From Gemmatimonadales bacterium (lineage in GTDB: Bacteria > Gemmatimonadota > Gemmatimonadetes > Gemmatimonadales > GWC2-71-9): a stretch of 64,000 bases of DNA. The notes beneath the pieces are model-generated. The model had not been told where the DNA came from, did not search any database, and saw only the letters and a program-made list of their open reading frames with translations. The position numbers were made by a program, and so were the translations under genes. How positions within the stretch are numbered: the stretch's first letter is position 1; each line of letters starts with the position of its first letter. Where the stretch lies: contig DATLKF010000007.1 of assembly GCA_035538515.1 (NCBI GenBank), positions 131,438-195,437 of the forward strand, given 5' to 3'. Below, piece after piece: positions 1 to 64,000 of this stretch.

Positions 1-1476
1 GCGGAACTGGCGCTGGCGCGTCACGCGACCAGCAAGATTCGGGACGCGACGGACCTGATCGGCGTGGGGACGTTCGGGTTCCGGGGGGAGGCGCTCCCCG
101 CCATCGCATCGGTGTCGCGGTTCGAGCTCGAGACCTCCGCCGACGGTCGCACCGGCACACGGGTACGCGCCACGGGTGGCAAGCGCGAAGGCGTCGACGA
201 GGTCGTGCGGCAGCGGGGCACCACGGTGACCGTGCGGGGATTGTTCTTCAATACGCCGGCCCGTCGGAAGTTCCTCCGCGCGCAAGCCACCGAGACCCGG
301 GCCGCCGCCGAGGCGCTCACGCTGCTTGCGCTGGCGCGGCCCGAGATCGCGTTCACGCTCACGAGCGACGACCGTCGCCTCCTCGACGTTCCTCCGGCCA
401 CCCGCGCGATTGACCGCATCCACGCGCTGTGGGGCCGGGACCTCGCGGACACGCTGGTGCCGGTCGCCCACCGGGAAGGACCGCTCGAGGTGCGGGGCTT
501 CGCGCAGCGACCCGCGCAGGCGAAGCCGGCGGGTCGTCGGGGGCATGTGTTCGTCCGAGGCCGTCCGATCCGCGATCCCTTCCTGCTGCGCGCCGCCGAG
601 GCCGGGTACCGCTCCACGATCACGCCTGGCGACCGCCCGTCCCTGCTGCTCTTCCTGGATCTGCCGGGGGATGCGGTCGACTTGAACGTCCACCCCGCCA
701 AGCTCGAGGTCCGGTTTCGCGACAAGTTCTTCGTGGAAAAGGTCGTCGAGGAAGCTGTGCGGCGGGCACTCGCGCCACTCGCGGCGGCGGCGCCGCTCGG
801 GGCAGGGACCGGGGACTCCGGACTCGGGGCTCGTGCGGCCTGGGACGGACTCTCCGTGCCCCTAGATCTGTTCCCCACGCACTCCCGAACCCCGAGCCCC
901 GAACCCCTAGCCCCGTCTCTGCTTCAGGTCTTCGACACCTATATCGTCTTCCAGGCCGACTCCGGCGTAGCGATCGTGGATCAGCACTCGGCGCACGAGC
1001 GGGTGCTGTACGAGCGGACCATGCGGCAGCTCACCGGTGACGGGGCGCCCGCGCAGCGGCTGCTCCTTCCCCTGACGCTCGAGTTCACGGCTGCCGAGCT
1101 CGAGGCGATCGACGCCCACCGCGAGCTGCTGCGCCGTGTCGGATACGAGGTGGAGCCGTTCTCCGGGCGCGCCGTCGTGATTCACACGGCGCCCAACCCG
1201 CATCCCCGCTTCGACGCGGCGCGCTGCTTCGGAGAGCTCGTCGCCGACCTGGCGGGTGGCCGGTTCGGCGGGCTCGCGAATCGCCTCGAGCGGTTCGCCG
1301 CGACCTACGCCTGTCGCGCCGCCATCAAGGCGGGTCAGCGGCTCGATGTCGACGAGATGCGCGACTTGGTGGCGCGGCTGCTCACGGTCACGCTGCCGGC
1401 GCACGACGTGCACGGGAGGCCCACCATCGTGCAGCTGCCGAAAGACGAGCTCGAGAGGCGATTTGGTCGAGCGTAA
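1..1476 (+). CDS. mutL: DNA mismatch repair protein MutL (5' end outside window)
   Basis: The frame is open from nt 1. The translation carries HATSKI, GFRGEAL, LFFNTPARRKF and C-terminal QRLLLPL motifs typical of MutL. Stop TAA 1474-1476. Confidence 0.92.
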   Translation, partial: AELALARHATSKIRDATDLIGVGTFGFRGEALPAIASVSRFELETSADGRTGTRVRATGGKREGVDEVVRQRGTTVTVRGLFFNTPARRKFLRAQATETRAAAEALTLLALARPEIAFTLTSDDRRLLDVPPATRAIDRIHALWGRDLADTLVPVAHREGPLEVRGFAQRPAQAKPAGRRGHVFVRGRPIRDPFLLRAAEAGYRSTITPGDRPSLLLFLDLPGDAVDLNVHPAKLEVRFRDKFFVEKVVEEAVRRALAPLAAAAPLGAGTGDSGLGARAAWDGLSVPLDLFPTHSRTPSPEPLAPSLLQVFDTYIVFQADSGVAIVDQHSAHERVLYERTMRQLTGDGAPAQRLLLPLTLEFTAAELEAIDAHRELLRRVGYEVEPFSGRAVVIHTAPNPHPRFDAARCFGELVADLAGGRFGGLANRLERFAATYACRAAIKAGQRLDVDEMRDLVARLLTVTLPAHDVHGRPTIVQLPKDELERRFGRA

Positions 1477-1477
1477 T

Positions 1478-1541
1478 GTCGGACCGTCGGACCGTCGGAC
1501 GGACCCGCGCCGATTACCGTCCGACCGTCCGACCGTCCGAC
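1478..1541. repeat. Octamer-unit palindrome filling the mutL-miaA spacer
   Basis: GTCGGACC GTCGGACC GTCGGACGG (1478-1502), a 14-nt loop, then CCGTCCGAC CGTCCGAC CGTCCGAC (1517-1541). 23 of 25 positions pair. Confidence 0.93.
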
Positions 1542-1543
1542 CA

Positions 1544-2488
1544 TTGATCCCCGTGCTCGTCGGACCGACGGCGGTCGGCAAGACCGCGGTCGCCGCCGCG
1601 TGGGCGGCACACGAGCCGATCGGCGTGATATCCGCCGACGCACGCCAGGTGTACCGGGGCCTGGACATCGGCACCGCGAAACCGTCCCCGGATGTGCTGG
1701 CTCGTGCGCCGCACCTGGGACTGGACGTCGTGGCGCCGGGAGAGCGCTATAGCGCCGGCCGGTTCGCTACGGACGCGGCGGCGTGGCTCGAGGAAATCCG
1801 CGGCACCGGACGCCAGCCGGTGATCGTCGGTGGGACCGGCTTGTACGTACGCGCCCTGGCGGATGGGCTGTTCCAGGAGCCGCCCCTCGACCCCGAGCGC
1901 CGCGAGCGGCTGCGTGGCTGGACGGCGGCCGCGCCGGCGGCGCGGCTCGCGCACTGGGCGGCCCGCCTGGACCGGCGCTTCGCCGGAGGCGGCCGCCAGC
2001 GGGCGGCGCGGGCAGTCGAGGTGGCGCTCTTGACGGGTCGGGGGCTCACGTGGTGGCAGCATCACGCGCGCGACAGCGGCGCCATGCGGCCCTGGTACAT
2101 TCATCTCACGCTGCCGCGAGAGGCGCTGCACCGCCGCCTCGCGGAGCGCGTGGACGCGATGCTCACAGCGGGGTGGGTGGACGAAGTGCGTCGGGTATTG
2201 GCGGCCGGCGCGGCGGCCGGGGCTCCCGGCCTCGATGCCGTGGGCTATCGTGAGATCATCGCGATGCTCGCCGGCCGGCTTCCCGAGCGCGAGCTGAGAG
2301 AAGCCATCCTCGTGGCGACACGGCGCTACGCCAAACGGCAGGAAACGTGGTTCAGAAATCAACTGCGTCCTCAGTCCTCAGTCGTCAGTCGTCAGGAGGC
2401 CGTCTGGACATTGGACGCCACCGGCGCGCCGGACTGGATCGCCCGCCAGATTCACGAGCGTTGGACCGTCGTCAAGGCAGGTGACTGA
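1544..2488 (+). CDS. miaA: tRNA dimethylallyltransferase MiaA
   Basis: P-loop GPTAVGKT, QVYRGLDIGTAKP, GGTGLY and RQETWFR motifs. The ORF-track start at 1256 overlaps mutL out of frame, so the start is placed at TTG 1544 (alternative GTG 1553), right after the palindrome. Confidence 0.85.
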   Translation: MIPVLVGPTAVGKTAVAAAWAAHEPIGVISADARQVYRGLDIGTAKPSPDVLARAPHLGLDVVAPGERYSAGRFATDAAAWLEEIRGTGRQPVIVGGTGLYVRALADGLFQEPPLDPERRERLRGWTAAAPAARLAHWAARLDRRFAGGGRQRAARAVEVALLTGRGLTWWQHHARDSGAMRPWYIHLTLPREALHRRLAERVDAMLTAGWVDEVRRVLAAGAAAGAPGLDAVGYREIIAMLAGRLPERELREAILVATRRYAKRQETWFRNQLRPQSSVVSRQEAVWTLDATGAPDWIARQIHERWTVVKAGD

Positions 2489-2530
2489 TGACTGATAACT
2501 GACGACTGATAACTGACGACTGACGACTCC
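2369..2530. repeat. Heptamer-unit palindrome bracketing the miaA 3' end (left arm coding, right arm spans the stop and the spacer to bshA)
   Basis: The left arm is CCTCAGT CCTCAGT CGTCAGT CGTCAGG (2369-2396). The right arm has 7 heptamers, GACTGAT GACTGAT AACTGAC GACTGAT AACTGAC GACTGAC GACTCC, within 2481-2530. The arms are 84 nt apart. Confidence 0.88.
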
Positions 2531-2531
2531 C

Positions 2532-3659
2532 ATGCGCATCGGCATCACCTGTTACCCGACCTACGGCGGCTCCGGCGCGGTGGCCACCGAGCTCGGGCTC
2601 GAGCTCGCCCGCCGCGGGCACGAGGTGCACTTCGTCTCCTACGCCAGTCCATTCCGGCTGCGGGGATACGTGGAGCGCGTGACGTTCCACGAGGTCACGC
2701 AGACCGAATACCCGCTGTTCGAGCAATCCTCGCCGTATGCGTTGGCGCTGGCGGTCAAGCAGCATGAAGTCGCGATGCGCGAGCGACTCGATCTCATGCA
2801 CGTGCATTACGCCATCCCGCACGCCGCCACCGCATGGCTCGCGAAGCAGATGCTCAAGGGGGAACGGGACCTGAAGCTCGTGACCACGCTGCACGGCACC
2901 GACATCACCCTGGTGGGCCAAGATCCGTCGTACTTCACCCTGACCAAGTTCTCCATCGAGCAGTCGGATCGCGTGACCGCAGTCTCGGAGTTTCTCCGTA
3001 CGGAGACGTACCGTGCCTTCGGATGCGATGGCTGCGACGTCATCGTGATTCCCAACTTCGTCTCGCCCGCCGAGTATCACCCGCCCAGCGATGCGACATG
3101 TCGTGGCTCGCTCGCGCCCGCGGACCACAAGGTGCTGGTGCACGTCTCGAATTTCCGACCGGTCAAGCGCGTGACGGACGTGGTGCGCGTGTTCGCGGGC
3201 GTGCGGCGCGAGATCCCGGCCACACTGGTGCTCGTCGGGGACGGCCCCGATCGCGATGCAGCGGAGCAGGAAGTCGATCGCCTCAAGATCCGCCGCGATG
3301 TCCGCTTCCTCGGGAAGGTCGACAACGTCGGCGACATCCTGCGGGGCTGCGATCTGTTCCTGCTGCCGTCCGAGACGGAGTCGTTCGGCCTCGCGGCACT
3401 GGAAGCCATGGCCTGCGCGGTCCCGGTCGTCGCGAGCGCCGTGGGGGGCCTGCCGGAGGTCGTGGTGGACGGGGAGACCGGCTTCCTTACCCCCGCGGGA
3501 GACGTCGCCGCCATGATCGGTCACGCGACCCGCGTGTTGCGCGACGCCGCGTTGCACGCCCGGCTGCGCAACGCGGCCGCCCGCCGCGCCGTGGAGTTCG
3601 CAGCAGAGCGCGTCGTCCCGCGCTACGAGCGGCTGTACGAAGAGGTCTTGCGTGCTTGA
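2532..3659 (+). CDS. bshA: GT4 glycosyltransferase, N-acetyl-alpha-D-glucosaminyl L-malate synthase BshA-like
   Basis: N-terminus RIGITCYPTYGGSGAVATELGLELARRGHEVHF, HVHYAIPHA, TLHGTDIT and a C-terminal E(x7)E-type motif (ESFGLAALEAMACAVP) match my recollection of Bacillus BshA along the whole length. Confidence 0.78.
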   Translation: MRIGITCYPTYGGSGAVATELGLELARRGHEVHFVSYASPFRLRGYVERVTFHEVTQTEYPLFEQSSPYALALAVKQHEVAMRERLDLMHVHYAIPHAATAWLAKQMLKGERDLKLVTTLHGTDITLVGQDPSYFTLTKFSIEQSDRVTAVSEFLRTETYRAFGCDGCDVIVIPNFVSPAEYHPPSDATCRGSLAPADHKVLVHVSNFRPVKRVTDVVRVFAGVRREIPATLVLVGDGPDRDAAEQEVDRLKIRRDVRFLGKVDNVGDILRGCDLFLLPSETESFGLAALEAMACAVPVVASAVGGLPEVVVDGETGFLTPAGDVAAMIGHATRVLRDAALHARLRNAAARRAVEFAAERVVPRYERLYEEVLRA

Positions 3660-4476
3660 CCTCCTGCGGCTCGTCCGGGTTCAGAACCTGCTAGTCGCCG
3701 CGGTCGGGGTGTTGGCCGGTGGGTGGATCGGGCTCGGCGCCCTGGTCACGCCCGGCGTCCTGGCGCTCGCGGCACTCGCGGCCGTCGGATTCGGAGCGGC
3801 CGGTAACGCGCTCAACGATCTCTGGGACAGCGCCGCCGACCGGATCAACCGGCCGGGCGGAGAGCGTCCGCTCGCCTCGGGTCGCTTGGCGCGCGGCACC
3901 GCCGACCTGTGCGTCGCTGGCGGGACGTTGCTGGGCTTCGCCGCCGCGGCGCTCGTGAGCGGAACCGCGGTCCTGGTCGGCGCCGCGGCGCTCGCGGTGC
4001 TGGCGCTCTACTCTCCGGTGCTCAAGGCGCGCGGCTTCCCCGGTAATCTGGCGGTGGCGATCATCGCCGGCCTGCCGCTCGAGTATGGCGCCATCGCGGT
4101 CGGTCACGCGGCGGCGGGGATAGTGCCCTGGATTCTTGCCGGGTGGATTCATCTGGTGCGCGAGATCGTGAAGGACGTGGATGACCAGGAGGGCGACCGG
4201 GCACTCGGTCGCCGGACGCTCCCGCTGGTTTTGGGCCCCCGGCGCGCCACGGTGATCGCTGCGGTGTTAGCCGCGGTGTTCGTTCCGCTGTCGCTCGCCC
4301 TGCCCGCGTGGGCGAACTACCGCGGCGCCTATTTTCTGATCGCGCTGTTTGCACAGCTAGTGGTGCTGGCGGTGGCCAGCCGGCTGTTTTCCGGTCGCAT
4401 AAAGGGGAACAGTCGCCTGCTGAAGGGAGCGATGCTTGTGGGGATGGTGGCCCTCGTCGCGGGACGGGTGATATGA
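3652..4476 (+). CDS. UbiA-family prenyltransferase (polytopic membrane protein)
   Basis: Asp-rich motifs NDLWDSAADRINRP and KDVDDQEGD, with multiple hydrophobic helices. Overlaps the bshA stop by 8 nt. Confidence 0.7.
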   Translation: MLDLLRLVRVQNLLVAAVGVLAGGWIGLGALVTPGVLALAALAAVGFGAAGNALNDLWDSAADRINRPGGERPLASGRLARGTADLCVAGGTLLGFAAAALVSGTAVLVGAAALAVLALYSPVLKARGFPGNLAVAIIAGLPLEYGAIAVGHAAAGIVPWILAGWIHLVREIVKDVDDQEGDRALGRRTLPLVLGPRRATVIAAVLAAVFVPLSLALPAWANYRGAYFLIALFAQLVVLAVASRLFSGRIKGNSRLLKGAMLVGMVALVAGRVI

Positions 4477-5255
4477 CCATGTGGCAGGGAATCGTTCTGG
4501 GACTGGTGCAGGGGCTCACGGAGTTCCTCCCGGTCTCGAGCTCCGGGCATTTGCGCGTGCTCGAGGTGGTCGCGGGAGTCCATGCGCCCGGTGTCTTCGT
4601 GGAGGTGAGCCTGCACGTGGCGACGTTGGGGTCGGTGCTCGTCGTTTACGGGCGGCGCCTGTGGAGCATCGTGCGCGGGGCGCTGGTGCGACAACCGGCC
4701 GATCTGCGGACGGCGGGCTTGCTCGCGATCGCGACGCTGCCGGCTGGCGTCATCGGGGTCATGTTCCACCGGCAAGTCGAGGCAGCAGCATCACTGCTGC
4801 TCGTCGGCGCGGGATTCATGGTGACGGGTTTCATGAACTGGTCCACTCGCGGGCGGGCCGGTAGCCGCCTGGAGCCCACGGTCGCGGTTGCCACGGGGAT
4901 CGGGTTCGCGCAAGCGCTGGCGGCGGTATTCCGCGGCGTCTCTCGGTCGGGGTCGACCGTGTGCGCAGCCCTATGGGGCGGCCTCGGCCCGGCGGCCGCC
5001 GCGGAGTTCAGCTTCCTGCTCGCGGTTCCGGTGATCGCCGGCGCCGCTCTGGTCGAAGGACGGCACATGGCGGTGAGCGTCGCGGCGGTCGGGGCGGCAC
5101 CGCTGGCGCTGAGCTTCGTCCTCGCGTTTGCGAGTGGGATCTGGTCCATCCGGTTTCTCGTGGCGCTGCTCCAGCGAGGCCGGTTCTACACGTTCGCGCC
5201 GTACAACTGGGCCATCGGCCTGCTGACGATCGCGTACGCGCTGTGGCGCGGCTGA
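4473..5255 (+). CDS. uppP: undecaprenyl-diphosphate phosphatase UppP/BacA
   Basis: Hallmark EFLPVSSSGHL near the N-terminus and a polytopic membrane profile. ATG 4473 forms an ATGA overlap with the upstream stop. The upstream part of ORF 4308.. overlaps the previous gene. Confidence 0.87.
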   Translation: MTMWQGIVLGLVQGLTEFLPVSSSGHLRVLEVVAGVHAPGVFVEVSLHVATLGSVLVVYGRRLWSIVRGALVRQPADLRTAGLLAIATLPAGVIGVMFHRQVEAAASLLLVGAGFMVTGFMNWSTRGRAGSRLEPTVAVATGIGFAQALAAVFRGVSRSGSTVCAALWGGLGPAAAAEFSFLLAVPVIAGAALVEGRHMAVSVAAVGAAPLALSFVLAFASGIWSIRFLVALLQRGRFYTFAPYNWAIGLLTIAYALWRG

Positions 5256-5995
5256 CGCTCGACGGCGTCCCGGCCGCGGATCTCGCCGCCCGCTGGGGTG
5301 TGCCGCAATGCGGACTCTTTCGCCGGCTCGACTCGACCCTGACGGCAGTGCACGATCTCGCCCCGCAAGGAGCGCCCGCGGGCACGCTGGTGATCGCCGA
5401 AGAGCAGACCGCCGGCCGTGGACGGGACGGCCGCACCTGGCACTCCCCTCCGGGCGGCGTCTGGCTCGGCATGCTGCTGCGCCCGGCACGTGGCGAGCTC
5501 GCGGTCCTGTCCGTCCGCGTGGGGCTCGCCGTCGCCGACGCGGTGGACGCCCTGCTCGGCCGGGTCGAGACGCAGCTCAAGTGGCCGAACGACGTCGTGC
5601 TGGGAGAGCGCAAGCTCGCGGGAATCCTGTGCGAGGGCCGCTGGCACGGCGAGACACTGCAATGGCTGGCGCTCGGCGTAGGGATGAACGTCTGCAACCC
5701 GATCCCCGTCGCCGTGGCGCGCCAAGCGGTGGCGCTGAGCGAATGGCTCCCGTCCGTGCAGCGGCTCGACGTGCTGGATCGCTTGGTGCCAGCGCTTCAC
5801 GAGCTGACAGTCGGCGATCCCGCGCTGAGTGAGCGCGAGTGCGCGGCGTTCGCGGCGCGCGACTGGTTGCTGGGTCGCCAGTTACGGTCGCCGGCCGCCG
5901 GTCGCGCGCGTGGCCTCCGCCCCGACGGCGCCCTGCTCGTCGATCTCGGGGCGGCGACGGTGGCCGTGCGGGAGGGGCATGTGGAGCTGGCATAA
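5243..5995 (+). CDS. birA: biotin--[acetyl-CoA-carboxylase] ligase BirA (no HTH domain)
   Basis: GRGRDGRTWHSPPGG and KWPNDV...KLAGILCE motifs. Start inferred at in-frame GTG 5243 (13-nt overlap with uppP). The start is uncertain. Confidence 0.75.
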   Translation: MARLTLDGVPAADLAARWGVPQCGLFRRLDSTLTAVHDLAPQGAPAGTLVIAEEQTAGRGRDGRTWHSPPGGVWLGMLLRPARGELAVLSVRVGLAVADAVDALLGRVETQLKWPNDVVLGERKLAGILCEGRWHGETLQWLALGVGMNVCNPIPVAVARQAVALSEWLPSVQRLDVLDRLVPALHELTVGDPALSERECAAFAARDWLLGRQLRSPAAGRARGLRPDGALLVDLGAATVAVREGHVELA

Positions 5996-6024
5996 GAGGG
6001 CGGGAGAGGTCGGTAGAGGTCGGG
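5995..6024. repeat. Left arm of decamer palindrome: 3 tandem copies of AGAGGKCGGK
   Basis: Read directly: AGAGGGCGGG AGAGGTCGGT AGAGGTCGGG, beginning on the last base of the birA stop codon. It is the reverse complement of the array at 6471-6510. Confidence 0.9.
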
Positions 6025-6105
6025 CGGGCTTCGATCCGCGTCTTTCCGCCACCTTGTGCGACGATTCGATCCCTGTCTTGGTAACCCCGGCGTTACGTTG
6101 CTGCC

Positions 6106-6468
6106 ATGCCACCCTATGAGTCGCTTCGAGCATGGCAGGAATGTCATAAGCTCGTCCTCGAGACTTATGGCGTCACGAAGTCGTTTCCGAGGGAAGAGAC
6201 CTACGGCTTGACCTCCCAGGCCCGACGGGCTGCGTTCTCGGCGGCTGCGAACATTGTCGAGGGATCAGCCAAGCGCGGCGTTCGCGAGTGTCGTCGTTTT
6301 CTCAACGTCACCATCGGCTCGCTGGCAGAGCTCGGCTATACGTTTCGCGTTGCACGAGAACTCGGGATCGTGACAAACCGGGAGTGGGAGACTCTGACGG
6401 ATCTGCAAAAGCGCGCCGGGTTTCTCACGTGGCGGCTGTATCGGTCGTTGGACCCCGGCGGCCATTGA
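6106..6468 (+). CDS. four-helix-bundle protein (23S rRNA intervening-sequence protein / TIGR02436-PF05635-like)
   Basis: 120 aa. YESLRAWQECHKLVLETY...TSQARRAAFSAAANIVEGSAKRG..E..RFLNVTIGSLAELGYTF is the characteristic pattern of this family. The gene is visibly lower in GC than its neighbours. Confidence 0.8.
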   Translation: MPPYESLRAWQECHKLVLETYGVTKSFPREETYGLTSQARRAAFSAAANIVEGSAKRGVRECRRFLNVTIGSLAELGYTFRVARELGIVTNREWETLTDLQKRAGFLTWRLYRSLDPGGH

Positions 6469-6470
6469 TA

Positions 6471-6510
6471 CCGACCTCTGCCGACCTCTACCGACCTCTA
6501 CCGACCTCTG
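6471..6510. repeat. Right arm of decamer palindrome: 4 tandem copies of CCGACCTCTR
   Basis: Read directly: CCGACCTCTG CCGACCTCTA CCGACCTCTA CCGACCTCTG, starting 2 nt after the stop of the four-helix-bundle gene. Confidence 0.92.
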
Positions 6511-6522
6511 TAGCTTTGCTCC

Positions 6523-7302
6523 ATGCTCCTCGCCATCAACATCAACAACACCGAAACGAAAGTCGGCCTGTTTCGGGGCGACAGCCTCGAGGCCCATTGG
6601 CGGCTCACGACCACGCCCTCCCGCACACCCGACGAGTGGGCGACCGCGCTCACGCAGTACCTGGCGCAAGAAGGCTGGTCGACTCAGGAGGTTCGAGCGG
6701 CGGTGGTCGCCTCCGTAGTGCCGCCGGTCACCCAAGGACTGTGCGAGGCGGTGGAACGCGCCACCACCGTGCGGCCGGTGGTCGTGGACGGCCGCTCGCC
6801 GCTGCCCATCACGCTCGACGTCGAGGAGCCGTTGCAGGTGGGCGCGGATCGCATCCTCAACACGCTCGCGGCGGCGCAGCTGTTCCGGCGTGACACCATC
6901 GTCGTGGACTTCGGCACCGCGACGACGTTCGACTGCATCACCGCCGACGGTCACTTCCTGGGCGGCGTGATCATGCCCGGCATCCGCACTGCGTCGGACG
7001 CCCTAATCCGCGGAACCGCCAAGCTGCCCGCCACGGACCTCACGCCTCCCGCGCACACCATTGGGCGTCGCACCGACGAGGCGATCCGCGCCGGCGTGCT
7101 GCTGGGCACCGCCGACGCGGTAGATGGGATCGTGCGCCGCATCAAGGCCGAATGGCCTAAGGGCGCCACGCCCCAGGTGATCGCGACCGGCGGACTGGCG
7201 AATCTCGTGGCGCCCCTCGTTCGCGGGATCGAGTCGGTACATCCTGACCTCACCCTTACGGGGCTTCGCATCGCCGCGACGGCGCTCGAGCTGACGTGGT
7301 AG
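6523..7302 (+). CDS. coaX: type III pantothenate kinase CoaX
   Basis: N-terminal LLAININNTETKVGLF, VVDFGTATTFD and ATGGLA motifs of the type III PanK/ASKHA fold. Confidence 0.87.
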   Translation: MLLAININNTETKVGLFRGDSLEAHWRLTTTPSRTPDEWATALTQYLAQEGWSTQEVRAAVVASVVPPVTQGLCEAVERATTVRPVVVDGRSPLPITLDVEEPLQVGADRILNTLAAAQLFRRDTIVVDFGTATTFDCITADGHFLGGVIMPGIRTASDALIRGTAKLPATDLTPPAHTIGRRTDEAIRAGVLLGTADAVDGIVRRIKAEWPKGATPQVIATGGLANLVAPLVRGIESVHPDLTLTGLRIAATALELTW

Positions 7303-8216
7303 CGGACGCGCGCGCCTTGAACGCGTGGCGTCGCTGGGGCTACCGCGTGCTGCCCGGCGACCTGTTCTCCTACGTCCTGCACATGCGGCCCGCGGAGTGG
7401 CCGATTATGGCGGGGCACACGGTGCTAGGCTACGGTCTCGCGGCCGGCCTTTCGGGGGTGGTGCGTGGTGCGTGGTTGCCGCAGGTGATGCTCGCCCTTC
7501 TCGTGTGGGTGATCTGCTTGAACGGCGGCACGCTCGCGCTCAATTCTGTCTTCGACGAGGACGAGGGCGACATCGGATACCTGAACACGCCGCCACCCCT
7601 GCCGCGGTACCTGCTTGGCTTCAGCGTCGGGCTGCTCGTCCTCGGGCAGCTCTTGAGCTTCGCGCTCCCGCCCGCGTTTCGCGTCGCCTACGGCATCTGT
7701 TTCGTGCTCTCGGTGTTGTACTCGGTGCCGCCGTTCCGCCTCAAGGCGGTGGCGGGCGTCGACTGGCTGATCAACATGTGGGGCTTCGGCACACTGACGC
7801 CGTTCGCCACGTGGGCCGCGACGGGACGCCTGCTGCAGGTCGGCGACGCGCTCGTGCTACTCGGGTTCTGCCCGCTGTTTGCCGGGCTCTATCCACTCAC
7901 GCAGCTGTATCAACTGGATGAGGACCGGCGGCGCGGCGACCGGACGCTGGCCTTGATGCTCGGCCTCAAGGCGAGCCTCGCCATCTCCATCGCGTGCACG
8001 TTACTTGCCTTCGCGCTGTTCGCGTGGGCCACGGTAGTGCTGCGCGTGCCGGCGTGGCTGCTCGTCGTGCCGCTCGCCGTGTGGCTCGCCGTACTGGGGC
8101 CGTGGTACGAGCGCCGCGACACGCTCGCCCCCGCCGATCACCAGCGCGGCATGTACCGGGCGCTCGCCGCGTGGGCGGTCACCGATGTCGCCATCCTCCT
8201 GGTGTTTGCCCGGTGA
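7296..8216 (+). CDS. UbiA-superfamily prenyltransferase-like membrane protein
   Basis: Polytopic. Motifs LNSVFDEDEGD and YQLDEDRRRGDRTL resemble the two Asp-rich UbiA motifs. GTG start overlaps the coaX stop. Confidence 0.6.
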   Translation: MVADARALNAWRRWGYRVLPGDLFSYVLHMRPAEWPIMAGHTVLGYGLAAGLSGVVRGAWLPQVMLALLVWVICLNGGTLALNSVFDEDEGDIGYLNTPPPLPRYLLGFSVGLLVLGQLLSFALPPAFRVAYGICFVLSVLYSVPPFRLKAVAGVDWLINMWGFGTLTPFATWAATGRLLQVGDALVLLGFCPLFAGLYPLTQLYQLDEDRRRGDRTLALMLGLKASLAISIACTLLAFALFAWATVVLRVPAWLLVVPLAVWLAVLGPWYERRDTLAPADHQRGMYRALAAWAVTDVAILLVFAR

Positions 8217-8270
8217 GAGCGCGCGCTTAGATTTCGCGACCTGATTGGTTCTGACAGAGGAGGCCGAGGC

Positions 8271-8885
8271 ATGGCTGTGACCGCGACACCACAGGCAGCG
8301 GACCGCTCCGACTTCCGCACGGTCACCGTGAGCGGCGCCAAGCTCGGCGTGGCGACTGGGGTGGCGGTCGTGCTCGTCGTGGCCGCGTCCCGTGGCGTTC
8401 CCGACGTCGGAGGCCTGCGGGCCGTGGTGGAGGCGCTCGTCGTGTTGGTGGCGGCCGTCGCCGCCGGCTTCCTTCCCGGGTCATGGACCGCCGCGCGGAC
8501 CACCGAGGGCATTGCCGCCGCTGCGGCCGTTGGCCTCGTGGGCACGGTCGTGTTCACCGCGATCGACATCACGTTGCTTCGCCCGTTCAAGGCGTATCCG
8601 TGGACCTGGGACGCCATCGGCGGCGGCAGCAGCTGGTGGTATCTCCCCGTCTGGTGGATGCTGGGCACGTTCCTCGCCTGGATGGGTGCGATCGTCACCG
8701 CTAGGGCGGGGGCGGGGGAAGCGACGCTGCTCCGTCGGGCCGGACCTGCAGTGGCCGGCAGCGTCATCCTCGCTGTTGTCGTGCGGCTCGCCGGCCTCGC
8801 TGTGCCGCTTCCGGTGGCGGTGGGCGGCGCGTTCACGCTCGTCCTCGCGGCGCTCGCCCTCGTCGCCCTGGCCCGTAAAGGCTAG
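8271..8885 (+). CDS. hypothetical integral membrane protein
   Basis: 204-aa ORF preceded by GAGGAGG 6 nt upstream, with several hydrophobic helices. No family recognised. Confidence 0.5.
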   Translation: MAVTATPQAADRSDFRTVTVSGAKLGVATGVAVVLVVAASRGVPDVGGLRAVVEALVVLVAAVAAGFLPGSWTAARTTEGIAAAAAVGLVGTVVFTAIDITLLRPFKAYPWTWDAIGGGSSWWYLPVWWMLGTFLAWMGAIVTARAGAGEATLLRRAGPAVAGSVILAVVVRLAGLAVPLPVAVGGAFTLVLAALALVALARKG

Positions 8886-8905
8886 GGCGGGCAAGGGGGG
8901 CGCCG

Positions 8906-9190
8906 GTGCCCCGCTGGCTGGCTCATCTCCTGGTCGTCGTTGGCTGGTTGCTCACGCCGGTCTGGGCGTGGCTCGCCTCCTACGTCGGCCTGTGGGCCGG
9001 CGCGCTCGTCGCCACCGGCTTCGGGCGTCCGCTGATCATGCTCGCCGTCGCGGCCGGCGCGGCGGCGCTGAGCGGCTTCGCAGCCCTTGCGTTGTGGGTA
9101 CGTTTCATGCGACGCGTGCCGCATCTCCTATCCCACCACATGGCGCCGCGCGCGTCGGAGGAGCAGCGGGCGATTGCCGCCGCTGACTAG
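8906..9190 (+). CDS. hypothetical small membrane protein
   Basis: 94-aa ORF with two or three predicted TM helices. No family recognised. Confidence 0.4.
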   Translation: MPRWLAHLLVVVGWLLTPVWAWLASYVGLWAGALVATGFGRPLIMLAVAAGAAALSGFAALALWVRFMRRVPHLLSHHMAPRASEEQRAIAAAD

Positions 9191-9197
9191 GGGGGGG

Positions 9198-10199
9198 CTG
9201 AGGCGCGGGGGGCGGGGGCGGGTAGCGCTCGTGCTCCCGTTCCTCGTGCTTCCCCTGTCGGCGACCCTCGCCGCCCAGGGACGCGGACTGGAGTTCCATC
9301 GCGGCCGCTGGTACAACGGGAATCGAGCCGACGTCTACGAGTTTCGCACCAGCTCGCGCCTCGGGGGCGGGCCGCTTACGCACGGGTTCGGCCTCGCATT
9401 GCTGGTGAGCGATACGCTCGGCCGCCGCCGGGCGTTTTACGGATTGGGCTACGAGCTCCAAGCCTGGCGAGGGCGCGCCACGCTGGCGCCGTACGCGCTC
9501 GCCGGCCTGGCCCTCGGCTTCTCGACCGACACGTCCACGCAGGAGGTGGCCGCACAGTGGACGGTGGGCGGTGGCCTTGAGTGGCGACCGCTGGGCTGGC
9601 TGGGGTTCGGGAGCGAGGTTCGCTACCGGCTCGAGGATCGCGGTCCGCGTGGGTTCTGGAATCCGCGTCCGGACGCGCGCCGAGGAGTTAGCGCGACGAT
9701 CGGGATCTCCGTCGGCTTGGGAAAGGCGGGGCGAGGCGGTGAGGGGGCGCGCGGGGGATACGGCGCTCCGCCCGAGCTACCACCGCCGAAGCCCCCGGCG
9801 ACGATAACCGGCAACGCCGCGGACGTCGTGCAAACGGCCATCGAGTCGCTGGGCACGCCGTACCTCTGGGGTGGGACGGAGGACAACGGGTTCGACTGCT
9901 CAGGGCTGATCCAGTACGCCTACGGGCAGCACGGCATTCGGCTGCCGCGCATGAGCCGGGATCAGGCGCGCGCCGGCGCCGAAGTGCCCCCTGTGATCGA
10001 CGCACTGCGGCCGGGCGATGTGCTGCTGTTCAGCGCGCGTCCGGGAGGCGGCGTAACCCACGTCGGGATGTACGTCGGCGAGCTGAAATTCATCCACAGC
10101 TCGACCCGGGGCGTGAAGCTGTCCCGCCTCGATCCGCAGGACCCGGAGGGCGGCTACTGGCTGGATCGGTGGGTGGGGGCGCGGAGAATAATTCCGTGA
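9198..10199 (+). CDS. secreted NlpC/P60-family peptidoglycan hydrolase with N-terminal beta-rich domain
   Basis: C-terminal YLWGGTEDNGFDCSGLIQYAY...HVGMYVG...FIHS (Cys-His NlpC/P60 core). Signal peptide RRGGRGRVALVLPFLVLPLSATLAAQ. Start unresolved: in-frame TTG 9087 (104-nt overlap with the upstream ORF), CTG 9198 or GTG 9231. Confidence 0.72.
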   Translation: MRRGGRGRVALVLPFLVLPLSATLAAQGRGLEFHRGRWYNGNRADVYEFRTSSRLGGGPLTHGFGLALLVSDTLGRRRAFYGLGYELQAWRGRATLAPYALAGLALGFSTDTSTQEVAAQWTVGGGLEWRPLGWLGFGSEVRYRLEDRGPRGFWNPRPDARRGVSATIGISVGLGKAGRGGEGARGGYGAPPELPPPKPPATITGNAADVVQTAIESLGTPYLWGGTEDNGFDCSGLIQYAYGQHGIRLPRMSRDQARAGAEVPPVIDALRPGDVLLFSARPGGGVTHVGMYVGELKFIHSSTRGVKLSRLDPQDPEGGYWLDRWVGARRIIP

Positions 10200-10678
10200 A
10201 CCGTTGCACGACGTCACGACGCCACGAGGCACGGGGGCCCGCCTGGTCCCAGCTGTTCGTGCAACTTGGCGTCTTGGCGTCGTGTAACGCCCTCGTTGCC
10301 GCCTGCGCCCCGGCCGCCCGCTACGAGGAGCCGTCCGACCTGCGCGCCTACGAGATCCTGATCACCCGCCATGACTCCCTCGGACGCGAACTGGCACAGG
10401 GACTCAAACGCCGCGGGTTCACCGTGCGCGATCGAGTGCGGGGTGGGGGGCGGCCGACCGCGTACCTGTTCGCATTCACGTTTCGCGAGACCGACCCTCC
10501 TGGGGGAGGGGTCACCTGGCTCGACGTCCGACTGGCCGACACCCGGTCCGGCGCGATCGTCGCCGCGGCATCGGTGCCGCTCGACTCGCTGGGCGGACCG
10601 CTAGCGGAGCGTGCCGTGGTCATCGTCGACTCGCTCGCCGCGTCGGCCACCCTGCGGCAATCCCTGTCGCCCCCTTGA
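10196..10678 (+). CDS. hypothetical lipoprotein
   Basis: GTG 10196 forms a GTGA overlap with the upstream stop. Lipobox-like LVAAC follows a hydrophobic segment. No family recognised. Confidence 0.45.
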   Translation: MNRCTTSRRHEARGPAWSQLFVQLGVLASCNALVAACAPAARYEEPSDLRAYEILITRHDSLGRELAQGLKRRGFTVRDRVRGGGRPTAYLFAFTFRETDPPGGGVTWLDVRLADTRSGAIVAAASVPLDSLGGPLAERAVVIVDSLAASATLRQSLSPP

Positions 10679-10715
10679 CACGGCGCCGTGATCGGGAGAA
10701 ATTCCGCGCGGTTGA

Positions 10716-10742
10716 TTAGCACTCACATAGCATGAGTGCTAA
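10716..10742. promoter_or_regulatory. CIRCE operator (HrcA binding site)
   Basis: Perfect match to the consensus TTAGCACTC-N9-GAGTGCTAA (TTAGCACTC ACATAGCAT GAGTGCTAA), 56 nt upstream of groES. Confidence 0.92.
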
Positions 10743-10797
10743 CGCACTTATCCCACAAGCACTTATGACCAGATACCGAGCTGGAGGTAGAACCGCA

Positions 10798-11112
10798 ATG
10801 GCAACCGCAACGGCTGCGAAGACAAAGCTCAAGATCTTCCCGCTGGCGGATCGGGTGGCCATCCGGCCGATGGAGGAGACGGAGACGATGAAGGGCGGTC
10901 TCTACATCCCCGACACGGCCAAGGAGAAGCCGATTCAGGGCGAAGTGATTGCTGTGGGTCCCGGGCGTCGTGAGAAGGGCGAGGCGGTCCCGATGGAGCT
11001 GAAGGTGGGGGACCGGGTGGTCTATGGGAAGTACAGCGGTACGCAGGTCGAGTTGGAGGGCGAGGAAATCATTCTCATCAAGGAATCGGACGTCATCGCC
11101 AAGCTTGGCTGA
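10798..11112 (+). CDS. groES: co-chaperonin GroES
   Basis: [13 protein letters not shown]...[27 protein letters not shown] 10798 is preceded by GGAGGT. The ORF-track start at 10732 lies inside CIRCE and was rejected. Confidence 0.95.
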
Positions 11113-11134
11113 GGTCTTCTAGGAGGAAAACGAC

Positions 11135-12772
<1,638 letters not shown>

Positions 12773-12775
12773 GAG

Positions 12776-12880
12776 CTAGACGCGTAGACGCACAGACGGA
12801 AAGCGGTACGTAGGAAACAGGGGTCGGGAGCATCTCCCGGCCCCGGTGTGCTGTGGGCCACTGTGCGTCTGTGCGTCTAG
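12776..12880. repeat. Octamer-unit palindrome (AGACGCRY arms) enclosing an inner GC hairpin
   Basis: The left arm CTAGACGCGTAGACGCACAGACGG (12776-12799) is approximately the reverse complement of CCACTGTGCGTCTGTGCGTCTAG (12858-12880). The inner 11-bp hairpin GGGGTCGGGAG-CAT-CTCCCGGCCCC lies at 12820-12844. Confidence 0.85.
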
Positions 12881-12909
12881 TTGTTGCCTGTGCGCGTATC
12901 TTTGCTCCA

Positions 12910-15012
12910 ATGCCTGCCCCCACGCCTGAGCGCGCCACCCTTTCCCGCGATCTCGCCGACTTCCTGATCGAGCTGTCCATCGCGCTCCACAAGCACGCCA
13001 TGTACCCCGAGGGGCACCCCTCCCTCGGCCCGGCCGCCGCGGCTCTCGCCCGGCGTGCGGCCTTGCTGCTCGAGGACCGGTCCACGCTGTCACTCGGCGT
13101 CGCTCGCCAGCAGCTAGTAATCGAGGGCGTGGCGACCGACCCGAAGCACCCGGTCCTCGGAGAGCTGGCCAGCCGCCTGCATCGGCACCACCTCGGAGCA
13201 GTCACGTTTCGCCGTGGCGTGGAAGACGCCGAGGTGGCGAGCGTGCTCAAGACACTGGCCGTCGATGCCGACCGCAGCGGCAGTCCCCTCGGCCTGGGCC
13301 CACCCGAGCGGTTGCGCGCCTGGCCGCACGTGCAACTGCACCCGCTCACGTACGAACGGCTCGAGTTGGTGGACGATGCGACCGCCGCGATGGAGGGCGG
13401 GGCTGGCGCCCGCGCCGCGCAGCTCTGGGTGGGGCTGGCGCGCGCCGCGTTGAGCGCGCAGACGGGCCCCGACACCGCGACCGAACCCGCCGTGATCGCG
13501 CGGGCGATCGACGAGCATCCGAGGAGCGACGCCGCGGCCTACGATCAGGTGATTGTAGGCTACCTCCTGCAGATCGCCGCCGAACTCAAGACGGCGGGCA
13601 GCGCGGAAGCGATTGCGCTGCGGCGCCGGACGTCCCGCTTGATTCGCGCCCTCAAGCCGGAAACGCTGCGGCGGCTGGTGGAAATGGGTGGCGATTTCAT
13701 GCAGCGCCGTAGCTTCGTGTACGATGCCACGGACGGTATGGCCGTGGACGCCGTGCTCGACATCGTGCAGGCGGCTGCCGAATCGTCGCACCAGTCCATC
13801 TCCCACTCGCTGGTCCGGATGCTCGCGAAGCTGGCCGCGCATGCGGAGACCGGGACGGAGCAGGTGCGACCACAGGCCGACGCGGCGCTCCGCGACCAGG
13901 TGCGCCGTCTCCTCGAAGGCTGGACCCTGGCCGACCCCAACCCGGACGCGTACGGAGCGGCGCTGCAGGGCATGTCGCGCGCCGCGCCCCCCACGCCCCC
14001 CACGCCCCCCGCGCCCCCTGGTTCCCCCGCGGCGCACGGACCCGATCGGGGCGGACACCCTACCGAGCCCGATCGGATCGTCGCGATGGCGCTCGAGGTC
14101 GACACCGTCAGCCAGCATGTGCTCGATGCCGCTGCGGGGGTCGTCGCGGAGGGACGGCTCGGTCGCCTGCTCGACGCCCTCGAACAGGTCCCCGAATCAC
14201 AGTGGGCGGCCGCGGCCGTGTGGGCGCGCATCGCGACCGCGGACGTCGTGCGATCGCTTGCGACCCACGATCCCGTGGACTTCGCCACGCTCGAGCGGTT
14301 GGTGCCGCGCGTCGGCGTGCCAGCCGCCCCGCCGCTGCTCGACGCCCTTGCCACCGCCGTCGCGCGCGGCACCCGCCGTGGGTTGCTGGCCCAGCTCGCC
14401 AAGATGGGCGCGGGGATCGCGCCCCTCGTGATCCAACGACTCGATGCTCCCCACTGGTACGTGACGCGTAACCTGCTCGCCCTGCTCGAGGAGTTGTCAC
14501 CGCTCCCGCAGGGGTTCTCCGCCGCGGCCTACTTGCGTCACGCGGACGCGCGGGTCCGCTGGCAGGCGGTCAAGCTTCAGGTGAAGCTGCCCCAGGAACG
14601 CGACGCCGCTCTAGCGGCGGGGCTCCAGGATCCGGATGCGCGGACGTTGCGGCTGGCACTCGGATTGGCGGTGGCGCTCCAGAGCTGCCCTGACGGCGCG
14701 GTTCCCGCGCTCACGAGCCACGCCGTCGACCGGACGCTCCCGACGGACTTGCGCGTGCTCGCGATCCGCGCTCTGGGGTACGCGCGCGTGTCCGGGGCGC
14801 TCACCACCCTCCTGCGCTTGACCTCCGGGGGCCGGTCGCTGTTCGGCCGGGAAAAGTGGCCCCCCAAGTCACCGGAGCTGTTGGTGGCGCTCACGGCGCT
14901 CGCCGCCGGCTGGCAAGGCGACGCGCGGGCGCGGGCCACGCTGGCGCGCGCAGCGGCGGCGAGCGACGTCGAGATCCGCGCCGCCGCCCAAGGCGGAGGG
15001 CTTCGCGCGTGA
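12910..15012 (+). CDS. hypothetical alpha-helical (HEAT/ARM-like) protein with an HD-GYP-associated N-terminal domain
   Basis: About 700 aa, Ala/Leu-rich and helical, with a PPTPPTPPAPPGSP linker. The N-terminus resembles that of the downstream HD-GYP protein. Start placed at ATG 12910. Function unknown. Confidence 0.6.
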   Translation: MPAPTPERATLSRDLADFLIELSIALHKHAMYPEGHPSLGPAAAALARRAALLLEDRSTLSLGVARQQLVIEGVATDPKHPVLGELASRLHRHHLGAVTFRRGVEDAEVASVLKTLAVDADRSGSPLGLGPPERLRAWPHVQLHPLTYERLELVDDATAAMEGGAGARAAQLWVGLARAALSAQTGPDTATEPAVIARAIDEHPRSDAAAYDQVIVGYLLQIAAELKTAGSAEAIALRRRTSRLIRALKPETLRRLVEMGGDFMQRRSFVYDATDGMAVDAVLDIVQAAAESSHQSISHSLVRMLAKLAAHAETGTEQVRPQADAALRDQVRRLLEGWTLADPNPDAYGAALQGMSRAAPPTPPTPPAPPGSPAAHGPDRGGHPTEPDRIVAMALEVDTVSQHVLDAAAGVVAEGRLGRLLDALEQVPESQWAAAAVWARIATADVVRSLATHDPVDFATLERLVPRVGVPAAPPLLDALATAVARGTRRGLLAQLAKMGAGIAPLVIQRLDAPHWYVTRNLLALLEELSPLPQGFSAAAYLRHADARVRWQAVKLQVKLPQERDAALAAGLQDPDARTLRLALGLAVALQSCPDGAVPALTSHAVDRTLPTDLRVLAIRALGYARVSGALTTLLRLTSGGRSLFGREKWPPKSPELLVALTALAAGWQGDARARATLARAAAASDVEIRAAAQGGGLRA

Positions 15013-16205
15013 GCGGTCCGACCGACTTCCTGTCGGCCTTCGCCCACGCCCTCGCGGCGATGACGCTCTACGCCTCCGGGCATCCCGCGCGCGAGCGGGC
15101 GATCGACGACGCGTTTCGCGAGCTCGTGGACCTCCAGGCTGCGGACCCCCATCCGCTCTTCACCTTCCTGGGCGACGAGATCGTCTTCGGCAACCTGCCG
15201 CTGCGCGAGCTCAAGGCGTGGGACTGGTCCCGGCGACTGGCCCAGGCGGGGATCCAACGGCTCGAATTCGCCGAGCCGGTGGCCCGGCCCGACTTCGAAG
15301 GCTTCCTGGACGAGGTGCTCGCCCGGTTGACCCTGTCCGCGATCGACACCTCCGAGGCGCGACAGATGCGTCGCTCCAGCATTCGGTTCGGCTCGGTGGG
15401 TGTGAAAGGTGAGGTCGAGCAGCCGGTGGCGGCCATCCCCACGGCGACAATCAGCTACGCGCTGGGCGAGGAAGCGGAGACGGTTCGGTGGTTCCAGCAG
15501 GAAGTCAGGACGGGTGGCGCGGTGCCCCTCAGCGAAGCCGAGGCCGTGGTGCGGTCGCTCGCGATCGCCATGCACGGCGGCCGCCACATCGTGATTCCGC
15601 TGCTCCAGCTCAAGGAGTTCGACCAGTACACGACGACGCACTCGATGAACGTCGCCGTTCTGGCGATGGCCCTGGCCGAGCACCTGGGCTTGGGCGCGCG
15701 GGACGTGCGCACGTTCGGGATCGCCGGCCTGCTGCACGACATCGGCAAGGTGAAGATCCCGTTGGAGGTGTTGACGAAGCCGGGACGGTTCACCGACGAG
15801 GAGCGGGCGCTCATGAACCAGCATCCGGTCGAAGGCGCTCGCATCATCCTCCGCTCCGAGGAGGATCTCGATTTGCCCGCCGTGGTCGCCTACGAGCATC
15901 ACATCATGCTCGACGGCGGCGGCTATCCCACGATGCGGTTCCGCCGCGACTGCCACCGAGCCAGCAAGCTGGTGCACGTGTGCGATGTCTACGATGCGCT
16001 GCGCACGCATCGGCCGTACCGCGAAGCGTGGTCCCAGCAAAAAGCCCTGTTGTACCTGCAAGATCGCGCGGCCACGGAATTCGATCCCGAGATGGTGACG
16101 GCGTTCGTACGGATGATGCGCGACTGGGAGCCTCAGGTGGCGGTGATTACGGACGAGCGTGCCGCCGTGCCCGTAGCGGGGCCGGCCGGGGCCCCCGGTT
16201 GCTGA
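15009..16205 (+). CDS. HD-GYP domain protein (putative c-di-GMP phosphodiesterase)
   Basis: HSMNVA...GLLHDIGK and EHHIMLDGGGYP motifs. GTG 15009 forms a GTGA overlap with the upstream stop. Confidence 0.85.
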   Translation: MSGPTDFLSAFAHALAAMTLYASGHPARERAIDDAFRELVDLQAADPHPLFTFLGDEIVFGNLPLRELKAWDWSRRLAQAGIQRLEFAEPVARPDFEGFLDEVLARLTLSAIDTSEARQMRRSSIRFGSVGVKGEVEQPVAAIPTATISYALGEEAETVRWFQQEVRTGGAVPLSEAEAVVRSLAIAMHGGRHIVIPLLQLKEFDQYTTTHSMNVAVLAMALAEHLGLGARDVRTFGIAGLLHDIGKVKIPLEVLTKPGRFTDEERALMNQHPVEGARIILRSEEDLDLPAVVAYEHHIMLDGGGYPTMRFRRDCHRASKLVHVCDVYDALRTHRPYREAWSQQKALLYLQDRAATEFDPEMVTAFVRMMRDWEPQVAVITDERAAVPVAGPAGAPGC

Positions 16206-16236
16206 GCCCCACGGTCCGGGGTACATATCTTTCGAG

Positions 16237-16656
16237 GTGACCGTGGCTCGCGTGCTCGTGACTCCCACCGTCGGCGTGCTTGCCCTGTTGCTCGGCGTCG
16301 TTCCTGCTGGCGCGCAAACCCCTGATCCCCCGCGTGGCCGTGGCCACCGCCTCGAGGGTAAGTGGGAGGCCAGGACCGATGACGAGATCCGCAACATCAT
16401 GGTACGGAGTGACAGCTCCGCTCAGTTCGGCGATCAGGTGGCGCGCTGGCGGGTGGTGGGCGACAGCTTGTGGCTGACCCTCGGCGACGGCGTCTGGCAG
16501 GTCTACGGCATGAAGCTGGAGAACGACAAGCTCACGCTGTCGGGGGGCGATCTTGAGAAGCCCGTCACCCTGCGACGTGTCGGACCGGCGGTCGCACGCG
16601 CCGATTCGGTCGCCATCCCACCGCCTCCGGCCACGACGGAGCGGGCGTGGGACTGA
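16237..16656 (+). CDS. hypothetical secreted protein
   Basis: 139 aa with signal peptide VGVLALLLGVVPAGAQ. No family recognised. Confidence 0.5.
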   Translation: MTVARVLVTPTVGVLALLLGVVPAGAQTPDPPRGRGHRLEGKWEARTDDEIRNIMVRSDSSAQFGDQVARWRVVGDSLWLTLGDGVWQVYGMKLENDKLTLSGGDLEKPVTLRRVGPAVARADSVAIPPPPATTERAWD

Positions 16657-16662
16657 CGCCCT

Positions 16663-18498
16663 TCAGGGTGCTTCCTGGATGTTGGCGACGCGCCAGCCGT
16701 TCGGAGTCCGACTGAAGCGGATCGTCTGGCGCAGCCGAGTCTCCTTCTGGGCGCCGCCGCCCGCCGGAACGTACAGGTAGTCCGTTCGCACGGAAGCGTA
16801 CGCCGTGTCGGCATGGATGGTCAGGCGCTCGACGGTGTAGTGGGCACGGAGCTGCTTGTAGCGCTCGAAAAACCCTTGCCATGCCCCCACGTCCTTGGCC
16901 GCCATCCCAGGCATCAGGACCTGCAGGTTGCCCACGCGTTCGCTCGAGACGGCGCGCTCCAAGTCCTGCAATAGGACGTCGATTCCGGCGCGTGGTTCCG
17001 TGGGCTGCGGCGATGGCGGTGCGACGCCCGCGGCCACCCCGACTTGCTCCGCGTCGAGCGCCGCCAGCCGCGCGACCGTGAAGTCCATGGCTGCGTACAG
17101 CGATTCCGCCCGCGCCAGCGAGGTGGCGGCGCGCCCTGCCTCGGGGCGGGTCGCCAGGGCATGCACCACCGGGGTGGCGCGGGCGATCGCCTGCTCGGCG
17201 TCCTGCCGCAGCCGCTGGGCCTCGGCTTGCGCCTTGGCGTATTGCGGGATGGCGCTCAGATATCCGTTGACGGCGCGGGCCAGGTTGCCGGTGCGCACGG
17301 CCCGCTCCGCCGTCTGCACCACGGTCTCGGCGAGGAGCAACGACGGCACGTTGTTCTTCATCGCTCCGGCCCGCCGCGCTCGTCCGCGGGCCGCGAGTGC
17401 GGAGTCGCGCTGCGCGACGATCGCGGAATTGAGGTTCGCCGGCACGGGGTACTCGAGCAGCTGGTCCAGCGTCACGCCGCCGGCGTCCACGTCCGACGGG
17501 GCGGCGGAGGGAGAGGGTGAGCGCGAGACGAACAGGACGACGAGCGCCGCCGCCATCAACGTCGTGAGGACCGCCGCGCGCCACCGTAACGGCGCGTGCG
17601 TGACGAGGCGCAGCACCGCGGACGGGATCGGCGTCCAGCGCAGGTTCAGGCGCTCGGTGGTGTCGGAGGCGCCGGAGAGCGCCGCCCGGATGCTGAACAA
17701 CGCGGACTGCATCTGGCGCGCCGTCTCGTAGCGCTCCTCGGGCAACTTGTTCATCGCCTTGGCCACCACGCGCTCGAGGGCGGCGGGGATCGAGGGCGCC
17801 ATGGCCCGCAGCGGCTTGGGGTCGGTGGTGAGCACCTGGTACAGCACGCCGTGTACGGTCTCCGCTTCAAACGGCTTGTGGTATGCGAGCAGCTCGTACA
17901 GCAGGCACCCGACTCCGAAGATGTCGGTGGCCGGTGTGATGGCGCCGTTGGTGATTTGCTCCGGTGCCATGTACGTCGGCGTTCCGACGATGGCACCCGA
18001 GCCCGTCACGTCTTCCGTCTGCAGCCGCGCGATCCCGAAGTCCATGATCTTGACCGAGCCATCGGACGCGATGCGCACGTTGGACGGTTTGATGTCGCGA
18101 TGGATCACGCCGCGCTCGTGCGCGTAATACAGCCCCTGCAGGACCTCGATGACGATGTCGAGCTTGCGTTCGAGCGCGAGCGGCTCGTGCAGGGCGATCA
18201 GCGAGCTCAAGTCGTGACCGTCGACCAGCTCCATCGCGATGAACAGCTGATCGTCCGCTTCTCCCAAATCGTAGATCGTGACGATGTTGGGATGTTGGAG
18301 CGCGCCCGCGGCGCGGGCTTCACCGAGGAAGCGATTGCGGACGTCGGCCGGACGGCCGACGCGGGACAGGAGCTTCAGCGCGACAAACCGGCGAATGACC
18401 GAGTCATACGCCTTCCACACGGCGCCCATCGCGCCTTCGCCGATGAGCTCGTGCAGCTCGAACTTCCCGATCCGACGGTATTGCTCGGTTTGGGGCAT
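16663..18498 (-). CDS. serine/threonine protein kinase with TM segment and extracytoplasmic C-terminal domain
   Basis: GEGAMGAVWKA, HRDIKPSN, DFGIA and YMAPE kinase motifs, followed by a hydrophobic helix (AAVLTTLMAAALVVLFV) and a domain of about 270 aa. Confidence 0.9.
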   Translation of the reverse strand: MPQTEQYRRIGKFELHELIGEGAMGAVWKAYDSVIRRFVALKLLSRVGRPADVRNRFLGEARAAGALQHPNIVTIYDLGEADDQLFIAMELVDGHDLSSLIALHEPLALERKLDIVIEVLQGLYYAHERGVIHRDIKPSNVRIASDGSVKIMDFGIARLQTEDVTGSGAIVGTPTYMAPEQITNGAITPATDIFGVGCLLYELLAYHKPFEAETVHGVLYQVLTTDPKPLRAMAPSIPAALERVVAKAMNKLPEERYETARQMQSALFSIRAALSGASDTTERLNLRWTPIPSAVLRLVTHAPLRWRAAVLTTLMAAALVVLFVSRSPSPSAAPSDVDAGGVTLDQLLEYPVPANLNSAIVAQRDSALAARGRARRAGAMKNNVPSLLLAETVVQTAERAVRTGNLARAVNGYLSAIPQYAKAQAEAQRLRQDAEQAIARATPVVHALATRPEAGRAATSLARAESLYAAMDFTVARLAALDAEQVGVAAGVAPPSPQPTEPRAGIDVLLQDLERAVSSERVGNLQVLMPGMAAKDVGAWQGFFERYKQLRAHYTVERLTIHADTAYASVRTDYLYVPAGGGAQKETRLRQTIRFSRTPNGWRVANIQEAP

Positions 18499-18570
18499 CT
18501 AGCCTGCATCTCACTGGGGTGCTCAATGTGCGCATTCCGTCGCGCAGGAGCAACAGGCGGAGCACGCCGG

Positions 18571-19740
18571 TCAGCGTAGCGCCCACTCGTATATACGCTC
18601 CAGCAGGGCCCGCGTGGCGTCGTCCACCGCCACGTCGCGCCGCGGCAGCACACGCTCCGCGGTGGTCACGAACCCCTGCTTGCTCATCCGCGCGTCGCCC
18701 GCCGCGCCCCAGGCGAACGGCGGCACGTACTTGGGCGGTCGCACGGGATCGAACACGTTCGCCCCAGTTCCGATCACAGTCCCGGTGGAGAGCAGCGTGC
18801 CGATGGCGGTCTTGGCATGGTCGCCGATCAGACTGCCGAGAAACTGCAACCCCGTTTCCACCGCGGTGCCCGCGATGTCCAGGCGCACGCGGCCGTACGT
18901 GTTCTTCAGGTTCGAGGTGATCGTGCCGGCGCCCAGATTCGCCCACCGGCCGATCACGGAGTGGCCCACGAAGCCGTCGTGCGCCTTGTTGGCGTACCCG
19001 AGGAACACGCATGTCGAGAGCTCTCCGCGCGCGTTGACCCGCGGACCGATCGCCGAGCCGCGCACCGGTCCGCCGAGCAGGTGCGCGTTCGCGCCGACCC
19101 AGAGCGGTCCCTCGAGCCGCGTGCCGGCGCGCACCTCGGCGCCGCTCTCGAGCACTACCGGACCATTGCGTACATCGAAGACGGCGCCGGGTTCCACGGC
19201 CGCGTCGTGCAGCGCGATCGCCGCGGGATCGCCCAACACGATGCTCCCCGCTGGGACCGGATCCGTGTCGCCGAGCATCGCGCGCAGGTCGGCGGGGAGC
19301 AACCGCTCGAGGGCGGGCACAAGGTCGTGCACGCCCCGCAGCACCAAGCCGGGAACCTCGACCGCTGCGGCGTGCGGTTGCGGCCCGTCCCAGGTCGCGC
19401 CCGGCCCGATCCCCCAGCCGACGGTGACGCCGCCGTTGGTGAGGCGAAACGCGCCCTCGGGGAGCGTGGGCGCGAGCCCGCTGGGCGCGAACGTCGACGA
19501 GCCGATCACCGCCGGCCCCGTCACGGGACGCCGTGCGCTCACCGACGGCACACCGGGTTCGGAGAACCCCGCCAGGTGAGGTAGGGCGAAGACGCCGGCC
19601 GCCTCGGTGCCGATGAACGTCTCCCAGCGCTCGCGGATGAGGTGCGCCCCGGCTCGCAGCTCGCACAGCGGGCGCGACCCGGCGAAGGGGGCCCACGCGG
19701 GTGACGGCTCGGGATCGAGCAGGTAGAGCGCGTGCGTCAC
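18571..19740 (-). CDS. GlmU-like putative sugar nucleotidyltransferase with left-handed beta-helix repeats
   Basis: The N-terminal nucleotidyltransferase-like region lacks the canonical GxGxR motif. The C-terminal half has hexapeptide-type repeats (GANAHLLGGPVRGSAIGPRVNARGELSTCV...). Confidence 0.65.
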   Translation of the reverse strand: MTHALYLLDPEPSPAWAPFAGSRPLCELRAGAHLIRERWETFIGTEAAGVFALPHLAGFSEPGVPSVSARRPVTGPAVIGSSTFAPSGLAPTLPEGAFRLTNGGVTVGWGIGPGATWDGPQPHAAAVEVPGLVLRGVHDLVPALERLLPADLRAMLGDTDPVPAGSIVLGDPAAIALHDAAVEPGAVFDVRNGPVVLESGAEVRAGTRLEGPLWVGANAHLLGGPVRGSAIGPRVNARGELSTCVFLGYANKAHDGFVGHSVIGRWANLGAGTITSNLKNTYGRVRLDIAGTAVETGLQFLGSLIGDHAKTAIGTLLSTGTVIGTGANVFDPVRPPKYVPPFAWGAAGDARMSKQGFVTTAERVLPRRDVAVDDATRALLERIYEWALR

Positions 19741-20747
19741 AGTCGGCGCACGAGCTCCTTCAGATGGTCCGCCCGACCGGTCGGCATGACCAGGGTGTGG
19801 CCGTTGGCGCGTACCACGATGGTGTCTTCGAGCCCGATCACCGCGATGTGCTCGCCGTCGGACCAGATTAGCGAGCGGCGCACGTCATCCGCCACGGTGG
19901 CGTTGCCCACCACCACGTTCCCGCGCGCGTCGGGCTTCCGGATGCGCAGCAGCGCGTCCCACGAGCCGATATCGTCCCATCCGAATGTTCCCGACACGAC
20001 CGCCAGCCGCTTGCTTCGCTCGAGCACCGCGACGTCGACGGCGACTGGCCGCACCGCGGCGAAGAAGCCCGCCACATCACCCGCGGCGAGTGCCGGCCAC
20101 CCTGGTTTCAGCTCGCGCGCGTAGGCGCCCGCTTCCCCGAGGAACCGGGCCACCCCCCAACCGAACAGACCGCTGTTCCAGAGCGCCCCCCGGCGCCGCA
20201 GCAGCGCGGCGCGCGCCGGCGACGGCTTTTCCACGAACCGCCGGACGGCGTGGGCCCCGCCCAGCGGCTTCCCAGGAACGATGTAGCCATATCCGGCCTC
20301 GTTCCGCGATGGCGTGACGCCGACGGTGACCAGCAGGTCGTATTCGGCCGCCACCGCCAGCGCCTGACGGGCGGCGGCGCGGAACGCGCGATCGTCGCTC
20401 ACCGCCCAGTCGGCGTGCAGGGACAGCATCTGGGCGCCGGAGTCGCGTTGCGAAATCCAGTGCGCCGCCCAGGCGAGCGCCGGCGCGGTCGACGCGGCGC
20501 GTGGCTCGGCGAGCACCTGCGCCCGCGGGACCTGGGGGACCGCTCGAGCCACCGCGTCCACCAGGAATGGCCCGGTGACGAGGACGATGCGCTCGGGCGG
20601 GACGAGGCCGTCGAGCCGCTCGACGGCCTGCACCAGCAGGGGACGGTCGCCGACGAGGGGAAGCAGCTGTTTGGGCCGGGCCGGGGTCGACAGCGGCCAG
20701 AACCGAGTGCCCGATCCGCCCGCGAGAATCGCGGCCCAGACGCTCAT
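19737..20747 (-). CDS. mannose-1-phosphate guanylyltransferase
   Basis: ILAGGSGTRFWPLS...PKQLL N-terminal signature and the length of the GMP family. 4-nt overlaps with both neighbours. Confidence 0.82.
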   Translation of the reverse strand: MSVWAAILAGGSGTRFWPLSTPARPKQLLPLVGDRPLLVQAVERLDGLVPPERIVLVTGPFLVDAVARAVPQVPRAQVLAEPRAASTAPALAWAAHWISQRDSGAQMLSLHADWAVSDDRAFRAAARQALAVAAEYDLLVTVGVTPSRNEAGYGYIVPGKPLGGAHAVRRFVEKPSPARAALLRRRGALWNSGLFGWGVARFLGEAGAYARELKPGWPALAAGDVAGFFAAVRPVAVDVAVLERSKRLAVVSGTFGWDDIGSWDALLRIRKPDARGNVVVGNATVADDVRRSLIWSDGEHIAVIGLEDTIVVRANGHTLVMPTGRADHLKELVRRL

Positions 20748-21172
20748 CGCGTGTCGGAGGGATTGGCGGGGGTCTCGCCCAGCAGCGCGGCGATGCGGGC
20801 CGTGAGCTTGCTCGGGCTGAACGGCTTGGTCAGGAGTACCGCTCCCAGGGCCTCCGCTTCTTGGAGGACGCGCTCCTCACCTTCGGCGGTAAGCACGATG
20901 ACGGGAAACTCGCGGGTTTGGGCATGCTCGCGGAGCTCGCGCAACAGGTCGAGCCCGGACCCGTCGGGCAGGTGGAGGTCGAGGAGCATGGCGTCGAGTG
21001 GCGCCGAGCGATCGCTCAGCACGCCGCGCGCGTCCGCGAGAGTGCGCGCGAGACTTACCCGATAACCGAGGCGCTCGAGGTGCGGGCGCAACAACAACCC
21101 GATGTGCGGCTCGTCGTCGACCACGAGGAGATGCCGCCGATGGGGCGGGGGCGGGGGCGGGGGGGGCGACAC
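20744..21172 (-). CDS. single-domain response regulator (receiver)
   Basis: LLVVDDEP...DLHLPDGSGLDLLRELR...VIVLTA...KPF. The N-terminal poly-Pro is encoded by a C-run. Confidence 0.85.
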   Translation of the reverse strand: MSPPPPPPPPHRRHLLVVDDEPHIGLLLRPHLERLGYRVSLARTLADARGVLSDRSAPLDAMLLDLHLPDGSGLDLLRELREHAQTREFPVIVLTAEGEERVLQEAEALGAVLLTKPFSPSKLTARIAALLGETPANPSDTR

Positions 21173-21188
21173 GAGAGGCCGCTCCCGA

Positions 21189-21542
21189 TCAGAGGAGGCC
21201 GGCGATCGCCGAACGGTGCCGGCGCAGGTCGTACAGCAGCGCGCCCACGTTGGTCGACGGGCGCACCAGGACGACGAGCAGGGCGTCGCTGTTCAGGACG
21301 CAGAGCACGGCGAGGCCGGCGCCGAACTCGAGCACGCCGGTGCCGAACTCTCCGCGTCCACCGGCCTGACCGAGCTGCGCCATGCCGTTGATCACCGAGG
21401 GCAGCAGCGCGGCGACGTTCTCGCCGTCGACCCCGTTGGCGGTGCGGGAGTCGATCGGCAGGCCGTCGCGCCCGACGACGAGCACCGCATCGACGCCGCT
21501 GCGACGGCTCAACGCCTCGACGACTTCACGGATCGTCGGCAT
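21189..21542 (-). CDS. Roadblock/LC7 (MglB-like) domain protein
   Basis: 117 aa. The pattern VDAVLVVGRDGLPI...AALLPSV...G...VLEF..G..VL..L....LVVLV is typical of the Roadblock/LC7 fold. Confidence 0.7.
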   Translation of the reverse strand: MPTIREVVEALSRRSGVDAVLVVGRDGLPIDSRTANGVDGENVAALLPSVINGMAQLGQAGGRGEFGTGVLEFGAGLAVLCVLNSDALLVVLVRPSTNVGALLYDLRRHRSAIAGLL

Positions 21543-21635
21543 ACGGCGGCCAAGCTAGGAATCGGCACTAGCGAAGTCAAGCAGCCACCGTGGGTTGACC
21601 CACTTGGACGGCGCGCGGTATCTTCCCGGCACCGC

Positions 21636-22205
21636 ATGCCTCTCCGCTGCCCGCTCCCAGTGCTCGTCGTCGCTGCCGCTGCTGCCACGGCCGTGGTTGT
21701 CGACGCGTGCAGCAGTAGCACCGGGTTGCCCGCTGCGGCCATCGCCAATGTGATCGACACCGTGTCGCTGTACGCGATCCGGGGAACTGCGATCTCCACG
21801 CCCTCCGCGTACTCGCTCTCCGCCAATCAGGCGGTCCTGGTCCAGAATGCCTCGTTGGACTTCGCGTTCGATTTCGATTCGATCGGCCAGCCCGCGCTGT
21901 TTCCCACGGGCGCGCTCCGTCTGGGCACGTCGTCGGGATTGCAAACCTCGACGACGGCGTTCGATGCGGTGAAGCTCGCGCCGACGGGGAACTACATCCT
22001 CGACAAGCCGATCGCACTCGACACGGGAACGGTCGTGCTCGTGAGCTCGCGGCCCACGCCGTGCGTGTTCGGCGTGACGGTGTCGTACTACGCCAAGCTC
22101 CGGGTCATTCGGGTGGATTCGACGGCGCGGCGGCTGGACTTCGTGATCCTCGTCGACCAGAACTGCGGCTACCGCGGTCTCGAGCCCGGTCTCCCCACTC
22201 AGTAG
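21636..22205 (+). CDS. hypothetical lipoprotein
   Basis: ATG 21636. Signal plus lipobox VVDAC. No family recognised. The upstream part of ORF 21102.. is antisense to real genes. Confidence 0.55.
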
Positions 22206-22209
22206 CACC

Positions 22210-23499
22210 GTGATCGACCTCAAGTTGCTGCGCGCCTCGCCTCAGCAGGTGCGCTCGGCGCTCGCCCGGCGCGCCGATCCCACGGTCACGCGCCTGCTCG
22301 ACGAGCTCGAGGCGCTCGAGATGCGGCGACGTGCGCTCGCCGGCCAGCTCGACCAGCTCAACGCCGAGCGCAACGCGGCGGCCAAGGACGATGCGCGGGT
22401 GATGAAGCAGCACGGCGAGCTGCCCGCCCCCGTGCGCGAAGAGCGCCGCCGTCTAGGAGCCCGCATCGACGCGCTGGCCGCCGAGCTGCGTGAAGTCGAG
22501 GCGGCCGTCGAGCAGAAACTCCTGTTCGTTCCCAACCTGCCGCTGCCGGACGTGCCCGAGGGCGACGAGACGCACAACAAGGTGGTGCGGACGTGGGGCC
22601 AACCCACCCCCAAGGGAGGCCGGCCGCATTGGGAGATCGGGGAGTCCCTCGGCCTCCTGGATCTCGCCCGCGGCGCGAAGCTCGCCGGCTCCGGGTTTCC
22701 GGTGTTTGTGGGCGCCGGATCGAAGCTCGTGCGCGGGCTGATCAATTTCATGCTCGATCTTCACACGGTCGAGCACGGTTATCTCGAGGTCGAGCCGCCG
22801 TTCGTCGTGCGCCGCGAGAGCATGATCGGCACCGGCCAGCTCCCGAAGTTCGAAGACGACGCGTACAAGACGACGCCGGACGATCTGTTTCTCGTTCCCA
22901 CGGCGGAGGTCCCCGTCACGAACCTGCACCGCGACGAGATCCTGGACGGCGCCGCGCTGCCGCTCGGCTATACTGCATATACGCCGTGCTTCCGCCGCGA
23001 GGCTGGCGCCGCCGGGAAAGACACGCGCGGCCTGCTGCGAGTGCATCAGTTCGACAAGGTCGAGCTGGTGCGGTTCTGTCGAGCCGCGGACTCGCCGGCC
23101 GAGCACGAGAAGATGACCGGACACGCCGAGGAGGTCCTGCGGCGGCTCGAGCTGCCCTACCGCGTGGTGCTGATGGCGATCGGAGACCTGGGCTTCGCCG
23201 CCGCCAAGAAGTACGACCTCGAGGTCTGGGCGCCGGGCGTGGGGCAATGGCTCGAGGTCTCGAGCTCCAGCACCTTCACCGACTTCCAGGCCCGGCGCGC
23301 CAACATCCGTTGCCGCGGCGGCTCGGGCACGAAGGTCGAGTTCGTGCATACCCTCAACGCCTCGGGTGTGGCGCTACCGCGTACGATCGCCGCCTTGCTC
23401 GAGACCCATCAGCAATCGGACGGGTCCGTGACCGTGCCCCGGGCGCTTGTGGCGTACGTGGGGACGGACCGCCTCGTGCCGCCGGCGCGTGGCGCGTAA
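22210..23499 (+). CDS. serS: serine--tRNA ligase
   Basis: 429 aa with an N-terminal coiled-coil arm and class II core motifs (FRREAG..., [23 protein letters not shown]). Confidence 0.95.
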
Positions 23500-24685
23500 C
23501 GCGGCGCTGCGCCGCGCCGGTCCTCCCGCGGTGGTCGGACTGGCGCTGCTGCTGGGTGCCATCACGGTCGGATACGCCTGGGTGGTGGCGCGCCACCTGC
23601 GCGACGACGCGCGCCAGACCAGCATGCTGCTCGGGCGCGTGTTCGCAGGGCTGAACAATCCGGACTCCGCCGCGGCCACCGACGCCCTGCTGGACCTGGC
23701 CCGGCAAGTCCGCACGCTCGGCATCGCTATCGTCGTGACCGACACCGCGGGCCAGATCACCGCGCTCGACAACGCGCCTCCGACCGTGGGCGCCGATACC
23801 GCGCGGTTGCGCGCGTGGATCGCCCAGCTGGACGTCGAGAACGCCCCGCTGGTCCAGCCGGGGGTCGGCACGATCCACTACGGCTCGGGTCCGACGGCGC
23901 GTCGGTTCACCTGGATCGCGGTGCTGGAAGGTGCGGTGCTCGTGTGCCTGGCGGTGCTCGCCGGCTGGGCGTACCGGTCGCAGGTGGCGGCGGCGCGCGA
24001 TCGGCTGTGGGTGGCCATGGCGCGGGAGTCGGCGCACCAGCTGGGCACGCCGCTGATGAGCCTCACGGGATGGATTGCCTACCTGCGGGAAAACCCGGGT
24101 ACAGCAGGAGCGGACCTCGCCGATCATCTTCAGGCCGATGCGGAGCGTCTCGAGCGGGTGGCCAAGCGGTTCGAGCGCATCGGCCGGCCGGCGCGGCGGG
24201 AGCCGGTGGGCCTGGGAGCGCTGGCGGAGCGCGTGGTGAGCTACTTCCGACCTCGGTTGCCGACGCTCGCGAGCCCCGTGACGCTCGTGTTGCGCGCCAC
24301 CGGGCCGGGGCCGACCGCGCTGGGTGATCCGGTGCTGCTCGAATGGGCGCTCGAAGCGGTGATCAAGAACGCGATCGACGCGCTGTCGGGCCGCGGCGGG
24401 CGGATCGACGTGACGGTCGAGGCGGCGGCTCGGACCGCGCGCGTGAGCGTCCGCGACGACGGGCCCGGCGTCCCGGTCGACGTTCGCCCTCAGCTGTTCG
24501 AGCCGGGTGTCTCGACCAAGCCGGGGGGCTGGGGTATCGGGCTCGCGCTGGCGCGGCGGATCGTCGAGCAGCAGCACGGCGGCCGCCTCCTCTACCGGCC
24601 GGCGCCGGTGGGGGCAGGGGGAGGGGGGGCCGGCAGCGAAGGGGCCGAGTTCGTGCTGGAATTCCCACTCGTAGGGGCATCGTGA
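23489..24685 (+). CDS. sensor histidine kinase
   Basis: Two TM segments, H-box [12 protein letters not shown] and an ATPase domain (NAIDA, DDGPGV, GGWGIGL). Start inferred at GTG 23489, overlapping the serS end. Confidence 0.8.
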
Positions 24686-26943
24686 CGCTGCCACTCAATC
24701 CGGCGCAGACCGCGGCGGTGCTGCATCCCGACGGACCGCTGCTCGTGCTCGCGGGGGCGGGCTCGGGGAAGACGCGAGTGCTGACCGCGCGCATCGCGCA
24801 TCTGATTCGCGAGCGCGGTGTGGCTCCGTCCCGCATCTTCGCGGTGACGTTCACCAACAAGGCGGCCGGCGAGATGCGCACTCGTGTGGCCGCGCTGCTC
24901 GGCGCCGACCCGCGGGGCCTCTGGATCGGAACCTTCCACTCCTTGTCGGCGCGGTTGCTGCGGCGCGAGGCGCCGCTGCTCGGGTTCGGCTCCAACTTTA
25001 CCATCTACGATCAGGACGACTCCGAGTCCTTCATCAAGCGCCTGCTGGAGGGGCGGGGGCTCTCCCCCAAGGCGAATCCCCCGCGCGCCATCCACGCGAT
25101 CATCTCGGGCGCGAAGAACCGCATGCTCCTTCCTGAGGAGCTGGGGGCGAGCGCCGACAGCCCGCTCCAGCGGGTCGCGGCGGACATTTACGCCGCGCTC
25201 GGCCCCGCCCTGCGACAGGCCAACGCGATGGACTTCGACGACCTGCTGCTCCTGCCCCTCACGCTGTTCGCCGAGCATCCGGAGCGGCTGGCCTACTGGC
25301 AGGGCCGGTTCCAACACGTGCTGGTGGACGAGTTCCAGGATACCAACGCCGCGCAGTACCGACTGGTGAAGCAGCTCGCGAGCCAGCACAAGAATCTCTG
25401 CGTGGTGGGGGATGACGACCAGGCGATCTATGGCTGGCGGGGCGCCGACGTGCGACACATGCTGTCGTTCCAGCAGGACTTTCCCGGCACGACGCTCATC
25501 AAGCTGGAGCAGAACTACCGCTCCACGCAGGTGATCCTCGACGCCGCCAATGGCGTCATCGCGGAAAACGCGGGGCGACTCGGGAAAACGCTGTTCACCG
25601 CGCGGCAGGGCGGCGAGCCAGTCACCCTCCTCACCGCCGCCGACGAGCGCGACGAGGCCGAGTGGCTCGCCGGGGAGCTGGCGCGGCGGGCCGCCGAGGG
25701 CGACACACCCTATGAAGGAATGGCGATTCTCTACCGGACCAACGCGCAGTCACGCCCGCTGGAGGAGGCATTCCGCTTTCGGGGCATCCCGTACCGGCTG
25801 GTGGGCGCGGTGAGCTTCTACGAGCGCCGGGAGGTCAAGGACGTACTCGCCTACCTCCGCCTCATCGCCAACCCGGCGGACGACGAGGCGTGCGCGCGGA
25901 TCGTGAACGTTCCGCGCCGCGGCATCGGCGACGCGTCGGTCACGCAGCTGGTGCGCGCCGCGACGCAGTGGGGCAAGCCGCTGCTCGAAACCGCACGGGA
26001 CGCCGAGCGGATTCCGGACCTGCGCCCCAACGTGCGAGAAGCGTTCGTGGGCCTCGTCCGGGTCATCGACGAGCTGCGGGCGCGGTACGCCGAGGCGGAC
26101 CCGGCGACGGCGCTCGAGCAGGCGGTCGCCGCGGTGGACTACGCCGGGTACCTCGCCGACGAGGGCCCCGAGGGCGTCGAGCGGTCGGACAACGTGCAAG
26201 AGCTCATCGCTGGCGCGGCGGAATGGGCGGAGACGGCGGGACAAGACGGGGAAGAGGCCGGGGAGGAGGCCGGGGAAGGGGGAAGAGCGCGCGCGAGCCT
26301 TATCGAGCGGTATCTGACGCAGGCGGCGCTCGTGACGCCCGCCGATCAGGGGAGCGGCGACCCGACCGGCGTGACCCTGATGACCGTCCACATGGCCAAG
26401 GGGCTGGAATGGTCCGTCGTGACGCTCGCCGGGCTCGAGGACGGTTTGTTTCCGCTCGCCCGGGCGGCGGGCGAGCCCGGAGGGCTCGAAGAGGAACGAC
26501 GCTTGTGCTACGTGGGGCTCACGCGGGCGCGCGAAAAACTGTATCTCTCATGGGCGCGCACGCGGTACCGCAACGGTCGGCTCGAGCTGTCCGAGCCGTC
26601 CCGGTTTCTCGAAGCGGTCCCGGGGAGCGTGGCGGAGGAGCGCGCGACGACCCCCCTGTGGGACCGCACGGCGCGGGGGGCGCGCGCCGGCGCGGAGCCA
26701 AGCCGACCACGCCGTGCGGTGCCGCTGCCGCTCGACTGGGACGTCGAGACGTCACAGGACGCCCCGCGCTACGTGTCGGGGGAGCGCGTGCGACACCGCA
26801 AGTTCGGAAGTGGTGTGGTGCGCGCCGTCGCTGGATCGGGGCGTGAGCTCAAGGTGACGGTGGAGTTCGACGATCAGGAAATCGGAACCAAACAGCTGCT
26901 CGTAGCGTACGCCGCCCTCGAGCGCGAGTGGGAGAGTGCATGA
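24682..26943 (+). CDS. uvrD: ATP-dependent DNA helicase UvrD/PcrA family
   Basis: LNPAQ..AV, Walker A AGAGSGKT, DEFQDTN, and the TVHMAKGLEW and YVGLTRAR motifs. GTG 24682 forms a GTGA overlap with the upstream stop. Confidence 0.9.
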   Translation: MTLPLNPAQTAAVLHPDGPLLVLAGAGSGKTRVLTARIAHLIRERGVAPSRIFAVTFTNKAAGEMRTRVAALLGADPRGLWIGTFHSLSARLLRREAPLLGFGSNFTIYDQDDSESFIKRLLEGRGLSPKANPPRAIHAIISGAKNRMLLPEELGASADSPLQRVAADIYAALGPALRQANAMDFDDLLLLPLTLFAEHPERLAYWQGRFQHVLVDEFQDTNAAQYRLVKQLASQHKNLCVVGDDDQAIYGWRGADVRHMLSFQQDFPGTTLIKLEQNYRSTQVILDAANGVIAENAGRLGKTLFTARQGGEPVTLLTAADERDEAEWLAGELARRAAEGDTPYEGMAILYRTNAQSRPLEEAFRFRGIPYRLVGAVSFYERREVKDVLAYLRLIANPADDEACARIVNVPRRGIGDASVTQLVRAATQWGKPLLETARDAERIPDLRPNVREAFVGLVRVIDELRARYAEADPATALEQAVAAVDYAGYLADEGPEGVERSDNVQELIAGAAEWAETAGQDGEEAGEEAGEGGRARASLIERYLTQAALVTPADQGSGDPTGVTLMTVHMAKGLEWSVVTLAGLEDGLFPLARAAGEPGGLEEERRLCYVGLTRAREKLYLSWARTRYRNGRLELSEPSRFLEAVPGSVAEERATTPLWDRTARGARAGAEPSRPRRAVPLPLDWDVETSQDAPRYVSGERVRHRKFGSGVVRAVAGSGRELKVTVEFDDQEIGTKQLLVAYAALEREWESA

Positions 26944-27251
26944 GCGTCACCGACGCAGAAGTCCGTAAGATCGCGCGGCTGGCGGAGCTCGACGTGAGCG
27001 AGGCGGCGCTGCCGTTGCTCGCCGAGCAGATGTCGCGGATTCTCGACTATGTCGCCCAAATCAACGCGGTGACGGCGAGCGAGGGCGTGAAGCCGTTCGT
27101 GCCGGGGCCCGACGCGGTCCGGTTCCGCGCCGATGAGGTGAAGCCGGCGCCGCTCGCGTTCGGCCCGGCCGAGTTCGCGCCCGCATTCAAGGACGGATTC
27201 TTCCTCGTGCCCAAGCTCGGCGCCTTTGACGAGGGGGAGCCCGCGTCGTGA
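26940..27251 (+). CDS. gatC: Asp/Glu-tRNA(Asn/Gln) amidotransferase subunit C
   Basis: MSVTDAEVRKIARLAELDVSE... is a typical GatC N-terminus. ATGA overlap with the uvrD stop. Confidence 0.85.
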   Translation: MSVTDAEVRKIARLAELDVSEAALPLLAEQMSRILDYVAQINAVTASEGVKPFVPGPDAVRFRADEVKPAPLAFGPAEFAPAFKDGFFLVPKLGAFDEGEPAS

Positions 27252-28636
27252 CCGATCCGAGCGAGGCGCTCGCGAGCGCCAGGGCGGGGGCCGATCGCAT
27301 CGTGAAGGCGAAACGGCTCAACGCCTGCCTCACGCCCGTCAAAGAGCTCCGCAAATCCATGCTGGCCCAGGCACAGGCCGCGCATCCGTCCGGGGTCCTG
27401 TACGGCATGCCCGTGGCGGTGAAGGACAACATCTGTACGCTCGAGTTCACCACCACCTGCGGCTCGAAAATCCTGGAAGGCTACCGCTCGCCGTACGAAG
27501 CGACCGCCGTGGCCAGACTCAAGGCGGCGGGAGCGCTGATCGCCGGGAAGACGAATTGTGACGAGTTCGGCATGGGCTCGTCGACCGAGCACTCGGCCTA
27601 CGGGCGCTCGCTCCATCCCTTTGACCGGACGCGCGTCCCCGGCGGCTCGTCGGGTGGCTCGGCGGCGCTGGTCGCGGCCGGCGCCGTGCCCGCGGCCCTC
27701 GGGTCCGAAACGGGCGGCTCGGTGCGCCAGCCGGCGTCGTTGTGCGGCGTGGTCGGTATCAAGCCCACCTACGGACGGGTTTCCCGCTACGGGCTGGTCG
27801 CATTCGGCTCGTCCCTCGACCAGATCGGCGTGCTGGGCCGCAGCGTGCACGACGCGGCGCGCGTGCTGTCGGTGATCAGCGGACGCGATCCCCGAGACTC
27901 GACGTGCGAGGACCGCGATCCCCTCCGACTGCCCACGGTTCCGGAGTCGCTGCAGGGGTTCGTGATCGGGATTCCCAAGGAGTATTTTCCTGCGGACCTG
28001 GATCCCGCGGTGCGGCGGGCGTGCGACAGGGCGATCCGGCTGATGCGGGAACAGGGCGCGGCGATGCGCGACGTGTCCCTGCCGCACACGGCGTACGCGG
28101 TCCCGACCTACTACATCGTCGCGCCGGCGGAGGCCTCGTCCAACCTGGCGCGTTACGACGGCGCCCGGTACGGTCCGCGCTTCAACGGATCGACCGACGT
28201 CCGGGCCCTGTACCGCGCCACCCGAGGCGCGGGCTTCGGGCCGGAAGTGCGGCGCCGGGTGCTGATCGGAACGTACGTCTTGTCCTCAGGCTACTACGAC
28301 GCGTACTATCGCAAGGCTCAGCAGATGCGGGCGCTCATCGCCCAGGACTTTCGGAATGCCTTCGATCGGGGCGTGGATCTGTTGTTTACCCCCACGACCC
28401 CGACGCCGGCGTTCAAGGCGGGCGAAAAGATCGACGATCCGGTGGCGATGTACCTCTCCGACATTTTCACGGTGACGGCGAATCTCACGGCACTGCCCGC
28501 GATCTCGATCCCCATCGGGCGCATCAAGGGCCTCCCGATCGGGGGACAGTTCATCGGCCAGGCCTTCCTCGAGGACGAGATGCTCGAGGCCGCCTACGCG
28601 CTCGAGCGCGTCGTCCCGGCCGCCGAGGAAGCGTAA
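27248..28636 (+). CDS. gatA: Asp/Glu-tRNA(Asn/Gln) amidotransferase subunit A
   Basis: Amidase signature GGSSGGSAALVAAG and full-length GatA similarity. Confidence 0.95.
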   Translation: MTDPSEALASARAGADRIVKAKRLNACLTPVKELRKSMLAQAQAAHPSGVLYGMPVAVKDNICTLEFTTTCGSKILEGYRSPYEATAVARLKAAGALIAGKTNCDEFGMGSSTEHSAYGRSLHPFDRTRVPGGSSGGSAALVAAGAVPAALGSETGGSVRQPASLCGVVGIKPTYGRVSRYGLVAFGSSLDQIGVLGRSVHDAARVLSVISGRDPRDSTCEDRDPLRLPTVPESLQGFVIGIPKEYFPADLDPAVRRACDRAIRLMREQGAAMRDVSLPHTAYAVPTYYIVAPAEASSNLARYDGARYGPRFNGSTDVRALYRATRGAGFGPEVRRRVLIGTYVLSSGYYDAYYRKAQQMRALIAQDFRNAFDRGVDLLFTPTTPTPAFKAGEKIDDPVAMYLSDIFTVTANLTALPAISIPIGRIKGLPIGGQFIGQAFLEDEMLEAAYALERVVPAAEEA

Positions 28637-30066
28637 TGGCCGGTAGCTGGGAAACGGTCGTCGGGCTCGAGACGCATGTGCAGCTGCGCACGGTGTCGAA
28701 GATGTTCTGCGGCTGCTCGACCACGTTTGGCGATCCGCCCAACACGAACGTCTGCCCGGTGTGTCTCGGACTCCCCGGCGCGCTGCCGATGCCGAACGAG
28801 CTGGCGCTGAAGCTGGCGGTTCGGGCCGCGCTCGCGCTCGGCTGCACCGTGCACCCGCGCAGCGTCTTCGCTCGCAAGAACTACTTCTACCCAGACCTGC
28901 CCAAGGGCTACCAGATCTCGCAATTCGAGCAGCCGCTCGCGACCGATGGCTCGCTGACCTACCTGTCGCCGGATCGCGGGATTGCCACCGCCACGATCCA
29001 GCGCTTGCACGTGGAAGAAGACGCGGGGAAGTCGTTGCACGACCGCTTTCCCAAGCAGACAGCGATCGACCTGAATCGCTGCGGCGCGCCGCTCATCGAG
29101 ATCGTGACGGGACCCGATTTCCGCTCGCCCCAGGAGGCGCGGGCCTATCTACAGACCCTCAAGCAGGTGCTCGAGTACGCGGGCATCTCCGACTGCGACA
29201 TGGAAAAGGGGAGCCTGCGGGTGGACGCGAACGTCTCCGTGCGCCACGCCGGCGAGACCATCCTTGGCACGAAGACCGAGGTGAAGAACATCAACTCCTT
29301 CGGCTACGTCGAGAAGGCCCTCACCGTGGAGCGGGATCGCCAGATCGCCGGCCTCACGGGTGGAGGCAGCATCGAGCAGCAGACCATGCTGTACGATTCG
29401 AAGACGAACAGCGTCCGGCCGCAGCGCAGTAAAGAAGAGAGCCACGACTACCGGTACTTCCCGGATCCCGATCTGCCGCCGCTCGTGCTGACCGAGGAGT
29501 TCATCGCGGAGCAGCAGACGCTTTTACCCGAGCTGCCCGCCAAGAAACGCGACCGCTTCGTCGCGCAGTACGCGCTGAGCGTCACCGATGCCGCGGTGCT
29601 CACGGCCGATCGCGCCGTGGCGGACTACTACGAGGCCGTGGTGCGGGCCGGCGCGGAGGCGAAGACCGCGGCGAACTGGGTGATGACCGAGGTGCTCGCC
29701 GATTCCAAGGACCACGGGGCTGCATTGCGCGTGCCGCCGGGCGCGCTCGCGAACGTGATCGGTCTGGTGCGAGGGGGGACCCTCAGCCACCAAGCAGCCA
29801 AACGGGTGTTCAGCGAGGTAGCGGAGCATGGTGGGGAGCCACGGAACGTCGCGGAGGCGCTGGGCCTGGTGCAAGTGGCGGACACGGGCGTGCTGGCGGG
29901 CTGGGTGAGCGAAGTCCTAGCAGCGCACCCGGCGGAAGTCGCGCGCTACAAGAAGGGTGAGACCAAGCTCCAACCGTTCTTCGTTGGGCAGGTGATGAAA
30001 GTGTCGCGCGGCAAGGCAGACCCCAAGCTCGTGCAGCGCGTGCTGGAGGAGAAGCTCGCGCCTTAG
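28636..30066 (+). CDS. gatB: Asp/Glu-tRNA(Asn/Gln) amidotransferase subunit B
   Basis: WETVVGLETHVQL...KMFCGC and the C-terminal YqeY-like domain. TAATG junction with gatA. Confidence 0.95.
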   Translation: MAGSWETVVGLETHVQLRTVSKMFCGCSTTFGDPPNTNVCPVCLGLPGALPMPNELALKLAVRAALALGCTVHPRSVFARKNYFYPDLPKGYQISQFEQPLATDGSLTYLSPDRGIATATIQRLHVEEDAGKSLHDRFPKQTAIDLNRCGAPLIEIVTGPDFRSPQEARAYLQTLKQVLEYAGISDCDMEKGSLRVDANVSVRHAGETILGTKTEVKNINSFGYVEKALTVERDRQIAGLTGGGSIEQQTMLYDSKTNSVRPQRSKEESHDYRYFPDPDLPPLVLTEEFIAEQQTLLPELPAKKRDRFVAQYALSVTDAAVLTADRAVADYYEAVVRAGAEAKTAANWVMTEVLADSKDHGAALRVPPGALANVIGLVRGGTLSHQAAKRVFSEVAEHGGEPRNVAEALGLVQVADTGVLAGWVSEVLAAHPAEVARYKKGETKLQPFFVGQVMKVSRGKADPKLVQRVLEEKLAP

Positions 30067-30096
30067 GCCACCTCGCGTTCGCCTGCAACTCCAATG

Positions 30097-30130
30097 GCCA
30101 CGCTCACTTGCGTGGCATTTCCTTTTCGTG
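30097..30130 (+). terminator. putative intrinsic terminator after gatB
   Basis: GCCACGC-TCACTT-GCGTGGC (7-bp stem) followed by ATTTCCTTTTCGTG, 31 nt after the gatB stop. Confidence 0.6.
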
Positions 30131-30177
30131 AACACGACTTTCGTTATTTTGGGGCCCGGTCCCTGCGGAGGATCGAC

Positions 30178-31071
30178 ATGAGGCGAATGCTCGCTAACGC
30201 CGGACTGGCGCTGCTCGTGGCGGCCCACCCGGCGATCGCTCAACAGGGGGGGGTGGGGGGGTCGGGAGGGCTGGGGGGGCGGGGGGGGCTGACGATCGAT
30301 TGGGCGCGCACGTCGGTCAACGGCGCCGCTGCCGCTCGGGGCGAGGGTCCGGACGGGGCGACCGCCCTCAAGATCCAGGGTCGCGCGACCGGCACGTTGT
30401 TGCACCTCGTCACGATCCCGCGCCCGCCGGTCACTGTACCACGCTACGTCGTTACGGGCGAGGTGCGGTACCAGGGCGTTGAGGGGCAAGCGTACTTCGA
30501 GATGTGGAGCGCGTTCCCCGACGGCGAGCGCTACTTCAGTCGCACGCTGGACGCGGGTGGCATGCTCGCGGCGCTCCATGGCGACTCGAAGTGGCGGCGG
30601 TTCGCTCTTCCTTTCGTCTACAACGCCACAGCCGGCACGGCCCCGCTTCCCAGTCGGCTCGAGATCAACTTCGTGCTGCCCGGACGCGGGACCGTATGGA
30701 TCGGCCCCATGCGTCTCCAGCGGTTCGGGTTGCCACCTGTTGCGACGACCGGCGGCTGGTGGAACGAGCGTGTTGGCAGCCTGGCAGGGGTGCTCGGCAG
30801 CGTGTTGGGTCTCGTCGGCGGGTTGGTCGGCGTTCTCGCGGGCCTGGGGAAGGCGCGCCGGCTGGCCCTCTCGCTCGTCGTCGGGATGGTGCTGGTCGGG
30901 GTCGGGTTGGCGGCGCTGGGCGCCGTGGCAACCTTGAGTTCGCAGCCGCGATACGTCTGGTATCCACTGCTCCTTGTGGGAGGTGTGTCGGCGCTCGTGG
31001 GGCTCGTGGTGCTACCCGTGGTTCGGCGCCGCTACGCGGAGCTCACGCGGGCCCAGCCGATCGGCGGCTAG
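30178..31071 (+). CDS. hypothetical secreted/membrane-anchored protein with Gly-rich N-terminal tract
   Basis: ATG 30178 follows GGAGG. Signal peptide LALLVAAHPAIAQ, then GGVGGSGGLGGRGG encoded by G-runs, with C-terminal TM helices. Confidence 0.5.
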   Translation: MRRMLANAGLALLVAAHPAIAQQGGVGGSGGLGGRGGLTIDWARTSVNGAAAARGEGPDGATALKIQGRATGTLLHLVTIPRPPVTVPRYVVTGEVRYQGVEGQAYFEMWSAFPDGERYFSRTLDAGGMLAALHGDSKWRRFALPFVYNATAGTAPLPSRLEINFVLPGRGTVWIGPMRLQRFGLPPVATTGGWWNERVGSLAGVLGSVLGLVGGLVGVLAGLGKARRLALSLVVGMVLVGVGLAALGAVATLSSQPRYVWYPLLLVGGVSALVGLVVLPVVRRRYAELTRAQPIGG

Positions 31072-31082
31072 CTGCCCCCTGG

Positions 31083-32054
31083 CTATCGGTCGCGCCAGGG
31101 GCGCTGCGCCTGCGATTGTCGCCAGTAGGCGAGCGAAGGCGCCGGCAGCCCGAAGTGCTGCTCCGCGGCCTCGAGCATGCGGCCCGGATCGTCGCGGCCT
31201 CCTTCGTGGAGCGCCTCGCGCCGCATCCGCTTCGCGAGCTTCAACGCCTGATCGCCCGCCGGGTCGAGGCGGCGCGCCGCGGCGTCTTTCTCGGCGAGCA
31301 TCTCCATCACGTACTCGAACGCCACGGCCATGTGGCGCTCGACATCTTCGTCGGGCAGATCCCAGCGCGTGTTCTCGAGCAGCATCTGGAACGCCCAGCG
31401 CCAGCTCTCGCTCTCGGTGAGATGCACCATTCCGCGGAAGAGGCGACGGCTGGTTCCCACGCTGAACAGCGTGGGGGAGATGATCGTGTCGAGGTGCGTG
31501 TCGCTCGCGACATGATCCTGGAGAATCAGCTCCTTGGCCGTGCCGGCGTACGCGGGGCCGAGATGGGTCTCGAACCGGCTCTCCCAATAGCTGTGCCCCA
31601 GCGCCGCGGTACCCGAGGTGAGGACGAGCTGGCGCGGCACGAAGAAGTTGTGGGCGACCGCGTCGGCCGCCAGGTGCGAGAGGTAGCCCAACCCGAACGC
31701 GCGCAGCGGATCGGTGTGCGCCAGGTCGAAGATCTCCTGGCCCACATGCCAGGCGTGGCAGTGCCGCCCCACCGGGGCGTACTTCTTGGCCATCGACGTA
31801 TCTGCCGCGATGTTGCCGTACAGGAAGTCGTAGGGAAAGGCCCGCAGCAAATCGGCGACGGCGCCGGTGAGCTGGTGCAGGTTGGCGAGCACCGACTCGC
31901 CGAGGTAGACATGGGTCCCCGGCGTCCAGGCGTGCGCGATACTGGGGAACAACGCCACCCCGGCGAGCCCCACTGCCGTGGCCGCGAGGAACCGCTTGGC
32001 GCGCCCTGCCCCGGTCAGTGCTTCTTCCCTCGCTTGAGCGTCCGGCGCCCCCAT
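31083..32054 (-). CDS. zinc-dependent phospholipase C-like protein (secreted)
   Basis: Signal peptide ending AHA, followed by W-TPGTH. The mature N-terminal Trp plus His is the hallmark of Zn-dependent PLC. Further His/Asp ligand candidates: HCHAWH, HLAAD. Start uncertain: ATG 32054 overlaps the upstream gene by 40 nt; the alternative is CTG at the upstream stop. Confidence 0.58.
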   Translation of the reverse strand: MGAPDAQAREEALTGAGRAKRFLAATAVGLAGVALFPSIAHAWTPGTHVYLGESVLANLHQLTGAVADLLRAFPYDFLYGNIAADTSMAKKYAPVGRHCHAWHVGQEIFDLAHTDPLRAFGLGYLSHLAADAVAHNFFVPRQLVLTSGTAALGHSYWESRFETHLGPAYAGTAKELILQDHVASDTHLDTIISPTLFSVGTSRRLFRGMVHLTESESWRWAFQMLLENTRWDLPDEDVERHMAVAFEYVMEMLAEKDAAARRLDPAGDQALKLAKRMRREALHEGGRDDPGRMLEAAEQHFGLPAPSLAYWRQSQAQRPWRDR

Positions 32055-32437
32055 TCGAGCAGGGAGAGGCCGCGGCGCACGGTGCGGAGTGTGGTGGCGA
32101 CGTCGAGCACGGTCGTCTCGACTTCCTGCTGCACCACCTCGAGCAGGGCATCCAGGTCCCCGAGCCGCGCCTCGGCCGCGTCCGCGGCCCTGACGATCCG
32201 CTCGCGCAGCTCGCGCGACGTTCCGACGAGACTCTCCGCTTCGGTGCGGATCGCTCCCACGAGCTGTCGCACGTCGCCCACCGCCGGCCCGGCGAGATCT
32301 TGCAGCACGCGCAGGAACGCCCGCAACCCGAGGGCGCCCACGACCGTTGCGAGCGCGATCACGATGGCCGACAGCGCGAGAATCGCGAGCGAAATCCCGG
32401 CCACCACCGCCACCCACGTAGGAATCATCGCGGCCAC
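32015..32437 (-). CDS. DUF948-like membrane-anchored coiled-coil protein
   Basis: 140 aa: an N-terminal TM helix, then a long helical region, with a KRGKKH tail. Confidence 0.55.
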   Translation of the reverse strand: MAAMIPTWVAVVAGISLAILALSAIVIALATVVGALGLRAFLRVLQDLAGPAVGDVRQLVGAIRTEAESLVGTSRELRERIVRAADAAEARLGDLDALLEVVQQEVETTVLDVATTLRTVRRGLSLLEWGRRTLKRGKKH

Positions 32438-33762
32438 TCCGCCGGCGCGTTGGCACTAAGCTCGGCCGCCGCCGTGGATCCTGTCAACGGCGCGGCGGGT
32501 GCGACCGCCGCCGGTCGCGCCACGCGGCCGCTTAGGGCGCGAGTCATGAGCGGGGTCGCGGCGAGTAGCGCCGCGGCGACTCCCAAGACGATGGTCGTCA
32601 ACGTAGGATCGCCGGCCGCCGGCCCCTGGAGGCCATACGTGAAGACGAAGCTCAGACCCAGGGCGATCGCCACGCCGCCGGGCGCGACCGTCCCGAGCCC
32701 GAAGTCTGGCGGCACGTCCGTCCGGTGCAGCGCCACCCGCGAGTAGCGCACGCTCGCCCATTGAGACGCGGCGCGTAGGACGACGAGTAACGCCGCAGCC
32801 ACGAGCAGCCAGGGTGTCGGCAGGACGAGCAGCGCACCGGTGACAACGAGCAGAATCCCATAGACGAGAGGCTGCCACTCGGCGAGCAACTGGCGGACCG
32901 CGTGTCGATGGGGCGAGCGGTTCACCACCACCGCGGCCGCCAGCGCGCACACCACGAAGGGTGACAGCCCGACCGCGTAGCCGAAGCCGGCCGCGAACGC
33001 GAGCGTCCCCACCAGCAAGCACCCGAGACCGGCGCGCGTCGGCAGCCCGCGCGTGAGCGCGATGAACACGGCGCCGGCGAGTGCGCCGCCGGCGGCCGCC
33101 AGCAGGATCCACGAGAGCCAGCCGAGCGGGCCGCGTCCGGCGAGCGGGTGAGATCGATGCAGGGCGAGCGGTACGCTGATCGCCACCGTAGCGAACGCGG
33201 CCTCGAGCGTCGCGGCGAGTGACAGCGCGCGGGCCGTACGGCGAGGCACGCCGGTGGTTCGCGCGACGCGCGCGACCGCGTCAGGACTCGCCACCGCGCC
33301 GACCGCGGCGAGGGTGAGAATCGCGGCGAGCCGGGGCGTCCACGCGCCCGCGAGCGCGGGTACGGCTCGCGTGAGGAGCCACGCGGCGACCGCCACCACG
33401 ATGAACGCTCCGGCCGCCGCGATCATCGCCAAGAGCCAGGCGGCGCGCGGGATGCGGCGCAGGTAGCGCCGCTCGAACCGAGCGCCCAACGCGGCTCCGA
33501 TCCAGCCGACGGCGAGGGTGGTGACGGGAGCGAATGCGACGAGCACCGGCCGAGTGAGGAGGTCGATGCCCGGGCCGAGCACGAGGCCGGAGAGCACCAG
33601 CGCGGCACCGCCGGCGAGCACGGGGTCGAGGCTGGCGACGTAATGCTGCGGCGGGCGCGGCAGCCGCATCGCGAGCAGGCCGATGGTGACGAGTCCCGCG
33701 AACGCGACCAGCGGACTCACGTTCACGTGGCGAACGTTCGCGAACGCTTGACGTCGGCGCAA
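32425..33762 (-). CDS. polytopic membrane protein, cation:proton antiporter-like
   Basis: 445 aa with about 11-12 hydrophobic helices. LSGLVLGPGIDLL resembles the first-helix motif of CPA-family exchangers. The functional call is tentative. Confidence 0.5.
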   Translation of the reverse strand: MRRRQAFANVRHVNVSPLVAFAGLVTIGLLAMRLPRPPQHYVASLDPVLAGGAALVLSGLVLGPGIDLLTRPVLVAFAPVTTLAVGWIGAALGARFERRYLRRIPRAAWLLAMIAAAGAFIVVAVAAWLLTRAVPALAGAWTPRLAAILTLAAVGAVASPDAVARVARTTGVPRRTARALSLAATLEAAFATVAISVPLALHRSHPLAGRGPLGWLSWILLAAAGGALAGAVFIALTRGLPTRAGLGCLLVGTLAFAAGFGYAVGLSPFVVCALAAAVVVNRSPHRHAVRQLLAEWQPLVYGILLVVTGALLVLPTPWLLVAAALLVVLRAASQWASVRYSRVALHRTDVPPDFGLGTVAPGGVAIALGLSFVFTYGLQGPAAGDPTLTTIVLGVAAALLAATPLMTRALSGRVARPAAVAPAAPLTGSTAAAELSANAPAEWPR

Positions 33763-33786
33763 GGCGCGTCATAGCTTGCCACACCC

Positions 33787-35103
33787 ATGCCTCCGTCCTT
33801 CGCCGTCACGGGCGGCCGCCAGTTGAAAGGCACCATCCGACCGGCCGGCAACAAGAACGCAGCGCTTCCGATCCTCGCGGCCACGCTGCTCGCCGACGGG
33901 CCTTGCCGGATCGACAACGTGCCTCATATCAGAGATGTCGAGACGATGCTGGCGCTGCTCGCCCATCTCGGCGCCACCGTCGAATGGACGGGACCCAACA
34001 GCGTGACCGTGGACACCCGGCGCGCCGAGCCGCGCGAGCTCGACCCGGCGCTGTGCGCGCGCATCCGCGCCTCGATCCTGCTCGCGGGTCCGATGCTCGC
34101 CCGCTTCGGACGCGTCACCCTCCCGCCGCCGGGCGGAGACGTGATCGGCCGGCGCCGCGTCGACACCCATTTCCTGGCGCTCGAGCGGCTCGGCGCGGAC
34201 GTCACCGTGGGCGCCGCCTACAAGCTCGAGGCCAAGGGGTTGGTGGGGACCGACATCTTCCTCGACGAGCCGAGCGTGACCGCGACGGAGAACGCCCTGA
34301 TGGCCGCGGCCCTGGCTCGCGGCACCACGACGCTGCGGAACGCCGCTGGCGAGCCACACGTCCAGGACCTGGCGCGGTTCCTCGGTGAGATGGGTGTCCC
34401 CCTCCAGGGCGCCGGGACCAATACCATCACGGTCACGGGGGGCGGCTCCCCCCTGCTGCGCGCCGCCGCCTGCACGGTAGGGCCGGACCACATCGAGGTC
34501 GGCTCGTTCATCGGGCTCGCCGCCGTCACCAATGGAGCGGTCACCATCGACGGCGTGCGAGCCGAGGACCTGCGGGCCATTCTCCTGGGGTTCGAGCGGT
34601 TGGGTGTACGTCCCCGACTCGATGGCGCACGCCTCATCGTCGACGCGGGTCAGGAGCGCCGCGTGCGGCCGGATCTGGGCGGGCATGTGCCCAAGCTCGA
34701 AGACGGCCCCTGGCCCGCGTTCCCCGCCGATTTGATGTCCATCGCGATCGTCGCCGCCTCGCAATGCGATGGGCTCCTGCTCGTGTTCGAGAAACTGTTC
34801 GAGTCGCGGCTGTTCTTCGTGGACAAGCTGATCGGGATGGGGGCGCGCATCGTGCTGTGCGACCCCCATCGCGCGGTCATCGCGGGACCATCGGCGCTGC
34901 GTGGCGGAGTCGTGGAGAGTCCCGACATCCGGGCGGGGATGGCGATGCTCCTTGCCGCCCTCGCGGCGCATGGTGATTCAGTAATCCACAACATCGGACA
35001 GATCGAGCGAGGCTACGAGCGGATCGACGAGCGGTTACGAGCACTCGGAGCGCAGATCGAGCGCCTCGAAGGACAGCCCGACACGCGGACGGTCGCACGG
35101 TGA
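33787..35103 (+). CDS. murA: UDP-N-acetylglucosamine 1-carboxyvinyltransferase
   Basis: GGRQLKGTIRPAGNKNAALPILAA, the length and C-terminal ERGYE..IDERL match MurA. Confidence 0.95.
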   Translation: MPPSFAVTGGRQLKGTIRPAGNKNAALPILAATLLADGPCRIDNVPHIRDVETMLALLAHLGATVEWTGPNSVTVDTRRAEPRELDPALCARIRASILLAGPMLARFGRVTLPPPGGDVIGRRRVDTHFLALERLGADVTVGAAYKLEAKGLVGTDIFLDEPSVTATENALMAAALARGTTTLRNAAGEPHVQDLARFLGEMGVPLQGAGTNTITVTGGGSPLLRAAACTVGPDHIEVGSFIGLAAVTNGAVTIDGVRAEDLRAILLGFERLGVRPRLDGARLIVDAGQERRVRPDLGGHVPKLEDGPWPAFPADLMSIAIVAASQCDGLLLVFEKLFESRLFFVDKLIGMGARIVLCDPHRAVIAGPSALRGGVVESPDIRAGMAMLLAALAAHGDSVIHNIGQIERGYERIDERLRALGAQIERLEGQPDTRTVAR

Positions 35104-35885
35104 TGGCCGGTCCCACGATCCGACTGTCCGACCGTCCGACTTTGCGCGAGCAGCCGGTGGGCGACTCCGCCGTCCCACGAATGGAGCTGCGCGAGTGGGC
35201 CGACCGTTATGGCATCGTCGCCGGGATCACCACACGGGGACGAGGCTTTTCGCTCGGCCTCTGGAGCGATGAGAACGTCGGCCAGGTGATGTCACGCTGG
35301 CGCGCCGTGGCCGCCGCCGTCCGCACCCGCTTTCCGGGCATCATTCTCGCACACCAGGTCCACGGCACCGCGGTGCAATGGCACGCGGCGGGCGCGGCAG
35401 GCTGGCTCATTCTGGACGGCCTGGACGGACACGCCACCGGCGTCCCGGGTCTGCTCCTCTCTGTCACGGTCGCGGATTGTATCCCGGTGTACCTAGCGGT
35501 GCCCCAGAAGCGGGTGGTGGCGCTGCTGCACGCCGGGTGGCGGGGGACCGTGGCGCGGGTGCTGGAACGCGGGGTGGAGGTCTTGAAGCGCCACGCATTC
35601 GTACGAGCGGGCGATATCGTAATGCACTGTGGAGTCGGCATTTGCGGGGCGTGCTATGTAGTAGGTTCTGAAGTCCTGACGCAGTTCAGCGGCCGTCCGG
35701 AGTCGGACTCCGGGCAGCTCGATCTGCGGGCCGTCCTGGCCCGGCAGGGCCAGGAACTGGGCCTCGGCGAGATCACGCTCTCGCCGTGGTGCAGCGCGCA
35801 CGACCGGGATCAGTTCTTCTCGCACCGCGCCTCCGGCGGCCGCGACGGTCGGATGATCGCGTACGCGGGACTGCCGCTCGCTTGA
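35100..35885 (+). CDS. pgeF: peptidoglycan editing factor PgeF (YfiH/DUF152, laccase-domain protein)
   Basis: HQVHGT, TVADCIPV, LLHAGWRGT and CGACY..G motifs. GTGATG junction with the murA stop. Confidence 0.85.
   Translation: MMAGPTIRLSDRPTLREQPVGDSAVPRMELREWADRYGIVAGITTRGRGFSLGLWSDENVGQVMSRWRAVAAAVRTRFPGIILAHQVHGTAVQWHAAGAAGWLILDGLDGHATGVPGLLLSVTVADCIPVYLAVPQKRVVALLHAGWRGTVARVLERGVEVLKRHAFVRAGDIVMHCGVGICGACYVVGSEVLTQFSGRPESDSGQLDLRAVLARQGQELGLGEITLSPWCSAHDRDQFFSHRASGGRDGRMIAYAGLPLA
35120..35140. repeat. Octamer repeat copy (CCGACNGT x about 2.5) inside the pgeF 5' coding region
   Basis: CCGACTGT CCGACCGT CCGAC encodes IRLSDRPT. It partly pairs with GCGGACGGTCG at 35085-35095 in the murA 3' end. 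Confidence 0.7.
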
Positions 35886-35909
35886 CAGTCGCCTCCGGGC
35901 GGCTACATT
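35882..35909 (+). promoter_or_regulatory. putative sigma70-type promoter upstream of rimP-nusA-infB
   Basis: TTGACA (35882-35887), 16-nt spacer, TACATT (35904-35909). The -35 element overlaps the pgeF stop codon. Confidence 0.45.
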
Positions 35910-35920
35910 CCGAGGGTGAA

Positions 35921-35950
35921 GCGGGCGAAGTTCGGCCCGCGCTTTTTTTT
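35921..35950 (+). terminator. intrinsic terminator/attenuator hairpin with U8 tract
   Basis: GCGGGC-GAAGTTCG-GCCCGC, then GC and T8 (35943-35950). It ends 1 nt before the rimP ATG. Confidence 0.72.
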
Positions 35951-35951
35951 G

Positions 35952-36416
35952 ATGCTCTCCGAAAGCCTCGTCGAGTCGTTTCGGACCCACCTGGCGGAAC
36001 TGGGTCTGGAGCTGGCCGACCTCAAGATCGGCGGCACGCAAGCTCGGCCGCTCGTCCAGGTGCGCATCGAGTGGCCTCAGCCAGCGGACAGCCCGCCACG
36101 CCAGGTGAGCGTGGAGGATTGCGCCGCGGCGAGCCGCGCCTTGGAGGCGTGGCTGGACGAGAGCGGACCGCTGGGTCGTCGCTACGTCCTCGAGGTTTCG
36201 AGTCCAGGGCTCGAGCGGCCGCTGCGCTGGCACCGGCACTGGGTGCGCTTCGTGGGCCGCGACGTGCAGGCGACGGTCGCGGGGCTCGGACGGGTGCGAG
36301 CCTGCATCGTAGCCGTCCCCGACGACGCGACGGTGGTACTGCAGCCGCAGGGCGCGGAGGCGCGGCCGGTGCCGCTCGCGGGGATTCGTGATGCCCGACT
36401 TGCGGTGGATTGGTGA
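35952..36416 (+). CDS. rimP: ribosome maturation factor RimP
   Basis: YVLEVSSPGLERPL motif and position upstream of nusA. ATG 35952 is preferred over GTG 35916, which would place the terminator hairpin inside the CDS. Confidence 0.82.
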   Translation: MLSESLVESFRTHLAELGLELADLKIGGTQARPLVQVRIEWPQPADSPPRQVSVEDCAAASRALEAWLDESGPLGRRYVLEVSSPGLERPLRWHRHWVRFVGRDVQATVAGLGRVRACIVAVPDDATVVLQPQGAEARPVPLAGIRDARLAVDW

Positions 36417-36421
36417 GGGGT

Positions 36422-36564
36422 TGTCAGTCATCCGTTATCAGTCATCAGTCATGATCGGACCGGGGTACGGTGACGACCAACAGATAACGGATGACGGATA
36501 ACTGATAACTGACGACTGATGACTGATGACTGATGACTGATGACTGATAACGGATGACTGATAG
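36422..36564. repeat. Heptamer-unit palindrome filling the rimP-nusA spacer (right arm = 12 tandem heptamers CNGAYRA)
   Basis: The left arm 36422-36454 (TGTCAGTCATCCGTTATCAGTCATCAGTCATGA) is the reverse complement of part of the right arm. The right arm (36481-36564) is 84 nt, exactly 12 x 7, and ends on TAG immediately before the nusA ATG. Confidence 0.92.
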
Positions 36565-37965
36565 ATGACCAACACAACCGACGTCGTCTCTGCAATTCGC
36601 GAGCTGACGAACACCAAGCAGCTCGAGCGCTCGGAGCTGCTCGACCTGCTCAAGGACGGGCTGCACGCCGCGCTGGTCAAGCGGTACGGACCCAACGTGC
36701 GGGCCGAGATCGGCATCGATGAGCTGAAAGGCACGATTCGCATTGCGGTGCTGCGCACCGTGGTCGAGAGTGTGGAAGATCCGGCGGCGCAGGTGACCCT
36801 CGAGGAAGCCCGCTTCGAGGACCCCGACTTTCAGGTGGGGGACGTCCTGGAAGAAGAGGTGCCGTTCGAGGCGTTCGGCCGTACTGCGGTGCAGGCGGCC
36901 AAGCAGCGCATTATCCAACGCGTGCGCGAAGGCGAGCGGGCGCGCATTCGCGAGGAGTTCACCGACAAGGTCGGCGATCTCCTGTCGGGAGAGGTGCAGC
37001 AGATCGAGCGCGGCAAGATCGTCGTCATGCTCGCGAAGTTTCGAGAGGCCGAGGCGATCATCCCTTATCGGGAGCAGAATCACCGCGAGCACTTCCACCA
37101 GGGTGACACGATTCGCGCCGTGTTGAAGCGCATCGAAGAGACGCCCAAAGGCCCGCGGCTCATCCTGTCGCGCGCCGACCCGCTGTTCGTCAAAGCGCTG
37201 TTCAGGCTCGAGGTGCCGGAGATCCAGCAGCAGATCGTGGAAATCCGGGCCACCGCGCGGGAAGCGGGGAGCCGCACCAAGATCGCGGTCTCGTCACGCG
37301 ACGACTCGATCGATCCGGTAGGCGCGTGCGTCGGCCTAAAGGGATCGCGCGTCCAGGCCGTCGTGAACGAGCTCGGTGGCGAGCGCATCGACATCGTGCC
37401 GTGGTCGCCCGATCCCGAGCGGTTCGCCAAGCTGTCGCTCGCCCCGGCCCGGGTCGCGAAGGTATTCTCCGATCCCGAGACCAAGACGATCCAGGCGATC
37501 GTGGACGAGGACCAGCTCTCGCTCGCCATCGGGCGCAACGGGCAGAATGTGCGGCTTGCGTCCGAGCTGACCGGCTGGAAAATCGACCTGTACTCGAGCC
37601 GCGAGTGGCTGGAGCGTGGCGGGGAAGGCCCGCTGTTCGCCCCGCTCCCCCCCGTCGAAGATGAGTCCGCCACCAAGGTCGCCCTGCGCGAGCTCAAAGG
37701 CCTGCCGGTCGAGCTGGTCGACATCCTCGAGCAGGCGGGCCACAAGACGCTGCAGGACATCCTGGACATGGAGCGCGAGGACGTCGAGAAAATCGCGGGC
37801 GTCACGCCCGAGCTCGCGGACAAGCTCATGGCTTTCCTGAACGAGATGACCGAAGAGGGCGGGGACGAGGAGGACACGCCCAGTGGCGGACCGAGTGGGG
37901 GGAGAGAGGGGGCCGCAGGTCGCCCGGCTGAGTCCGGCGGCGGCCGGCCTGCCCCAGCGGCGTGA
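36565..37965 (+). CDS. nusA: transcription termination/antitermination factor NusA
   Basis: Full-length similarity (N-terminal domain, S1, two KH domains: GACVGLKGSRVQAV, LAIGRNGQNVRLA) plus a C-terminal acidic repeat. Confidence 0.97.
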   Translation: MTNTTDVVSAIRELTNTKQLERSELLDLLKDGLHAALVKRYGPNVRAEIGIDELKGTIRIAVLRTVVESVEDPAAQVTLEEARFEDPDFQVGDVLEEEVPFEAFGRTAVQAAKQRIIQRVREGERARIREEFTDKVGDLLSGEVQQIERGKIVVMLAKFREAEAIIPYREQNHREHFHQGDTIRAVLKRIEETPKGPRLILSRADPLFVKALFRLEVPEIQQQIVEIRATAREAGSRTKIAVSSRDDSIDPVGACVGLKGSRVQAVVNELGGERIDIVPWSPDPERFAKLSLAPARVAKVFSDPETKTIQAIVDEDQLSLAIGRNGQNVRLASELTGWKIDLYSSREWLERGGEGPLFAPLPPVEDESATKVALRELKGLPVELVDILEQAGHKTLQDILDMEREDVEKIAGVTPELADKLMAFLNEMTEEGGDEEDTPSGGPSGGREGAAGRPAESGGGRPAPAA

Positions 37966-38279
37966 GCGAGCGACTGCTCCGCCTCCTCGGGCTCGGCGTG
38001 CGGGGAGGTGGAAGTGGAGGGCGTGTGGTGATCGGAGTGGCGGGAGTACGGGCGCGGCTGCAGCGGAAGGGTCTCGCCTGCGTGGTGCTCGCGGCGGACG
38101 CTTCAGCGCGCACCCGCGACAAGGTGGAGCGGCTGGCGCGCGCGCGCCGGGTGCCGGTACTGGTGGGCCCGGCGGCGGAGCGGTTGGGGGCGGCCTTGGG
38201 ACGGACGCCTGTGCAAGCGGTCGGCGTAGCGGACGCCGCGCTGGCGCAGGGGCTGGTTGGCTCTGTGGAGGGTGAGTGA
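37962..38279 (+). CDS. YlxQ-like L7Ae-family RNA-binding protein
   Basis: 105 aa between nusA and infB with the pattern LLGLG.R.G....G......L......VVLAADAS..T..K. GTGA overlaps at both ends. Confidence 0.7.
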   Translation: MSERLLRLLGLGVRGGGSGGRVVIGVAGVRARLQRKGLACVVLAADASARTRDKVERLARARRVPVLVGPAAERLGAALGRTPVQAVGVADAALAQGLVGSVEGE

Positions 38280-40900
38280 CGACGACGAGAATCCACGATC
38301 TGGCGGCTGAGTTCGGCATCTCCTCGGATCAGCTCCTGGGCATGCTCAAGGAGCAGGACATCTTCGTGCGCAGCCACCTGTCACCGCTCAAGCCCGAGCA
38401 GGTGGCGTTGATGCGCGCGCGCTGGGAGCGGGAGAAGCGCAAGCAAAAGGACGCCCCCGCGCCCCCCAAGCGGCGGCGCGCGGTGAAGGCGGTGGAGCCG
38501 GCGGCGGTCGCTCCCGAGGCGCGGCCCAAACGACGCCGCCGGACGGCGGCGGAGATGGCCGCCGCCGACGCCGAGGCCCAGGCCGAAGCGGCGCTCGAGG
38601 CGGAGCGCGAGCTCAAGGCGCGCGAAGCGCTTCAGGCGGCGAAGGACGTCGACGAAGAGGAGAAGCCCTCGCTGGAGGAGCGCGCCGCCGCCCTCTTCAG
38701 GGACCTCCCCGCCGCCGAAGAGTCGGGCCTGCCGGCACCGGTGGCCGCGGCGCCGGTAGCATCGGCCGCGCCGTCGGCCGCGGCGCCCACGTTCGCACCT
38801 GCTCCCGTCTCCCCCCGGCCGGTCATCCCCACCCCCGTGCGCCCCAAGCCGGTCGCGAGCGCCACGCCGGGTGGGCCGGTGCCGCCGCGACCGGTAGCTT
38901 CGGCCGCGCCCGGTGCGATCCCGCTAGAGGAGCGGCGCCGCGAGAAAGGGAAGAAGCGCAAGAAGGGCAAGAAGTCGCTGGTCGACCAGGAGGCGGTGGC
39001 CCAGAACATCTCGCGGACGCTCGCGTCGATCAAAGGACCGGTTGCCCGCAAGGGCGTGCACCGGCGCGAAGAGGGCCCGACGTTCCGCGATGTCGAGGAG
39101 CAGCGGCGGCGCGACGAGAAGGAGCGTGAGAAGACGCTGGTGCGCGTCACCGAGTTCATCACCGTCTCCGAGCTCGCGAACATCCTCAAGGTGCCGGCGA
39201 AGGAGATCGTCGCCTTCGCGTTCAAAGAGCTCGGGCAGATGGTGACGATCAATCAGCGGCTCGATTTCGACATGATCGAGCTGATCGCATCCGCGTTCGG
39301 GTTCCAGGCGGTCCGAGAGGAAGAGTACGCCCTCGCCGCCGCCGAAGAGCCCACCAAGGAGCAGGAAGCCGACCTGCAGCCCCGCTCGCCGGTCGTCACG
39401 GTCATGGGCCACGTCGATCACGGCAAGACGTCGTTGCTCGACTACATCCGCAAGGCCAACGTCGTGGCGGGCGAGGCCGGTGGGATCACCCAGCACATCG
39501 GCGCCTACCAGGTGAAGCTCAAGGACGGCCGCTCGATCACGTTCCTCGACACGCCGGGCCACGAGGCCTTCACCGCGATGCGCGCGCGCGGCGCGCAGGT
39601 GACGGACATCGTCGTGCTGGTGGTGGCGGCCGATGACGCCATCATGCCGCAGACCATCGAAGCGATCTCGCACGCCAAGAACGCGGGCGTCCCGATCGTC
39701 GTGGCGATCAACAAGATCGACTTGCCCACCGCCAACGTGCAAAAGGTCAAACAGGATCTGTTGGCGCATGGCGTGGTGCTCGAGGAATTCGGCGGCACCA
39801 CGCTCGCCACCCCGATCTCCGCCAAGACGGGGAAGAACGTCCAGGAGCTCCTCGACCAGATCCTGCTCCAGGCCGAGCTGCTCGATCTCAAGGCGAACCC
39901 GAAGCGGCGAGCGCACGGCACCGTGCTCGAGGCGACGCTCGATCCCGGGAAGGGGCCCCTGGCCACGATCCTCGTGCAGAACGGTACGCTGCGCGGCGGC
40001 GACGACTTCATCTGCGGGCAGTTTTACGGGCGCGTGCGCGCCATGTACGACGAGCGGGGCCAGACGGTGGAGGCTGCCGGCCCGTCCACGCCGGTGCAGG
40101 TGCTCGGCTTCGACGGCGTGCCCGAGGCGGGTGACACGTTCCAGGTCATGGAGGACGCGGCGGCCGCGCGCGACATCGCGCAGAAGCGCCAGCGCCTCGA
40201 GCGCGAGGCGCAGCACCGCCGCACCGGCCGCGTCAAAACGCTCGAAGACTTCCTGGCGGAGCGGGCGGCGGGCGGCGCCGCGACCCTGCGCATCATCATC
40301 AAGGCGGACGAGGGCGGCCCGGCGGAGGCGCTGGCCGACGCGCTGGGGCAACTCTCGACCCCGGAAGTCAAGGTCGAGGTGGTGCATCGCGGCGTGGGCG
40401 CCATCACCGATTCGGACGTGCTGCTCGCCAAGGCCTCGAACGCCATCATCGTCGGCTTCCACGTCCGGCCCGATTCCAACGCCCGCGCCTCGGCGGAGCG
40501 CGAGAAGGTGGAAATCCGCACCTACCGCATCATCTACGAGGCGGTCGAAGAGTTGAAGGCGGCCATGGAAGGGCTGCTCGCCCCCGAGAAGAAGGAAGTG
40601 GTGCTGGGCGAGGCGGAAGTCCGTCAGCTCTTCAAGATCGCCAAGGTGGGGACGATCGCCGGCAGTTTCGTCCGCGCCGGCGTCATTCCCCGTACCGCGC
40701 GGGTGCGGGTGATCCGCGAGGGCGTCGAGGTGTACGACGGAACACTCTCGTCCCTCAAGCGCTTCAAGGACGACGTGCGCGAAGTGCGCGAAGGGTTCGA
40801 GTGCGGCATCGGCGTCGAGAACTTCAACGACATCAAGGTCGGGGACCTGATCGAGGCCTACCGGATCGAGGAGGTCGCGCGCTCGTTGACGCCCGCGTGA
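38276..40900 (+). CDS. infB: translation initiation factor IF-2
   Basis: 874 aa with a low-complexity N-terminal region and the G domain GHVDHGKTSLLD, DTPGHEAF, NKID. Confidence 0.97.
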   Translation: MTTTRIHDLAAEFGISSDQLLGMLKEQDIFVRSHLSPLKPEQVALMRARWEREKRKQKDAPAPPKRRRAVKAVEPAAVAPEARPKRRRRTAAEMAAADAEAQAEAALEAERELKAREALQAAKDVDEEEKPSLEERAAALFRDLPAAEESGLPAPVAAAPVASAAPSAAAPTFAPAPVSPRPVIPTPVRPKPVASATPGGPVPPRPVASAAPGAIPLEERRREKGKKRKKGKKSLVDQEAVAQNISRTLASIKGPVARKGVHRREEGPTFRDVEEQRRRDEKEREKTLVRVTEFITVSELANILKVPAKEIVAFAFKELGQMVTINQRLDFDMIELIASAFGFQAVREEEYALAAAEEPTKEQEADLQPRSPVVTVMGHVDHGKTSLLDYIRKANVVAGEAGGITQHIGAYQVKLKDGRSITFLDTPGHEAFTAMRARGAQVTDIVVLVVAADDAIMPQTIEAISHAKNAGVPIVVAINKIDLPTANVQKVKQDLLAHGVVLEEFGGTTLATPISAKTGKNVQELLDQILLQAELLDLKANPKRRAHGTVLEATLDPGKGPLATILVQNGTLRGGDDFICGQFYGRVRAMYDERGQTVEAAGPSTPVQVLGFDGVPEAGDTFQVMEDAAAARDIAQKRQRLEREAQHRRTGRVKTLEDFLAERAAGGAATLRIIIKADEGGPAEALADALGQLSTPEVKVEVVHRGVGAITDSDVLLAKASNAIIVGFHVRPDSNARASAEREKVEIRTYRIIYEAVEELKAAMEGLLAPEKKEVVLGEAEVRQLFKIAKVGTIAGSFVRAGVIPRTARVRVIREGVEVYDGTLSSLKRFKDDVREVREGFECGIGVENFNDIKVGDLIEAYRIEEVARSLTPA

Positions 40901-41178
40901 TCGTGGGCGTGATGACGTGGGAGCTGCATCTCGCGGCGTGCCGCTCCCTGAAGGACAAGCGCCGTGTCCTCAAAAGTCTCAAGGACCGCCTCCACAACAG
41001 CTTCAACGTGTCCGCGGCGGAGACGGCCCACCATGACTTGTGGCAGCGCGCGGAGCTGACGGCATGCGTGGTCGCCACGGATCGGCGTCACGCGGAGAGC
41101 GTGCTGCGCGAGGCCGATCGCTTGATCGAGGGCGCCGACGGAGCCCGCATCGTGGACACGAGCACCAGCTTCTTCTGA
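40897..41178 (+). CDS. DUF503 family protein
   Basis: 93 aa. The L.L....SLKDKR.V.KSL.DRL...FNVS.AE pattern is typical of DUF503, which is commonly found after infB. GTGA overlap. Confidence 0.7.
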   Translation: MIVGVMTWELHLAACRSLKDKRRVLKSLKDRLHNSFNVSAAETAHHDLWQRAELTACVVATDRRHAESVLREADRLIEGADGARIVDTSTSFF

Positions 41179-41179
41179 C

Positions 41180-41539
41180 GTGATGCGACGACCGACCCAC
41201 CGCCCCGAGCGCGTTGCCGAGGCCATTCGCCAGACCGTGGCCGCCTTCCTGACGGGCGCGGTGCGCGACCCGCGCATCGGGTTCGTCACCGTGACGGCCG
41301 TGGAGGTCTCCGCGGACCTGGCGCACGCGCGCGCCCGCGTGAGCGTAATGGGGACCTACGAGGAGAAGGCGAAGACGCTCGAGGGCTTGGAGAGCGCCGC
41401 CCGGTTTCTGCGCGCGCAGCTCGCCAAGGAGCTCTCCTTGCGGGTCACGCCCGAGCTGCGCTTCGAGCTAGACCGCGGCGTGGAACACGCCCAGCGGATC
41501 GACCGCGTGCTGCGAGACCTTAAGGAGGGCGCGGGCTGA
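41180..41539 (+). CDS. rbfA: ribosome-binding factor A
   Basis: RPERVAEAIRQ...DPRIGFVTVT.VEVS.DL..A.V pattern and operon position. Confidence 0.9.
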   Translation: MMRRPTHRPERVAEAIRQTVAAFLTGAVRDPRIGFVTVTAVEVSADLAHARARVSVMGTYEEKAKTLEGLESAARFLRAQLAKELSLRVTPELRFELDRGVEHAQRIDRVLRDLKEGAG

Positions 41540-41547
41540 TCTCCGGA

Positions 41548-42417
41548 GTGGCGCTGGTCGCGAAGCGGGGCGGGGGCCCCCCCCCCGCGGACGCGCCCAC
41601 CTCGCACGACGTCGTGGACATCGTGCGATGTGCCCTCGGCACCGACCGCGTGGGCCACCTCGGCACGCTCGATCCCTTCGCGGCGGGGTTGCTCGTGATC
41701 CTCGCGGGCCGCGCCACGCGCCTGGCGGCGTTCGCGGCGGGGTGGGACAAGACGTACGAAGGGGTGATTCGCCTCGGTGTGGCGACTACCACCGACGATG
41801 CCACCGGCAAGCCGCTGGCGACGTCCGAGGGGTGGCGCGAGCTCGATCGGGAGCGGGTGGAGCAGGCGCTCGCGCGGTTTCGCGGCGGCTACGACCAGCG
41901 GCCCCCTGTGTATTCGGCGGTGAAGATCGCCGGGGAGCGGGCGTACCGTCGGGCGCGGCGGGGGGAGCCGGTGGCGCCGCCGTCGCGACGGGTCGACGTG
42001 ACGGAGCTCGAGCTGGTGCGCGTGGAGTTGCCAGACGTGGTGTTCCGCGCCACCGTGAGCGGCGGGACGTACGTCCGCAGCCTTGCGCGCGACGTGGGTG
42101 CGACGCTCGGGTGCGGCGCTCACCTCGCGGCGCTGACCCGCACGCGGGTGGGCCCGTATCGGCTCGCCGAGGCCATCGCACCGGAGACGGTCACGGCGCG
42201 CGACCTGCGAGATCCCGCCGAGCTCGTCGCCGGGCTGCCGCGGCGGGAGCTGGACGAAGCCGGCCGCGACGCGGTGATCCATGGACGTCCGATCCCCGCC
42301 GGCGACGGCGCGGCCGGGTCTGGACACGTGGCCCTGTTTTCGGGGGGGCACCTCGTCGCGGTGGCCGTGCGGGTCGGGGACCTGCTCAAGCCCCGGGTCG
42401 TGGTAGCCGAGTCGTGA
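41548..42417 (+). CDS. truB: tRNA pseudouridine(55) synthase
   Basis: TSHDVV and GHLGTLDPFAAGLLVI (catalytic Asp) motifs. Confidence 0.9.
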   Translation: MALVAKRGGGPPPADAPTSHDVVDIVRCALGTDRVGHLGTLDPFAAGLLVILAGRATRLAAFAAGWDKTYEGVIRLGVATTTDDATGKPLATSEGWRELDRERVEQALARFRGGYDQRPPVYSAVKIAGERAYRRARRGEPVAPPSRRVDVTELELVRVELPDVVFRATVSGGTYVRSLARDVGATLGCGAHLAALTRTRVGPYRLAEAIAPETVTARDLRDPAELVAGLPRRELDEAGRDAVIHGRPIPAGDGAAGSGHVALFSGGHLVAVAVRVGDLLKPRVVVAES

Positions 42418-43322
42418 CCGGCACGGTCGCCACCGTTGGGACGTTCGACGGAATCCACCGCGGGCATCAGGCCGTGCTCGCGGAGGTGATGCGGCGCGGG
42501 CGTGCGACGGGTTGTCGCAGCCTGCTCGTGACGTTCGATCCGCACCCGCTCGAGGTGGTGAACCCGAGCGCAGCGCCGCAGCTCTTGACGTTGCCGGAAG
42601 AGAAACGCGTGCTCGCGACGCGCCTCGGAATCGAGCGGGTGGAAGTGCTTCCGTTCACACCGGCGCTCGCGCGGCTCGGGCCGGAAGAGTTCGTGCGGGA
42701 CATCCTGCGGGCGCGGTTCGGGATGGAGCAGCTGGTCCTGGGGTACGACCACGGGTTCGGGCGCGGGCGCGCGGGGGACGTCGAGCTGGTGCGGCGGCTG
42801 GCCCGCGAAGACGGCTTCGTGATGGAGGTGGTGGCGGCCGTGACGGAGGACGGGCAGCCGATTTCGTCCTCTCTGATCCGCACGGCGGTGGCGCACGGCG
42901 ACTTGAGCTCAGCGGCCCGGGCCCTGGGCCGACCGTACAGCCTGCGGGGAACGGTGGAGCGAGGTGCCGGGCGGGGGCGGACCATTGGGGTGCCCACGAT
43001 CAACCTGGTCCCCCCCGATGCGCGGAAGCTGCTCCCGCCGGATGGAGTCTACGCCGTCCGGGTAGAAGTGTCGGGGAAGGGGGAAACGGACCAGACGAAG
43101 TATGGTGGGATGATGAATCAGGGTGCGCGGCCGACGTTCGGTGTGCACACGCGCGGGCTCGAGATTCATCTGTTCGACTTCACCGGCGATCTGTACGGTG
43201 AGACGGTGACTGTCGAGTGGGTGGGCCGGCTGCGCGACGTGCAGACCTTCACCTCACGCCAGGCGCTGGTCGACCAGATCGAGCGCGACGCAGTAGCCGC
43301 GCGCGCGATCCTCAACGGATAG
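42414..43322 (+). CDS. ribF: bifunctional riboflavin kinase / FMN adenylyltransferase
   Basis: GTFDGIHRGHQ, the SSS.IR motif and a C-terminal riboflavin kinase domain (GRTIGVPTINL). GTGA overlap with truB. Confidence 0.9.
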   Translation: MTGTVATVGTFDGIHRGHQAVLAEVMRRGRATGCRSLLVTFDPHPLEVVNPSAAPQLLTLPEEKRVLATRLGIERVEVLPFTPALARLGPEEFVRDILRARFGMEQLVLGYDHGFGRGRAGDVELVRRLAREDGFVMEVVAAVTEDGQPISSSLIRTAVAHGDLSSAARALGRPYSLRGTVERGAGRGRTIGVPTINLVPPDARKLLPPDGVYAVRVEVSGKGETDQTKYGGMMNQGARPTFGVHTRGLEIHLFDFTGDLYGETVTVEWVGRLRDVQTFTSRQALVDQIERDAVAARAILNG

Positions 43323-43329
43323 AGGCGCG

Positions 43330-44988
43330 ATGTTTCGCACGATTCGTTCACGAATGATCGTCACCGCGGGACTGCTGGTCCTCAGCATCTGGCAGCTGAT
43401 CCCGACCAACGTGACGCGGCGCGTCCGGGATACCGAGACCGGTCGCATGAAGGACACCACCGAGCGTCGGGTCCCGATCAACCTCGGCCTCGATCTGCAG
43501 GGCGGCATTCACCTGGCCCTCGAGGTCGACCAGTCCAAGGGTCCCGTGCCCGACTGCGCGGACGCGATCCAGCGTGCGCAGCGGGTGGTGCGGACCCGGA
43601 TCGACGAGTTCGGCACCACCGAGCCCGTCGTGCAGCTGCAGGGGCGCTGCCGCCTCATCGTCGAGCTGGCCGGGGAAAAAGACCCGACGCGCGCCAAGGG
43701 TATCATCCAGCGGACGGCGTTCCTCGAGTTCCGCATCACCGACATGAAGAACCTGTTTCGTGACGCCTTGCCCGACATCGACAAGGCGCTCCGGCGGGCC
43801 GGGGTGAAGGTCGCGGGTCAGGCGGCCCCCGCGGCGAGCGTCACGCAGCTGTTCGGCACCGATACCGGCAAAGCGAAGGCGAAGAAGCCCGCGAAGGGAA
43901 AAGCCGTCGTACCGGACACTAGCGACCTCAACGCCCCGGGCGCACTGTCGTCGCTGCTGTTCCAGGGCCAGCTGCCCGGTGAGTATCTCGTGCCGGAGGA
44001 GCAGGTGCCGGTGGCGGAAAGCCTGTTGGCCCGGCCCGACGTGCAGCGACTCATTCCGCGGGGCATCCAGCTCAAGTGGGGCACGGAGGTGCTGTCGCGG
44101 GCCGCTCGCACCTACCGCGCGCTGTATGCGGTCGAGGATCGCCCCATCATCACGGGTGAAGAGTTGCAGGACGCGAAGGCCACGCGCGACCCGCTCACCA
44201 ACCAGTCCGTGGTGAACTTCACCTTGTCGCGACGCGGTGGGCGGATCTTCGAGCGCGAGACCGGGCGTCACGTGAACGACTACATGGCGATCATCCTGGA
44301 CGACCGGGTGCAGGGACAGCCGCCGGTCATCAAGAGCCAGATCGGCCAACACGGGCAGATCGAGCTGGGCGCGAAACCGTTGCAGGACGCCCAGGACCTG
44401 GCGCTGGTGCTCAAGGCCGGCGCCCTTCCCGCGCCGCTGACCATCATCGAGGAGCGCACCATCGGTCCGTCGCTCGGTCAGGACTCGATCAAGGACGGCA
44501 TCCACGCCGGGATCGTGGGCGTGGCTCTGGTCGTGCTGATCATGATTACCTACTATCGCTGGTCGGGCGCGCTCGCCGTGGCGGCGCTCGCTCTGTATGT
44601 CGTGTTCACGCTGGCGGGGCTGGCGGGCTTCGGCTTCACGTTGACGTTACCGGGGCTCGCCGGGCTGGTGCTCTCGGTGGGGATCGCCGTGGACGCCAAC
44701 GTGCTGATCTTCGAGCGCATCCGCGAGGAATTGCAGCACGACAAGCTGGTGCGTACCGCCGTGGACGAGGGGTTCAAACACGCCATGAGCGCCATCATCG
44801 ACTCGAACGTCAGCACGATGCTCACGGCGTTCATTCTGTATCTGGTCGGCACCGGCCCGGTGCAGGGCTTCGCCATCACGCTGATCATCGGCATCGCGGC
44901 ATCGATGATCACGGCCGTCTTCGTGGTTCGGACTTTCTACATGATCTGGCTCGACCGGCGGCCGGACATGGCCACGCTGAGCGTCTGA
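43330..44988 (+). CDS. secD: protein translocase subunit SecD
   Basis: 552 aa: N-terminal TM, large periplasmic domain and a C-terminal 5-TM block with LGLDLQGG and GPSLG motifs. Confidence 0.93.
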   Translation: MFRTIRSRMIVTAGLLVLSIWQLIPTNVTRRVRDTETGRMKDTTERRVPINLGLDLQGGIHLALEVDQSKGPVPDCADAIQRAQRVVRTRIDEFGTTEPVVQLQGRCRLIVELAGEKDPTRAKGIIQRTAFLEFRITDMKNLFRDALPDIDKALRRAGVKVAGQAAPAASVTQLFGTDTGKAKAKKPAKGKAVVPDTSDLNAPGALSSLLFQGQLPGEYLVPEEQVPVAESLLARPDVQRLIPRGIQLKWGTEVLSRAARTYRALYAVEDRPIITGEELQDAKATRDPLTNQSVVNFTLSRRGGRIFERETGRHVNDYMAIILDDRVQGQPPVIKSQIGQHGQIELGAKPLQDAQDLALVLKAGALPAPLTIIEERTIGPSLGQDSIKDGIHAGIVGVALVVLIMITYYRWSGALAVAALALYVVFTLAGLAGFGFTLTLPGLAGLVLSVGIAVDANVLIFERIREELQHDKLVRTAVDEGFKHAMSAIIDSNVSTMLTAFILYLVGTGPVQGFAITLIIGIAASMITAVFVVRTFYMIWLDRRPDMATLSV

Positions 44989-44989
44989 G

Positions 44990-46000
44990 ATGATTCGACT
45001 CTTCGCCAACGCCGACTACGACTTCATCAAGTGGCGCCGCTGGGCGTACGGGCTCACGGCCGCGATCATCATTCCCGGGTTCTCGCTGTTCCTGGGGCGC
45101 GGCTTGAACTATTCGATCGAGTTCACCGGCGGTACGCTCATCCAGGTGCAGACGCCGCAGCCCGTGGGGACCGAGCGCATCCGCGGCGCGCTCGACGCAG
45201 CGGGCATCCGCGACGCCGAGATCCAGCAATTCGGCGCGCCCAACGAGTATGTGATCCGCGCCCGGCTCGGCCGCGCGAACGCCGCCGTCGAGGGGTCCAC
45301 GGAAACGACCGCGGCGGCGGTCGACTCGGCGCTGGCGCGGAGCCTGGGGCCCCCGCCCGAGCACTATAAGATCCTGCGCACCGAGGCGGTGGGTCCGAAG
45401 GTGGGTCGCGAGCTGCAGGGCAAAGCGTTCCTCGCCATTTTCTTCTCGTTCATTGTTACGCTCGTGTACCTCGCGATCCGGTTCGAGTGGCGCTTTGGGC
45501 TGGCCGCGGTGCTCGCGACGTTCCACGACATCCTGACCACGATCGCGTTCATCCGCTATTTGGACCTCGAGGTGAGCCTCGTCGTGGTTGGCGCGGTATT
45601 GACGATGGTGGGGTACTCGCTCAACGACACCATCATCATTTTCGACCGGGTGCGTGAAAACCTGCGCAAGTTCCGGCGCCAGAACCTGTACGAGATCCTC
45701 AACCTCTCCATCAACGAGACGCTGCCGCGCTCCGTGCTGACGCACGGCACCACGATGGCGACCACGCTGGCGCTGGTGCTGCTCGCGGGCGAGGTGCTGC
45801 GGCCGTTCGCGCTCGTGATGACGTTCGCCATTTTCACGGGGACGTTCTCGTCGATCTACATCGCCGCGCCGATCCTCATGTACATCGAGAGGCGCTGGCC
45901 CGGCCAGGATGCACGCGGCGCCCGGGCGTTCAAGCCGGCAGCGGAACCCGAGCGAGCGCCCGCGAGCATTCCCGGGCCTCGGTCGAAAGCGCCGGTGTAA
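44990..46000 (+). CDS. secF: protein translocase subunit SecF
   Basis: Immediately follows secD. GLNYSIEFTGGT and GYSLNDTIIIFDRVRE motifs. Confidence 0.93.
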   Translation: MIRLFANADYDFIKWRRWAYGLTAAIIIPGFSLFLGRGLNYSIEFTGGTLIQVQTPQPVGTERIRGALDAAGIRDAEIQQFGAPNEYVIRARLGRANAAVEGSTETTAAAVDSALARSLGPPPEHYKILRTEAVGPKVGRELQGKAFLAIFFSFIVTLVYLAIRFEWRFGLAAVLATFHDILTTIAFIRYLDLEVSLVVVGAVLTMVGYSLNDTIIIFDRVRENLRKFRRQNLYEILNLSINETLPRSVLTHGTTMATTLALVLLAGEVLRPFALVMTFAIFTGTFSSIYIAAPILMYIERRWPGQDARGARAFKPAAEPERAPASIPGPRSKAPV

Positions 46001-46080
46001 CGGTGACCGGGGTTCGGTGTCCGGTGTCCGGGACCGCTAGGATGTGACACCGGACACCGGACCCCGGACCCCGGTCACCG
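46001..46080. repeat. Heptamer-unit palindrome (GGTGTCC / GGACACC) filling the secF-tatD spacer
   Basis: The left arm CGGTGACCGGGGTTCGGTGTCCGGTGTCCGGG (46001-46032) pairs with ACACCGGACACCGGACCCCGGACCCCGGTCACCG (46047-46080). The 14-nt loop ACCGCTAGGATGTG contains the tatD GTG. Confidence 0.9.
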
Positions 46081-46850
46081 AGCTTATCGACGCCCACTGC
46101 CATCTCGGCGATGGGGCGTTCGATCGGGATCGGGATGCGGTGCTCGCGCGAGCGCGCGAGGCCGGCGTGCGTCACGTCGTGGTGATCGGGGGGACCCTGG
46201 CCGAGAGCGAGCGCGCCGCCCTGCTGGCGCGGTCTCGCCCCGGGCTCTCCGCCACGGCGGGTGTGCACCCCCACGAAGCGCAGCACTGGTCGGCCGATAC
46301 GGCCACCCGCCTCGGAGACCTGCTGGCGCTACCCGAAGTGGTGGCTGTGGGCGAGACCGGTCTCGACTACCATTACGACCATTCGCCCCGCGACGCACAA
46401 CGGCGTGCCTTCGAGGCCCACCTGGCGCTGGCGAGCGAGCTCGGGAAGCCGGTGGTCGTGCACGCTCGCGAAGCCGACGACGACATCGCCGCGATGCTCA
46501 AGGGCGCGACGGCACCCGTAATACTGCACTCGTTCAACTCGGGGCTACGTGTATTCGAGGCGGGGATGGCAATCGGGGCCTACTTCTCGTATTCCGGGAT
46601 GATCACGTTCCGAAACTGGAGCCCCGCCGTCCGACCGTCCGACTGTCCGATGGACCGTCTATTGGTCGAGACCGACGGTCCGTATCTTGCTCCCGAACCG
46701 CACCGCGGCCAGCGCAACGAGCCGGGCCTGGTGCGCCTGGTGGCCGAGGCGCTCGCCCGGGCGCGCGGTGAGCCGGTTGCGAGCATCGAGCGGGGCACCA
46801 CGGCCAACGCCCGCCGACTGTTCGGCGCGCGGCTGGCGATCACCCTCTAG
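46044..46850 (+). CDS. tatD: TatD-family metal-dependent hydrolase
   Basis: LIDAHCHL, GETGLDYHY, VVHAREA and LLVETDGPYLAP motifs. The only in-frame start upstream of HCH is GTG 46044, inside the palindrome loop. Confidence 0.85.
   Translation: MTPDTGPRTPVTELIDAHCHLGDGAFDRDRDAVLARAREAGVRHVVVIGGTLAESERAALLARSRPGLSATAGVHPHEAQHWSADTATRLGDLLALPEVVAVGETGLDYHYDHSPRDAQRRAFEAHLALASELGKPVVVHAREADDDIAAMLKGATAPVILHSFNSGLRVFEAGMAIGAYFSYSGMITFRNWSPAVRPSDCPMDRLLVETDGPYLAPEPHRGQRNEPGLVRLVAEALARARGEPVASIERGTTANARRLFGARLAITL
46627..46650. repeat. Three in-frame octamer repeats (CCGTCCGA CCGTCCGA CTGTCCGA) inside tatD
   Basis: Read directly. The 24 nt encode AVRPSDCP just upstream of the conserved LLVETD motif. 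The unit is the same as in the mutL-miaA palindrome. Confidence 0.85.
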
Positions 46851-46862
46851 CCACGAGCAGCC

Positions 46863-48545
46863 GTGACCACGACGGCCAAAGTCCCCACCGACATCGCGAT
46901 CGCCCAAGCGGCGAAGCTCCGCCCCGTGGCCGACATCGCCGCCGAGCTTGGGCTCCACGACGACGAGCTGGAGCTGTACGGCAAGTACAAGGCAAAGGTG
47001 CCGCTGCGGGCGCTGGAGCGCCGCAAGCCGAAGGGCCGGTTGGTGCTCGTCACCGGCATCAACCCCACGCCGGCGGGAGAGGGGAAGTCCACGGTGACGG
47101 TTGGGGTGACGCAGGCGCTGCGCCGGATCGGAGCGCAGGCGGCGCTGTGTATTCGGGAGCCGTCGCTGGGTCCGGTGTTCGGGGTGAAGGGCGGCGCGGC
47201 GGGCGGCGGCTACGCCCAGGTCGTGCCGATGGAGGACATCAACCTGCACTTCACCGGCGACTTCCACGCCGTCGCGAGCGCGCACAACCTTCTCTCGGCG
47301 ATGCTCGACTCGCATCTGCACCACGGCAACGCCCTCGGGCTCGACACGCGCCGCATCACGTGGCCGCGGACGATCGACATGAACGACCGCGCGCTGCGCA
47401 ACGTCATCGTGGGTTTGGGCGGGTTGAACGCCGGCCCCGCGCGCGAAGAGCGCTTCGTGATCATTCCAGGCTCCGAGATCATGGCCATCCTGGCGTTGGC
47501 GACCGGCTTCGCCGATCTGGAGCAGCGGCTGGCGCGCATCATCGTCGGTGTCACCGGCGCGAAGCAGGCGGTGCGCGCCAGTGACTTGAAGGCGCACGGC
47601 GCCATGACGCTGCTGCTCAAGGACGCCATCAATCCCAACCTGGTGCAGACGCTCGAGGGCGGCCCCGCGTTCATTCACTGCGGCCCGTTCGGCAACATCG
47701 CCCACGGCTGCAACTCGGTCGTGGCGACCAAGCTCGCGCTCACGCTGTGCGACGTGGTCCTCACCGAGGCGGGGTTCGGCGCCGACCTCGGCGCGGAGAA
47801 GTTCTTCGACATCAAGTGTCGCATGGCGGGCCTGAACCCCGAAGCGGCGATCGTCGTCGCCACGGTGCGCGCCCTCAAGATGCACGGCGGCGTGAAGAAA
47901 GACGCCCTGGGCGCACCCGACGTGGCCGCAGTGCGGCGCGGGTCGGCCAACCTGCTGCGTCACGTCAGGAATGTGAAGCGGTTCGGGATGCCGTTGGTGG
48001 TGGCGCTCAACCGGTTCGTGACCGACACCGAGCCCGAGCTCGACGCCGTGCAGGCGGCGTGCGCCGCGGAAGACGTCGGAGTCGAGCTATGTGAGGTGTG
48101 GGAAAAGGGCGGGGAAGGCGGCGTCGCCGTCGCCGAGGCGGTGCTCAAGCTCCTCGAGGGCCGCTCAGCCCGGTTCAAGCCGCTGTATGACGTGGCCCGT
48201 CCCATTCGGGAGAAGATCGAGACCATCGCCAAAGAGATTTACGGTGCCGGGGCCGTGGCCTTCGCGCCCGCGGCGGAGCGGGCGCTCGGGCAGCTGGCGG
48301 CGCTCGGGCTGGGTGCGACGCCGGTGTGCATGGCGAAAACGCAGTACTCCTTCTCAGACGACCCCACCCAACTCGGCGCGCCCAGCGGCTTCACCCTTCA
48401 TGTCCGGGACATTCTGCCCGCGGCCGGCGCGGGGTTCGTGGTCGCCCTGGCGGGCGACATCATGACAATGCCGGGCCTATCGAAGGCGCCCGCCGCGGAG
48501 AAGATTCGAGTTCACCCGGACGGCACGATCGAGGGACTCTTCTGA
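46863..48545 (+). CDS. fhs: formate--tetrahydrofolate ligase
   Basis: 560 aa with the PTPAGEGKST P-loop and full-length FTHFS similarity. Confidence 0.95.
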   Translation: MTTTAKVPTDIAIAQAAKLRPVADIAAELGLHDDELELYGKYKAKVPLRALERRKPKGRLVLVTGINPTPAGEGKSTVTVGVTQALRRIGAQAALCIREPSLGPVFGVKGGAAGGGYAQVVPMEDINLHFTGDFHAVASAHNLLSAMLDSHLHHGNALGLDTRRITWPRTIDMNDRALRNVIVGLGGLNAGPAREERFVIIPGSEIMAILALATGFADLEQRLARIIVGVTGAKQAVRASDLKAHGAMTLLLKDAINPNLVQTLEGGPAFIHCGPFGNIAHGCNSVVATKLALTLCDVVLTEAGFGADLGAEKFFDIKCRMAGLNPEAAIVVATVRALKMHGGVKKDALGAPDVAAVRRGSANLLRHVRNVKRFGMPLVVALNRFVTDTEPELDAVQAACAAEDVGVELCEVWEKGGEGGVAVAEAVLKLLEGRSARFKPLYDVARPIREKIETIAKEIYGAGAVAFAPAAERALGQLAALGLGATPVCMAKTQYSFSDDPTQLGAPSGFTLHVRDILPAAGAGFVVALAGDIMTMPGLSKAPAAEKIRVHPDGTIEGLF

Positions 48546-48937
48546 TGGCACCGAAAGGATGGGTCGTGGTGGCGACCGACGATGCCCCGACGGCGATCGG
48601 CCCGTACAGCCAGGCGGTGACGGTGGAGGGGATGGTCTATACGGCGGGCCAGATCGCGCTCCATCCTACGAGCGGCGAGATCGTCGGCAAGACGACCGCC
48701 GAGCAGGCCGAGCAGGTGCTCAAGAACCTCGCCGCGATCCTCAAGGCCGCGGGCTCGGGGCTCGACCGCGTGATCAAGACCTCGGTCTACTTGATCGACA
48801 TGAGGGATTTTCCCGCGATGAACGAGGTGTACGCGAAGCACTTCGGCGCCCACAAGCCGGCACGCTCGACTATTCAAGCCGCCGCCCTCCCGAAAGGCGT
48901 GCGCGTAGAGATCGACGCGATCGCGAAACTGCGATGA
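48545..48937 (+). CDS. ridA: RidA/YjgF family reactive-intermediate deaminase
   Basis: APTAIGPYSQAV...GQI...P..G......EQ..QVL.NL..IL.AAG and a C-terminal RVEIDAIA. TGATG junction with fhs. Confidence 0.9.
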   Translation: MAPKGWVVVATDDAPTAIGPYSQAVTVEGMVYTAGQIALHPTSGEIVGKTTAEQAEQVLKNLAAILKAAGSGLDRVIKTSVYLIDMRDFPAMNEVYAKHFGAHKPARSTIQAAALPKGVRVEIDAIAKLR

Positions 48938-50370
48938 GAGGGTGGCGCTTGTGCCTCGGCGCCGCGCTCGTCGCGGCGGTCGCAGCCCCCGCGCCGGTCG
49001 TAGCGCAGGACGGGCTCTCCCCAGCCGACCGCCAGCTCGCGCGTGACATCTTCCGCGAGTTGATCGAGATCAACACGACCGACTCGCTGGGCAACACGCC
49101 GCGCGCGGCGCGCGCCATGGCGGCGCGGCTCCGGGTCGCGGGCTTCCCCGCCGCCGATGTGCAGGTGCTCATCGGTCCCGATGCGAGGCACGGAAACCTC
49201 GTGGCCCGCCTTCGCGGCAGCGGCACGGGTGGACGCCCGATCGTGTCGCTCGCGCATCTCGACGTCGTTCCCGCGCGCCGGTCCGATTGGTCGGTCGACC
49301 CCTTCACGCTGCTCGAGCGGGACGGCTATTTCTACGGCCGGGGCACGACCGACGACAAGGTGGGAGACGCGATCCTCGTCGCCGACTTCATCCGGCTGCG
49401 ACGGGAGGGTTTCCGACCCACGCGCGACCTGATCCTGGCGCTCACCGGCGACGAAGAGACCGACGGCAGCTGCATTCAGTGGCTGCTGAAGGCGCACCGT
49501 GACCTCGTCGACGCCGAGTTCGCCCTGAACACCGACGCGGGCGGGGGCGTGCTGCGCGACGGCCGCCGCGTGATGTTCGCGGTGCAAGCCAGTGAGAAGG
49601 TGTACGCGACGTACGTGCTCGAAGCCGTCGACAAGGGCGGGCACAGCTCGTTGCCGCGACCGGCGGAGAACCCGATCTATCGCCTCGCGCCGGTGCTCGA
49701 GCGCCTAGCGCATTATCAGTTTCCCGTCAAGCTGAACGAGGTCTCGCGCGCCTTCTTCGAGCAGTCGGCAGCCATCGAGACCGGTCAATTGGCGGACGAC
49801 ATGCGGGGCGCCCTCAAAGATCCCCCTGACTCCGCAGCCGTGACGCGACTGTCGGCGGTCCCGTTCTACAACTCCAAGCTGCGCACCACCTGCGTTGCCA
49901 CGATGATGGACGCGGGTCACGCCGAGAATGCGCTGCCTCAGTCCGCCCGGGCTACGGTCAACTGCCGTATCCTCCCGGGTGAGCCGGTGGCGGAGGTCGA
50001 GGCCACCTTGCGGCGGCTCGCCGCGGACGATCGCATCACGATCCGCACCACGTATGCGCCGACGCCCAGCCCCGCTTCTCCTCTGACCCCGGCGATCATG
50101 GGGCCGATCGGGCGGCTCGTGGCCGAGCAGTTTCCGAGCGTCCCCGTCGTGCCGTTCATGGAGGCGGGTGCCACCGACGGGTTGTTCCTCCGCAACGCCG
50201 GCATTCCCACGTACGGTGTGTCGGCCGTGTTCGAGGACCAGAACGACGTGCGGGCGCACGGCCGCGACGAGCGGATCCGCGTGGAGAGCTTCTACGAGGC
50301 GCTCCAGTTCTGGTACCGGATGATGCGTGTCCTGGCCGGCGCGGAGAAAGGGGAGCGAAGTGCCGGGTAA
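48934..50370 (+). CDS. secreted M20-family metallopeptidase
   Basis: Signal peptide ending VVAQ. HLDVVPA, GRGTTDDK and GDEE motifs of the M20/M25/M40 clan. ATGA overlap with ridA. Confidence 0.8.
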   Translation: MRGWRLCLGAALVAAVAAPAPVVAQDGLSPADRQLARDIFRELIEINTTDSLGNTPRAARAMAARLRVAGFPAADVQVLIGPDARHGNLVARLRGSGTGGRPIVSLAHLDVVPARRSDWSVDPFTLLERDGYFYGRGTTDDKVGDAILVADFIRLRREGFRPTRDLILALTGDEETDGSCIQWLLKAHRDLVDAEFALNTDAGGGVLRDGRRVMFAVQASEKVYATYVLEAVDKGGHSSLPRPAENPIYRLAPVLERLAHYQFPVKLNEVSRAFFEQSAAIETGQLADDMRGALKDPPDSAAVTRLSAVPFYNSKLRTTCVATMMDAGHAENALPQSARATVNCRILPGEPVAEVEATLRRLAADDRITIRTTYAPTPSPASPLTPAIMGPIGRLVAEQFPSVPVVPFMEAGATDGLFLRNAGIPTYGVSAVFEDQNDVRAHGRDERIRVESFYEALQFWYRMMRVLAGAEKGERSAG

Positions 50371-51607
50371 GGCGACGCGGTTCCGCGCGCCGGGCGGCGC
50401 GCCGGATCCACGCACTCCCGACGAGCCGGCCGAGCCCGTCTATCGTGACCGGCCGATCCCGGTTGCGGCCTCGATCTTGTGGACGCCTATCGACCGGGGG
50501 GAGCCGCCCGGCGCCCAGCCGACTCTTCCGATCTTCATCAGTCAGCAGGTCCTCATCGCCCTGCACGATCACTACGTCGCGACCGGCGGAGCGTGCTCCG
50601 GGTTGTTGGGCGGGGATCTGTTTCGATCCCCGGACTCGGCCGCCCTCTACCTCGTGGTAGAGTCGACCATCCGCCTGCCCACAGTAAGGGGCCAGGATGC
50701 CAAAGCGGCGCTGGTGCAGGGGTGGGTGGCCGCGCTGGACCAGCTCCAGCACAGCGGAGTCCAGCTGGTCGGTTGGTATCGCATCGTTAATTCCACGGCG
50801 CTGGAGCTGTCGCCTGCGGAGCTCGAGGCCCACGCGGCCCTGTTCAGGCAGCCCTGGCAGATCGTGGTGACGGAGGCCTTGGGCACGCCACCCGTCGGTG
50901 GCGTGTACCGCCCGGTAGGGGAGAGCTCGTCCGCAGCGACGCGCCTGCCGTTCTTCGAGCTGATCGAGGCGTCCACGAGCTCCGCTGCCGGGCGCAAGCA
51001 GACGCGTCTCACGTGGACGAACTACCGCAGCGACGTGGCGACGTTCTTCCCCGCCGTCACGAAATCGACTCCGGCCCCCTCGCGGCCCGCCCCCGCCCCC
51101 GCCCCCTTGGTCATCCTACCGGATCAGGACGATGACGCTCCGCCCCCGGTGCCGGCGGTGGGCGTGGGGACCCTGCGGCGCCTGGCACAACGCCGCGCAG
51201 TACGCGTGGCGACCGTCGCAACCGGCGGTGTGGTCGCGGCGATCGGCTTGCTGCGAGCATTCCTCGGGTCGCCGGTCGTCGCACCGCCACCGCCCACGAT
51301 CGCCCCGGTCGCGTCGCCGACTGTCGCCTCGCCCCGGGAACGGTTGGACCGCGCGGGCGACACCTTGGCGCTGGCGATCGCCGCGTTCGAGCTTCGGTAC
51401 CGGCTCTTTTCCAGTCGTCAAATGCAGTGTCCGGAGCTGGCGCGCGGGCTCGTCCTGGTCGAAGAGCGGTGGGCGGCATACAACGCCATTCGCAAAAACG
51501 GAGGCGTCGTGCTCGACTCCGCGCGCACCGCGCGCGATCGCGCGCTCTATGCCGACGCGGATGCGGTGGAGCGGCGATTCGAGAGCTCCGGCTGTCCCCG
51601 CCCGTGA
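50360..51607 (+). CDS. hypothetical membrane protein with a degenerate MPN/JAB-like N-terminal domain
   Basis: GTG 50360 follows GGAG/AGGGGAG. The N-terminal domain has an MPN-like layout (LGG......LVVE......VGWYR) but lacks the HxH/JAMM residues. One TM helix and a C-terminal helical domain. Tentative. Confidence 0.5.
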   Translation: MPGKATRFRAPGGAPDPRTPDEPAEPVYRDRPIPVAASILWTPIDRGEPPGAQPTLPIFISQQVLIALHDHYVATGGACSGLLGGDLFRSPDSAALYLVVESTIRLPTVRGQDAKAALVQGWVAALDQLQHSGVQLVGWYRIVNSTALELSPAELEAHAALFRQPWQIVVTEALGTPPVGGVYRPVGESSSAATRLPFFELIEASTSSAAGRKQTRLTWTNYRSDVATFFPAVTKSTPAPSRPAPAPAPLVILPDQDDDAPPPVPAVGVGTLRRLAQRRAVRVATVATGGVVAAIGLLRAFLGSPVVAPPPPTIAPVASPTVASPRERLDRAGDTLALAIAAFELRYRLFSSRQMQCPELARGLVLVEERWAAYNAIRKNGGVVLDSARTARDRALYADADAVERRFESSGCPRP

Positions 51608-52869
51608 AGCGCCATCTCTTCGTGCTCGGCATGCTCGCGACCGCGCTGCCGTGGACGGGGAGCGCACAGGGGTCGCAGCCGCTCCGCAAGACGGATCTCA
51701 TCCGTCTGCTGTCGAACCCCCTCATCTCGAAGCGTGAAGTCGCGGAGCTGATCAGCCGCAACTGCATCGCCTTTCGCCCGACGACCCGAGATTGGGCCGA
51801 CCTGAGAGACTTCGGTGCCAGTCCGGAGGTGTTGAGCAGCATCAGCGGCTGCGCGACGGCGCGAGCGGTGAGCTCCCCCGCCTCCCTGCCGCCGCTCGCG
51901 GCGACGGTGCTCACGGAGCGCGTGAGCGTCACCGTCGGCGGCAGCGTCCTCGCCCGTGTCCAGGTCAAGCGAGGCGACGTTCCTCAATCGGGCATCCCAC
52001 TCGTCCTGCGAGGCAGCGCGCAGATTCCTGGTGGACCCGCGCAGGACGCGCGAGCGACGACCGCCCCGGGCGGTGTCGCCGTGTTTCAATTCCCGGTGGG
52101 TGGCGTGCCGGGAACCTACCGGCTGGATGTGATTACCGGCGGAGGGCACGCGTTGCCCGGAGCCGCGCCGGTGGAGATCGTCGTGAGCGCCGCGAAGCCG
52201 GCCCCCGCCCAGGTACAACCCTCTCCCGGTGAGCCGATCGGTGCCCTCCCGTCGGTCGCGGCGCCTGCCACGACGGAGTTCCTGTCGGGCGTCGGCCGGC
52301 ACGCCGTGGCGGGCGCGCGGCTGGGGGAGCCGCTGATCCTACGGGTCCGGAACAGCACGGGCGCGCCACTCGCGGGAAGAGTCATCACCGTCCGCGCCGT
52401 GAACGCGGGGGTAACCTCGGACAGCGTTGTCACCGACTCAGGTGGACTCGCCCGCATCGAGGTCACCGCGGGCAAGCAGGCGGGTCCGGCGCTCGTGACC
52501 GCTCGGGTAGATTCAGTCGAGAAGCAGGCGTCGCTGGTGGTCGATCCGGCGGGCCCCGTGGGGGTCGTCATCGAGCGGGAGGGCTCGCGCGTGGATGGCG
52601 GGACCATCACTGTTCCTGAGGGCCAGCCGTTCCGAGTGAGGGTGTCGCCGCGAGACGCATACGGCAACGCGGTGTCCACCGCCGATCTGGCCCCGTTGAT
52701 TCAGCAGTTGCGCGGCAGCTTCAACATTCGGTCACGGCTCTTGAAGCTGACCGACGTGACGGCCGACGGCGCGAGCGCGCTGGTGACCTTCACGCCGCTG
52801 GGCGCCGGTGAGGTGAACCTGTCGATCGCGGGCGCGACCGTGTCGGTTCAAATCGTCGCAACCCGCTAG
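51604..52869 (+). CDS. secreted protein with bacterial Ig-like (Big/invasin-type) repeats
   Basis: GTGA overlap with the upstream gene. Signal peptide ending GSAQG. C-terminal repeats of beta-rich segments (VTVGGS..A.V.V.., VTDSGGLARIEVTAG). Confidence 0.6.
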   Translation: MKRHLFVLGMLATALPWTGSAQGSQPLRKTDLIRLLSNPLISKREVAELISRNCIAFRPTTRDWADLRDFGASPEVLSSISGCATARAVSSPASLPPLAATVLTERVSVTVGGSVLARVQVKRGDVPQSGIPLVLRGSAQIPGGPAQDARATTAPGGVAVFQFPVGGVPGTYRLDVITGGGHALPGAAPVEIVVSAAKPAPAQVQPSPGEPIGALPSVAAPATTEFLSGVGRHAVAGARLGEPLILRVRNSTGAPLAGRVITVRAVNAGVTSDSVVTDSGGLARIEVTAGKQAGPALVTARVDSVEKQASLVVDPAGPVGVVIEREGSRVDGGTITVPEGQPFRVRVSPRDAYGNAVSTADLAPLIQQLRGSFNIRSRLLKLTDVTADGASALVTFTPLGAGEVNLSIAGATVSVQIVATR

Positions 52870-52987
52870 GGATTCTCTGCACAAGTCGCGTGGTGCACAG
52901 TGCCGCGGTGCATGTTTCGGTGCGCCCTCGCGTGTAGGCGCCCAGCGTCCCACCCCGGCACCAGGTTCCCCTTGCGCAGAGATTCCC
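52869..52987. repeat. 17-bp imperfect inverted repeat spanning a convergent intergenic region
   Basis: GGGATTCTCTGCACAAG (52869-52885) pairs with CTTGCGCAGAGATTCCC (52971-52987) at 15 of 17 positions, with an 85-nt loop. Confidence 0.6.
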
Positions 52988-52997
52988 GAGTCGGTCC

Positions 52998-53405
52998 TTA
53001 GCCGGTTGAAGCGGTGTGGTCGGCGGCGTGGACCACAGAGTCCAGCCACCTCGCCAGCTGTTGGAAGCTGAAGGGCTTGCGAAACAGGGTGCAGGGGTTG
53101 CGCCGCACCCAGGCGCGAACGTCGGCAGCGTCGGCGTCGCCGCTCATCAACGCGATCCGGCCTTCGAGCCGGGGCCAGCGGCGGCTGATGGCGAGCGACA
53201 GCGCGAGCCCCGACATAGTCGGGAGTCGCACGTCCAACAGCACCGCCGTGACCGATTCCGCGCCGAGTAGTCGATACGCGGCATCGGGATCGCCGGTGCT
53301 CAGGACGTGATAGCCGACGCTCCTCAGCACGCTTTCGAGCGAGCTGCGCAGCGTAGCGTCGTCGTCGACGATCAGGACGGCGTGCAGTTTGGGCATCCTG
53401 AGCAT
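52998..53405 (-). CDS. single-domain response regulator (receiver)
   Basis: VLIVDDD...LLDVRLPTMSG......MSG....KPF pattern. 135 aa. Confidence 0.8.
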   Translation of the reverse strand: MLRMPKLHAVLIVDDDATLRSSLESVLRSVGYHVLSTGDPDAAYRLLGAESVTAVLLDVRLPTMSGLALSLAISRRWPRLEGRIALMSGDADAADVRAWVRRNPCTLFRKPFSFQQLARWLDSVVHAADHTASTG

Positions 53406-53467
53406 AACATAATACTGCGAGGTGCCGCGGACCCGGCGGAGCGCGTAAGTTCAAGCGTGGCATAGCT

Positions 53468-53561
53468 GGGGGCGGATCGGGCCTGGTGGTCTGACTGGTC
53501 TTCAAAACCAGTTGGGGTCCGTTTGGACCTCGGTAGGTTCGATTCCTACCCGCTCCCGCCA
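53468..53561 (+). tRNA. selC: tRNA-Sec (anticodon TCA)
   Basis: Folded by hand. 8-bp acceptor stem (GGGGGCGG/CCGCTCCC with one G-U). 6-bp D stem with loop TGGT. Anticodon stem CTGGT/ACCAG with loop CTTCAAA. Long variable arm (GGGGTCC-GTTT-GGACCTC). 5-bp T stem GTAGG/CCTAC with TTCGATT, discriminator G and encoded CCA. Close to my recollection of E. coli selC. Confidence 0.9.
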
Positions 53562-53584
53562 CCCGCCCTCCGAGCGCGCGTTAC

Positions 53585-53962
53585 CTGACTCGGGCTGGGC
53601 GACTCTTCAATGCTGCACCCCACTCCCTGGAGAGTACCCTGGAAGCCGCCATCACCGAGCTCAGCGCCGACCGGGCCCTGATAGCCAGGACGGCCGCTGG
53701 CGACCGCCGAGCCTGGGACCAGCTGTGCAACCGGCACTCCCTGCTCCTCTTCGCGTACGCGTGCGATACCGTAGGCGATCCGGAGCAGGCTGAGGAGATC
53801 GTGACAGAAACGCTCCAGGAAGCCTGGTGCTCGGCGGCCCAATTTGACTTGACGGGGGACCGCGATCCGGCTTCCTGGCTGCTTGGTCTGGCGCGCGGCA
53901 TCTGTCGGCGCGCCATCGATGCTGAGGTCGCAGGCACGTCCCGCCCCCGCCCCATGCGGTGA
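53585..53962 (+). pseudogene. ECF sigma factor fragment (region 2 only; no canonical start, region 4 missing)
   Basis: The frame-2 translation ...ALIARTAAGDRRAWDQLCNRHSLLLFAYACDTVGDPEQAEEIVTETLQEAWCSAAQF......SWLLGLARGICRRAID is a sigma70 region 2. There is no ATG/GTG/TTG upstream of it (only CTG 53585). The stop TGA 53960-53962 abuts the tRNA-derived repeat. Confidence 0.5.
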
Positions 53963-53970
53963 AGCCATCC

Positions 53971-54018
53971 GGGGTCCTGTTGGACCTCGATGGGTTCGAT
54001 TCCTCCCCGCTCCCGCCA
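53971..54018 (+). repeat. Direct repeat of the 3' half of tRNA-Sec (att-like scar)
   Basis: GGGGTCCTGTTGGACCTCGATGGGTTCGATTCCTCCCCGCTCCCGCCA matches tRNA positions 53514-53561, with 5 differences counted by eye. Confidence 0.85.
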
Positions 54019-54303
54019 CGCCGTGTCGCATGCAAGCGACAGGCGTGCTCTCGGTGCGCCTCACAATCGGCAGGTCCTGCGACGCATGTCGCACCGCGTG
54101 GTGGCATCGAGTTTGCGTGGTCAGGAAGCGGCCCGCAGGAGTGGGACCGCGCCCCCGTCTTCGCTCGGCCTTGAGGAACGAGGACCGGATTGCGGGTTCG
54201 CGGCCACTCCCTGCGGCGCCGCCAGCGCCCGCCCGCCGCACGCCGTTCGCGGAAAACGCCGCTGTCCGGTATGTTGTCCGCTCCTCGACCAGGAGCCGCC
54301 GGC

Positions 54304-55374
54304 ATGCACCCGTTCCTGCTCCTCCTGCTGCTTATCTTCGTGCGCCCCGGCCCCCGCCCCGGCATCGGTCCCGACTCGCTGCCCTTTGCCACAGTGCAGC
54401 TCGACCGCGAGGAGCAGCGCCTGGTGATCGAGCTGCCGCCGGTGGACCTGCCGGCGGCGGGTCGGGGGCAGGGTGAAGCGATGGTGGGGCTGCCGCTCTG
54501 CCAACTGCACGTCCCGGTCAGCGCGTCACTCCACAGCGCGCGGGTCGAGGTGCTAGACGGCTCGGGACGGGCGCTGCCGCACACACTGCTCCATCACTTC
54601 AACCTGAGCGACCCCGATCACCGCGAGCTGTTTCTGCCGATCGGGCTGCACGTGCTCGCCGCCAGCCGGGAGACCCCGACCATTACCGTGCCCCGCTTCC
54701 TCTTCGGACTGCCGTTGAAGCGCGGCCAACGGCTAATCGCGGGCGCCATGCTGGCGAACACATCGGCCGAGGCCTATCACGGCGTGCGGGTGCGGCTCGT
54801 GCTGCGCTACGTGCCGGGCGGGCGGCCGTGGCCTCTATACCGGGCTTACCCCTGGGCCATCGACGTGCAGTATCCACTCGGGCGTCCACCTAACGGAAGC
54901 AAAGCGTTCGACCTGCCGCCCGGCCGCACCGAGCGGTTCTGGGAGGGTAGCCCGGCGATCGCGGGCACCATTCTCGGCCTCGGTGGTCACCTACACGACT
55001 TCGGCGTCAGTCTCGAGCTCAAGGATGTGACCAGCGGGCAAGTTCTGTGGCAGGGTACACCAGTGACGGACGGAACCGGCCGCATTATCAGCTTCCCACT
55101 CGCGCGGTTCTACAACTGGCACCGTCTCGGCGTGCATGTGGCGCCGGAGCACCGCTACCGACTCACCGCGGTGTACGACAACCACACCGGTCACGCGATA
55201 CGGGACGGAGGCATGGGTGCCGTGGCCGGCCTGTTTGTCCCCGATCGCGGGACGACATGGCCCGCCGTCGACATTCGGGACACGCTTTATCAACAAGACC
55301 TGGCCGCCACGATCCGCTCGGGCAGTACCGACATGATGGCGGACATGATGATGAACCATCACGCCGATCCCTGA
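54304..55374 (+). CDS. hypothetical secreted protein, possible PHM/DBH-like copper monooxygenase fold, Met/His-rich C-terminus
   Basis: AGGAG lies 8 nt upstream of ATG 54304 (alternative ATG 54271). Signal-like LLLLLLIFV. His/Met pattern HH(97-98)...H159...HxH(229,231)...M304. Tail DMMADMMMNHHADP. The function is inference only. Confidence 0.6.
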   Translation: MHPFLLLLLLIFVRPGPRPGIGPDSLPFATVQLDREEQRLVIELPPVDLPAAGRGQGEAMVGLPLCQLHVPVSASLHSARVEVLDGSGRALPHTLLHHFNLSDPDHRELFLPIGLHVLAASRETPTITVPRFLFGLPLKRGQRLIAGAMLANTSAEAYHGVRVRLVLRYVPGGRPWPLYRAYPWAIDVQYPLGRPPNGSKAFDLPPGRTERFWEGSPAIAGTILGLGGHLHDFGVSLELKDVTSGQVLWQGTPVTDGTGRIISFPLARFYNWHRLGVHVAPEHRYRLTAVYDNHTGHAIRDGGMGAVAGLFVPDRGTTWPAVDIRDTLYQQDLAATIRSGSTDMMADMMMNHHADP

Positions 55375-55443
55375 CGGTAGGTTGCCGGAGGCCCTGTGGT
55401 GTGCGTCACGCCACGGCGGCGTCGGTCTAGCTAAGGTTCGCGC

Positions 55444-55803
55444 GTGACAGGAATGAAGTGGGGCCGGCTTCAGGTAGACGTCACGTGCGCGTTGCGCCGT
55501 GGGGCTTGGTACCGCGTGGCGCGACTCGCTGCCCTCGAAGCCGTCCTCGACGTGAACCGCCAGCCGCTCAAGATCCCTCACTACCTCATCCAGATCGTCT
55601 CGACGCCGCCCACGCGGTGGTCGGTGGTACCGCGTCCCGAGGAGGCGGGTGAGTTGCCGGCCGCGTGGGGCTCGCACTACGCCGTGTGCCCGAGCTGCCG
55701 CGAGCGCGCCGCGCTGCGCGGTCGGCCGCGGCGCCTGGAGTGCAACCGCTGCCACGGGAACTTCGAGGTGGCGTGGGACGAGGAGTACCTCACCGCGTTG
55801 TAA
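55444..55803 (+). CDS. hypothetical protein with C-terminal zinc-ribbon (CxxC...CxxC)
   Basis: 119 aa with CPSC and CNRC pairs. The 3' end overlaps the thrC 3' end by 14 nt (convergent). Confidence 0.45.
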   Translation: MTGMKWGRLQVDVTCALRRGAWYRVARLAALEAVLDVNRQPLKIPHYLIQIVSTPPTRWSVVPRPEEAGELPAAWGSHYAVCPSCRERAALRGRPRRLECNRCHGNFEVAWDEEYLTAL

Positions 55804-57073
55804 CGGCGCGCTCCACCGCGTCGATGCGGGCCTCTATTTCCACCGGCTGGTTCGCAGCATCTGCCCGGGTGATCGACTCGGGATCCTTCAGCAGATGACC
55901 CGTCAGCACCGCAACCACCCGTTCGCCGGGGCGGATCACTCCCTCGCGGACTAGGCGTCGGGCCCCCGCCGGGGCGGCGGCACTGGCCGGCTCACAGCCG
56001 ATGCCCGCCCGGTCCACCACCGCTTTGGCTTCGAGGATCTCGTCGTCGCCGACCGTCGTGACCACGCCATTCGTGTCGCGGATCGCGCGTACGGCGCGCT
56101 GGTAGGAGACCGGATTCCCGATGTTGATCGCGGTGGCGACGGTGTGGGGCGTCACGCGGTGCGGCCGGGCGAAGCCGTCGTTGAAGCTGTGCGCGAACGG
56201 CGCGGCTCCTGCAGCCTGTACCGCCGCGAGCCGGGGCGCGCGATCGATCATGCCCCACACGCGCGCCTCTTCGAGCGCTTTACCGAACGCCGCCGTGTTT
56301 CCCAAATTGCCCGCGGGCAGCACGATCCAGTCGGGAGGCTCCCAGGCGAGCTGCTGTAGCAGCTCGAGCACGATCGTCTTCTGCCCCTCGAGCCGGAAGG
56401 GATTCACCGAGTTGAGGAGGTAGACGCCGAGCCGCTCGCTCGCCTGATCCACCAGCTCGAGACAATCGTCGAAGTTGCCCCGCACCAGTAGCGTGCGGGC
56501 GCCGTAGGCGAGCGCCTGAGCGAGCTTGCCAGCCGCGACCTGACCCTTGGGGACGATCACGAGCGCCGGCAGCCCCGCGAGCGCGGCGTACGCGGCGAGT
56601 GACGCCGCCGTGTTGCCAGTGGACGCGCAGGCCACGGCGCGCGCCCCAATGCGTCGTGCCTGGGTCACCCCGACCGTCATGCCCCGATCCTTGAACGAGC
56701 CGGTCGGGTTGTGGCCTTCGTGCTTGAGCAGCAGCTCTGGCGCGCCGACCCACCCGGCGACGGCCGCACTCGCGAGCAGCGGCGTGTTGCCCTCGGGGTA
56801 GGAAAGGATGTGCGGTCCCGCCGTCGGCATCACTGCTTCGGTAAAGCGCCACACGCCCGACGCCAGCGGGCCGCGGCGCACCGCGGTGCGGGCGTCGAAC
56901 GTCGCCCGCAGCGCATTGCCACCCTGGAGCGGCGGGGGCTGACGGACCTCGAGCAGGCCGTGGCAGCGCGGGCAGCGGGGGTGGGGAGCGGTTTCCGGGA
57001 TCTCGTTGCCGCAGGCGGCGCAGACCTGCCGGGGCGAAGGCGTGGGACGGGGGGGCAGCGGGGGCCCGCTCAT
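55790..57073 (-). CDS. thrC: threonine synthase with N-terminal zinc-ribbon extension
   Basis: PLP motif NPTGSFKDRG and full-length ThrC similarity. N-terminal CAAC...CPRC. ATGA overlap with the thrA stop. Confidence 0.9.
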   Translation of the reverse strand: MSGPPLPPRPTPSPRQVCAACGNEIPETAPHPRCPRCHGLLEVRQPPPLQGGNALRATFDARTAVRRGPLASGVWRFTEAVMPTAGPHILSYPEGNTPLLASAAVAGWVGAPELLLKHEGHNPTGSFKDRGMTVGVTQARRIGARAVACASTGNTAASLAAYAALAGLPALVIVPKGQVAAGKLAQALAYGARTLLVRGNFDDCLELVDQASERLGVYLLNSVNPFRLEGQKTIVLELLQQLAWEPPDWIVLPAGNLGNTAAFGKALEEARVWGMIDRAPRLAAVQAAGAAPFAHSFNDGFARPHRVTPHTVATAINIGNPVSYQRAVRAIRDTNGVVTTVGDDEILEAKAVVDRAGIGCEPASAAAPAGARRLVREGVIRPGERVVAVLTGHLLKDPESITRADAANQPVEIEARIDAVERAVTTR

Positions 57074-59604
57074 GCGCCCGCGAGCTTCAGCACATCGTTC
57101 AGGATCCCCCCGGCCGTCACGGCTGGCCCCGCACCGGGTCCGGTGATCACCAGCGGGTTTTTCCGATACCGCGTCGTCGTGAAGATGAACTGGTTGTCCG
57201 TCCCGTTGAGCGCTGCCATCGGGCTCGACGCGAGGACCGCGACAAGGCCGACGCGGATGCGTCGCGGCGTCACGATCGCCCGATAGCGCAGCACGCCGCC
57301 GCGCGCGCGCGCCGCTTCTACCCGCTGTGCCCACAGGCCGTCGAACCGGTCGAGCGACGCGAGAAACGCCTCGAGGCTGAGCCGCTCGGCGCCCGGCGGC
57401 ACGAGCGATTCGACCGCGATGTCCTCGAGCCCTCCCGCGAAGCCGAGCAGGCGCCCCAGAATCAACGCCTTCCGAGCGACGTCCATGCCCGACAGGTCGT
57501 CCCGCGGGTCCGGCTCGGGATAGCCCTTGGCGATCGCGCCGCGCAGCGCCGCCGAGAATGTGGCGCCGCGGCCCAGCTCTCCGAAGAGGTAGCCGAGCGT
57601 GCCCGACGGGCAGCCCTCGATCTTCGAGACCCGGTCGCCCGACTCCACGAGCTTCTGGTAGGTGTCGATGATCGGCAGCCCGGCGCCCACGGTGGCCTCG
57701 AGCAGCAGCCGCCGTCCATGTGCCAGGGCGGCGGCCCGCAGTGCATCGTACTGCCGCTTGTGCGCCGTGACGGGGCGTTTGTTGGCGAGCACAACGTGCA
57801 TGCCAGCGGCGAGCGCGCCGGTGAGGGTTTCAGTCGTATCGTCGGCCGTCAGATCCACGAGGATCGGATTCGCAAGCGCGTGGCGGCCGACGAACGCCAC
57901 CGCCTCGCCGGCGCTCGCATGCCGGCCGCCCGGGGCTTTGGCGAGCGGTGTGCCGTTCGCCTTCGCCTCGCCGAGCGCCGCGAGCCGCCGGGGAGAAAGG
58001 CCGTGGGCGTCGAACACCAGGCCGCTGCGGTCGATCACCGCGACGATGCGGAGCGTCACGCCGTCCCGTTTCACCTTCGCGATCATGGGCGCGAGCGCCC
58101 GCCCGATCTGGCCGAACCCCAGGAGCACGACGTCGCTCCGCTCCGGGTGCGTCACCGCTCCGCCGCCGATTTTCGACAGCTGGAACGCGGCGTGCACCGC
58201 CCGGAGCGCGCGCGCCGCCTCCCGGCCGTCCACGACGAGCGAGAGGTTGAGCTCGGACGACCCCTGGGCCGTCGCGATCACGTTGATCCCCGCCTCCGCC
58301 AGCGCCGAGAACACCCGCGCCGCGATACCCGGCGTGGCCGCCATGCCGAGCCCCACCACCACGAGTGTGGCGAGCCCGCTCTGCACCTCCACCCCGTCGA
58401 TCTCCTGGCGCGCGATTTCCGGGCGAAACGTCTCCTCGAGGCTCTTGCGCGCTCGTGTCGCGCTCTCGGCGGGGACGCTGAAGCAGATGGACTGCTCGGA
58501 CGAGGCTTGGGTGATGAGCGACACCGAGATCCCTTCGTGGTGCACGGCGGCGAATGTGCGCGCCGCGATGCCGGGCACACCCAGCATTCCACTCCCCGTT
58601 ACCGTGAGCAAGGCCTGGCCCGGGATCGCCGAAAGGGCCTTGACCGGATACTGCTCGAGCGTGCGGCGCCGCGAGATCTCGGTTCCGAGCGACGCCGGGT
58701 CGGCGAACGGGCGGACCCGGATCGCGACATTCCGCTTGAGCACAGGGATGAGCGCGCGCGGATGCAACACCTTGGCGCCGTAGTAGGCGAGCTCCGCCGC
58801 TTCGCGCACGTGCACCTGCGGCACCACGCGCGCGTCCGGCACGATCCGTGGATCGGCGGTGAGCAGGCCGGGCACGTCCTTCCACAGCGACACCTCGCGC
58901 GCGCCAAGCACGCGGGCGAGCAGAGTCGCGGTCAGATCCGATCCGCCGCGGCCTAACGTGGCGACCTGTCCGTCCGGAGTCGCGCCGAGGAATCCCGGCA
59001 CCACGGGCACGGTGCCGCGCGCCAGCAGCGGGCCGAGGATGCGGCGGGCTGCGCGCTCGGTGCGGCGGACGTCAGGGGAGGCCCGGCCGAACATGCCGTC
59101 CGTCTGGATGACCTCCGTGGCGTCGACATAGGCGACCGGGCAGCGCACCTCACTCAGCGCGGCGCTGAACACACGCGCCGAAAGGCGTTCGCCGCGCGCC
59201 AGCAGGTAATCCACCGTGCGGGGCGTGAGCTCGCGCAGCACCCGCAGCCCGCCGGCGAGCTGCTCCAGCTCGGTGACGGCGGCGTCGATCAGCTGCAACA
59301 GCTCGTCCAGCCGGGGGCCTCGAGGCACGAGCGCGCGCACCGTCTCGACGTGCTTCGCCCGCAGCATCTCGGCCGCGCCTCGCACGTGTTGGACGTCGCC
59401 CGCTCCCGTTGCTGCGCGATTGGCAGCGTCGAGCAGCGCGTCCGTCACGCCGGCCATTGCCGAGACGACCACGACCAGCGGTGGGGCGCCGTCGGCCGAT
59501 CGTTGCGCAAGGACGATCTGCGCCGCGTGTCGCATGCCTGCGGCGTCGGCGAGCGACGCGCCGCCGAACTTATGGATATGGGGAAGGAGGCTACTGCGTC
59601 TCAT
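57070..59604 (-). CDS. thrA: bifunctional aspartokinase / homoserine dehydrogenase
   Basis: N-terminal KFGGASL...VVVVSAMAGVTD aspartokinase, central ACT region and C-terminal homoserine dehydrogenase (LLGFGQIGR, NKRP). Start at ATG 59604. Confidence 0.9.
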   Translation of the reverse strand: MRRSSLLPHIHKFGGASLADAAGMRHAAQIVLAQRSADGAPPLVVVVSAMAGVTDALLDAANRAATGAGDVQHVRGAAEMLRAKHVETVRALVPRGPRLDELLQLIDAAVTELEQLAGGLRVLRELTPRTVDYLLARGERLSARVFSAALSEVRCPVAYVDATEVIQTDGMFGRASPDVRRTERAARRILGPLLARGTVPVVPGFLGATPDGQVATLGRGGSDLTATLLARVLGAREVSLWKDVPGLLTADPRIVPDARVVPQVHVREAAELAYYGAKVLHPRALIPVLKRNVAIRVRPFADPASLGTEISRRRTLEQYPVKALSAIPGQALLTVTGSGMLGVPGIAARTFAAVHHEGISVSLITQASSEQSICFSVPAESATRARKSLEETFRPEIARQEIDGVEVQSGLATLVVVGLGMAATPGIAARVFSALAEAGINVIATAQGSSELNLSLVVDGREAARALRAVHAAFQLSKIGGGAVTHPERSDVVLLGFGQIGRALAPMIAKVKRDGVTLRIVAVIDRSGLVFDAHGLSPRRLAALGEAKANGTPLAKAPGGRHASAGEAVAFVGRHALANPILVDLTADDTTETLTGALAAGMHVVLANKRPVTAHKRQYDALRAAALAHGRRLLLEATVGAGLPIIDTYQKLVESGDRVSKIEGCPSGTLGYLFGELGRGATFSAALRGAIAKGYPEPDPRDDLSGMDVARKALILGRLLGFAGGLEDIAVESLVPPGAERLSLEAFLASLDRFDGLWAQRVEAARARGGVLRYRAIVTPRRIRVGLVAVLASSPMAALNGTDNQFIFTTTRYRKNPLVITGPGAGPAVTAGGILNDVLKLAGA

Positions 59605-60499
59605 ATCCGCCGGCCGGGCGCGCGACGTGGAACGTTTCGGCGGTGATGTCGTAGCCGCGCCAGGCGCGAACCATCGCGGCACCCACCACGGCAGCCTGCG
59701 ACAGGGGGCTGACGGCGACGAGGGTCGGACCCGAGCCCGACAACGTCGCACCGTACGCGCCGGCCGCCCGGGCTGCGGCCGTCACCGCGTCGTACCCCGG
59801 GACGAGGGAGCGTCGAAACGGGACGTGCAACACGTCGTCGAACCCGGCGGCGAGCAAACGGGGGTCCGCGTGCGCCAACCCTTGCACGAGGGCGGCGCTC
59901 TTCGCGGCCGCCCGCACCGCTTGCGCGTGCGCCAGCGCGGCCGGCAGCACGGCCCGAGCCCGCTTGGTCTCCACCGGGAAATCCGGGATCGCGAACACGA
60001 GCGCCAGCGACTCGTGCAACGCGAGAGGGGTCACGACCAGACCCTCGGCCGTCGACAGTACTAGCGTCGCGCCGCCATACACCGCGGGCGCGACGTTGTC
60101 GGCGTGTCCCTCGAGCTCCGCGCAGAGGGTCGTGAGCGCGGCGCGGTCGAGCTCGAGGCCGAGCAGTGCCGTGGCGGCCGCGGCGCCCGCGACGGCTGCC
60201 GCCGCGGAGGAGCCGAGCCCGCGAGCGACGGGCACGTCGGAATCCGCGGCGAACGCCACACCGGCAGGAACCTCCTGCCCGGCCCGCTCGCAGGCGGCCG
60301 CGAAGCCGCGATACAGCAGGTCGCGCTCGGGCGGCGTGTCCAGCTCGCGGAGCGTTCCCTGCCGCTCGATTCCGGGCGCACCGGGCGCGAGCCGGGCAGT
60401 GACGCGGAGCCACCGGTCCACCGCCACGCCCACGCAGTCGAATCCGGCGCCCAAGTTGGACGTCGAGCCTGGGACCCGTACTGTCACCATCGCTCGCAT
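59591..60499 (-). CDS. thrB: homoserine kinase
   Basis: VRVPGSTSNLGAGFDCVG and GLGSSAAA (GHMP kinase) motifs. Start at ATG 60499 or 60490. Confidence 0.9.
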   Translation of the reverse strand: MRAMVTVRVPGSTSNLGAGFDCVGVAVDRWLRVTARLAPGAPGIERQGTLRELDTPPERDLLYRGFAAACERAGQEVPAGVAFAADSDVPVARGLGSSAAAAVAGAAAATALLGLELDRAALTTLCAELEGHADNVAPAVYGGATLVLSTAEGLVVTPLALHESLALVFAIPDFPVETKRARAVLPAALAHAQAVRAAAKSAALVQGLAHADPRLLAAGFDDVLHVPFRRSLVPGYDAVTAAARAAGAYGATLSGSGPTLVAVSPLSQAAVVGAAMVRAWRGYDITAETFHVARPAGGYETQ

Positions 60500-60532
60500 C
60501 TGCGGCCCCCCCCCACCTCCGGGAAACAGAAA

Positions 60533-60559
60533 CGCCCGCGCTGTGCCACGCCGCGGGCG
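60533..60559. promoter_or_regulatory. terminator-like hairpin in the divergent thrB/asd intergenic region
   Basis: CGCCCGCG-N11-CGCGGGCG (8-bp stem). It is followed by T5 on the plus strand and by TTTCTGTTTCC on the minus strand, just upstream of the thrB SD. Confidence 0.45.
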
Positions 60560-60673
60560 GTCGCTTTTTAGCACCTTATTTTACGTGGCGGCAATACGCG
60601 GCAAATCACCACGGGCGGTTCGGTTGTATGTTCAATACTCACTGTGGGCTACGGCGGCGTCAAGGAGAAGGCG

Positions 60674-61723
60674 ATGGGACGGATGCGGGTCGGGGTTCTC
60701 GGGGCCACGGGCACGGTCGGGCAGCGCTTCTTGCAGCTGCTCCAGCGGCATCCTCAGTTCGAGATCACGGCCGTCGCGGCGTCGGATCGCTCGCAAGGCA
60801 AGCCGTACGCCACCGCGTGCGCGTGGAGGCTGCCGGGCGCGATGCCCGAGGCTGTGCGCGACCTCGTCGTCCAGCCGCCCGAGCCGCCGCTCGACTGCGA
60901 CCTCGTGTTCTCGAGCCTCCCTTCCGATATCGCGGGTCCGGTGGAGACGCGGTTCGCCCGGGCGGGCTACCCGGTCCTGACCAACTCGTCTCCCCACCGC
61001 ATGGACGACGCCGTCCCGCTGCTGATCCCGGAGGTCAACCCCGAGCAGCTCGGCTTGCTCGACGCCTGCAAAGGCACCGGAAGTGGGTTCATCGTCGCGA
61101 ACCCCAACTGCTCGACGGTGATGATCGCACTCGCGCTCGCACCGCTGGCCGCTCGGTTCGGCATCCAAGCGGTGGTCGCCACGACGCTGCAGGCGATCTC
61201 GGGCGCCGGGTACCCCGGGGTCGCGTCGCTCGACATCACGGACAATGTGGTCCCCTTCATCGTCGAAGAGGAAGAGAAGATCGAGCGCGAGACGCGCAAG
61301 ATCCTGGGGCGCATGGACGGGGTCCGCGTCACGCCAGCTCCCTTCAACGTGAGTGCGCAGTGCCACCGCGTGAACGTGGTTGACGGACACCTCGTGGCGC
61401 TGCGGGTGAAGCTGGGCCGCGCGGCGGCGCCGGAGGAGGTCCGCGACGCGTTCTCGTCGTTCGCGGGCCTGCCCCAGCAGCTGCGGCTGCCGAGCGCCCC
61501 GGGACGGCCAATCGTGGTGCGCGACGAGCCCGACCGCCCCCAGCCACGGCTCGACCGTGACGCGGGGGGGGGGATGAGCATCACCGTCGGGCGCATCGCG
61601 CGCGACGCCGTCCTGGGACACCGGTTCGTGGCGTTGAGCCACAACACGATCCGCGGGGCCGCCGGCGCGGCCATTCTCAACGCCGAGCTGCTGCTCGCGC
61701 GGGAGTACCTCACGGGGTCCTAA
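60674..61723 (+). CDS. asd: aspartate-semialdehyde dehydrogenase
   Basis: VGVLGATGTVGQR and active-site NPNCST. AAGGAG lies 6 nt upstream of ATG 60674. Confidence 0.93.
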   Translation: MGRMRVGVLGATGTVGQRFLQLLQRHPQFEITAVAASDRSQGKPYATACAWRLPGAMPEAVRDLVVQPPEPPLDCDLVFSSLPSDIAGPVETRFARAGYPVLTNSSPHRMDDAVPLLIPEVNPEQLGLLDACKGTGSGFIVANPNCSTVMIALALAPLAARFGIQAVVATTLQAISGAGYPGVASLDITDNVVPFIVEEEEKIERETRKILGRMDGVRVTPAPFNVSAQCHRVNVVDGHLVALRVKLGRAAAPEEVRDAFSSFAGLPQQLRLPSAPGRPIVVRDEPDRPQPRLDRDAGGGMSITVGRIARDAVLGHRFVALSHNTIRGAAGAAILNAELLLAREYLTGS

Positions 61724-61918
61724 GGGACCAGCAGTGTGAGGGCCGTCACACTCTGACGGGCTTCTCACCACGTCGATGTGACTTCACACCCGGCTCCGGT
61801 GTCTTTACTCTACCCCAAGCGCTTCCCGAGACGCCGTTAACGCTTGCGACGGGCTCTCCGTCTGACCCGGCGCCCCCGGAACCGCGCCCTGTACTCGCAC
61901 CCGTCGGAGGATCGTCGC

Positions 61919-62818
61919 ATGCGTCGCATGTCTCGGAAAGCCTGGCGCTTCGCCGCTGGCTGTACCACGGCCGCGCTGTTCGCCGCGTGTTCCACCTCAC
62001 CCTCGACGTCTCCCCAGAATCCCGTGCTCACCCAACCCGAGGCCAACGCCGTCGCCGAAGTCGTCACGACCGATGCGGCCTCGTTGGCCGGTGGCGCGAC
62101 GTTCGACTTCGCGACCGGCGTGCCGTTCACTCTGGCGCCCATGCCCGGTGCGCCGGCCATGGCCGCGTCAACCGCGGGCTGCACGCCCGTCCGGAGCCCG
62201 TCGCCCGTGACCAACTCCGACGGCGATCCGGTGCCCGATACGGTGAACATCGCCTTCACCGGTTGCACGTTCACCGGAAACGGGACCACCGTCACCCTGA
62301 GCGGGTCGATCGACATCGTCGATCCGACGCCGCGTACGACGGACCAGTCGTTCCGTACGCGCTCCCACGACTTCACCCGGTCCGTCACCAACTCGGCGAC
62401 CGGAACGACGCGGTCCGTGGTCGAAAACGGAGTTCGGTCCGTGACCGGCACCGCCGACCAAATCCAAGTTTACGATACGACGACGACTGCCTACACGTTC
62501 GCGACGAATGCGACGGCGACGCACGATCGCAAATGGTTGGCGACATTCGCCGCCGACCAGCCGGGCTCGATCCAGCTTGGCTCGGCTCTCCCCAGTGGCA
62601 ACTTGAGTATCAACGGGTCGTCGACGTTCACCTCTCCCACCAACAGCTACTCGCTGGAAGTGTCAACGAGCCCCGCGCTGCATTACAACGCGAGCTGCAC
62701 CGTCCAGCCCCGGTTCGATTCCGGGACACTCACGGTCAAGGTGACCAAGGGCACCGCATCGACCACGGTGACGATCGACTTCAAGGCATGCGGCCAGTAC
62801 ATGGTCACGCGCTCCTAG
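61919..62818 (+). CDS. hypothetical lipoprotein (Thr/Ser-rich, beta-rich)
   Basis: GGAGG lies 8 nt upstream of ATG 61919. Signal plus lipobox LFAAC. No family recognised. Confidence 0.6.
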   Translation: MRRMSRKAWRFAAGCTTAALFAACSTSPSTSPQNPVLTQPEANAVAEVVTTDAASLAGGATFDFATGVPFTLAPMPGAPAMAASTAGCTPVRSPSPVTNSDGDPVPDTVNIAFTGCTFTGNGTTVTLSGSIDIVDPTPRTTDQSFRTRSHDFTRSVTNSATGTTRSVVENGVRSVTGTADQIQVYDTTTTAYTFATNATATHDRKWLATFAADQPGSIQLGSALPSGNLSINGSSTFTSPTNSYSLEVSTSPALHYNASCTVQPRFDSGTLTVKVTKGTASTTVTIDFKACGQYMVTRS

Positions 62819-62840
62819 CTAAGGCAGTCGCGTGTTCCCC

Positions 62841-62871
62841 GAGGCCCGATCCGGCTGCCGGATCGGGCCTC
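62841..62871 (+). terminator. perfect 14-bp hairpin after the lipoprotein gene
   Basis: GAGGCCCGATCCGG-CTG-CCGGATCGGGCCTC followed by ACTGCTTATTAT (weak U-tract). Confidence 0.55.
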
Positions 62872-62904
62872 ACTGCTTATTATGGGGCTCTGACCCACGC
62901 CCAC

Positions 62905-63783
62905 GTGGTTCTCAACCCTGCCGCCGGACGTGGTGCCGCGGCGCGCGCGCTCGATCCGGTGGCTCGGGAGTTCCGGCGTCAGGGATGGTCGGTGGAGGTC
63001 GAGCGGACCGCCGGACCCGGACACGCCGCGGAGCTGGCGGCGCGCGCGGCCGCAGCGGGCGCCGCGCGAATCGTCGCGGTGGGGGGGGATGGCACGGTCC
63101 ACGAGGTGGCGAACGGACTGCTGCGGCAGGGTGGTGCAGCGGCCCTCGGCGTGGTGCCGATCGGCAGCGGGAACGATTTCGCGAAGCTCGTTGGCGTGTT
63201 TCGCCACAGCCCGGCGCGGGCCGTCCGCCGGCTCGTCACCTCGCAGACGATGACGTTCGATGTCGGCCGCGTGGGCGGTGAGTACTTTGTGAACAGCATG
63301 GGCGTGGGGTTCGGCCCGGCGGTGATCCGTGTCCGGAACGGGATGCCGGGGTTATCCGGTTTCGCCTCGTACCTCGTGCCCGTCGTGCGCGCGTTCGCCG
63401 GGTTCCGACCGCCGCGGCTCGAGATTCGAGCGCCTGGTTTCTCGGAGACGGGGTACATGATGATGGTCGAAGTCTGCAACGGCACCACGGCGGGGGGCAG
63501 CTATCGGTTCGCTCCCGATGCGCAGCCGGCCGACGGCCGCCTCGATCTGTGTCTGGTGCGGCGGGTGTCCCTGCCGCGCTTCCTGATCGCGGTTCCGCGT
63601 GTGATGCGTGGGACGCACGCGACCATGCGTGAAGTCGCGCTGTTTCAAACGCGCGAAGTGACCATTCGATCGCTCGACGGCCCGCTGCCACTGCATCTAG
63701 ACGGCGAGCTGCGCGAGCCGGAGGCGGTGGAGTGCACAGCGCGTATCGAGCCGGCGCGGCTCAAGGTGATGGTGCCGCGATGA
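62905..63783 (+). CDS. diacylglycerol kinase-family lipid kinase (YegS/BmrU-like)
   Basis: VLNPAAGRG, AVGGDGTVHEVANGL and PIGSGNDFA motifs. Start inferred at GTG 62905. The upstream part of ORF 61987.. overlaps the lipoprotein gene. Confidence 0.8.
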   Translation: MVLNPAAGRGAAARALDPVAREFRRQGWSVEVERTAGPGHAAELAARAAAAGAARIVAVGGDGTVHEVANGLLRQGGAAALGVVPIGSGNDFAKLVGVFRHSPARAVRRLVTSQTMTFDVGRVGGEYFVNSMGVGFGPAVIRVRNGMPGLSGFASYLVPVVRAFAGFRPPRLEIRAPGFSETGYMMMVEVCNGTTAGGSYRFAPDAQPADGRLDLCLVRRVSLPRFLIAVPRVMRGTHATMREVALFQTREVTIRSLDGPLPLHLDGELREPEAVECTARIEPARLKVMVPR

Positions 63784-64000
63784 GTCGGACGGGCGGACGG
63801 TCGGACCGTCGGAAGGTGGCAGCGTGGGTCGTCCTCACTGCCGTTCTGTCCTTCTGTCCGACCGTCCGACTGTCCGCCCAGAACGACACGACTCCTCCTC
63901 CCGTCGTCACGACGGGAGCCCTCGTGGTCCCCACCGACACATCTCACCGCGTACGCCCGATGGGCGCTTTCTTTCGGTCCCTGCTCGTGCCGGGATGGGG
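63780..64000 (+). CDS. hypothetical secreted protein (3' end outside window)
   Basis: ATG 63780 forms an ATGA overlap with the upstream stop. The frame is open to the window end. N-terminus MSRTGGRSDRRKVAAWVVLTAVLSFCPTVRLSAQ looks like a signal peptide. Not in the ORF track because no stop is reached. Confidence 0.4.
   Translation, partial: MSRTGGRSDRRKVAAWVVLTAVLSFCPTVRLSAQNDTTPPPVVTTGALVVPTDTSHRVRPMGAFFRSLLVPGW
63784..63879. repeat. Octamer-unit palindrome (GTCGGACS / SGTCCGAC) inside the 5' end of the last ORF
   Basis: The left arm 63784-63813 (GTCGGACGGGCGGACGGTCGGACCGTCGGA) pairs with the right arm 63846-63879 (TCTGTCCTTCTGTCCGACCGTCCGACTGTCCGCC). About 21 of 25 core positions are complementary. 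Confidence 0.85.

Follow-up and report, generated by a model that had tools for sequence, protein, structure and literature searches.

Palindromes with tandem-array arms at gene ends and within genes of Gemmatimonadales: variation among relatives and a candidate origin by slippage and inverted templated copying

The stretch of DNA analysed here (64 kb of a soil Gemmatimonadales genome, hereafter "the window") contains nine two-armed palindromes, the arms of which are tandem arrays of a short unit and of its reverse complement, and two lone arrays. These features, together with a gene found in the loop of one palindrome, are as follows.

800..915, + strand: palindrome in the mutL linker, with a G-rich heptamer-like left arm (800-833) and a C-rich right arm of the CCCGAAC type (883-915)
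1478..1541, + strand: type example, with left arm 1478-1502 reading GTCGGACC GTCGGACC GTCGGACGG
2367..2528, + strand: miaA 3' module, with left arm 2367-2395 (GTCCTCA/GTCGTCA x4) within miaA
5995..6509, + strand: decamer palindrome in the birA/coaX gap, with left arm 5995-6024 (AGAGGTCGGN x3) and right arm 6469-6509 (NCCGACCTCT x4)
6106..6468, + strand: gene in the loop of the decamer palindrome, encoding a 120-aa four-helix-bundle protein assigned by Pfam to PF05635 (23S_rRNA_IVP)
10203..10289, + strand: octamer palindrome, CACGACGY x3 followed by CTTGGCGT x2+ (z-score of folding -6.5)
12776..12880, + strand: octamer palindrome 3' of groEL, of the CTAGACGC type, with arms 12776-12799 and 12858-12880
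35119..35141, + strand: lone octamer array, TCCGACYG x2.9, in the 5' part of a Cu-oxidase_4 ORF
36422..36563, + strand: rimP/nusA palindrome, with left arm 36422-36452 (TCAGTCA type x4; z-score of folding -7.7)
45992..46080, + strand: secF/tatD palindrome of the GGTGTCC type (z-score of folding -8.6)
46627..46650, + strand: lone octamer array, CCGTCCGA x3, within tatD
63784..63876, + strand: octamer palindrome, GTCGGACS, with arms 63784-63817 and 63844-63876 (z-score of folding -4.7)

The type example, built of three copies of the octamer GTCGGACC, lies between the mutL stop codon (1474-1476) and the miaA start (TTG 1544 or GTG 1553). Its right arm (1517-1541) reads CCGTCCGAC CGTCCGAC CGTCCGAC, i.e. 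three times the reverse complement, across a loop of 14 nt, and the whole folds as a single hairpin (-45.3 kcal/mol) in which each arm leaves two positions unpaired (z-score -6.1; 0/200 shuffles fold equally well). The palindrome in the mutL linker (loop ~50 nt, z-score of folding -3.4) is translated in its entirety, and orthologous mutL-internal modules are present in 21 relatives. In the miaA 3' module the loop consists of the last ~29 miaA codons, and the right arm (2482-2528, TGACTGA/TAACTGA x6.7) extends from the miaA stop to 3 nt short of the bshA ATG (2532). The palindrome at 10203..10289 is located directly 3' of an NlpC/P60 stop codon, within the predicted 5' part of the following ORF, and its unit family is found also in L005, L007, L038, L049 and L066 (such numbers denote related loci). 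The palindrome 3' of groEL, recognized by eye and by folding (-72.8 kcal/mol, z-score -9.5), encloses an inner GC hairpin at ~12820-12845; its octamer unit recurs in L024, L032 and L057. In the rimP/nusA palindrome the right array (36479-36563, ~12 units of GATGACT/GATAACT) stops 1 nt short of the nusA ATG (36565), and many pairing registers are possible because the arms are unequal. The left arm of the secF/tatD palindrome (45992-46031) spans the secF stop (45998-46000), and its right arm (46046-46080), following the tatD GTG at 46044, is translated as an N-terminal extension of TatD, the Pfam domain of which begins at residue 15. The palindrome at 63784..63876 is contained in an ORF that starts at ATG 63780 in an ATGA overlap with the upstream stop, and its arms encode the n- and c-regions of a signal peptide. 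For the arrays at 35119..35141 and 46627-46650 we found no inverted partner in the window.

A scan with TRF and a pairing script, which looked for arrays of one unit in inverted orientation no more than 700 nt apart, yielded seven pairs in the window (at 1478, 2367, 5995, 10207, 36424, 45992 and 63784), against an expectation of 0.03-0.05 and a maximum of 1 in order-1, -3 and -5 Markov simulations of the same DNA. Palindromes with tandem-array arms, as described in an earlier note on this DNA, are thus real, but its list of loci has to be amended: most of the entries are indeed two-armed, whereas 35119-35141 and 46627-46650 each consist of one unpaired array within an ORF, and the palindromes at 800-833/883-915 inside mutL and at 10203-10289 had been missed. 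At least six unit families are present in the window. A census of 160 related loci (1.88 Mb) revealed 216 inverted array pairs, 187 of them (87%) with period 7. The median arm measures 30 nt (IQR 26-32) regardless of unit length, the median number of copies being 4.3 for units of 7 nt, 3.4 for 8 nt and 3.8 for 10 nt. The dominance of the 7-nt period and the arm length of ~30 nt are features for which the origin proposed below gives no account. The palindromes are not an assembly artefact, because 22 pairs of identical modules occur across independent assemblies and modules are present also on contigs of 300-600 kb (L020, L067, L035).

With respect to gene boundaries, the 3' arms end 0-13 nt before starts, but the modules do more than adjoin genes, as 84 of the 216 pairs (39%) have both arms inside coding-like ORFs. 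The statement that arms end 0-2 nt before a start codon was too narrow, since the right arm 6469-6509 stops about 13 nt from coaX, and the arms are not plain spacer fill either: 2367-2395 lies within miaA, 46046-46080 encodes the TatD extension, 800-915 lies within mutL and 63784-63876 within a signal peptide. Our findings agree with the earlier note as to what these elements are not. None of the hairpins in 1-15000 was called terminator-like and the tails of the others, read directly, contain no U-tract, which distinguishes them from canonical terminators; they differ from CRISPR arrays in having contiguous units and an inverted second array; and genes for RAYT, transposase, reverse transcriptase or integrase are absent from the 31 ORFs of the window searched against Pfam and from the contig annotation of 1-11300. 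They are also not copies of one spreading element, as one architecture is realized with many units, which points to a common generating and maintaining process.

The nearest relatives of the window organism show 84% MiaA identity (genome contigs) or 79% (metagenome contigs), and because they are too distant, micro-evolution was studied in other lineages of the clade. At the mutL/miaA site most relatives have a spacer of only 4-19 nt, e.g. the ancestral CGTCCGACCC in L153. In L137 the site is occupied by a one-armed array, three octamers of CGTCCGACCC, and two-armed octamer palindromes are present in the window, L066, L047 and L048. The apparent series from spacer to one-armed array to palindrome fits the combination of slippage and hairpin-templated copying that had been put forward as one possibility in the earlier note. 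Other relatives possess the left arm alone (L082, L094, L086, L091) or the right arm alone (L095, L083); these are deletion derivatives, the behavior expected of long palindromes.

A comparison of orthologous spacers, as had been recommended, was carried out for the 3' end of miaA, where we found 112 unique two-armed alleles with complementary arms and 40 different heptamers. The right unit equals the reverse complement of the left unit within one mismatch in 95 of the 112 (null expectation 13%). The duplex formed by the two arms of one allele has an energy of -55.8 kcal/mol vs -32.4 kcal/mol for arms mixed between alleles, and the weakest own-arm duplex is never above -30 kcal/mol, so that pairing is strong in 112/112. 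Column-wise covariation on alleles of the same length was uninformative, one length class being dominated by a single unit type, and alignment-free tests were used instead. About half of the alleles are of the (GGGANNN)4 form, and the site is also filled by units incapable of forming a quadruplex (CAGCCGT, CATCCGT, CGTACGC and others), with no common motif. Units change at 0.3-0.7x the rate of third positions in the loop, the latter being near saturation. In hairpin-less relatives only 77-92 nt separate the miaA "QLR" from the bshA ATG, with an ATGA overlap of the two genes, and in the hairpin carriers two separate insertions are found on either side of the ancestral miaA coding segment VWTLDAT...ERW. 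Judging from these sequences, the miaA hairpin did not originate from a single-site insertion, because its arms flank ancestral coding sequence that is present also in the hairpin-less relatives. In 17 genomes the reading frame runs through both arms and the ATGA overlap persists. The close relatives L016, L055 and L051 have neither the miaA module nor a substitute for it, and L152 has the right arm only.

The PF05635 (IVP) gene enclosed by the decamer palindrome is present at the birA/coaX site in seven more lineages (eight in total), forward or reversed, i.e. the gene in the loop is inverted between lineages, and a remnant is found in a ninth. PF05635 is also the family of the DGR protein Avd.

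Among strains with flanks at least 97% identical, a site exhibits two to four discrete alleles. The number of mismatches per 100 nt rises from 0-2 in the flanks to 35-63 exactly at the edges of the modules, in three consecutive modules; conversely, modules 97-99% identical reside within flanks that are 86-91% identical. One allele, in L092, is a chimera built from two others. Within one allele class the arms diverge by 1.7-1.9% vs 1.2% in the flanks (~1.5x), in which we see no sign of rapid ongoing turnover; arms and loop diverge about as fast as the flanks, and local hypermutation is ruled out on this ground. Because near-identical modules sit in diverged flanks, the pattern indicates that whole modules (arm-loop-arm) are exchanged as cassettes between strains and species. 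The modules would be hot spots for recombination and rearrangement, presumably owing to their long palindromes. What stands out most about these elements, their polymorphism as allelic cassettes and the passage of modules from one species to another, is invisible from the window alone. The mean distance between units of the mutL-internal and miaA modules is 2.6 within a genome vs 3.1 between genomes (p = 0.016), a marginal likeness on which we reject a genome-specific unit, imposed by one trans-acting template or binding factor, as the main cause.

The explanation that we prefer, to which we give about an even chance, is that the palindromes grow in place by slippage and inverted templated copying, are kept up by arm-to-arm copying, are tolerated at gene ends and are prone to recombination. 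By replication slippage a short piece of the local sequence would be multiplied into a tandem array of 3-5 units, the unit measuring 7 nt in 87% of cases and 8, 10 or 13 nt in the remainder. Intramolecular template switching would then reproduce the array in inverted form at a distance of 10-95 nt (in one case ~450 nt). Thereafter each arm would remain a template for the other; because the arms are periodic they could pair in several registers, and a change in a single unit would therefore be either erased or spread across all units of both arms. Template switching between the arms of inverted repeats is known to homogenize arms, invert spacers and perfect stems in one event (PMC8794818, PMC7202029, PMC8604942). 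For the modules studied here we infer such a switch. In the comparison across the clade a near-perfect stem of ~30 bp is constant in position, period and length while its sequence drifts. The modules persist where extra sequence is tolerated, namely at cistron junctions that once overlapped or were a few nt long, in disordered linkers and at N- and C-termini; those at ORF ends and in linkers are often translated in frame. Exchange of modules, deletion of single arms and inversion of a gene-carrying loop would be side effects of the palindrome. At cistron boundaries the mRNA would have to carry stems of -45 to -73 kcal/mol; these probably protect or process 3' ends, and translation of the downstream cistron probably depends on ribosomes opening the stem.

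The slow change of units and the strong pairing in all 112 alleles would be explained equally well by selection on structure, and there is a real if minority possibility that the stems are selected RNA elements, e.g. RNase III sites, 3'-end stabilizers, terminators devoid of a U-tract or devices that couple translation across cistron junctions; that the arms are tandem repeats would then reflect only the way in which stems lengthen. Position, arm length and pairing are conserved in 112/112 alleles and units evolve more slowly than the nearly saturated third positions of the loop; in the window as in relatives, 0-13 nt separate the end of the 3' arm from the following start codon; arms of ~30 bp exceed what is needed by RNase III (roughly 20 bp); and the IVP locus copies the layout of the 23S IVS, a long stem around an IVP ORF. 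However, selection for RNA hairpins, also proposed in the earlier note, gains no support from the count of G.U pairs in 67 hairpins (96 on the sense vs 118 on the antisense strand, the two strands folding equally well), a weak test as such stable stems tolerate single mismatches. Cleavage or termination within the 39% of pairs that lie wholly in ORFs would truncate housekeeping mRNAs, L016, L055 and L051 are devoid of the miaA module and of any replacement, one-armed and chimeric alleles persist, and no Rfam family matches any hairpin at gathering thresholds. On the other side, a purely mutational model needs an added recombination hot spot or selection to accommodate discrete, deeply diverged alleles in strains whose flanks have 0-2 mismatches per 100 nt as far as the edge of the module, and modules 97-99% identical in flanks 86-91% identical. 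It is conceivable, but in our opinion unlikely, that the modules form a dedicated or selected cassette system, under balancing or diversifying selection or served by a structure-specific recombinase acting at hairpin bases with chemistry similar to that of integron attC or IS200/RAYT, for which the Avd-like IVP protein could be the hairpin-binding factor. This would agree with the two to four discrete alleles among strains with flanks at least 97% identical, the jump from 0-2 to 35-63 mismatches per 100 nt exactly at the edges of three modules in a row, the reverse pattern of like modules in unlike flanks, the absence of hypermutation in place, and the IVP gene in the module loop of eight lineages with a remnant in a ninth. 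Nonetheless, no genes for a recombinase, reverse transcriptase or nuclease were seen in the 64-kb window, hairpin bases have no conserved core sequence, and the differences between alleles extend beyond adenines and are therefore not DGR-like. Moreover, conservation is unusually high in the sequences that border the modules (KRQETWFRNQL, MRIGITCYPTYGGSG and the beginning of the MutL C-domain), and ordinary homologous recombination ending in those neighbors would be traceless. We attach equally little probability to the proposition that the modules are not simply a by-product of mutation but represent an unrecognized kind of locus, i.e. hairpin cassettes hypervariable in sequence but fixed in place, lodged within or between housekeeping genes, which would be old trans-specific multi-allelic polymorphisms swapped precisely at their borders; if true, it would imply diversifying selection on hairpin sequence or structure-specific exchange, and the IVP protein could be a hairpin-binding partner.

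That the sequence of the unit itself matters, as a G-quadruplex of the (GGGANNN)4 type known from Xanthomonas and Nostoc or as an array of the TAACTGA type to which an RNA-binding protein attaches directly 5' of start codons, with the inverted partner being secondary, we regard as improbable. About half of the miaA alleles do conform to (GGGANNN)4, i.e. to the G3N4 quadruplex pattern and to the four-unit mode of the Xanthomonas arrays, and the arrays 2482-2528 and 36479-36563 consist of TGACTGA/TAACTGA and end 1-3 nt before starts, as in Beggiatoaceae (PMC4679880). Yet the same site, with the same period and architecture, is filled by motif-less units that cannot form a quadruplex (40 units in total), at least six unit families coexist in one 64-kb window, and the likeness between the units of two modules is only slightly greater within a genome than between genomes (p = 0.016). 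A single G-rich family with a GGG tract was considered separately and dismissed, since GGGANNN alleles alone would qualify, and CAGCCGT, CATCCGT, GTCGGACC and TGACTGA would not. Still more remote, and in our view very improbable, is a spread of MITE-, REP/BIME- or RPE-like palindromes by a transposase encoded elsewhere in the genome. The GTCGGACS octamer is found at four loci of the window and ACTGAYR at two, palindromes of the CACGACGC type occupy differing sites in differing genomes, and at birA/coaX the alternation of arm-IVP-arm and arm-short loop-arm resembles an element and its deletion derivative. But in the miaA and mutL modules the arms enclose coding sequence that the host had ancestrally, and therefore did not arrive as one insertion; target-site duplications and conserved ends are absent, the units differ at orthologous sites, and no transposase was found in the window. 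Addition of repeats at double-strand breaks by a telomerase- or RT-like enzyme was also rejected, since under it one unit per genome and the presence of a reverse transcriptase would be expected, and neither was seen.

Growth in place followed by arm-to-arm copying can be confronted with selection in this material, as 112 alleles with 40 units at one orthologous site constitute a natural experiment on the origin and upkeep of long perfect hairpins, in which one-armed intermediates and failures (a chimeric allele, deletions) are visible alongside intact hairpins. It is testable whether compensatory evolution of stems is due to selection or to templated copying, and how far essential genes tolerate structured periodic sequence, given that in miaA, mutL, tatD and signal peptides both arms of stems near -55 kcal/mol are translated. 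As sharp islands of divergence in near-identical strains, and probably as break points of metagenome assembly, the modules bear on the typing of soil Gemmatimonadales strains, on their ANI estimates and on the quality of their MAGs. Should the exchange be driven by selection or by an enzyme, they would constitute a new type of variable locus.

Literature searches for Gemmatimonadetes with tandem or palindromic repeats, and for "GGGAATC", returned nothing relevant, and we compared the modules with systems described in other organisms. REP/BIME elements comprise few conserved families, with a GTAG or CGTC head, non-tandem arms, an extragenic location and a RAYT transposase. The modules resemble them as short palindromes after stop codons, in many copies per genome and without a U-tract, but they are excluded from this class by sequence (at least six unit families per 64 kb, 40 units at one site, no fixed head tetranucleotide) and by location, with both arms of 84/216 pairs in coding-like ORFs and the miaA arms translated. 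The Rickettsia palindromic elements (RPE), which Ogata et al. in 2000 reportedly described as inserted in frame in protein genes, are likewise hairpin-forming repeats tolerated and translated within housekeeping ORFs; however, RPE are one mobile family inserted whole, whereas here the two arms were inserted separately, on either side of host sequence, and the unit is particular to each site. A MITE can be discounted as well, the sequence between the arms being ancestral miaA coding sequence found also in hairpin-less relatives, and so can a target of a diversity-generating retroelement, as no reverse transcriptase was found in the window, the alleles differ by changes of all kinds and there is no hypermutation in place. 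In the 23S rRNA IVS a long stem surrounds an IVP (PF05635) ORF within the 23S rRNA. The locus 5995-6509 shares the long stem and the enclosed IVP gene, but it is not such an IVS, being located in the birA/coaX gap outside rRNA, with decamer arrays as stem arms and a loop inverted between lineages.

Tandem heptamers as such are known from cyanobacterial STRR and from the TAACTGA repeats upstream of starts, of which 169 are direct and 1 indirect, all of one unit (MacGregor 2015, PMC4679880). In the window TAACTGA/TGACTGA likewise lies directly 5' of the bshA and nusA starts; the arrays are, however, arms of palindromes, and unrelated heptamers fill the same site in relatives. To our knowledge, periodic arms that pair in multiple registers and homogenize both among units and between arms have not been described. 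Template switching at quasi-palindromes corresponds to the engine proposed here, with one arm copied from the other, stems perfected and spacers invertible, but has been described for non-periodic inverted repeats (PMC7202029, PMC8794818, PMC8604942), whereas the arms of the Gemmatimonadales modules are periodic. The earlier note had not recognized the architecture as a described class of repeats, but convergent inverted pairs of (GGGANTN)n arrays are already known from Xanthomonas (PMC4692102). There, GGGAATC/(GGGANTN)n arrays of mostly four units form 70-75 convergent inverted pairs per genome, are mostly located just downstream of an ORF (about 90% intergenic), and vary in length and sequence between close species without changing type, be it single array or inverted pair (Rehm et al. 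2015, PMC4692102). They differ in possessing one G-rich unit family, against at least 40 heptamers as well as 8-, 10- and 13-nt units here, many of them non-quadruplex, and in being ~90% intergenic, against 39% of pairs with both arms in ORFs, and translated, here. The discrete alleles at orthologous sites, the exchange of cassettes and the inversion of the loop are seen here and not reported there. With two arrays in convergent orientation, period 7 in 187/216 pairs and a median of 4.3 copies on the Gemmatimonadales side, the inverted heptamer pairs of Xanthomonas are nevertheless the closest precedent of the palindromes described in this work.

The palindromes with tandem-array arms described in the earlier note are real. 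The type example, situated between the mutL stop and the miaA start, has the following layout:

Left arm, 1478-1502: GTCGGACC GTCGGACC GTCGGACGG
Loop, 14 nt
Right arm, 1517-1541: CCGTCCGAC CGTCCGAC CGTCCGAC

It folds into one hairpin (-45.3 kcal/mol, z-score -6.1), whose stability was equalled by none of 200 shuffles. With TRF and a script that matches arrays of reverse-complementary units at most 700 nt apart, we found 7 inverted pairs in the 64-kb window, whereas sequences simulated with Markov models (orders 1, 3 and 5) contain 0.03-0.05. The original list of loci stands only in part: the palindrome at 12776-12880 is genuine (z -9.5), 35119-35141 and 46627-46650 are lone arrays within ORFs, and two palindromes, one internal to mutL (800-915) and one at 10203-10289, had been overlooked. 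Among the hairpins in 1-15000 none is followed by a terminator-like U-tract, in agreement with the view that these are not canonical terminators, and none matches Rfam. In the rimP|nusA palindrome the arms are unequal (about 12 units in the right array, 36479-36563, and about 4.5 in the left), so that the stem is possible in many registers; its minimum-free-energy structure represents only 1.6% of the ensemble.

For comparison we used 160 loci around mutL-miaA-bshA, 80 from genomes and 80 from metagenomes (here numbered with the prefix L); the miaA relatives of the window all come from Gemmatimonadales MAGs. In 1.88 Mb of relatives there are 216 inverted tandem-array pairs (1.15 per 10 kb), with a unit period of 7 in 187 and 8 in 21, and with a median arm length of 30 nt (IQR 26-32) that is independent of unit length. 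A soil run assembled in Logan contains the window contig as well. Identical modules, i.e. arm-loop-arm palindromes, recur in independent assemblies and occur on contigs hundreds of kb long, which rules out the assembly artefact that had been raised as a possibility. Many metagenome contigs start or stop within about 40-200 nt of miaA, in or beside the mutL|miaA or miaA 3' modules (L106, L138, L139, L148, L160, L029, L037 and others), which suggests that polymorphic hairpins are break points of assemblies.

At the miaA 3' site the structure is conserved and the sequence is not. The 150 modules parsed there reduce to 129 unique ones, of which 112 are two-armed; 40 heptamers occur in these, and periodicity within arms is 0.93. 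In 95 of the 112 alleles the two arms have reverse-complementary units (at most 1 mismatch), compared with 13% of random pairings; duplexes of an allele's own arms average -55.8 kcal/mol, none being weaker than -30 kcal/mol, whereas arms from different alleles average -32.4 kcal/mol. The units fall into two broad types (GTCAGNC-like and GGGAGNC-like) that are intermingled on the BshA+MiaA tree, and even sister genomes can differ in type.

The hairpin-less state of this site, found in outgroups and a few clade members (L016, L055, L051), has 77-92 nt from the miaA "QLR" codons to the bshA ATG, with an ATGA stop/start overlap. In carriers, extra sequence has entered at two separate places, as the left arm between QLR and VWTLDAT and as the right arm between ERWxx and ATG; the "loop" is therefore ancestral miaA coding sequence, and insertion at a single site is impossible. 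In 17 genomes the miaA reading frame runs through both arms and the ATGA overlap persists. The right-arm unit CTGACGN, which by construction has TGA in all three frames, provides the miaA stop in CAGNCGT-type alleles. Other arms in the window lie within mutL, in the TatD N-terminus (preceding the Pfam domain, which begins at residue 15) and in a signal peptide, of which one palindrome forms the n-region with one arm and the c-region with the other. The palindromes are not confined to gene boundaries and spacers: in 39% of the 216 pairs, a sample dominated by three orthologous sites, both arms lie within coding-like ORFs.

Among contigs that share at least 97% identity in their 400-nt flanks, 2-4 discrete module alleles occur. 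Mismatches per 100 nt number 0-2 outside the module, as far as its very edge, but 35-63 inside, and this sharp-edged divergence is seen at all three consecutive modules (mutL-internal, mutL|miaA spacer and miaA 3' end); loop synonymous sites are likewise diverged between alleles. Local hypermutation was rejected, because divergence within one allele class is similar in arms (1.7-1.9%), loop (1.3%) and flanks (1.2%). Unit divergence follows loop divergence in a clock-like manner. Conversely, some modules are 97-99% identical in flanks that are just 86-91% identical. Comparison with L095 and L089 revealed that the miaA 3' allele of L092 is chimeric: its left arm and its loop belong to the GGGAAAC type, its right arm to the GCTCCC type, and the arms no longer match each other, which is direct evidence for recombination within a module. 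Taken together, the sharp islands, the reverse pattern and L092 indicate that modules are old units exchanged between strains and species. A caveat is the exceptional conservation of the bordering sequences: if ordinary homologous recombination had its end points in them, it would probably leave no visible tract.

Comparison of orthologous spacers, as had been proposed, revealed intermediate forms. Of 107 unique spacers at the type-example site, 58 measure 4-19 nt (e.g. TAG-CGTCCGACCC-TTG). In L137 three octamers of CGTCCGACCC make up a one-armed array, and octamer palindromes with both arms are present in the window, L066, L047 and L048. Such a series is consistent with a local seed that was first amplified and then duplicated in inverted orientation. 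A (GAATGCG)4|(ATTCCGC)4 family is widespread at the mutL|miaA site, together with derivatives lacking one arm and half of the loop. The birA|coaX gap, ancestrally 9-11 nt, contains in carriers decamer arms around a short loop (only this form in L004) or around a PF05635 (23S_rRNA_IVP) gene, as in the window:

5995-6509: decamer-armed palindrome with the PF05635 gene in its loop, in the birA|coaX gap

The loop gene is forward in three lineages (window, L087, L151) and reversed in four (L150, L049, L104, L111), with a reversed remnant in L005; these orientations are the outcome expected of inversion between inverted arms. The layout mirrors that of 23S rRNA intervening sequences. The DGR accessory protein Avd belongs to PF05635 as well.

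The explanation we favour, to which we give about an even chance, is that the palindromes grew in place. Slippage would create a tandem array, and intramolecular template switching would make an inverted copy of it and later correct that copy; with periodic arms, out-of-register copying would homogenise units as well as arms, and long palindromes could become hot spots of recombination, deletion and inversion. Template switching is documented to homogenise arms, invert spacers and create perfect stems (PMC8794818, PMC7202029, PMC8604942). What the data show directly is position, period, pairing, insertion at two sites, intermediates, exchange and inversion; the mechanism of copying, the cause of the hot spots and all effects at the RNA level are inferred. 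The main rival, in which the stem is selected in the RNA because it serves processing, stability or translational coupling, accounts equally well for persistence and junction placement, but leaves unexplained the stems inside ORFs and the symmetric G.U counts (96 in the sense and 118 in the antisense fold over 67 hairpins, sense being the transcribed strand), and we consider it only about half as probable. Both strands fold equally stably, so there is no RNA-specific signature, although the test is weak since such stable stems tolerate any single mismatch. A selected or enzyme-driven cassette system seems improbable; sequence-specific functions of simple repeats, e.g. G-quadruplexes or TAACTGA binding, fit poorly and are less probable again, and mobile elements, also a poor fit, are the least probable of all.

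A 23-codon mini-ORF (ATG 1476 to TGA 1545-1547) crosses the type-example hairpin; its start overlaps the stop of mutL (TAATG) and its stop overlaps the candidate start of miaA (TTGA). It could link mutL translation to miaA, or may be due to chance in GC-rich sequence. At 6509-6525 and 12893-12913, 7-10 nt upstream of the ATG of coaX and of the gene after groEL respectively, there is a conserved -10-like motif (TATCTT or TAGCTT, e.g. CTATCTTAGCCGCCCATG), which also occurs in relatives and suggests promoters of leaderless or near-leaderless mRNAs right downstream of hairpins. Other elements were noticed in the window and its relatives:

30246-30291: G-run array, (GGGGGGGCY) x5, within or beside an ORF without Pfam match
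53468-53561: tRNA-Sec gene (Rfam 81.5 bits; also called by ARAGORN)
60547-60622, minus strand: SAM_alpha riboswitch match (Rfam), 38.8 bits, barely above the threshold of 36
L010 9920-9990 and 16180-16230, L125 10440-10590, mutL|miaA spacers of L019, L041, L149 and L158: separate palindromic repeat family

The G-run array is another kind of repeat than the modules and could form a quadruplex. The SAM_alpha match, notable outside Alphaproteobacteria, is located upstream of a GHMP-kinase gene, which shares about 160 nt with the aspartokinase/homoserine-dehydrogenase gene. The separate family has a conserved sequence (...TGTCCTTMAGGACA...GCCGAGC.CACSCTTYRGSGTG...), is not built of tandem units, varies in presence between close strains and looks MITE- or REP-like.

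The modules themselves fail the defining tests of REP/BIME, MITE, CRISPR, intrinsic terminators and DGR targets; the earlier note was thus right to set CRISPR arrays aside, and no RAYT gene is present among 31 window ORFs compared with Pfam. Their nearest precedent is the (GGGANTN)n class of Xanthomonas, with a mode of four units and 70-75 convergent pairs per genome, mostly directly after ORFs (PMC4692102), and two window arms resemble the TAACTGA arrays upstream of start codons (PMC4679880). As far as we found, what is new relative to these classes is that one architecture is shared by many unit families, that separate arms flank host coding sequence and are both translated, that orthologous sites show multi-allelic cassette exchange, and that an invertible loop has a gene inside.

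Follow-up and report, generated by a model that had tools for sequence, protein, structure and literature searches.

A four-helix-bundle protein gene within inverted decamer arrays in a Gemmatimonadales birA-coaX spacer is one copy of a modular cassette

The spacer between two essential genes, birA and coaX, in the window (the whole 64-kb stretch of Gemmatimonadales DNA that was analysed) holds, at positions 5995-6510, an array of decamers, an 81-nt leader, a gene for a 120-aa protein and a second, inverted array of decamers. This arrangement raises the question of whether the arrays belong to the site, as a hairpin into whose loop a gene was inserted, or to the gene, as the termini of a unit that travels with it. 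The features of the locus are listed below.

5243..5995, + strand: birA (biotin-protein ligase), the upstream host gene; PF03099, TIGR00121; gene call in L001
5995..6024, + strand: left arm, three tandem decamers AGAGGGCGGG AGAGGTCGGT AGAGGTCGGG (AGAGGKCGGK type)
6025..6105, + strand: leader, 81 nt; from an alignment of 23 leaders of forward and reverse cassettes
6106..6468, + strand: gene for a four-helix-bundle (4HB) protein of the S23p / 23S rRNA IVS protein family, 120 aa; PF05635, TIGR02436
6471..6510, + strand: right arm, four perfect tandem CCGACCTCTR decamers, the reverse complement of the left-arm unit
6523..7302, + strand: coaX (type III pantothenate kinase), the downstream host gene; PF03309 (E=3.7e-61), NF009855 (262 bits)

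The birA stop codon TAA occupies 5993-5995, and its last base doubles as the first base of the left array, whose coding strand is G/purine-rich. The 4HB ORF (363 nt) runs from the ATG at 6106 to the TGA at 6466-6468 and is followed by two bases (TA) and then, from 6471 to 6510, by the right-arm units CCGACCTCTG, CCGACCTCTA, CCGACCTCTA and CCGACCTCTG in that order; the arm stops 12 nt short of the coaX ATG at 6523. Both arrays were assigned a period of 10 by TRF (3.0 copies on the left, 4.1 on the right), and a repeat finder placed the inverted-repeat arms at 5995-6023 and 6481-6509 (29 nt, 93% complementary, 457 nt apart). The coordinates that the first-pass annotation had given for three AGAGGKCGGK decamers to the left of the gene and four CCGACCTCTR decamers to its right were borne out. 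The similarity of the two arms is not due to chance, since the exact 9-mer CCGACCTCT occurs six times in 64 kb, always within the arms, and since the local alignment of the upstream flank with the reverse-complemented downstream flank scored 48 (shuffles at most 22-24).

Conserved blocks in the 23 leaders are TTT.T.GCCAC, CTTGCA and CGAT, together with TACGTT 6-7 nt ahead of the start codon. The leader was considered as a structured RNA or a promoter, but neither a -35/-10 pair nor a consistent hairpin could be assigned to these blocks; a leaderless mRNA is disfavoured by GTG starts in many copies. In the region 5900-6600, a scan for sigma-70-like promoters gave no consensus match, a terminator scan gave two terminator-like matches, both inside coding sequence, and Rfam at a permissive threshold gave no match and no rRNA.

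The proposed membership of the 120-aa protein in the 23S rRNA IVS protein family was confirmed by HMM search, with matches above the cutoffs of both PF05635 (E=2.4e-25, 89.2 bits, cutoff 33.8) and TIGR02436 (83.1 bits, cutoff 24). Over residues 3-92 the protein also matches XCC0516 of Xanthomonas (PDB 2GSC, a pentameric structure) with E=3.5e-18. The family motif, published as GxxRxxxSxxxNxxE (PMC3936711), is represented by R-x3-S-x3-N-x2-E-G (R41, S45, N49, E52 and G53), residues that vary little or not at all among 36 relatives; where the published form begins with G, the window protein, like XCC0516, has Q (Q38). The protein is basic (pI 9.6), and a median dN/dS of 0.108 indicates strong purifying selection on the 4HB gene. 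The gene had been described as visibly less GC-rich than its flanks, and this holds for GC (0.603, versus 0.731 in birA and 0.691 in coaX) as well as for GC3 (0.686, versus 0.837 and 0.865), the latter corresponding to z = -3.6 relative to the 49 likely genes of the window. All 23 copies at the birA-coaX site show the same shift (GC3 0.68 versus 0.88-0.90), and the 4HB gene is also AT-shifted in Xanthomonas and cyanobacteria. The shift, seen relative to every host examined, resembles that usual for element-borne genes.

Further tandem-repeat palindromes are located in the window at 1478-1542, 2367-2528, 12771-12885, 36420-36563, 45992-46080 and 63784-63876. Their existence had been reported correctly, but not their loop range, which is about 14-103 nt and not 10-50 nt; the units of these six palindromes are unlike that of the cassette. 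The units GGACGGTC, TCAGTCA and CCGGTGT match the window's other palindromes. In all DNA examined, 95 inverted array pairs were found, 82 of which enclose more than 100 nt, each with a 4HB gene inside; the remaining 13 have loops of 10-86 nt.

The same decamer arms surround relatives of the gene elsewhere, namely between Big_2 and NfeD (L088) and between amidohydrolase and RNase E/G (L101/L110), and the AGAGGNCGGT unit is common to related genes at three different loci. At a fourth site, between peptidase S9 and acyl-CoA dehydrogenase, a more distant paralogue (L089/L092) has related GGCGGTGGAG-type decamer arms. Among 82 distinct Gemmatimonadota-type cassettes, arrays are present upstream in 80, downstream in 76 and on both sides in 75; the arms have a median of about four unit copies, and the G-rich strand lies upstream in 73/75. 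The consensus of the left unit and the reverse complement of the right one agree at 9.35/10 positions within cassettes versus 7.42/10 between cassettes. Changes of period are common to both arms of a cassette (10/10, 9/9, 8/8, 15/15), and the type of repeat unit tracks the 4HB gene tree, with unit sequence and unit length co-varying with the gene clade. Because the same arms occur around related genes elsewhere and the unit co-varies with the gene, the arms are part of the cassette and not of the site. Inspection of other family copies for flanking inverted repeats, proposed in the first-pass annotation, thus gives strong support to its suggestion that the gene travels with inverted tandem-repeat termini, by virtue of both the recurrence at other loci and the proportion of two-sided cassettes. 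The segment 5995-6510 is a copy of a modular cassette made up of a G-rich array, a leader, a 4HB gene and the same array in inverted form. No transposase, target-site duplication or recent transposition event was identified; between empty and filled spacers no clear target-site duplication was found, such a duplication being unreadable with repeat termini and diverged coaX-proximal sequence. Most clades of paralogues seem to have stayed at a single site for a long time.

In related genomes the birA-coaX spacer is either repeat-free and 35 nt long or contains a forward cassette, an inverted cassette or a gene-less palindrome. The repeat-free spacer, with a conserved GTCTATCTTAGC motif, is found in close and distant relatives. 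Gene-less decamer palindromes occur at this site in L018, L020 and L023, and L020 retains the last ~30 nt of the ORF; since such palindromes keep ORF remnants or adjoin filled relatives, they are deletion derivatives of the cassette. An empty site with a decamer palindrome only, which had been proposed as something to look for, therefore exists, but it is not the ancestral empty state. The directly visible or most parsimonious history is that the cassette entered a repeat-free spacer of ~35 nt in the ancestor of one Gemmatimonadales subclade, has since flipped arm-to-arm several times, and has been lost by deletions that left gene-less tandem-repeat palindromes. These flips and deletions imply that, in DNA, recombination uses the arms as its substrates. 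Long terminal inverted repeats of short tandem repeats, sometimes with a coding loop, and proneness to inversion and deletion are also characteristic of the Foldback (FB) transposons of Drosophila, which differ from the cassette in being eukaryotic and far larger and in having unrelated loop genes. In another genome (L032), an HUH-like ORF unrelated to the cassette occupies the birA-coaX spacer.

Both orientations of the cassette occur at birA-coaX, a feature absent from the first-pass annotation, and the arms keep their polarity: a reverse copy can be aligned over the full cassette in minus orientation (83-86% identity), whereas the flanks align in plus orientation. The leader relocates together with the gene upon inversion. 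Forward and reverse copies are intermixed: the 4HB tree has both in a single clade, and the coaX tree has both among close hosts. Inversion was judged against re-insertion from these NJ trees, which are based on 345 and 777 nt and have no bootstrap values. The closest forward/reverse pair has a cassette identity of 83% versus 97% for coaX, and allelic replacement by homologous recombination may lie behind the difference in orientation. An assembly artefact was rejected as the source of the opposite orientations, as the k-mers used in assembly (k141 according to the contig names) exceed the length of the arms (at most ~60 bp), the variants are ~15% different and several independent contigs agree. 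Reverse copies cannot be expressed from the operon transcript, so that a promoter in the leader is required.

At the RNA level, the stem formed by the left and right arms is present in both MFE and centroid folds (z=-3.65). The median distance is 3 nt from the birA stop to the start of the arrays and 13 nt from their end to the coaX ATG. Among arm mismatches there is no excess of G-U over A-C (61 versus 77 of 2644 pairs), and complementarity could therefore be maintained by DNA-level gene conversion alone. We consider it probable that the locus is an IVS-type selfish cassette, the arms of which recombine in DNA, pair in read-through RNA and offer a substrate to RNase III. It would then be the same kind of element as those intervening sequences of 23S rRNA that contain an ORF. 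Whichever side a read-through transcript comes from, the arms would pair to a duplex of ~30-40 bp, which would loop out the insert and leave no more than ~15 nt between the birA stop and the coaX start; by analogy, this duplex would be a canonical substrate of RNase III. Such looping out, as proposed, would account for the tolerance of insertions in operon junctions and rRNA helices.

ORF-containing IVSs of 23S rRNA have been described from Coxiella burnetii, Leptospira and Brucella (PMC4990558; Ralph and McClelland 1993 cited there). The Coxiella IVS is 428 nt long, has a 28-bp terminal inverted-repeat stem with an S23p ORF in the loop and tandem heptamers in its 5' part, and is excised by RNase III in vitro (PMC4990558). 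The cassette is like these IVSs in size (~430-520 nt), in the S23p / PF05635 protein encoded in the loop, in the terminal inverted repeats that make a long stem around the ORF (29 nt, 93% in the cassette), in the short tandem repeats of the 5' part (GACAGAT x2-3 in Coxiella, with variable copy number), in being suspected of a selfish or mobile nature and in having its sense strand within a host transcript. It differs from them in its position, which is the spacer of a protein-coding operon (birA-coaX) and not helix 25 or 45 of 23S rRNA, in arms that are wholly decamer arrays, and in the occurrence of both orientations. Excision by RNase III, shown for Coxiella, is suggested for the arms of the cassette by analogy, which the literature on the Coxiella IVS strengthens.

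The package of array and 4HB gene is found in Gemmatimonadota, Cyanobacteria and Gammaproteobacteria, where it occupies operon junctions such as birA|coaX, accB|accC, cas6|cas4 and cmr2|cmr3. Heptamer arms are present in 11/12 cyanobacterial plasmid copies; the STRR heptamers of cyanobacteria are comparable short intergenic tandem repeats. In Xanthomonas, the XCC0516 gene has accB and accC as its neighbours and is enclosed by GGGAATC arrays; this accB | 4HB | accC arrangement with GGGAATC arms is found in X. campestris and Stenotrophomonas. Because the Xanthomonas left arm runs into the N-terminal codons of the 4HB gene and the left arm of several cyanobacterial copies abuts the ATG, the arms must be transcribed. 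The recurrence of one gene-plus-repeat package in three bacterial phyla is the reason why it seems to represent a class of cassettes, self-contained and probably mobile, that has not been described before.

The unit GGGAATC is enriched in intergenic regions of Xanthomonas, including 70-75 convergent inverted pairs (PMC4692102), and these repeat counts in combination with the GGGAATC cassette arms indicate that dispersed gene-less repeats hold for Xanthomonas. The arrays of GGGAATC in Xanthomonas and GGGGA(C/T)T in Nostoc (PMC4692102) and the heptamers of Geobacter metallireducens (PMC2700814) are like the cassette arms in being intergenic arrays of 7-10 nt units that are G-rich on one strand, often form convergent inverted pairs, lie near the ends of ORFs and show stability among related genomes. 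In the 4HB cassette of Xanthomonas, the arms are precisely such GGGAATC arrays. The arrays described in these papers are gene-less, are interpreted as G-quadruplexes or regulator sites and are not connected there with a 4HB gene (PMC4692102, PMC2700814), whereas those of the cassette enclose a gene with which they co-evolve.

Several other readings of the locus were weighed against that of an IVS-type selfish cassette. Insertion of the gene into the loop of a pre-existing spacer hairpin, one of the two options offered in the first-pass annotation, would make the palindromes native and the 4HB gene a separate, loop-targeting element. Gene-less tandem-repeat palindromes are indeed common in the window and at related loci, the 23S IVSs are located in rRNA hairpin loops, and the arrays around the Xanthomonas copy have a unit that is frequent throughout the genome; nevertheless we regard this reading as improbable, and as unsupported at this site, where the ancestral 35-nt spacer is without repeats and the empty palindromes are derived. 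Also against it stand the shared AGAGGNCGGT unit at three loci, with other units in the window's other palindromes, and the agreement of unit type with the gene tree. Even less credit is due to a programmed inverton, in which invertase sites in the arms would allow flips that switch 4HB expression or coaX read-through within a population. Such a switch would fit the two orientations with unchanged arms at one site, but no recombinase is encoded within about 3 kb on either side of the cassette, the arms vary too much between cassettes for one dedicated invertase, and one variant, represented by four contigs that come from different samples, has a single orientation throughout. With cassette sequences ~15% apart, the orientation variants are old lineage differences and not within-population flips. 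That the gene is a remnant or accessory (Avd) gene of a diversity-generating retroelement is hardly credible. Avd, a basic pentameric nucleic-acid-binding protein, is placed in this superfamily by established knowledge (PMC10053308), and bAvd (PDB 4DWL) shares distant homology and the four-helix bundle with the cassette protein; the matches of the latter to Avd models are weak and below cutoff (PF22296, bAvd-like, E=9e-4, 20.1 bits, cutoff 40; NF033474, 17.2 bits, cutoff 80). The neighbouring genes (UbiA, BacA, BirA, CoaX, UbiA) include no reverse transcriptase, the cassette has no template/variable repeats, and the locus gave no match to PADLOC defence models or to phages. A viral-contig scan with the family alignment and tblastn against phages, meant to supply DGR or phage Avd genes as a negative control, both gave no relatives.

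A protein-repeat partnership on DNA, similar to that of RAYT and REPIN, overlaps with the IVS-type reading and is not exclusive of it; we hold it as a possibility, although a doubtful one. The 4HB protein would bind its cognate arrays and maintain, synapse or disperse them, and the gene-less palindromes elsewhere would be non-autonomous derivatives. In REP/REPIN-RAYT systems one protein gene is flanked by inverted short repeats, possibly dispersed gene-less in spacers, and the RAYT gene is a long-term resident with mostly vertical inheritance. The cassette is likewise a single, long-resident gene within inverted repeats, but the 4HB protein has no HUH/Y1 motif and no known catalytic activity, and the arms are tandem arrays instead of single imperfect palindromes, with a unit of its own for each paralogue. 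The co-variation of the repeat unit with the protein clade speaks for a partnership, although simple co-inheritance predicts it as well. The presence of about four units per arm, a basic protein (pI 9.6) under purifying selection whose solved relatives are a ring-forming basic pentamer, and gene-less palindromes that demonstrably derive from cassettes also speak for it. Further points in its favour are the X. campestris arms, composed of a heptamer with intergenic enrichment and 70-75 convergent inverted pairs (PMC4692102), and the paired arrays of five heptamers in Geobacter, which were read as regulator sites (PMC2700814). It is weakened by the absence of any further AGAGGTCGG array, the cassette unit, from the 64-kb window, which has six palindromes with other units, by the absence of a recognisable catalytic motif from the protein and by unit lengths of 7 to ~28 nt, which are awkward for one fixed binding geometry. 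As to the role of the 4HB protein, our leading guess is that it binds the repeat arrays.

Beyond this locus, we tentatively raise the possibility that 4HB (S23p/Avd-like) proteins are the element-encoded partners of cross-phylum tandem-repeat palindromic elements, with the gene-bearing cassettes as "master" copies and intergenic arrays and rRNA IVSs as derivatives. If so, the derivatives would include the Xanthomonas GGGAATC pairs, the cyanobacterial STRR-type heptamers, the paired arrays of Geobacter, the 23S/16S rRNA IVSs and likewise the window's other palindromes. The arrays, in the form of RNA or DNA, would be recognised by a ring-shaped protein that favours their persistence or spread. 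Such a system would resemble RAYT/REPIN, with a nucleic-acid-binding protein that is not an enzyme at its centre. One architecture, which displays presence/absence, inversion and decay to solo palindromes, would link the heptamer arrays of Xanthomonas, Nostoc and Geobacter, so far described without a protein partner, and would turn the ORF-bearing 23S rRNA IVSs, an unexplained curiosity since 1993, into a testable question. X. campestris XCC0516 provides a tractable model for the RNA-processing and array-binding hypotheses: its structure is solved, its host can be cultivated, RNA-seq data have been published and the cognate arrays number more than 100. Family members encoded between cas genes were formerly read as CRISPR-associated proteins (PMC3936711); they can be interpreted more simply as cassette insertions.

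The birA-coaX spacer of the window, which derives from a Gemmatimonadales MAG, holds a four-helix-bundle gene framed by inverted tandem-repeat arrays; left arm, leader, gene and right arm are together called the cassette. The repeats, leader, ORF and spacing reported by the first-pass annotation were all found where it had placed them.

Features of the window cassette and its flanks, from sequence reading
5993-5995, + strand: birA stop codon TAA
5995-6024: left arm, three decamers AGAGGGCGGG AGAGGTCGGT AGAGGTCGGG
Between left arm and ORF: leader, 81 nt
6106-6468, + strand: four-helix-bundle ORF, 363 nt, two bases from the right arm
6471-6510: right arm, four perfect CCGACCTCTR decamers
6523, + strand: coaX ATG

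Both arrays have a period of 10 (TRF), and a repeat finder paired 5995-6023 with 6481-6509 (29 nt, 93% complementary, spacing 457 nt). The inverted-repeat alignment score was 48, as against at most 24 in shuffled sequence, and the exact 9-mer of the decamer is absent from the rest of the 64-kb window. In a profile search the ORF was a clear member of PF05635/TIGR02436, the family initially proposed; the nearest relative of solved structure is XCC0516 (PDB 2GSC). The claimed lower GC content was borne out by calculation (GC 0.60 vs. 0.69-0.73 in the flanks; GC3 0.69 vs. 0.84-0.87), the GC3 lying 3.6 sd under the mean of 49 likely window genes. The leader is conserved among cassettes, and a promoter scan yielded no assignable promoter within it. 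The feature is confirmed as real, and the original observation holds in all details.

The best homologues of the window protein (72-82% identity) mostly occupy the same birA-coaX spacer, and on many contigs the gene lies on the strand opposite to birA and coaX. Array polarity is constant whatever the gene orientation, with AGAGG..CGGT after birA and CCTCTACCG before coaX; when forward and reverse loci were compared by pairwise BLASTN, the flanks aligned as plus and the entire cassette, arm to arm, as minus (83-86% identity). Scanning GTDB species representatives with CoaX yielded 80 syntenic loci. One form of spacer among them is 35 nt long, repeat-free and ends in ...GTCTATCTTAGCGGCGCC-ATG, and since this motif is kept even in distant relatives, this form is the ancestral state. 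Other spacers carry the cassette in forward or in reverse orientation, a short gene-less decamer palindrome (relatives L018, L020 and L023), other tandem-repeat structures, or unrelated inserts (a CPBP-like membrane protein, a reverse-strand membrane ORF with a solo GGTTGGGAGG palindrome, an IS200/RAYT-like HUH ORF). In L020 the left arm is fused to the final ~30 nt of the ORF, and in L023 the junction lies within GAGGGCGGTGA, an ORF 3' end resembling a repeat unit. The gene-less decamer palindromes at this site are deletion products of cassettes; empty sites retaining only a palindrome, which the first-pass annotation had envisaged, do exist, but they derive from deletion.

In a neighbor-joining (NJ) tree of coaX the spacer states are interleaved among close relatives, and in an NJ tree of the four-helix-bundle genes the birA-coaX copies form one clade with forward and reverse copies intermixed. 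The arms recombine, giving rise to inversions and deletions, and the history of the site is most parsimoniously read as repeated in-situ inversion and deletion through recombination at the arms. Allelic replacement may instead have distributed the states, a reading to which the use of simple NJ for both trees leaves room.

Further observations concern the same junction. In many cassettes (e.g., L106/L101) the last codons of the gene, ..CGAGGGCGGTGA, look like a repeat unit oriented as in the left arm and are able to form local pairs with the units that open the right arm; at least one deletion has its junction in this ORF 3' end (junctions examined: L020, L023). The spacer of L032, from another Gemmatimonadota MAG, contains at 1966-2500 an ORF whose HUH-like motif (..AAGIVADHVHVVVQLP..) is characteristic of Y1 transposases of the IS200/RAYT kind, which makes the birA-coaX junction a hotspot shared by several small elements. 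In L014 a solo palindrome GGTTGGGAGG / CCTCCCCAACC (1753-1830) lies just after the birA stop, beside a reverse-strand 200-aa membrane ORF; its unit is of a type belonging to a different four-helix-bundle clade, which suggests an independent, since-decayed cassette insertion. A TAnCTT-type motif, which reads GTCTATCTTAGC in empty sites and GTAGCTTTGCTCC in the window, is conserved 6-9 nt 5' of the coaX ATG (window 6511-6522; L008-L064), a region in which no Shine-Dalgarno sequence was found; it may be the -10 element for a coaX mRNA that is leaderless or has a very short leader.

Cassettes also occur at other loci of relatives.

More distant paralogues
L088: between Big_2 giant protein and NfeD
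L089, L092: between peptidase S9/DUF1003 and acyl-CoA dehydrogenase
L101, L110: between amidohydrolase and RNase E/G

The arms of L088 and L101/L110 consist of the AGAGGNCGGT-type decamer, as in the window, and those of L089/L092 of a related GGCGGTGGAG-type decamer. A metagenome scan with the family alignment added 80 further loci. Among 82 distinct cassettes, a tandem array was present within 220 nt upstream in 80, downstream in 76 and on both sides in 75, with a median of ~4 copies per arm; the median distance was 78 nt from left arm to ATG and 7 nt from stop to right arm. The unit varies by gene clade (AGAGGWCGGT, GGAGGTTGGK, GGTGGAGGAT, GGGACGGTAA, GGAATGAT, GGATGGGC, 15-17-mers, 20-28-mers), yet whatever the unit, the two arms always mirror each other: the consensus-unit match was 9.35/10 within a cassette vs. 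7.42/10 between cassettes, and changes of period are common to both arms (10/10, 9/9, 8/8, 15/15). In 73 of the 75 two-sided cassettes, the upstream array is the one that is G-rich on the coding strand. In all sequences gathered, every inverted array pair with more than 100 nt inside (82) encloses a four-helix-bundle gene; the remaining 13 have loops of 10-86 nt. Of the two origins initially considered, insertion of the gene into a pre-existing spacer hairpin is rejected because the arms mirror each other, track the gene clade and recur at other loci. The alternative, a gene travelling with inverted tandem-repeat termini, is supported and extended by the two-sided arrays of other family copies. 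Arms, leader and gene form one cassette unit.

The architecture extends to other phyla. Searching PLSDB by tblastn returned cyanobacterial plasmids only, with hits at 33-50% identity that carry the annotation "S23 ribosomal protein" or "four helix bundle protein". Inverted heptamer arrays flank the gene on both sides in 11 of 12 copies, with units differing per copy (TAGGGTG, TAGGGAG, AGTCAGG, AAGGGAA, TTAGCTG, GGCAGAA and others); the twelfth, beside an ISL3 transposase, has lost one side. These copies occupy tight junctions, e.g., cas6|cas4, cmr2|cmr3 and RNR beta|alpha. An extreme case is L181 (Pseudanabaena plasmid pPg_01, cas6-cas4), with ~17 tandem AAAAGCT directly upstream, ~10 AAAAGCC downstream in the same orientation and an inverted AGCTTTT array further upstream. 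Xanthomonas and Stenotrophomonas loci were retrieved with the aligned portion of XCC0516; in X. campestris and Stenotrophomonas the gene occupies the accB-accC junction. The Xanthomonas cassette has an upstream array GGGAATCGGGAGTGGAGAATCGGGAATCGG, which extends into the N-terminal codons, and a downstream array CCCATTCCCCATTCTCGACTCCCTATTCCC immediately 5' of the accC ATG. Its arm unit is exactly the GGGAATC heptamer reported as strongly enriched in intergenic regions of Xcc and Xac, with 70-75 convergent inverted pairs, in a study that left the function unknown and did not mention the protein (PMC4692102). Paired arrays of five heptanucleotides in Geobacter metallireducens have been read as regulator sites (PMC2700814). 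In the literature collection searched, no paper tied such arrays to four-helix-bundle genes, and the cross-phylum association is apparently previously undescribed.

The Coxiella IVS (428 nt) carries an S23p ORF in its loop, has GACAGAT heptamers in tandem (two or three copies) within the 5' part, and is excised by RNase III in vitro (PMC4990558); according to a 1993 proposal cited in that paper, IVSs are mobile elements and the ORF serves their mobility. In CPR bacteria the family is present in 16S and 23S insertions as well, and members between cas genes were interpreted as CRISPR-associated (PMC3936711). The window cassette is like the Coxiella IVS in anatomy but lies in a protein-coding operon junction, birA-coaX, which rules it out as an rRNA IVS by location. 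Below-cutoff scores and the lack of a reverse transcriptase at the locus rule out a DGR Avd. It is an IVS-type four-helix-bundle cassette outside rRNA.

An arm-arm stem is present in both the MFE and the centroid RNA fold (z=-3.65), and by this prediction the arms would pair in any read-through transcript. Because the arrays lie a median of 3 nt from the birA stop and 13 nt from the coaX ATG, pairing would loop out the insert and leave stop and start ~15 nt apart, less than the ancestral 35-nt spacer. The arm duplex of ~30-40 bp would be a standard RNase III substrate. If correct, pairing with RNase III cleavage would explain tolerance of the insert in operon junctions and rRNA helices alike. 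Arm mismatches showed no G-U excess, and therefore DNA-level gene conversion could suffice for arm complementarity. The protein is under purifying selection (median dN/dS 0.108); the leading hypothesis for its role is array binding by this basic, putatively ring-forming protein, in which case the system would resemble RAYT/REPIN. GC3 is 0.68 vs. 0.88-0.90 in 23/23 birA-coaX copies, and in every host examined the gene is shifted towards AT compared with its neighbors, including Xanthomonas, Stenotrophomonas and cyanobacteria (L190, L193, L178, L181, L183). Even cassettes that seem to be old, vertically inherited residents of their site show this shift.

Intergenic, gene-less tandem-repeat palindromes occur in the window at 1478-1542, 12771-12885, 45992-46080 and 63784-63876 (units GTCGGACC, TAGACGCA, CCGGTGT and GTCGGACG), with the G/purine-rich array first, like the cassette; they may descend from other cassettes as solo derivatives. 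The GGACGGTC-type units and the decamer AGAGGACGGT of related cassettes have a common core, GGACGGT. At 2367-2528 a heptamer palindrome (GTCSTCA ... TGACKGA) has the opposite polarity, pyrimidine-rich array first, its left array and ~100-nt 'loop' lying within the last ~40 codons of a MiaA-like ORF ending at 2488. It has a unit family in common with a large heptamer palindrome at 36420-36563 (~4 TCAGTCA facing ~10 GATGACT), immediately 5' of an ORF from 36565. An orthologous gene-less heptamer palindrome lies at ~650-765 in seven relatives (L116, L121, L131, L132, L133, L141, L144); its unit varies by locus (AATGCGG, AGTGCGG, AACGCGG, GATTGCG) and its arms are still complementary, which is concerted or compensatory change. 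At 30246-30291 the window contains a G-run tandem repeat (GGGGGGGCT) of ~5 copies (TRF).

Follow-up and report, generated by a model that had tools for sequence, protein, structure and literature searches.

The tRNA-Sec gene (selC) is a classic integration site in enterobacteria, and in the islands found there in Enterobacteriaceae, such as LEE, PAI I of E. coli 536 and SHI-2, the inserted DNA starts immediately 3′ of a tRNA that stays intact and is delimited by a direct repeat of the 3′ terminus of that tRNA. These islands are tens of kilobases long, carry a P4-type integrase together with cargo operons, and have short repeats restricted to the extreme 3′ end of the tRNA. Integrases that cross over in the anticodon loop reportedly produce a repeat layout that begins in the anticodon loop and extends to the 3′ end. 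Partial tRNA genes are said to be fossils of past integrations, as with the archaeal integrated elements, in which the far end is occupied by a non-functional 3′ piece of the tRNA and a recognisable integrase gene or pseudogene is usually present. To our knowledge, few mobile elements have been described in Gemmatimonadota. Cis-mobilizable elements (CIMEs) of streptococci, which are related to integrative conjugative elements (ICEs) and integrative mobilizable elements (IMEs) but have decayed, have kept attL and attR and lost the genes for integration and transfer (PMC5704250). CIMEs usually span kilobases and are traceable to a known ICE or IME, and their mobilisation after accretion with an incoming element was shown experimentally.

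The locus analysed here lies in 64 kb of DNA from a soil-dwelling member of the Gemmatimonadales (the window, meaning the whole stretch that was studied) and consists of a 457-bp insertion located just behind tRNA-Sec and delimited by a second copy of the 3′ portion of that tRNA. It shares with the selC islands the tRNA-Sec target, the position directly 3′ of the intact tRNA and the direct repeat, but differs from them in its host, in its size, in carrying one small gene and no integrase, and in its repeat, which covers 58 nt from the anticodon loop onward. The non-functional 3′ tRNA fragment at the far end and the extent of the identity block are also those described for the partial-tRNA fossils, except that the window has neither an integrase gene nor a pseudogene. 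As an integrase-less, att-flanked relic the structure matches the CIME definition, since attL and attR are retained (with attR diverged at 5 of 49 positions) and the integration and transfer genes are gone. Unlike the streptococcal CIMEs, it is below the kilobase scale and could be related to no identifiable autonomous element with the same att site in a limited sampling.

A 457-bp insertion at tRNA-Sec and the empty site in relatives

The tRNA-Sec gene (53468–53561, + strand, anticodon TCA, CCA encoded) is intact and was the only tRNA called by ARAGORN in the window. It matched Rfam RF01852 over its full length at 81.5 bits (gathering score 47) with the consensus Sec structure and one non-standard pair. 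Both predictors agreed with an earlier note on this DNA, in which a tRNA with the 8/6/5-bp Sec architecture, anticodon TCA and an end at 53561 had been folded by hand; the extended acceptor stem, 6-bp D stem, long variable arm and short T stem were all present. Orthologues were found at 10 Gemmatimonadota loci, and the pairs in the T stem and variable arm appeared to covary among these relatives when the alignment was judged by eye. The conservation across Gemmatimonadota together with this apparent covariation argues that the window tRNA-Sec is in use. Pfam scans of the main ORFs of the window (46 segments) detected no selA, selB or selD.

A repeat search, pairwise alignment and blastn revealed a duplication of the tRNA 3′ part with 49-nt cores at 53514–53562 and 53971–54019 that differed at 5 positions. 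Ungapped similarity extended over 58 nt at 84% identity, with 53505–53562 on the attL side matching 53962–54019 on the attR side (both + strand), so that mismatches amounted to 10% across the core and 16% across the full block, which starts in the anticodon loop and ends one base past the CCA. The earlier note had counted the same five mismatches by eye over the last 48 nt of the tRNA, recurring at 53971–54018, and its estimate of about 410 bp for the enclosed segment was close to the 408 nt measured between the cores (53563–53970). A 27-nt pattern derived from the repeat had exactly two matches in the 64-kb window with 0.00 expected in 100 shuffles; no additional copy of the repeat, and no tandem arrangement of att sites, exists in the window.

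The attR copy is a degenerate duplicate in which the T stem is broken (ATGGG/CCTCC versus GTAGG/CCTAC in the tRNA), and neither ARAGORN nor Rfam, even at E ≤ 1, recognised a tRNA in it. The same Rfam result, together with the lack of tRNA 5′-half similarity upstream of attR, led us to reject a second, decayed whole tRNA-Sec at this position. In the tRNA-Sec alignment, the variable arm of attR is of a type seen only in the clade formed by the window and loci L010 and L007, and at two positions attR shares the base of the L010 and L007 tRNAs where the tRNA of the window itself differs. This agreement hints, if only weakly, that attR represents the original 3′ half after its displacement and that the tRNA acquired its present 3′ half from the element. 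Alternatively, the crossover might have occurred in the last 14 identical bases, with the left part of attR derived from an imperfect attP. The predicted attP junction, in which the left part of attR is joined to the right part of attL, would be ...AAGCCATCCGGGGTCCTGTTGGACCTCGATGGGTTCGATTCCTCCCCGCTCCCGCCAC followed by CCGCCCTCCGAGCGCGC.

L010 (Gemmatimonadales SMAG_U8777) was collinear with the window on both flanks at about 82–84% identity. Window positions 53008–53572 aligned to L010 2699–3265 at 82%, and window 53962–58793 aligned to L010 3197–8000 at 84%, with the two alignments overlapping in L010 over the tRNA 3′ part only; L007 behaved likewise. Both loci contain a single tRNA-Sec followed directly by the hairpin and the gene that follow the second repeat copy in the window. 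This hairpin (54024–54041, + strand, TGTCGC-ATGCAA-GCGACA), which base-level alignment identified as the native tRNA-Sec trailer, is not followed by a T-run, and a scan of 53300–54400 for standard sigma-70 promoters and intrinsic terminators returned nothing there or elsewhere in that interval. Base-level alignment also showed that the 17-nt spacer between the tRNA end and the inserted gene unit (53563–53579, + strand) is unrelated to the post-tRNA sequence of L010 and L007. The empty site in these two relatives and their collinear flanks therefore indicate that the window carries a 457-bp insertion, and its 457 extra bases, with the intact tRNA at one end and the partial copy at the other, bear the attL/attR signature of integration into a tRNA gene. 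The integration footprint at selC that the earlier note had proposed was thereby supported by synteny. The 10 Gemmatimonadota tRNA-Sec loci had neither a second repeat copy nor a sigma-like gene downstream.

Base composition did not set the insert apart from its host, with a G+C content of 0.67 in the insert, 0.66–0.70 in the flanks and about 70% in the window. Because of this match, and because the attR variable arm is of the window/L010/L007 type, the donor was probably a close relative of the host. An exact-pattern scan of one genome per species yielded 18 loci with the att pattern, mostly at tRNA-Sec in Gemmatimonadota; all but one, which was cut at a contig end, hold the tRNA-Sec gene, and each had the pattern in a single copy.

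The window appears to be metagenome-derived, and tRNA genes can break assemblies, as at L008 and L018, so we considered whether two strains had been chimerically joined at the tRNA-Sec repeat. Such an artefact is extremely unlikely, since a separately assembled Logan contig from run SRR8500449 (L035, 1879 nt) was 100% identical to window 52927–54805 and spanned the tRNA, the insert and both repeat copies. The copies, moreover, differ at 5 of 49 positions and so would be neither collapsed nor mis-joined, and both flanks are collinear with L010. L008 ends and L018 begins at tRNA-Sec, and these two contigs of a single metagenome-assembled genome (JBGQKD01) share an overlap of exactly 141 nt that crosses the tRNA. 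They were evaluated as a possible large island, which was rejected because the overlap is a k-mer overlap and the junction an ordinary assembly break. This break in the assembly graph may stem from variation among strains downstream of the tRNA.

A small zinc-ribbon protein (RGAWYR...EFE[IV]AWDE.YL; window 55444–55803, + strand) is a conserved downstream neighbour of tRNA-Sec across Gemmatimonadota and was also seen downstream of it in L011, L014, L015, L016 and L018, often as two tandem copies. In the window and L010 a further gene (54190–55374), which encodes about 400 aa and matches no Pfam family, lies between tRNA-Sec and the zinc-ribbon gene, and L007 has a different gene there. Since the intervening genes differ, the 3′ flank of tRNA-Sec is therefore variable in general.

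The inserted sigma region 2 gene and its family

The insert contains one ORF of 103 codons that runs from ATC at 53651 to the TGA stop codon at 53960–53962 (53651–53962, + strand) in a frame that is open from 53537. Pfam detected only Sigma70_r2 in it, at 33.2 bits (cutoff 24) and covering profile positions 3–65 of 71, and a PDB profile search gave matches confined to region 2 of ECF sigma factors. The AlphaFold model (pLDDT 90) consisted of four helices and had its best fold matches in isolated region 2 of sigma-E and SigC, with target TM-scores of 0.85–0.88 and an rmsd of 1.5 Å. The cargo thus shares a confident sigma-2 fold with ECF sigma factors, which form group IV of the sigma-70 family, and with proteins in which region 2 stands alone, for example phage T4 gp55, but differs from the ECF factors in having no region 4, as the ORF ends 28 aa beyond its conserved WLLGLAR motif.

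The earlier note had described a region-2-only ORF with no canonical start codon whose stop abuts the repeat, and each of these features stood up: the sole in-frame ATG, GTG or TTG is GTG 53801, two-thirds through the domain, and the stop codon lies 8 nt ahead of the 49-nt core. ATC 53651 aligned with the ATG of the closest subfamily (I-T-E-L-S-A-D versus M-R-Q-P-S-A-D) and is the only visible defect of the ORF, from which translation would presumably be reduced. An ATG is also present at 53610, but not in the reading frame of the sigma-like ORF, and its own frame reaches a stop after 23 codons. The window lacks about 28 nt relative to L031, where those nucleotides hold the ribosome-binding site and the ATG, so the 5′ region of the window ORF was remodelled.

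The same note had taken the ORF for a truncated fragment of an ECF sigma factor, and this reading did not survive the comparison with homologues. An exhaustive HMMER search of 1.84 billion representatives gave best matches of 97–119 aa at 48–58% identity, and in each of them the alignment stopped 5–25 residues short of the C-terminus. In a profile search of 5.8 billion proteins, about 30 proteins of 89–132 aa scored at E values of 1e-26 to 1e-45, after which scores fell sharply to about 1e-13, where ECF sigmas of 184–205 aa with regions 2 and 4 begin. All of the ~30 closest relatives lack region 4, end shortly after region 2 and share the signature AWC...FD..GD....WLLGLAR; both members with a named organism are Gemmatimonadales. 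The window ORF belongs to this discrete Gemmatimonadales family of stand-alone region-2 proteins and is complete within it, having the normal family length, C-terminal length included, all family-invariant residues, and neither a frameshift nor an internal stop. A conserved C-terminal tail in P0001/P0002 was rejected as a family feature, as it overlaps a convergent DAHP synthase gene that is a possible source of the conservation.

Other genes of the family reside at varied chromosomal loci, next to lactate permease/OprB, next to DAHP synthase, or in tandem pairs downstream of tRNA-His. At many loci (L022 at 5122–5945, L027–L030, L032 and L033) a tandem pair is present in which the family gene comes second, after a more distant region-2-only paralogue, which is 161 aa long in L022; the pairs of L022 and L027 are those downstream of a tRNA-His gene. 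YCII genes occur nearby, as does, in L026, an ECF sigma gene with DUF6596 and TPR domains. Around the other family genes we found only short flanking repeats, as expected by chance, and no adjoining tRNA-like T-loop motifs.

Immediately upstream of ATG 53610, a pattern scan of the window located a promoter-like motif, GTTACC-N17-CTCTTCA (53580–53609, + strand), that is specific to the family. Its generalised form, GTKACY-N17-CTCTTYA, had no other exact match in the window and, at up to one mismatch, had 2 matches compared with 0.09 expected. The motif recurred upstream of family genes or their tandem paralogues at L020–L022, L026–L028 and L030–L033, and elsewhere in the fetched loci it appeared only as one antisense match (L033) and in L035, the duplicate contig of the window. 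Its function as a promoter is putative; it could serve a dedicated sigma factor or be a site of autoregulation. The second window match, a one-mismatch copy (GTGACT-N17-GTCTTTA, 61778–61807, + strand), lies 37 nt upstream of a lipoprotein-like ORF (61844–62818), which may belong to the same regulon as the sigma-region-2-only genes. Taken together, the insert is a single, complete gene unit whose start codon is weakened, and it leaves only 17 nt and 8 nt to spare between the att sites.

Search for a parent element and origin of the insert

The Pfam scans of the main window ORFs (46 segments) found only housekeeping genes, among them mutL, groES/EL, serS, uvrD, gatA/B, aroA, the rimP-nusA-infB-rbfA-truB cluster, secD/F, tatD, fhs and a response regulator on one side, and thrC, aspartokinase-homoserine dehydrogenase, thrB and asd on the other. 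In agreement with the earlier note, which had seen neither an integrase nor selA, selB or selD in the window, no integrase, phage or conjugation gene was present among these ORFs, and the insert itself encodes the sigma-like ORF and no tyrosine or serine recombinase. An Rfam match to the SAM_alpha (SAM-II) riboswitch at 60547–60622 (− strand; 38.8 bits, gathering score 36) lies just upstream of, and overlaps, the predicted start of the thrB/hom/thrC string; SAM_alpha outside Alphaproteobacteria is unusual.

The earlier note had pointed to relatives as a place to look for a full-length element with an integrase, and the loci and collections that we searched contained none. Within a limited sampling, no parent element emerged from the genome, metagenome and viral contig scans or from the phage and plasmid collections. 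A metagenome scan with the family profile returned 10 loci, none with tRNA-Sec; IMG/VR viral contigs had neither the att pattern nor the gene; the GenBank phage collection held no relative of the sigma-region-2-only protein; and the plasmid collection gave only generic ECF sigma matches below 42% identity. The ORF maps of the Gemmatimonadota tRNA-Sec loci, which were judged by inspection alone, showed no obvious island.

The insert is probably the remnant of a site-specific integration of a mobile element at tRNA-Sec, of which two att sites and one cargo gene remain. According to this model, an element from a Gemmatimonadales donor would have recombined site-specifically into the 3′ part of the tRNA-Sec gene by means of an att site that mimicked the tRNA from the anticodon loop to the CCA. 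Such mimicry would have allowed integration to rebuild an intact tRNA (attL) and would have left the partial copy (attR) 457 bp downstream. The integrase and any other genes of a larger ancestral element would subsequently have been lost, most likely by internal deletion that reduced the element to its present 457 bp, leaving between the att sites the single unit of promoter-like motif and complete sigma-region-2-only gene. In its present state the cargo gene appears weakened by the change from ATG to ATC, attR is no longer able to pair into a T stem, and the tRNA is untouched. The span of the repeat, from the anticodon loop to the base after the CCA, was counted in favour of integrase-type integration. 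Counted against the relic model were the failure to find a parent element in the loci and collections searched and the boundaries of the insert, whose 17 nt ahead of the motif and 8 nt behind the stop codon are tidier than what a random deletion usually produces. In addition, if the att mismatches reflect decay after insertion, a gene this intact is unexpected unless it was maintained by selection.

An origin involving no recombinase, in which a partial tRNA-Sec duplication, or the capture of a gene through illegitimate recombination or repair, would have duplicated 58 nt of target, could account for the missing integrase and parent element and for the host-like composition of the insert. We consider it improbable, as the block from the anticodon loop to the base after the CCA is the classic footprint of a tRNA-targeting integrase, and the inserted gene has no source copy elsewhere in the window. 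The usual trace of such illegitimate events is a few bases of microhomology, which the 58-nt duplication exceeds.

The tidy boundaries and the intact coding sequence keep alive another explanation, in which the 457 bp form a minimal but complete cassette, non-autonomous and inserted in trans by an integrase encoded elsewhere. The insert is, after all, exactly one gene unit with minimal spacers, its ORF has the family-normal length with every invariant residue, and genes of the family occur at a range of chromosomal loci, in two cases downstream of a tRNA-His gene. This explanation is nevertheless rather unlikely, given that no other examined family member is flanked by a tRNA-like repeat, no second copy turned up anywhere in the genome and metagenome scans, the start codon is damaged and attR degenerate, and no candidate integrase is known. 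Its stronger version, a working miniature cassette composed of a promoter, a region-2-only regulator and a tRNA-Sec-mimicking att site and moved by a tRNA-Sec-specific recombinase in trans, appears quite doubtful. Such a unit would resemble an integron gene cassette in being of single-gene size and ending in a recombination site, but its site is a tRNA 3′ half and not an attC, it has its own promoter-like motif, and the window contains no IntI gene or cassette array. If a cassette were nonetheless the true explanation, small transcription-factor genes would spread one at a time in Gemmatimonadales through tRNA-directed cassette insertion of an integron-like kind, and the sigma-2-only proteins would be a new class of RNA-polymerase-binding modulators.

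With a relic of integration as the preferred reading, the locus suggests that tRNA-Sec is an integration site also in Gemmatimonadales. It provides a clean example of a very small att-flanked relic with a matching empty site in a relative. An integrase-less, att-flanked tRNA relic is a known kind of feature, of which this is a new instance in a little-studied phylum, and the general understanding of integration and of selenocysteine decoding is unaltered. The more useful by-product is the tight family of stand-alone sigma region 2 proteins with its own conserved promoter-like motif, whose members could putatively compete with sigma factors on RNA polymerase or modulate them.
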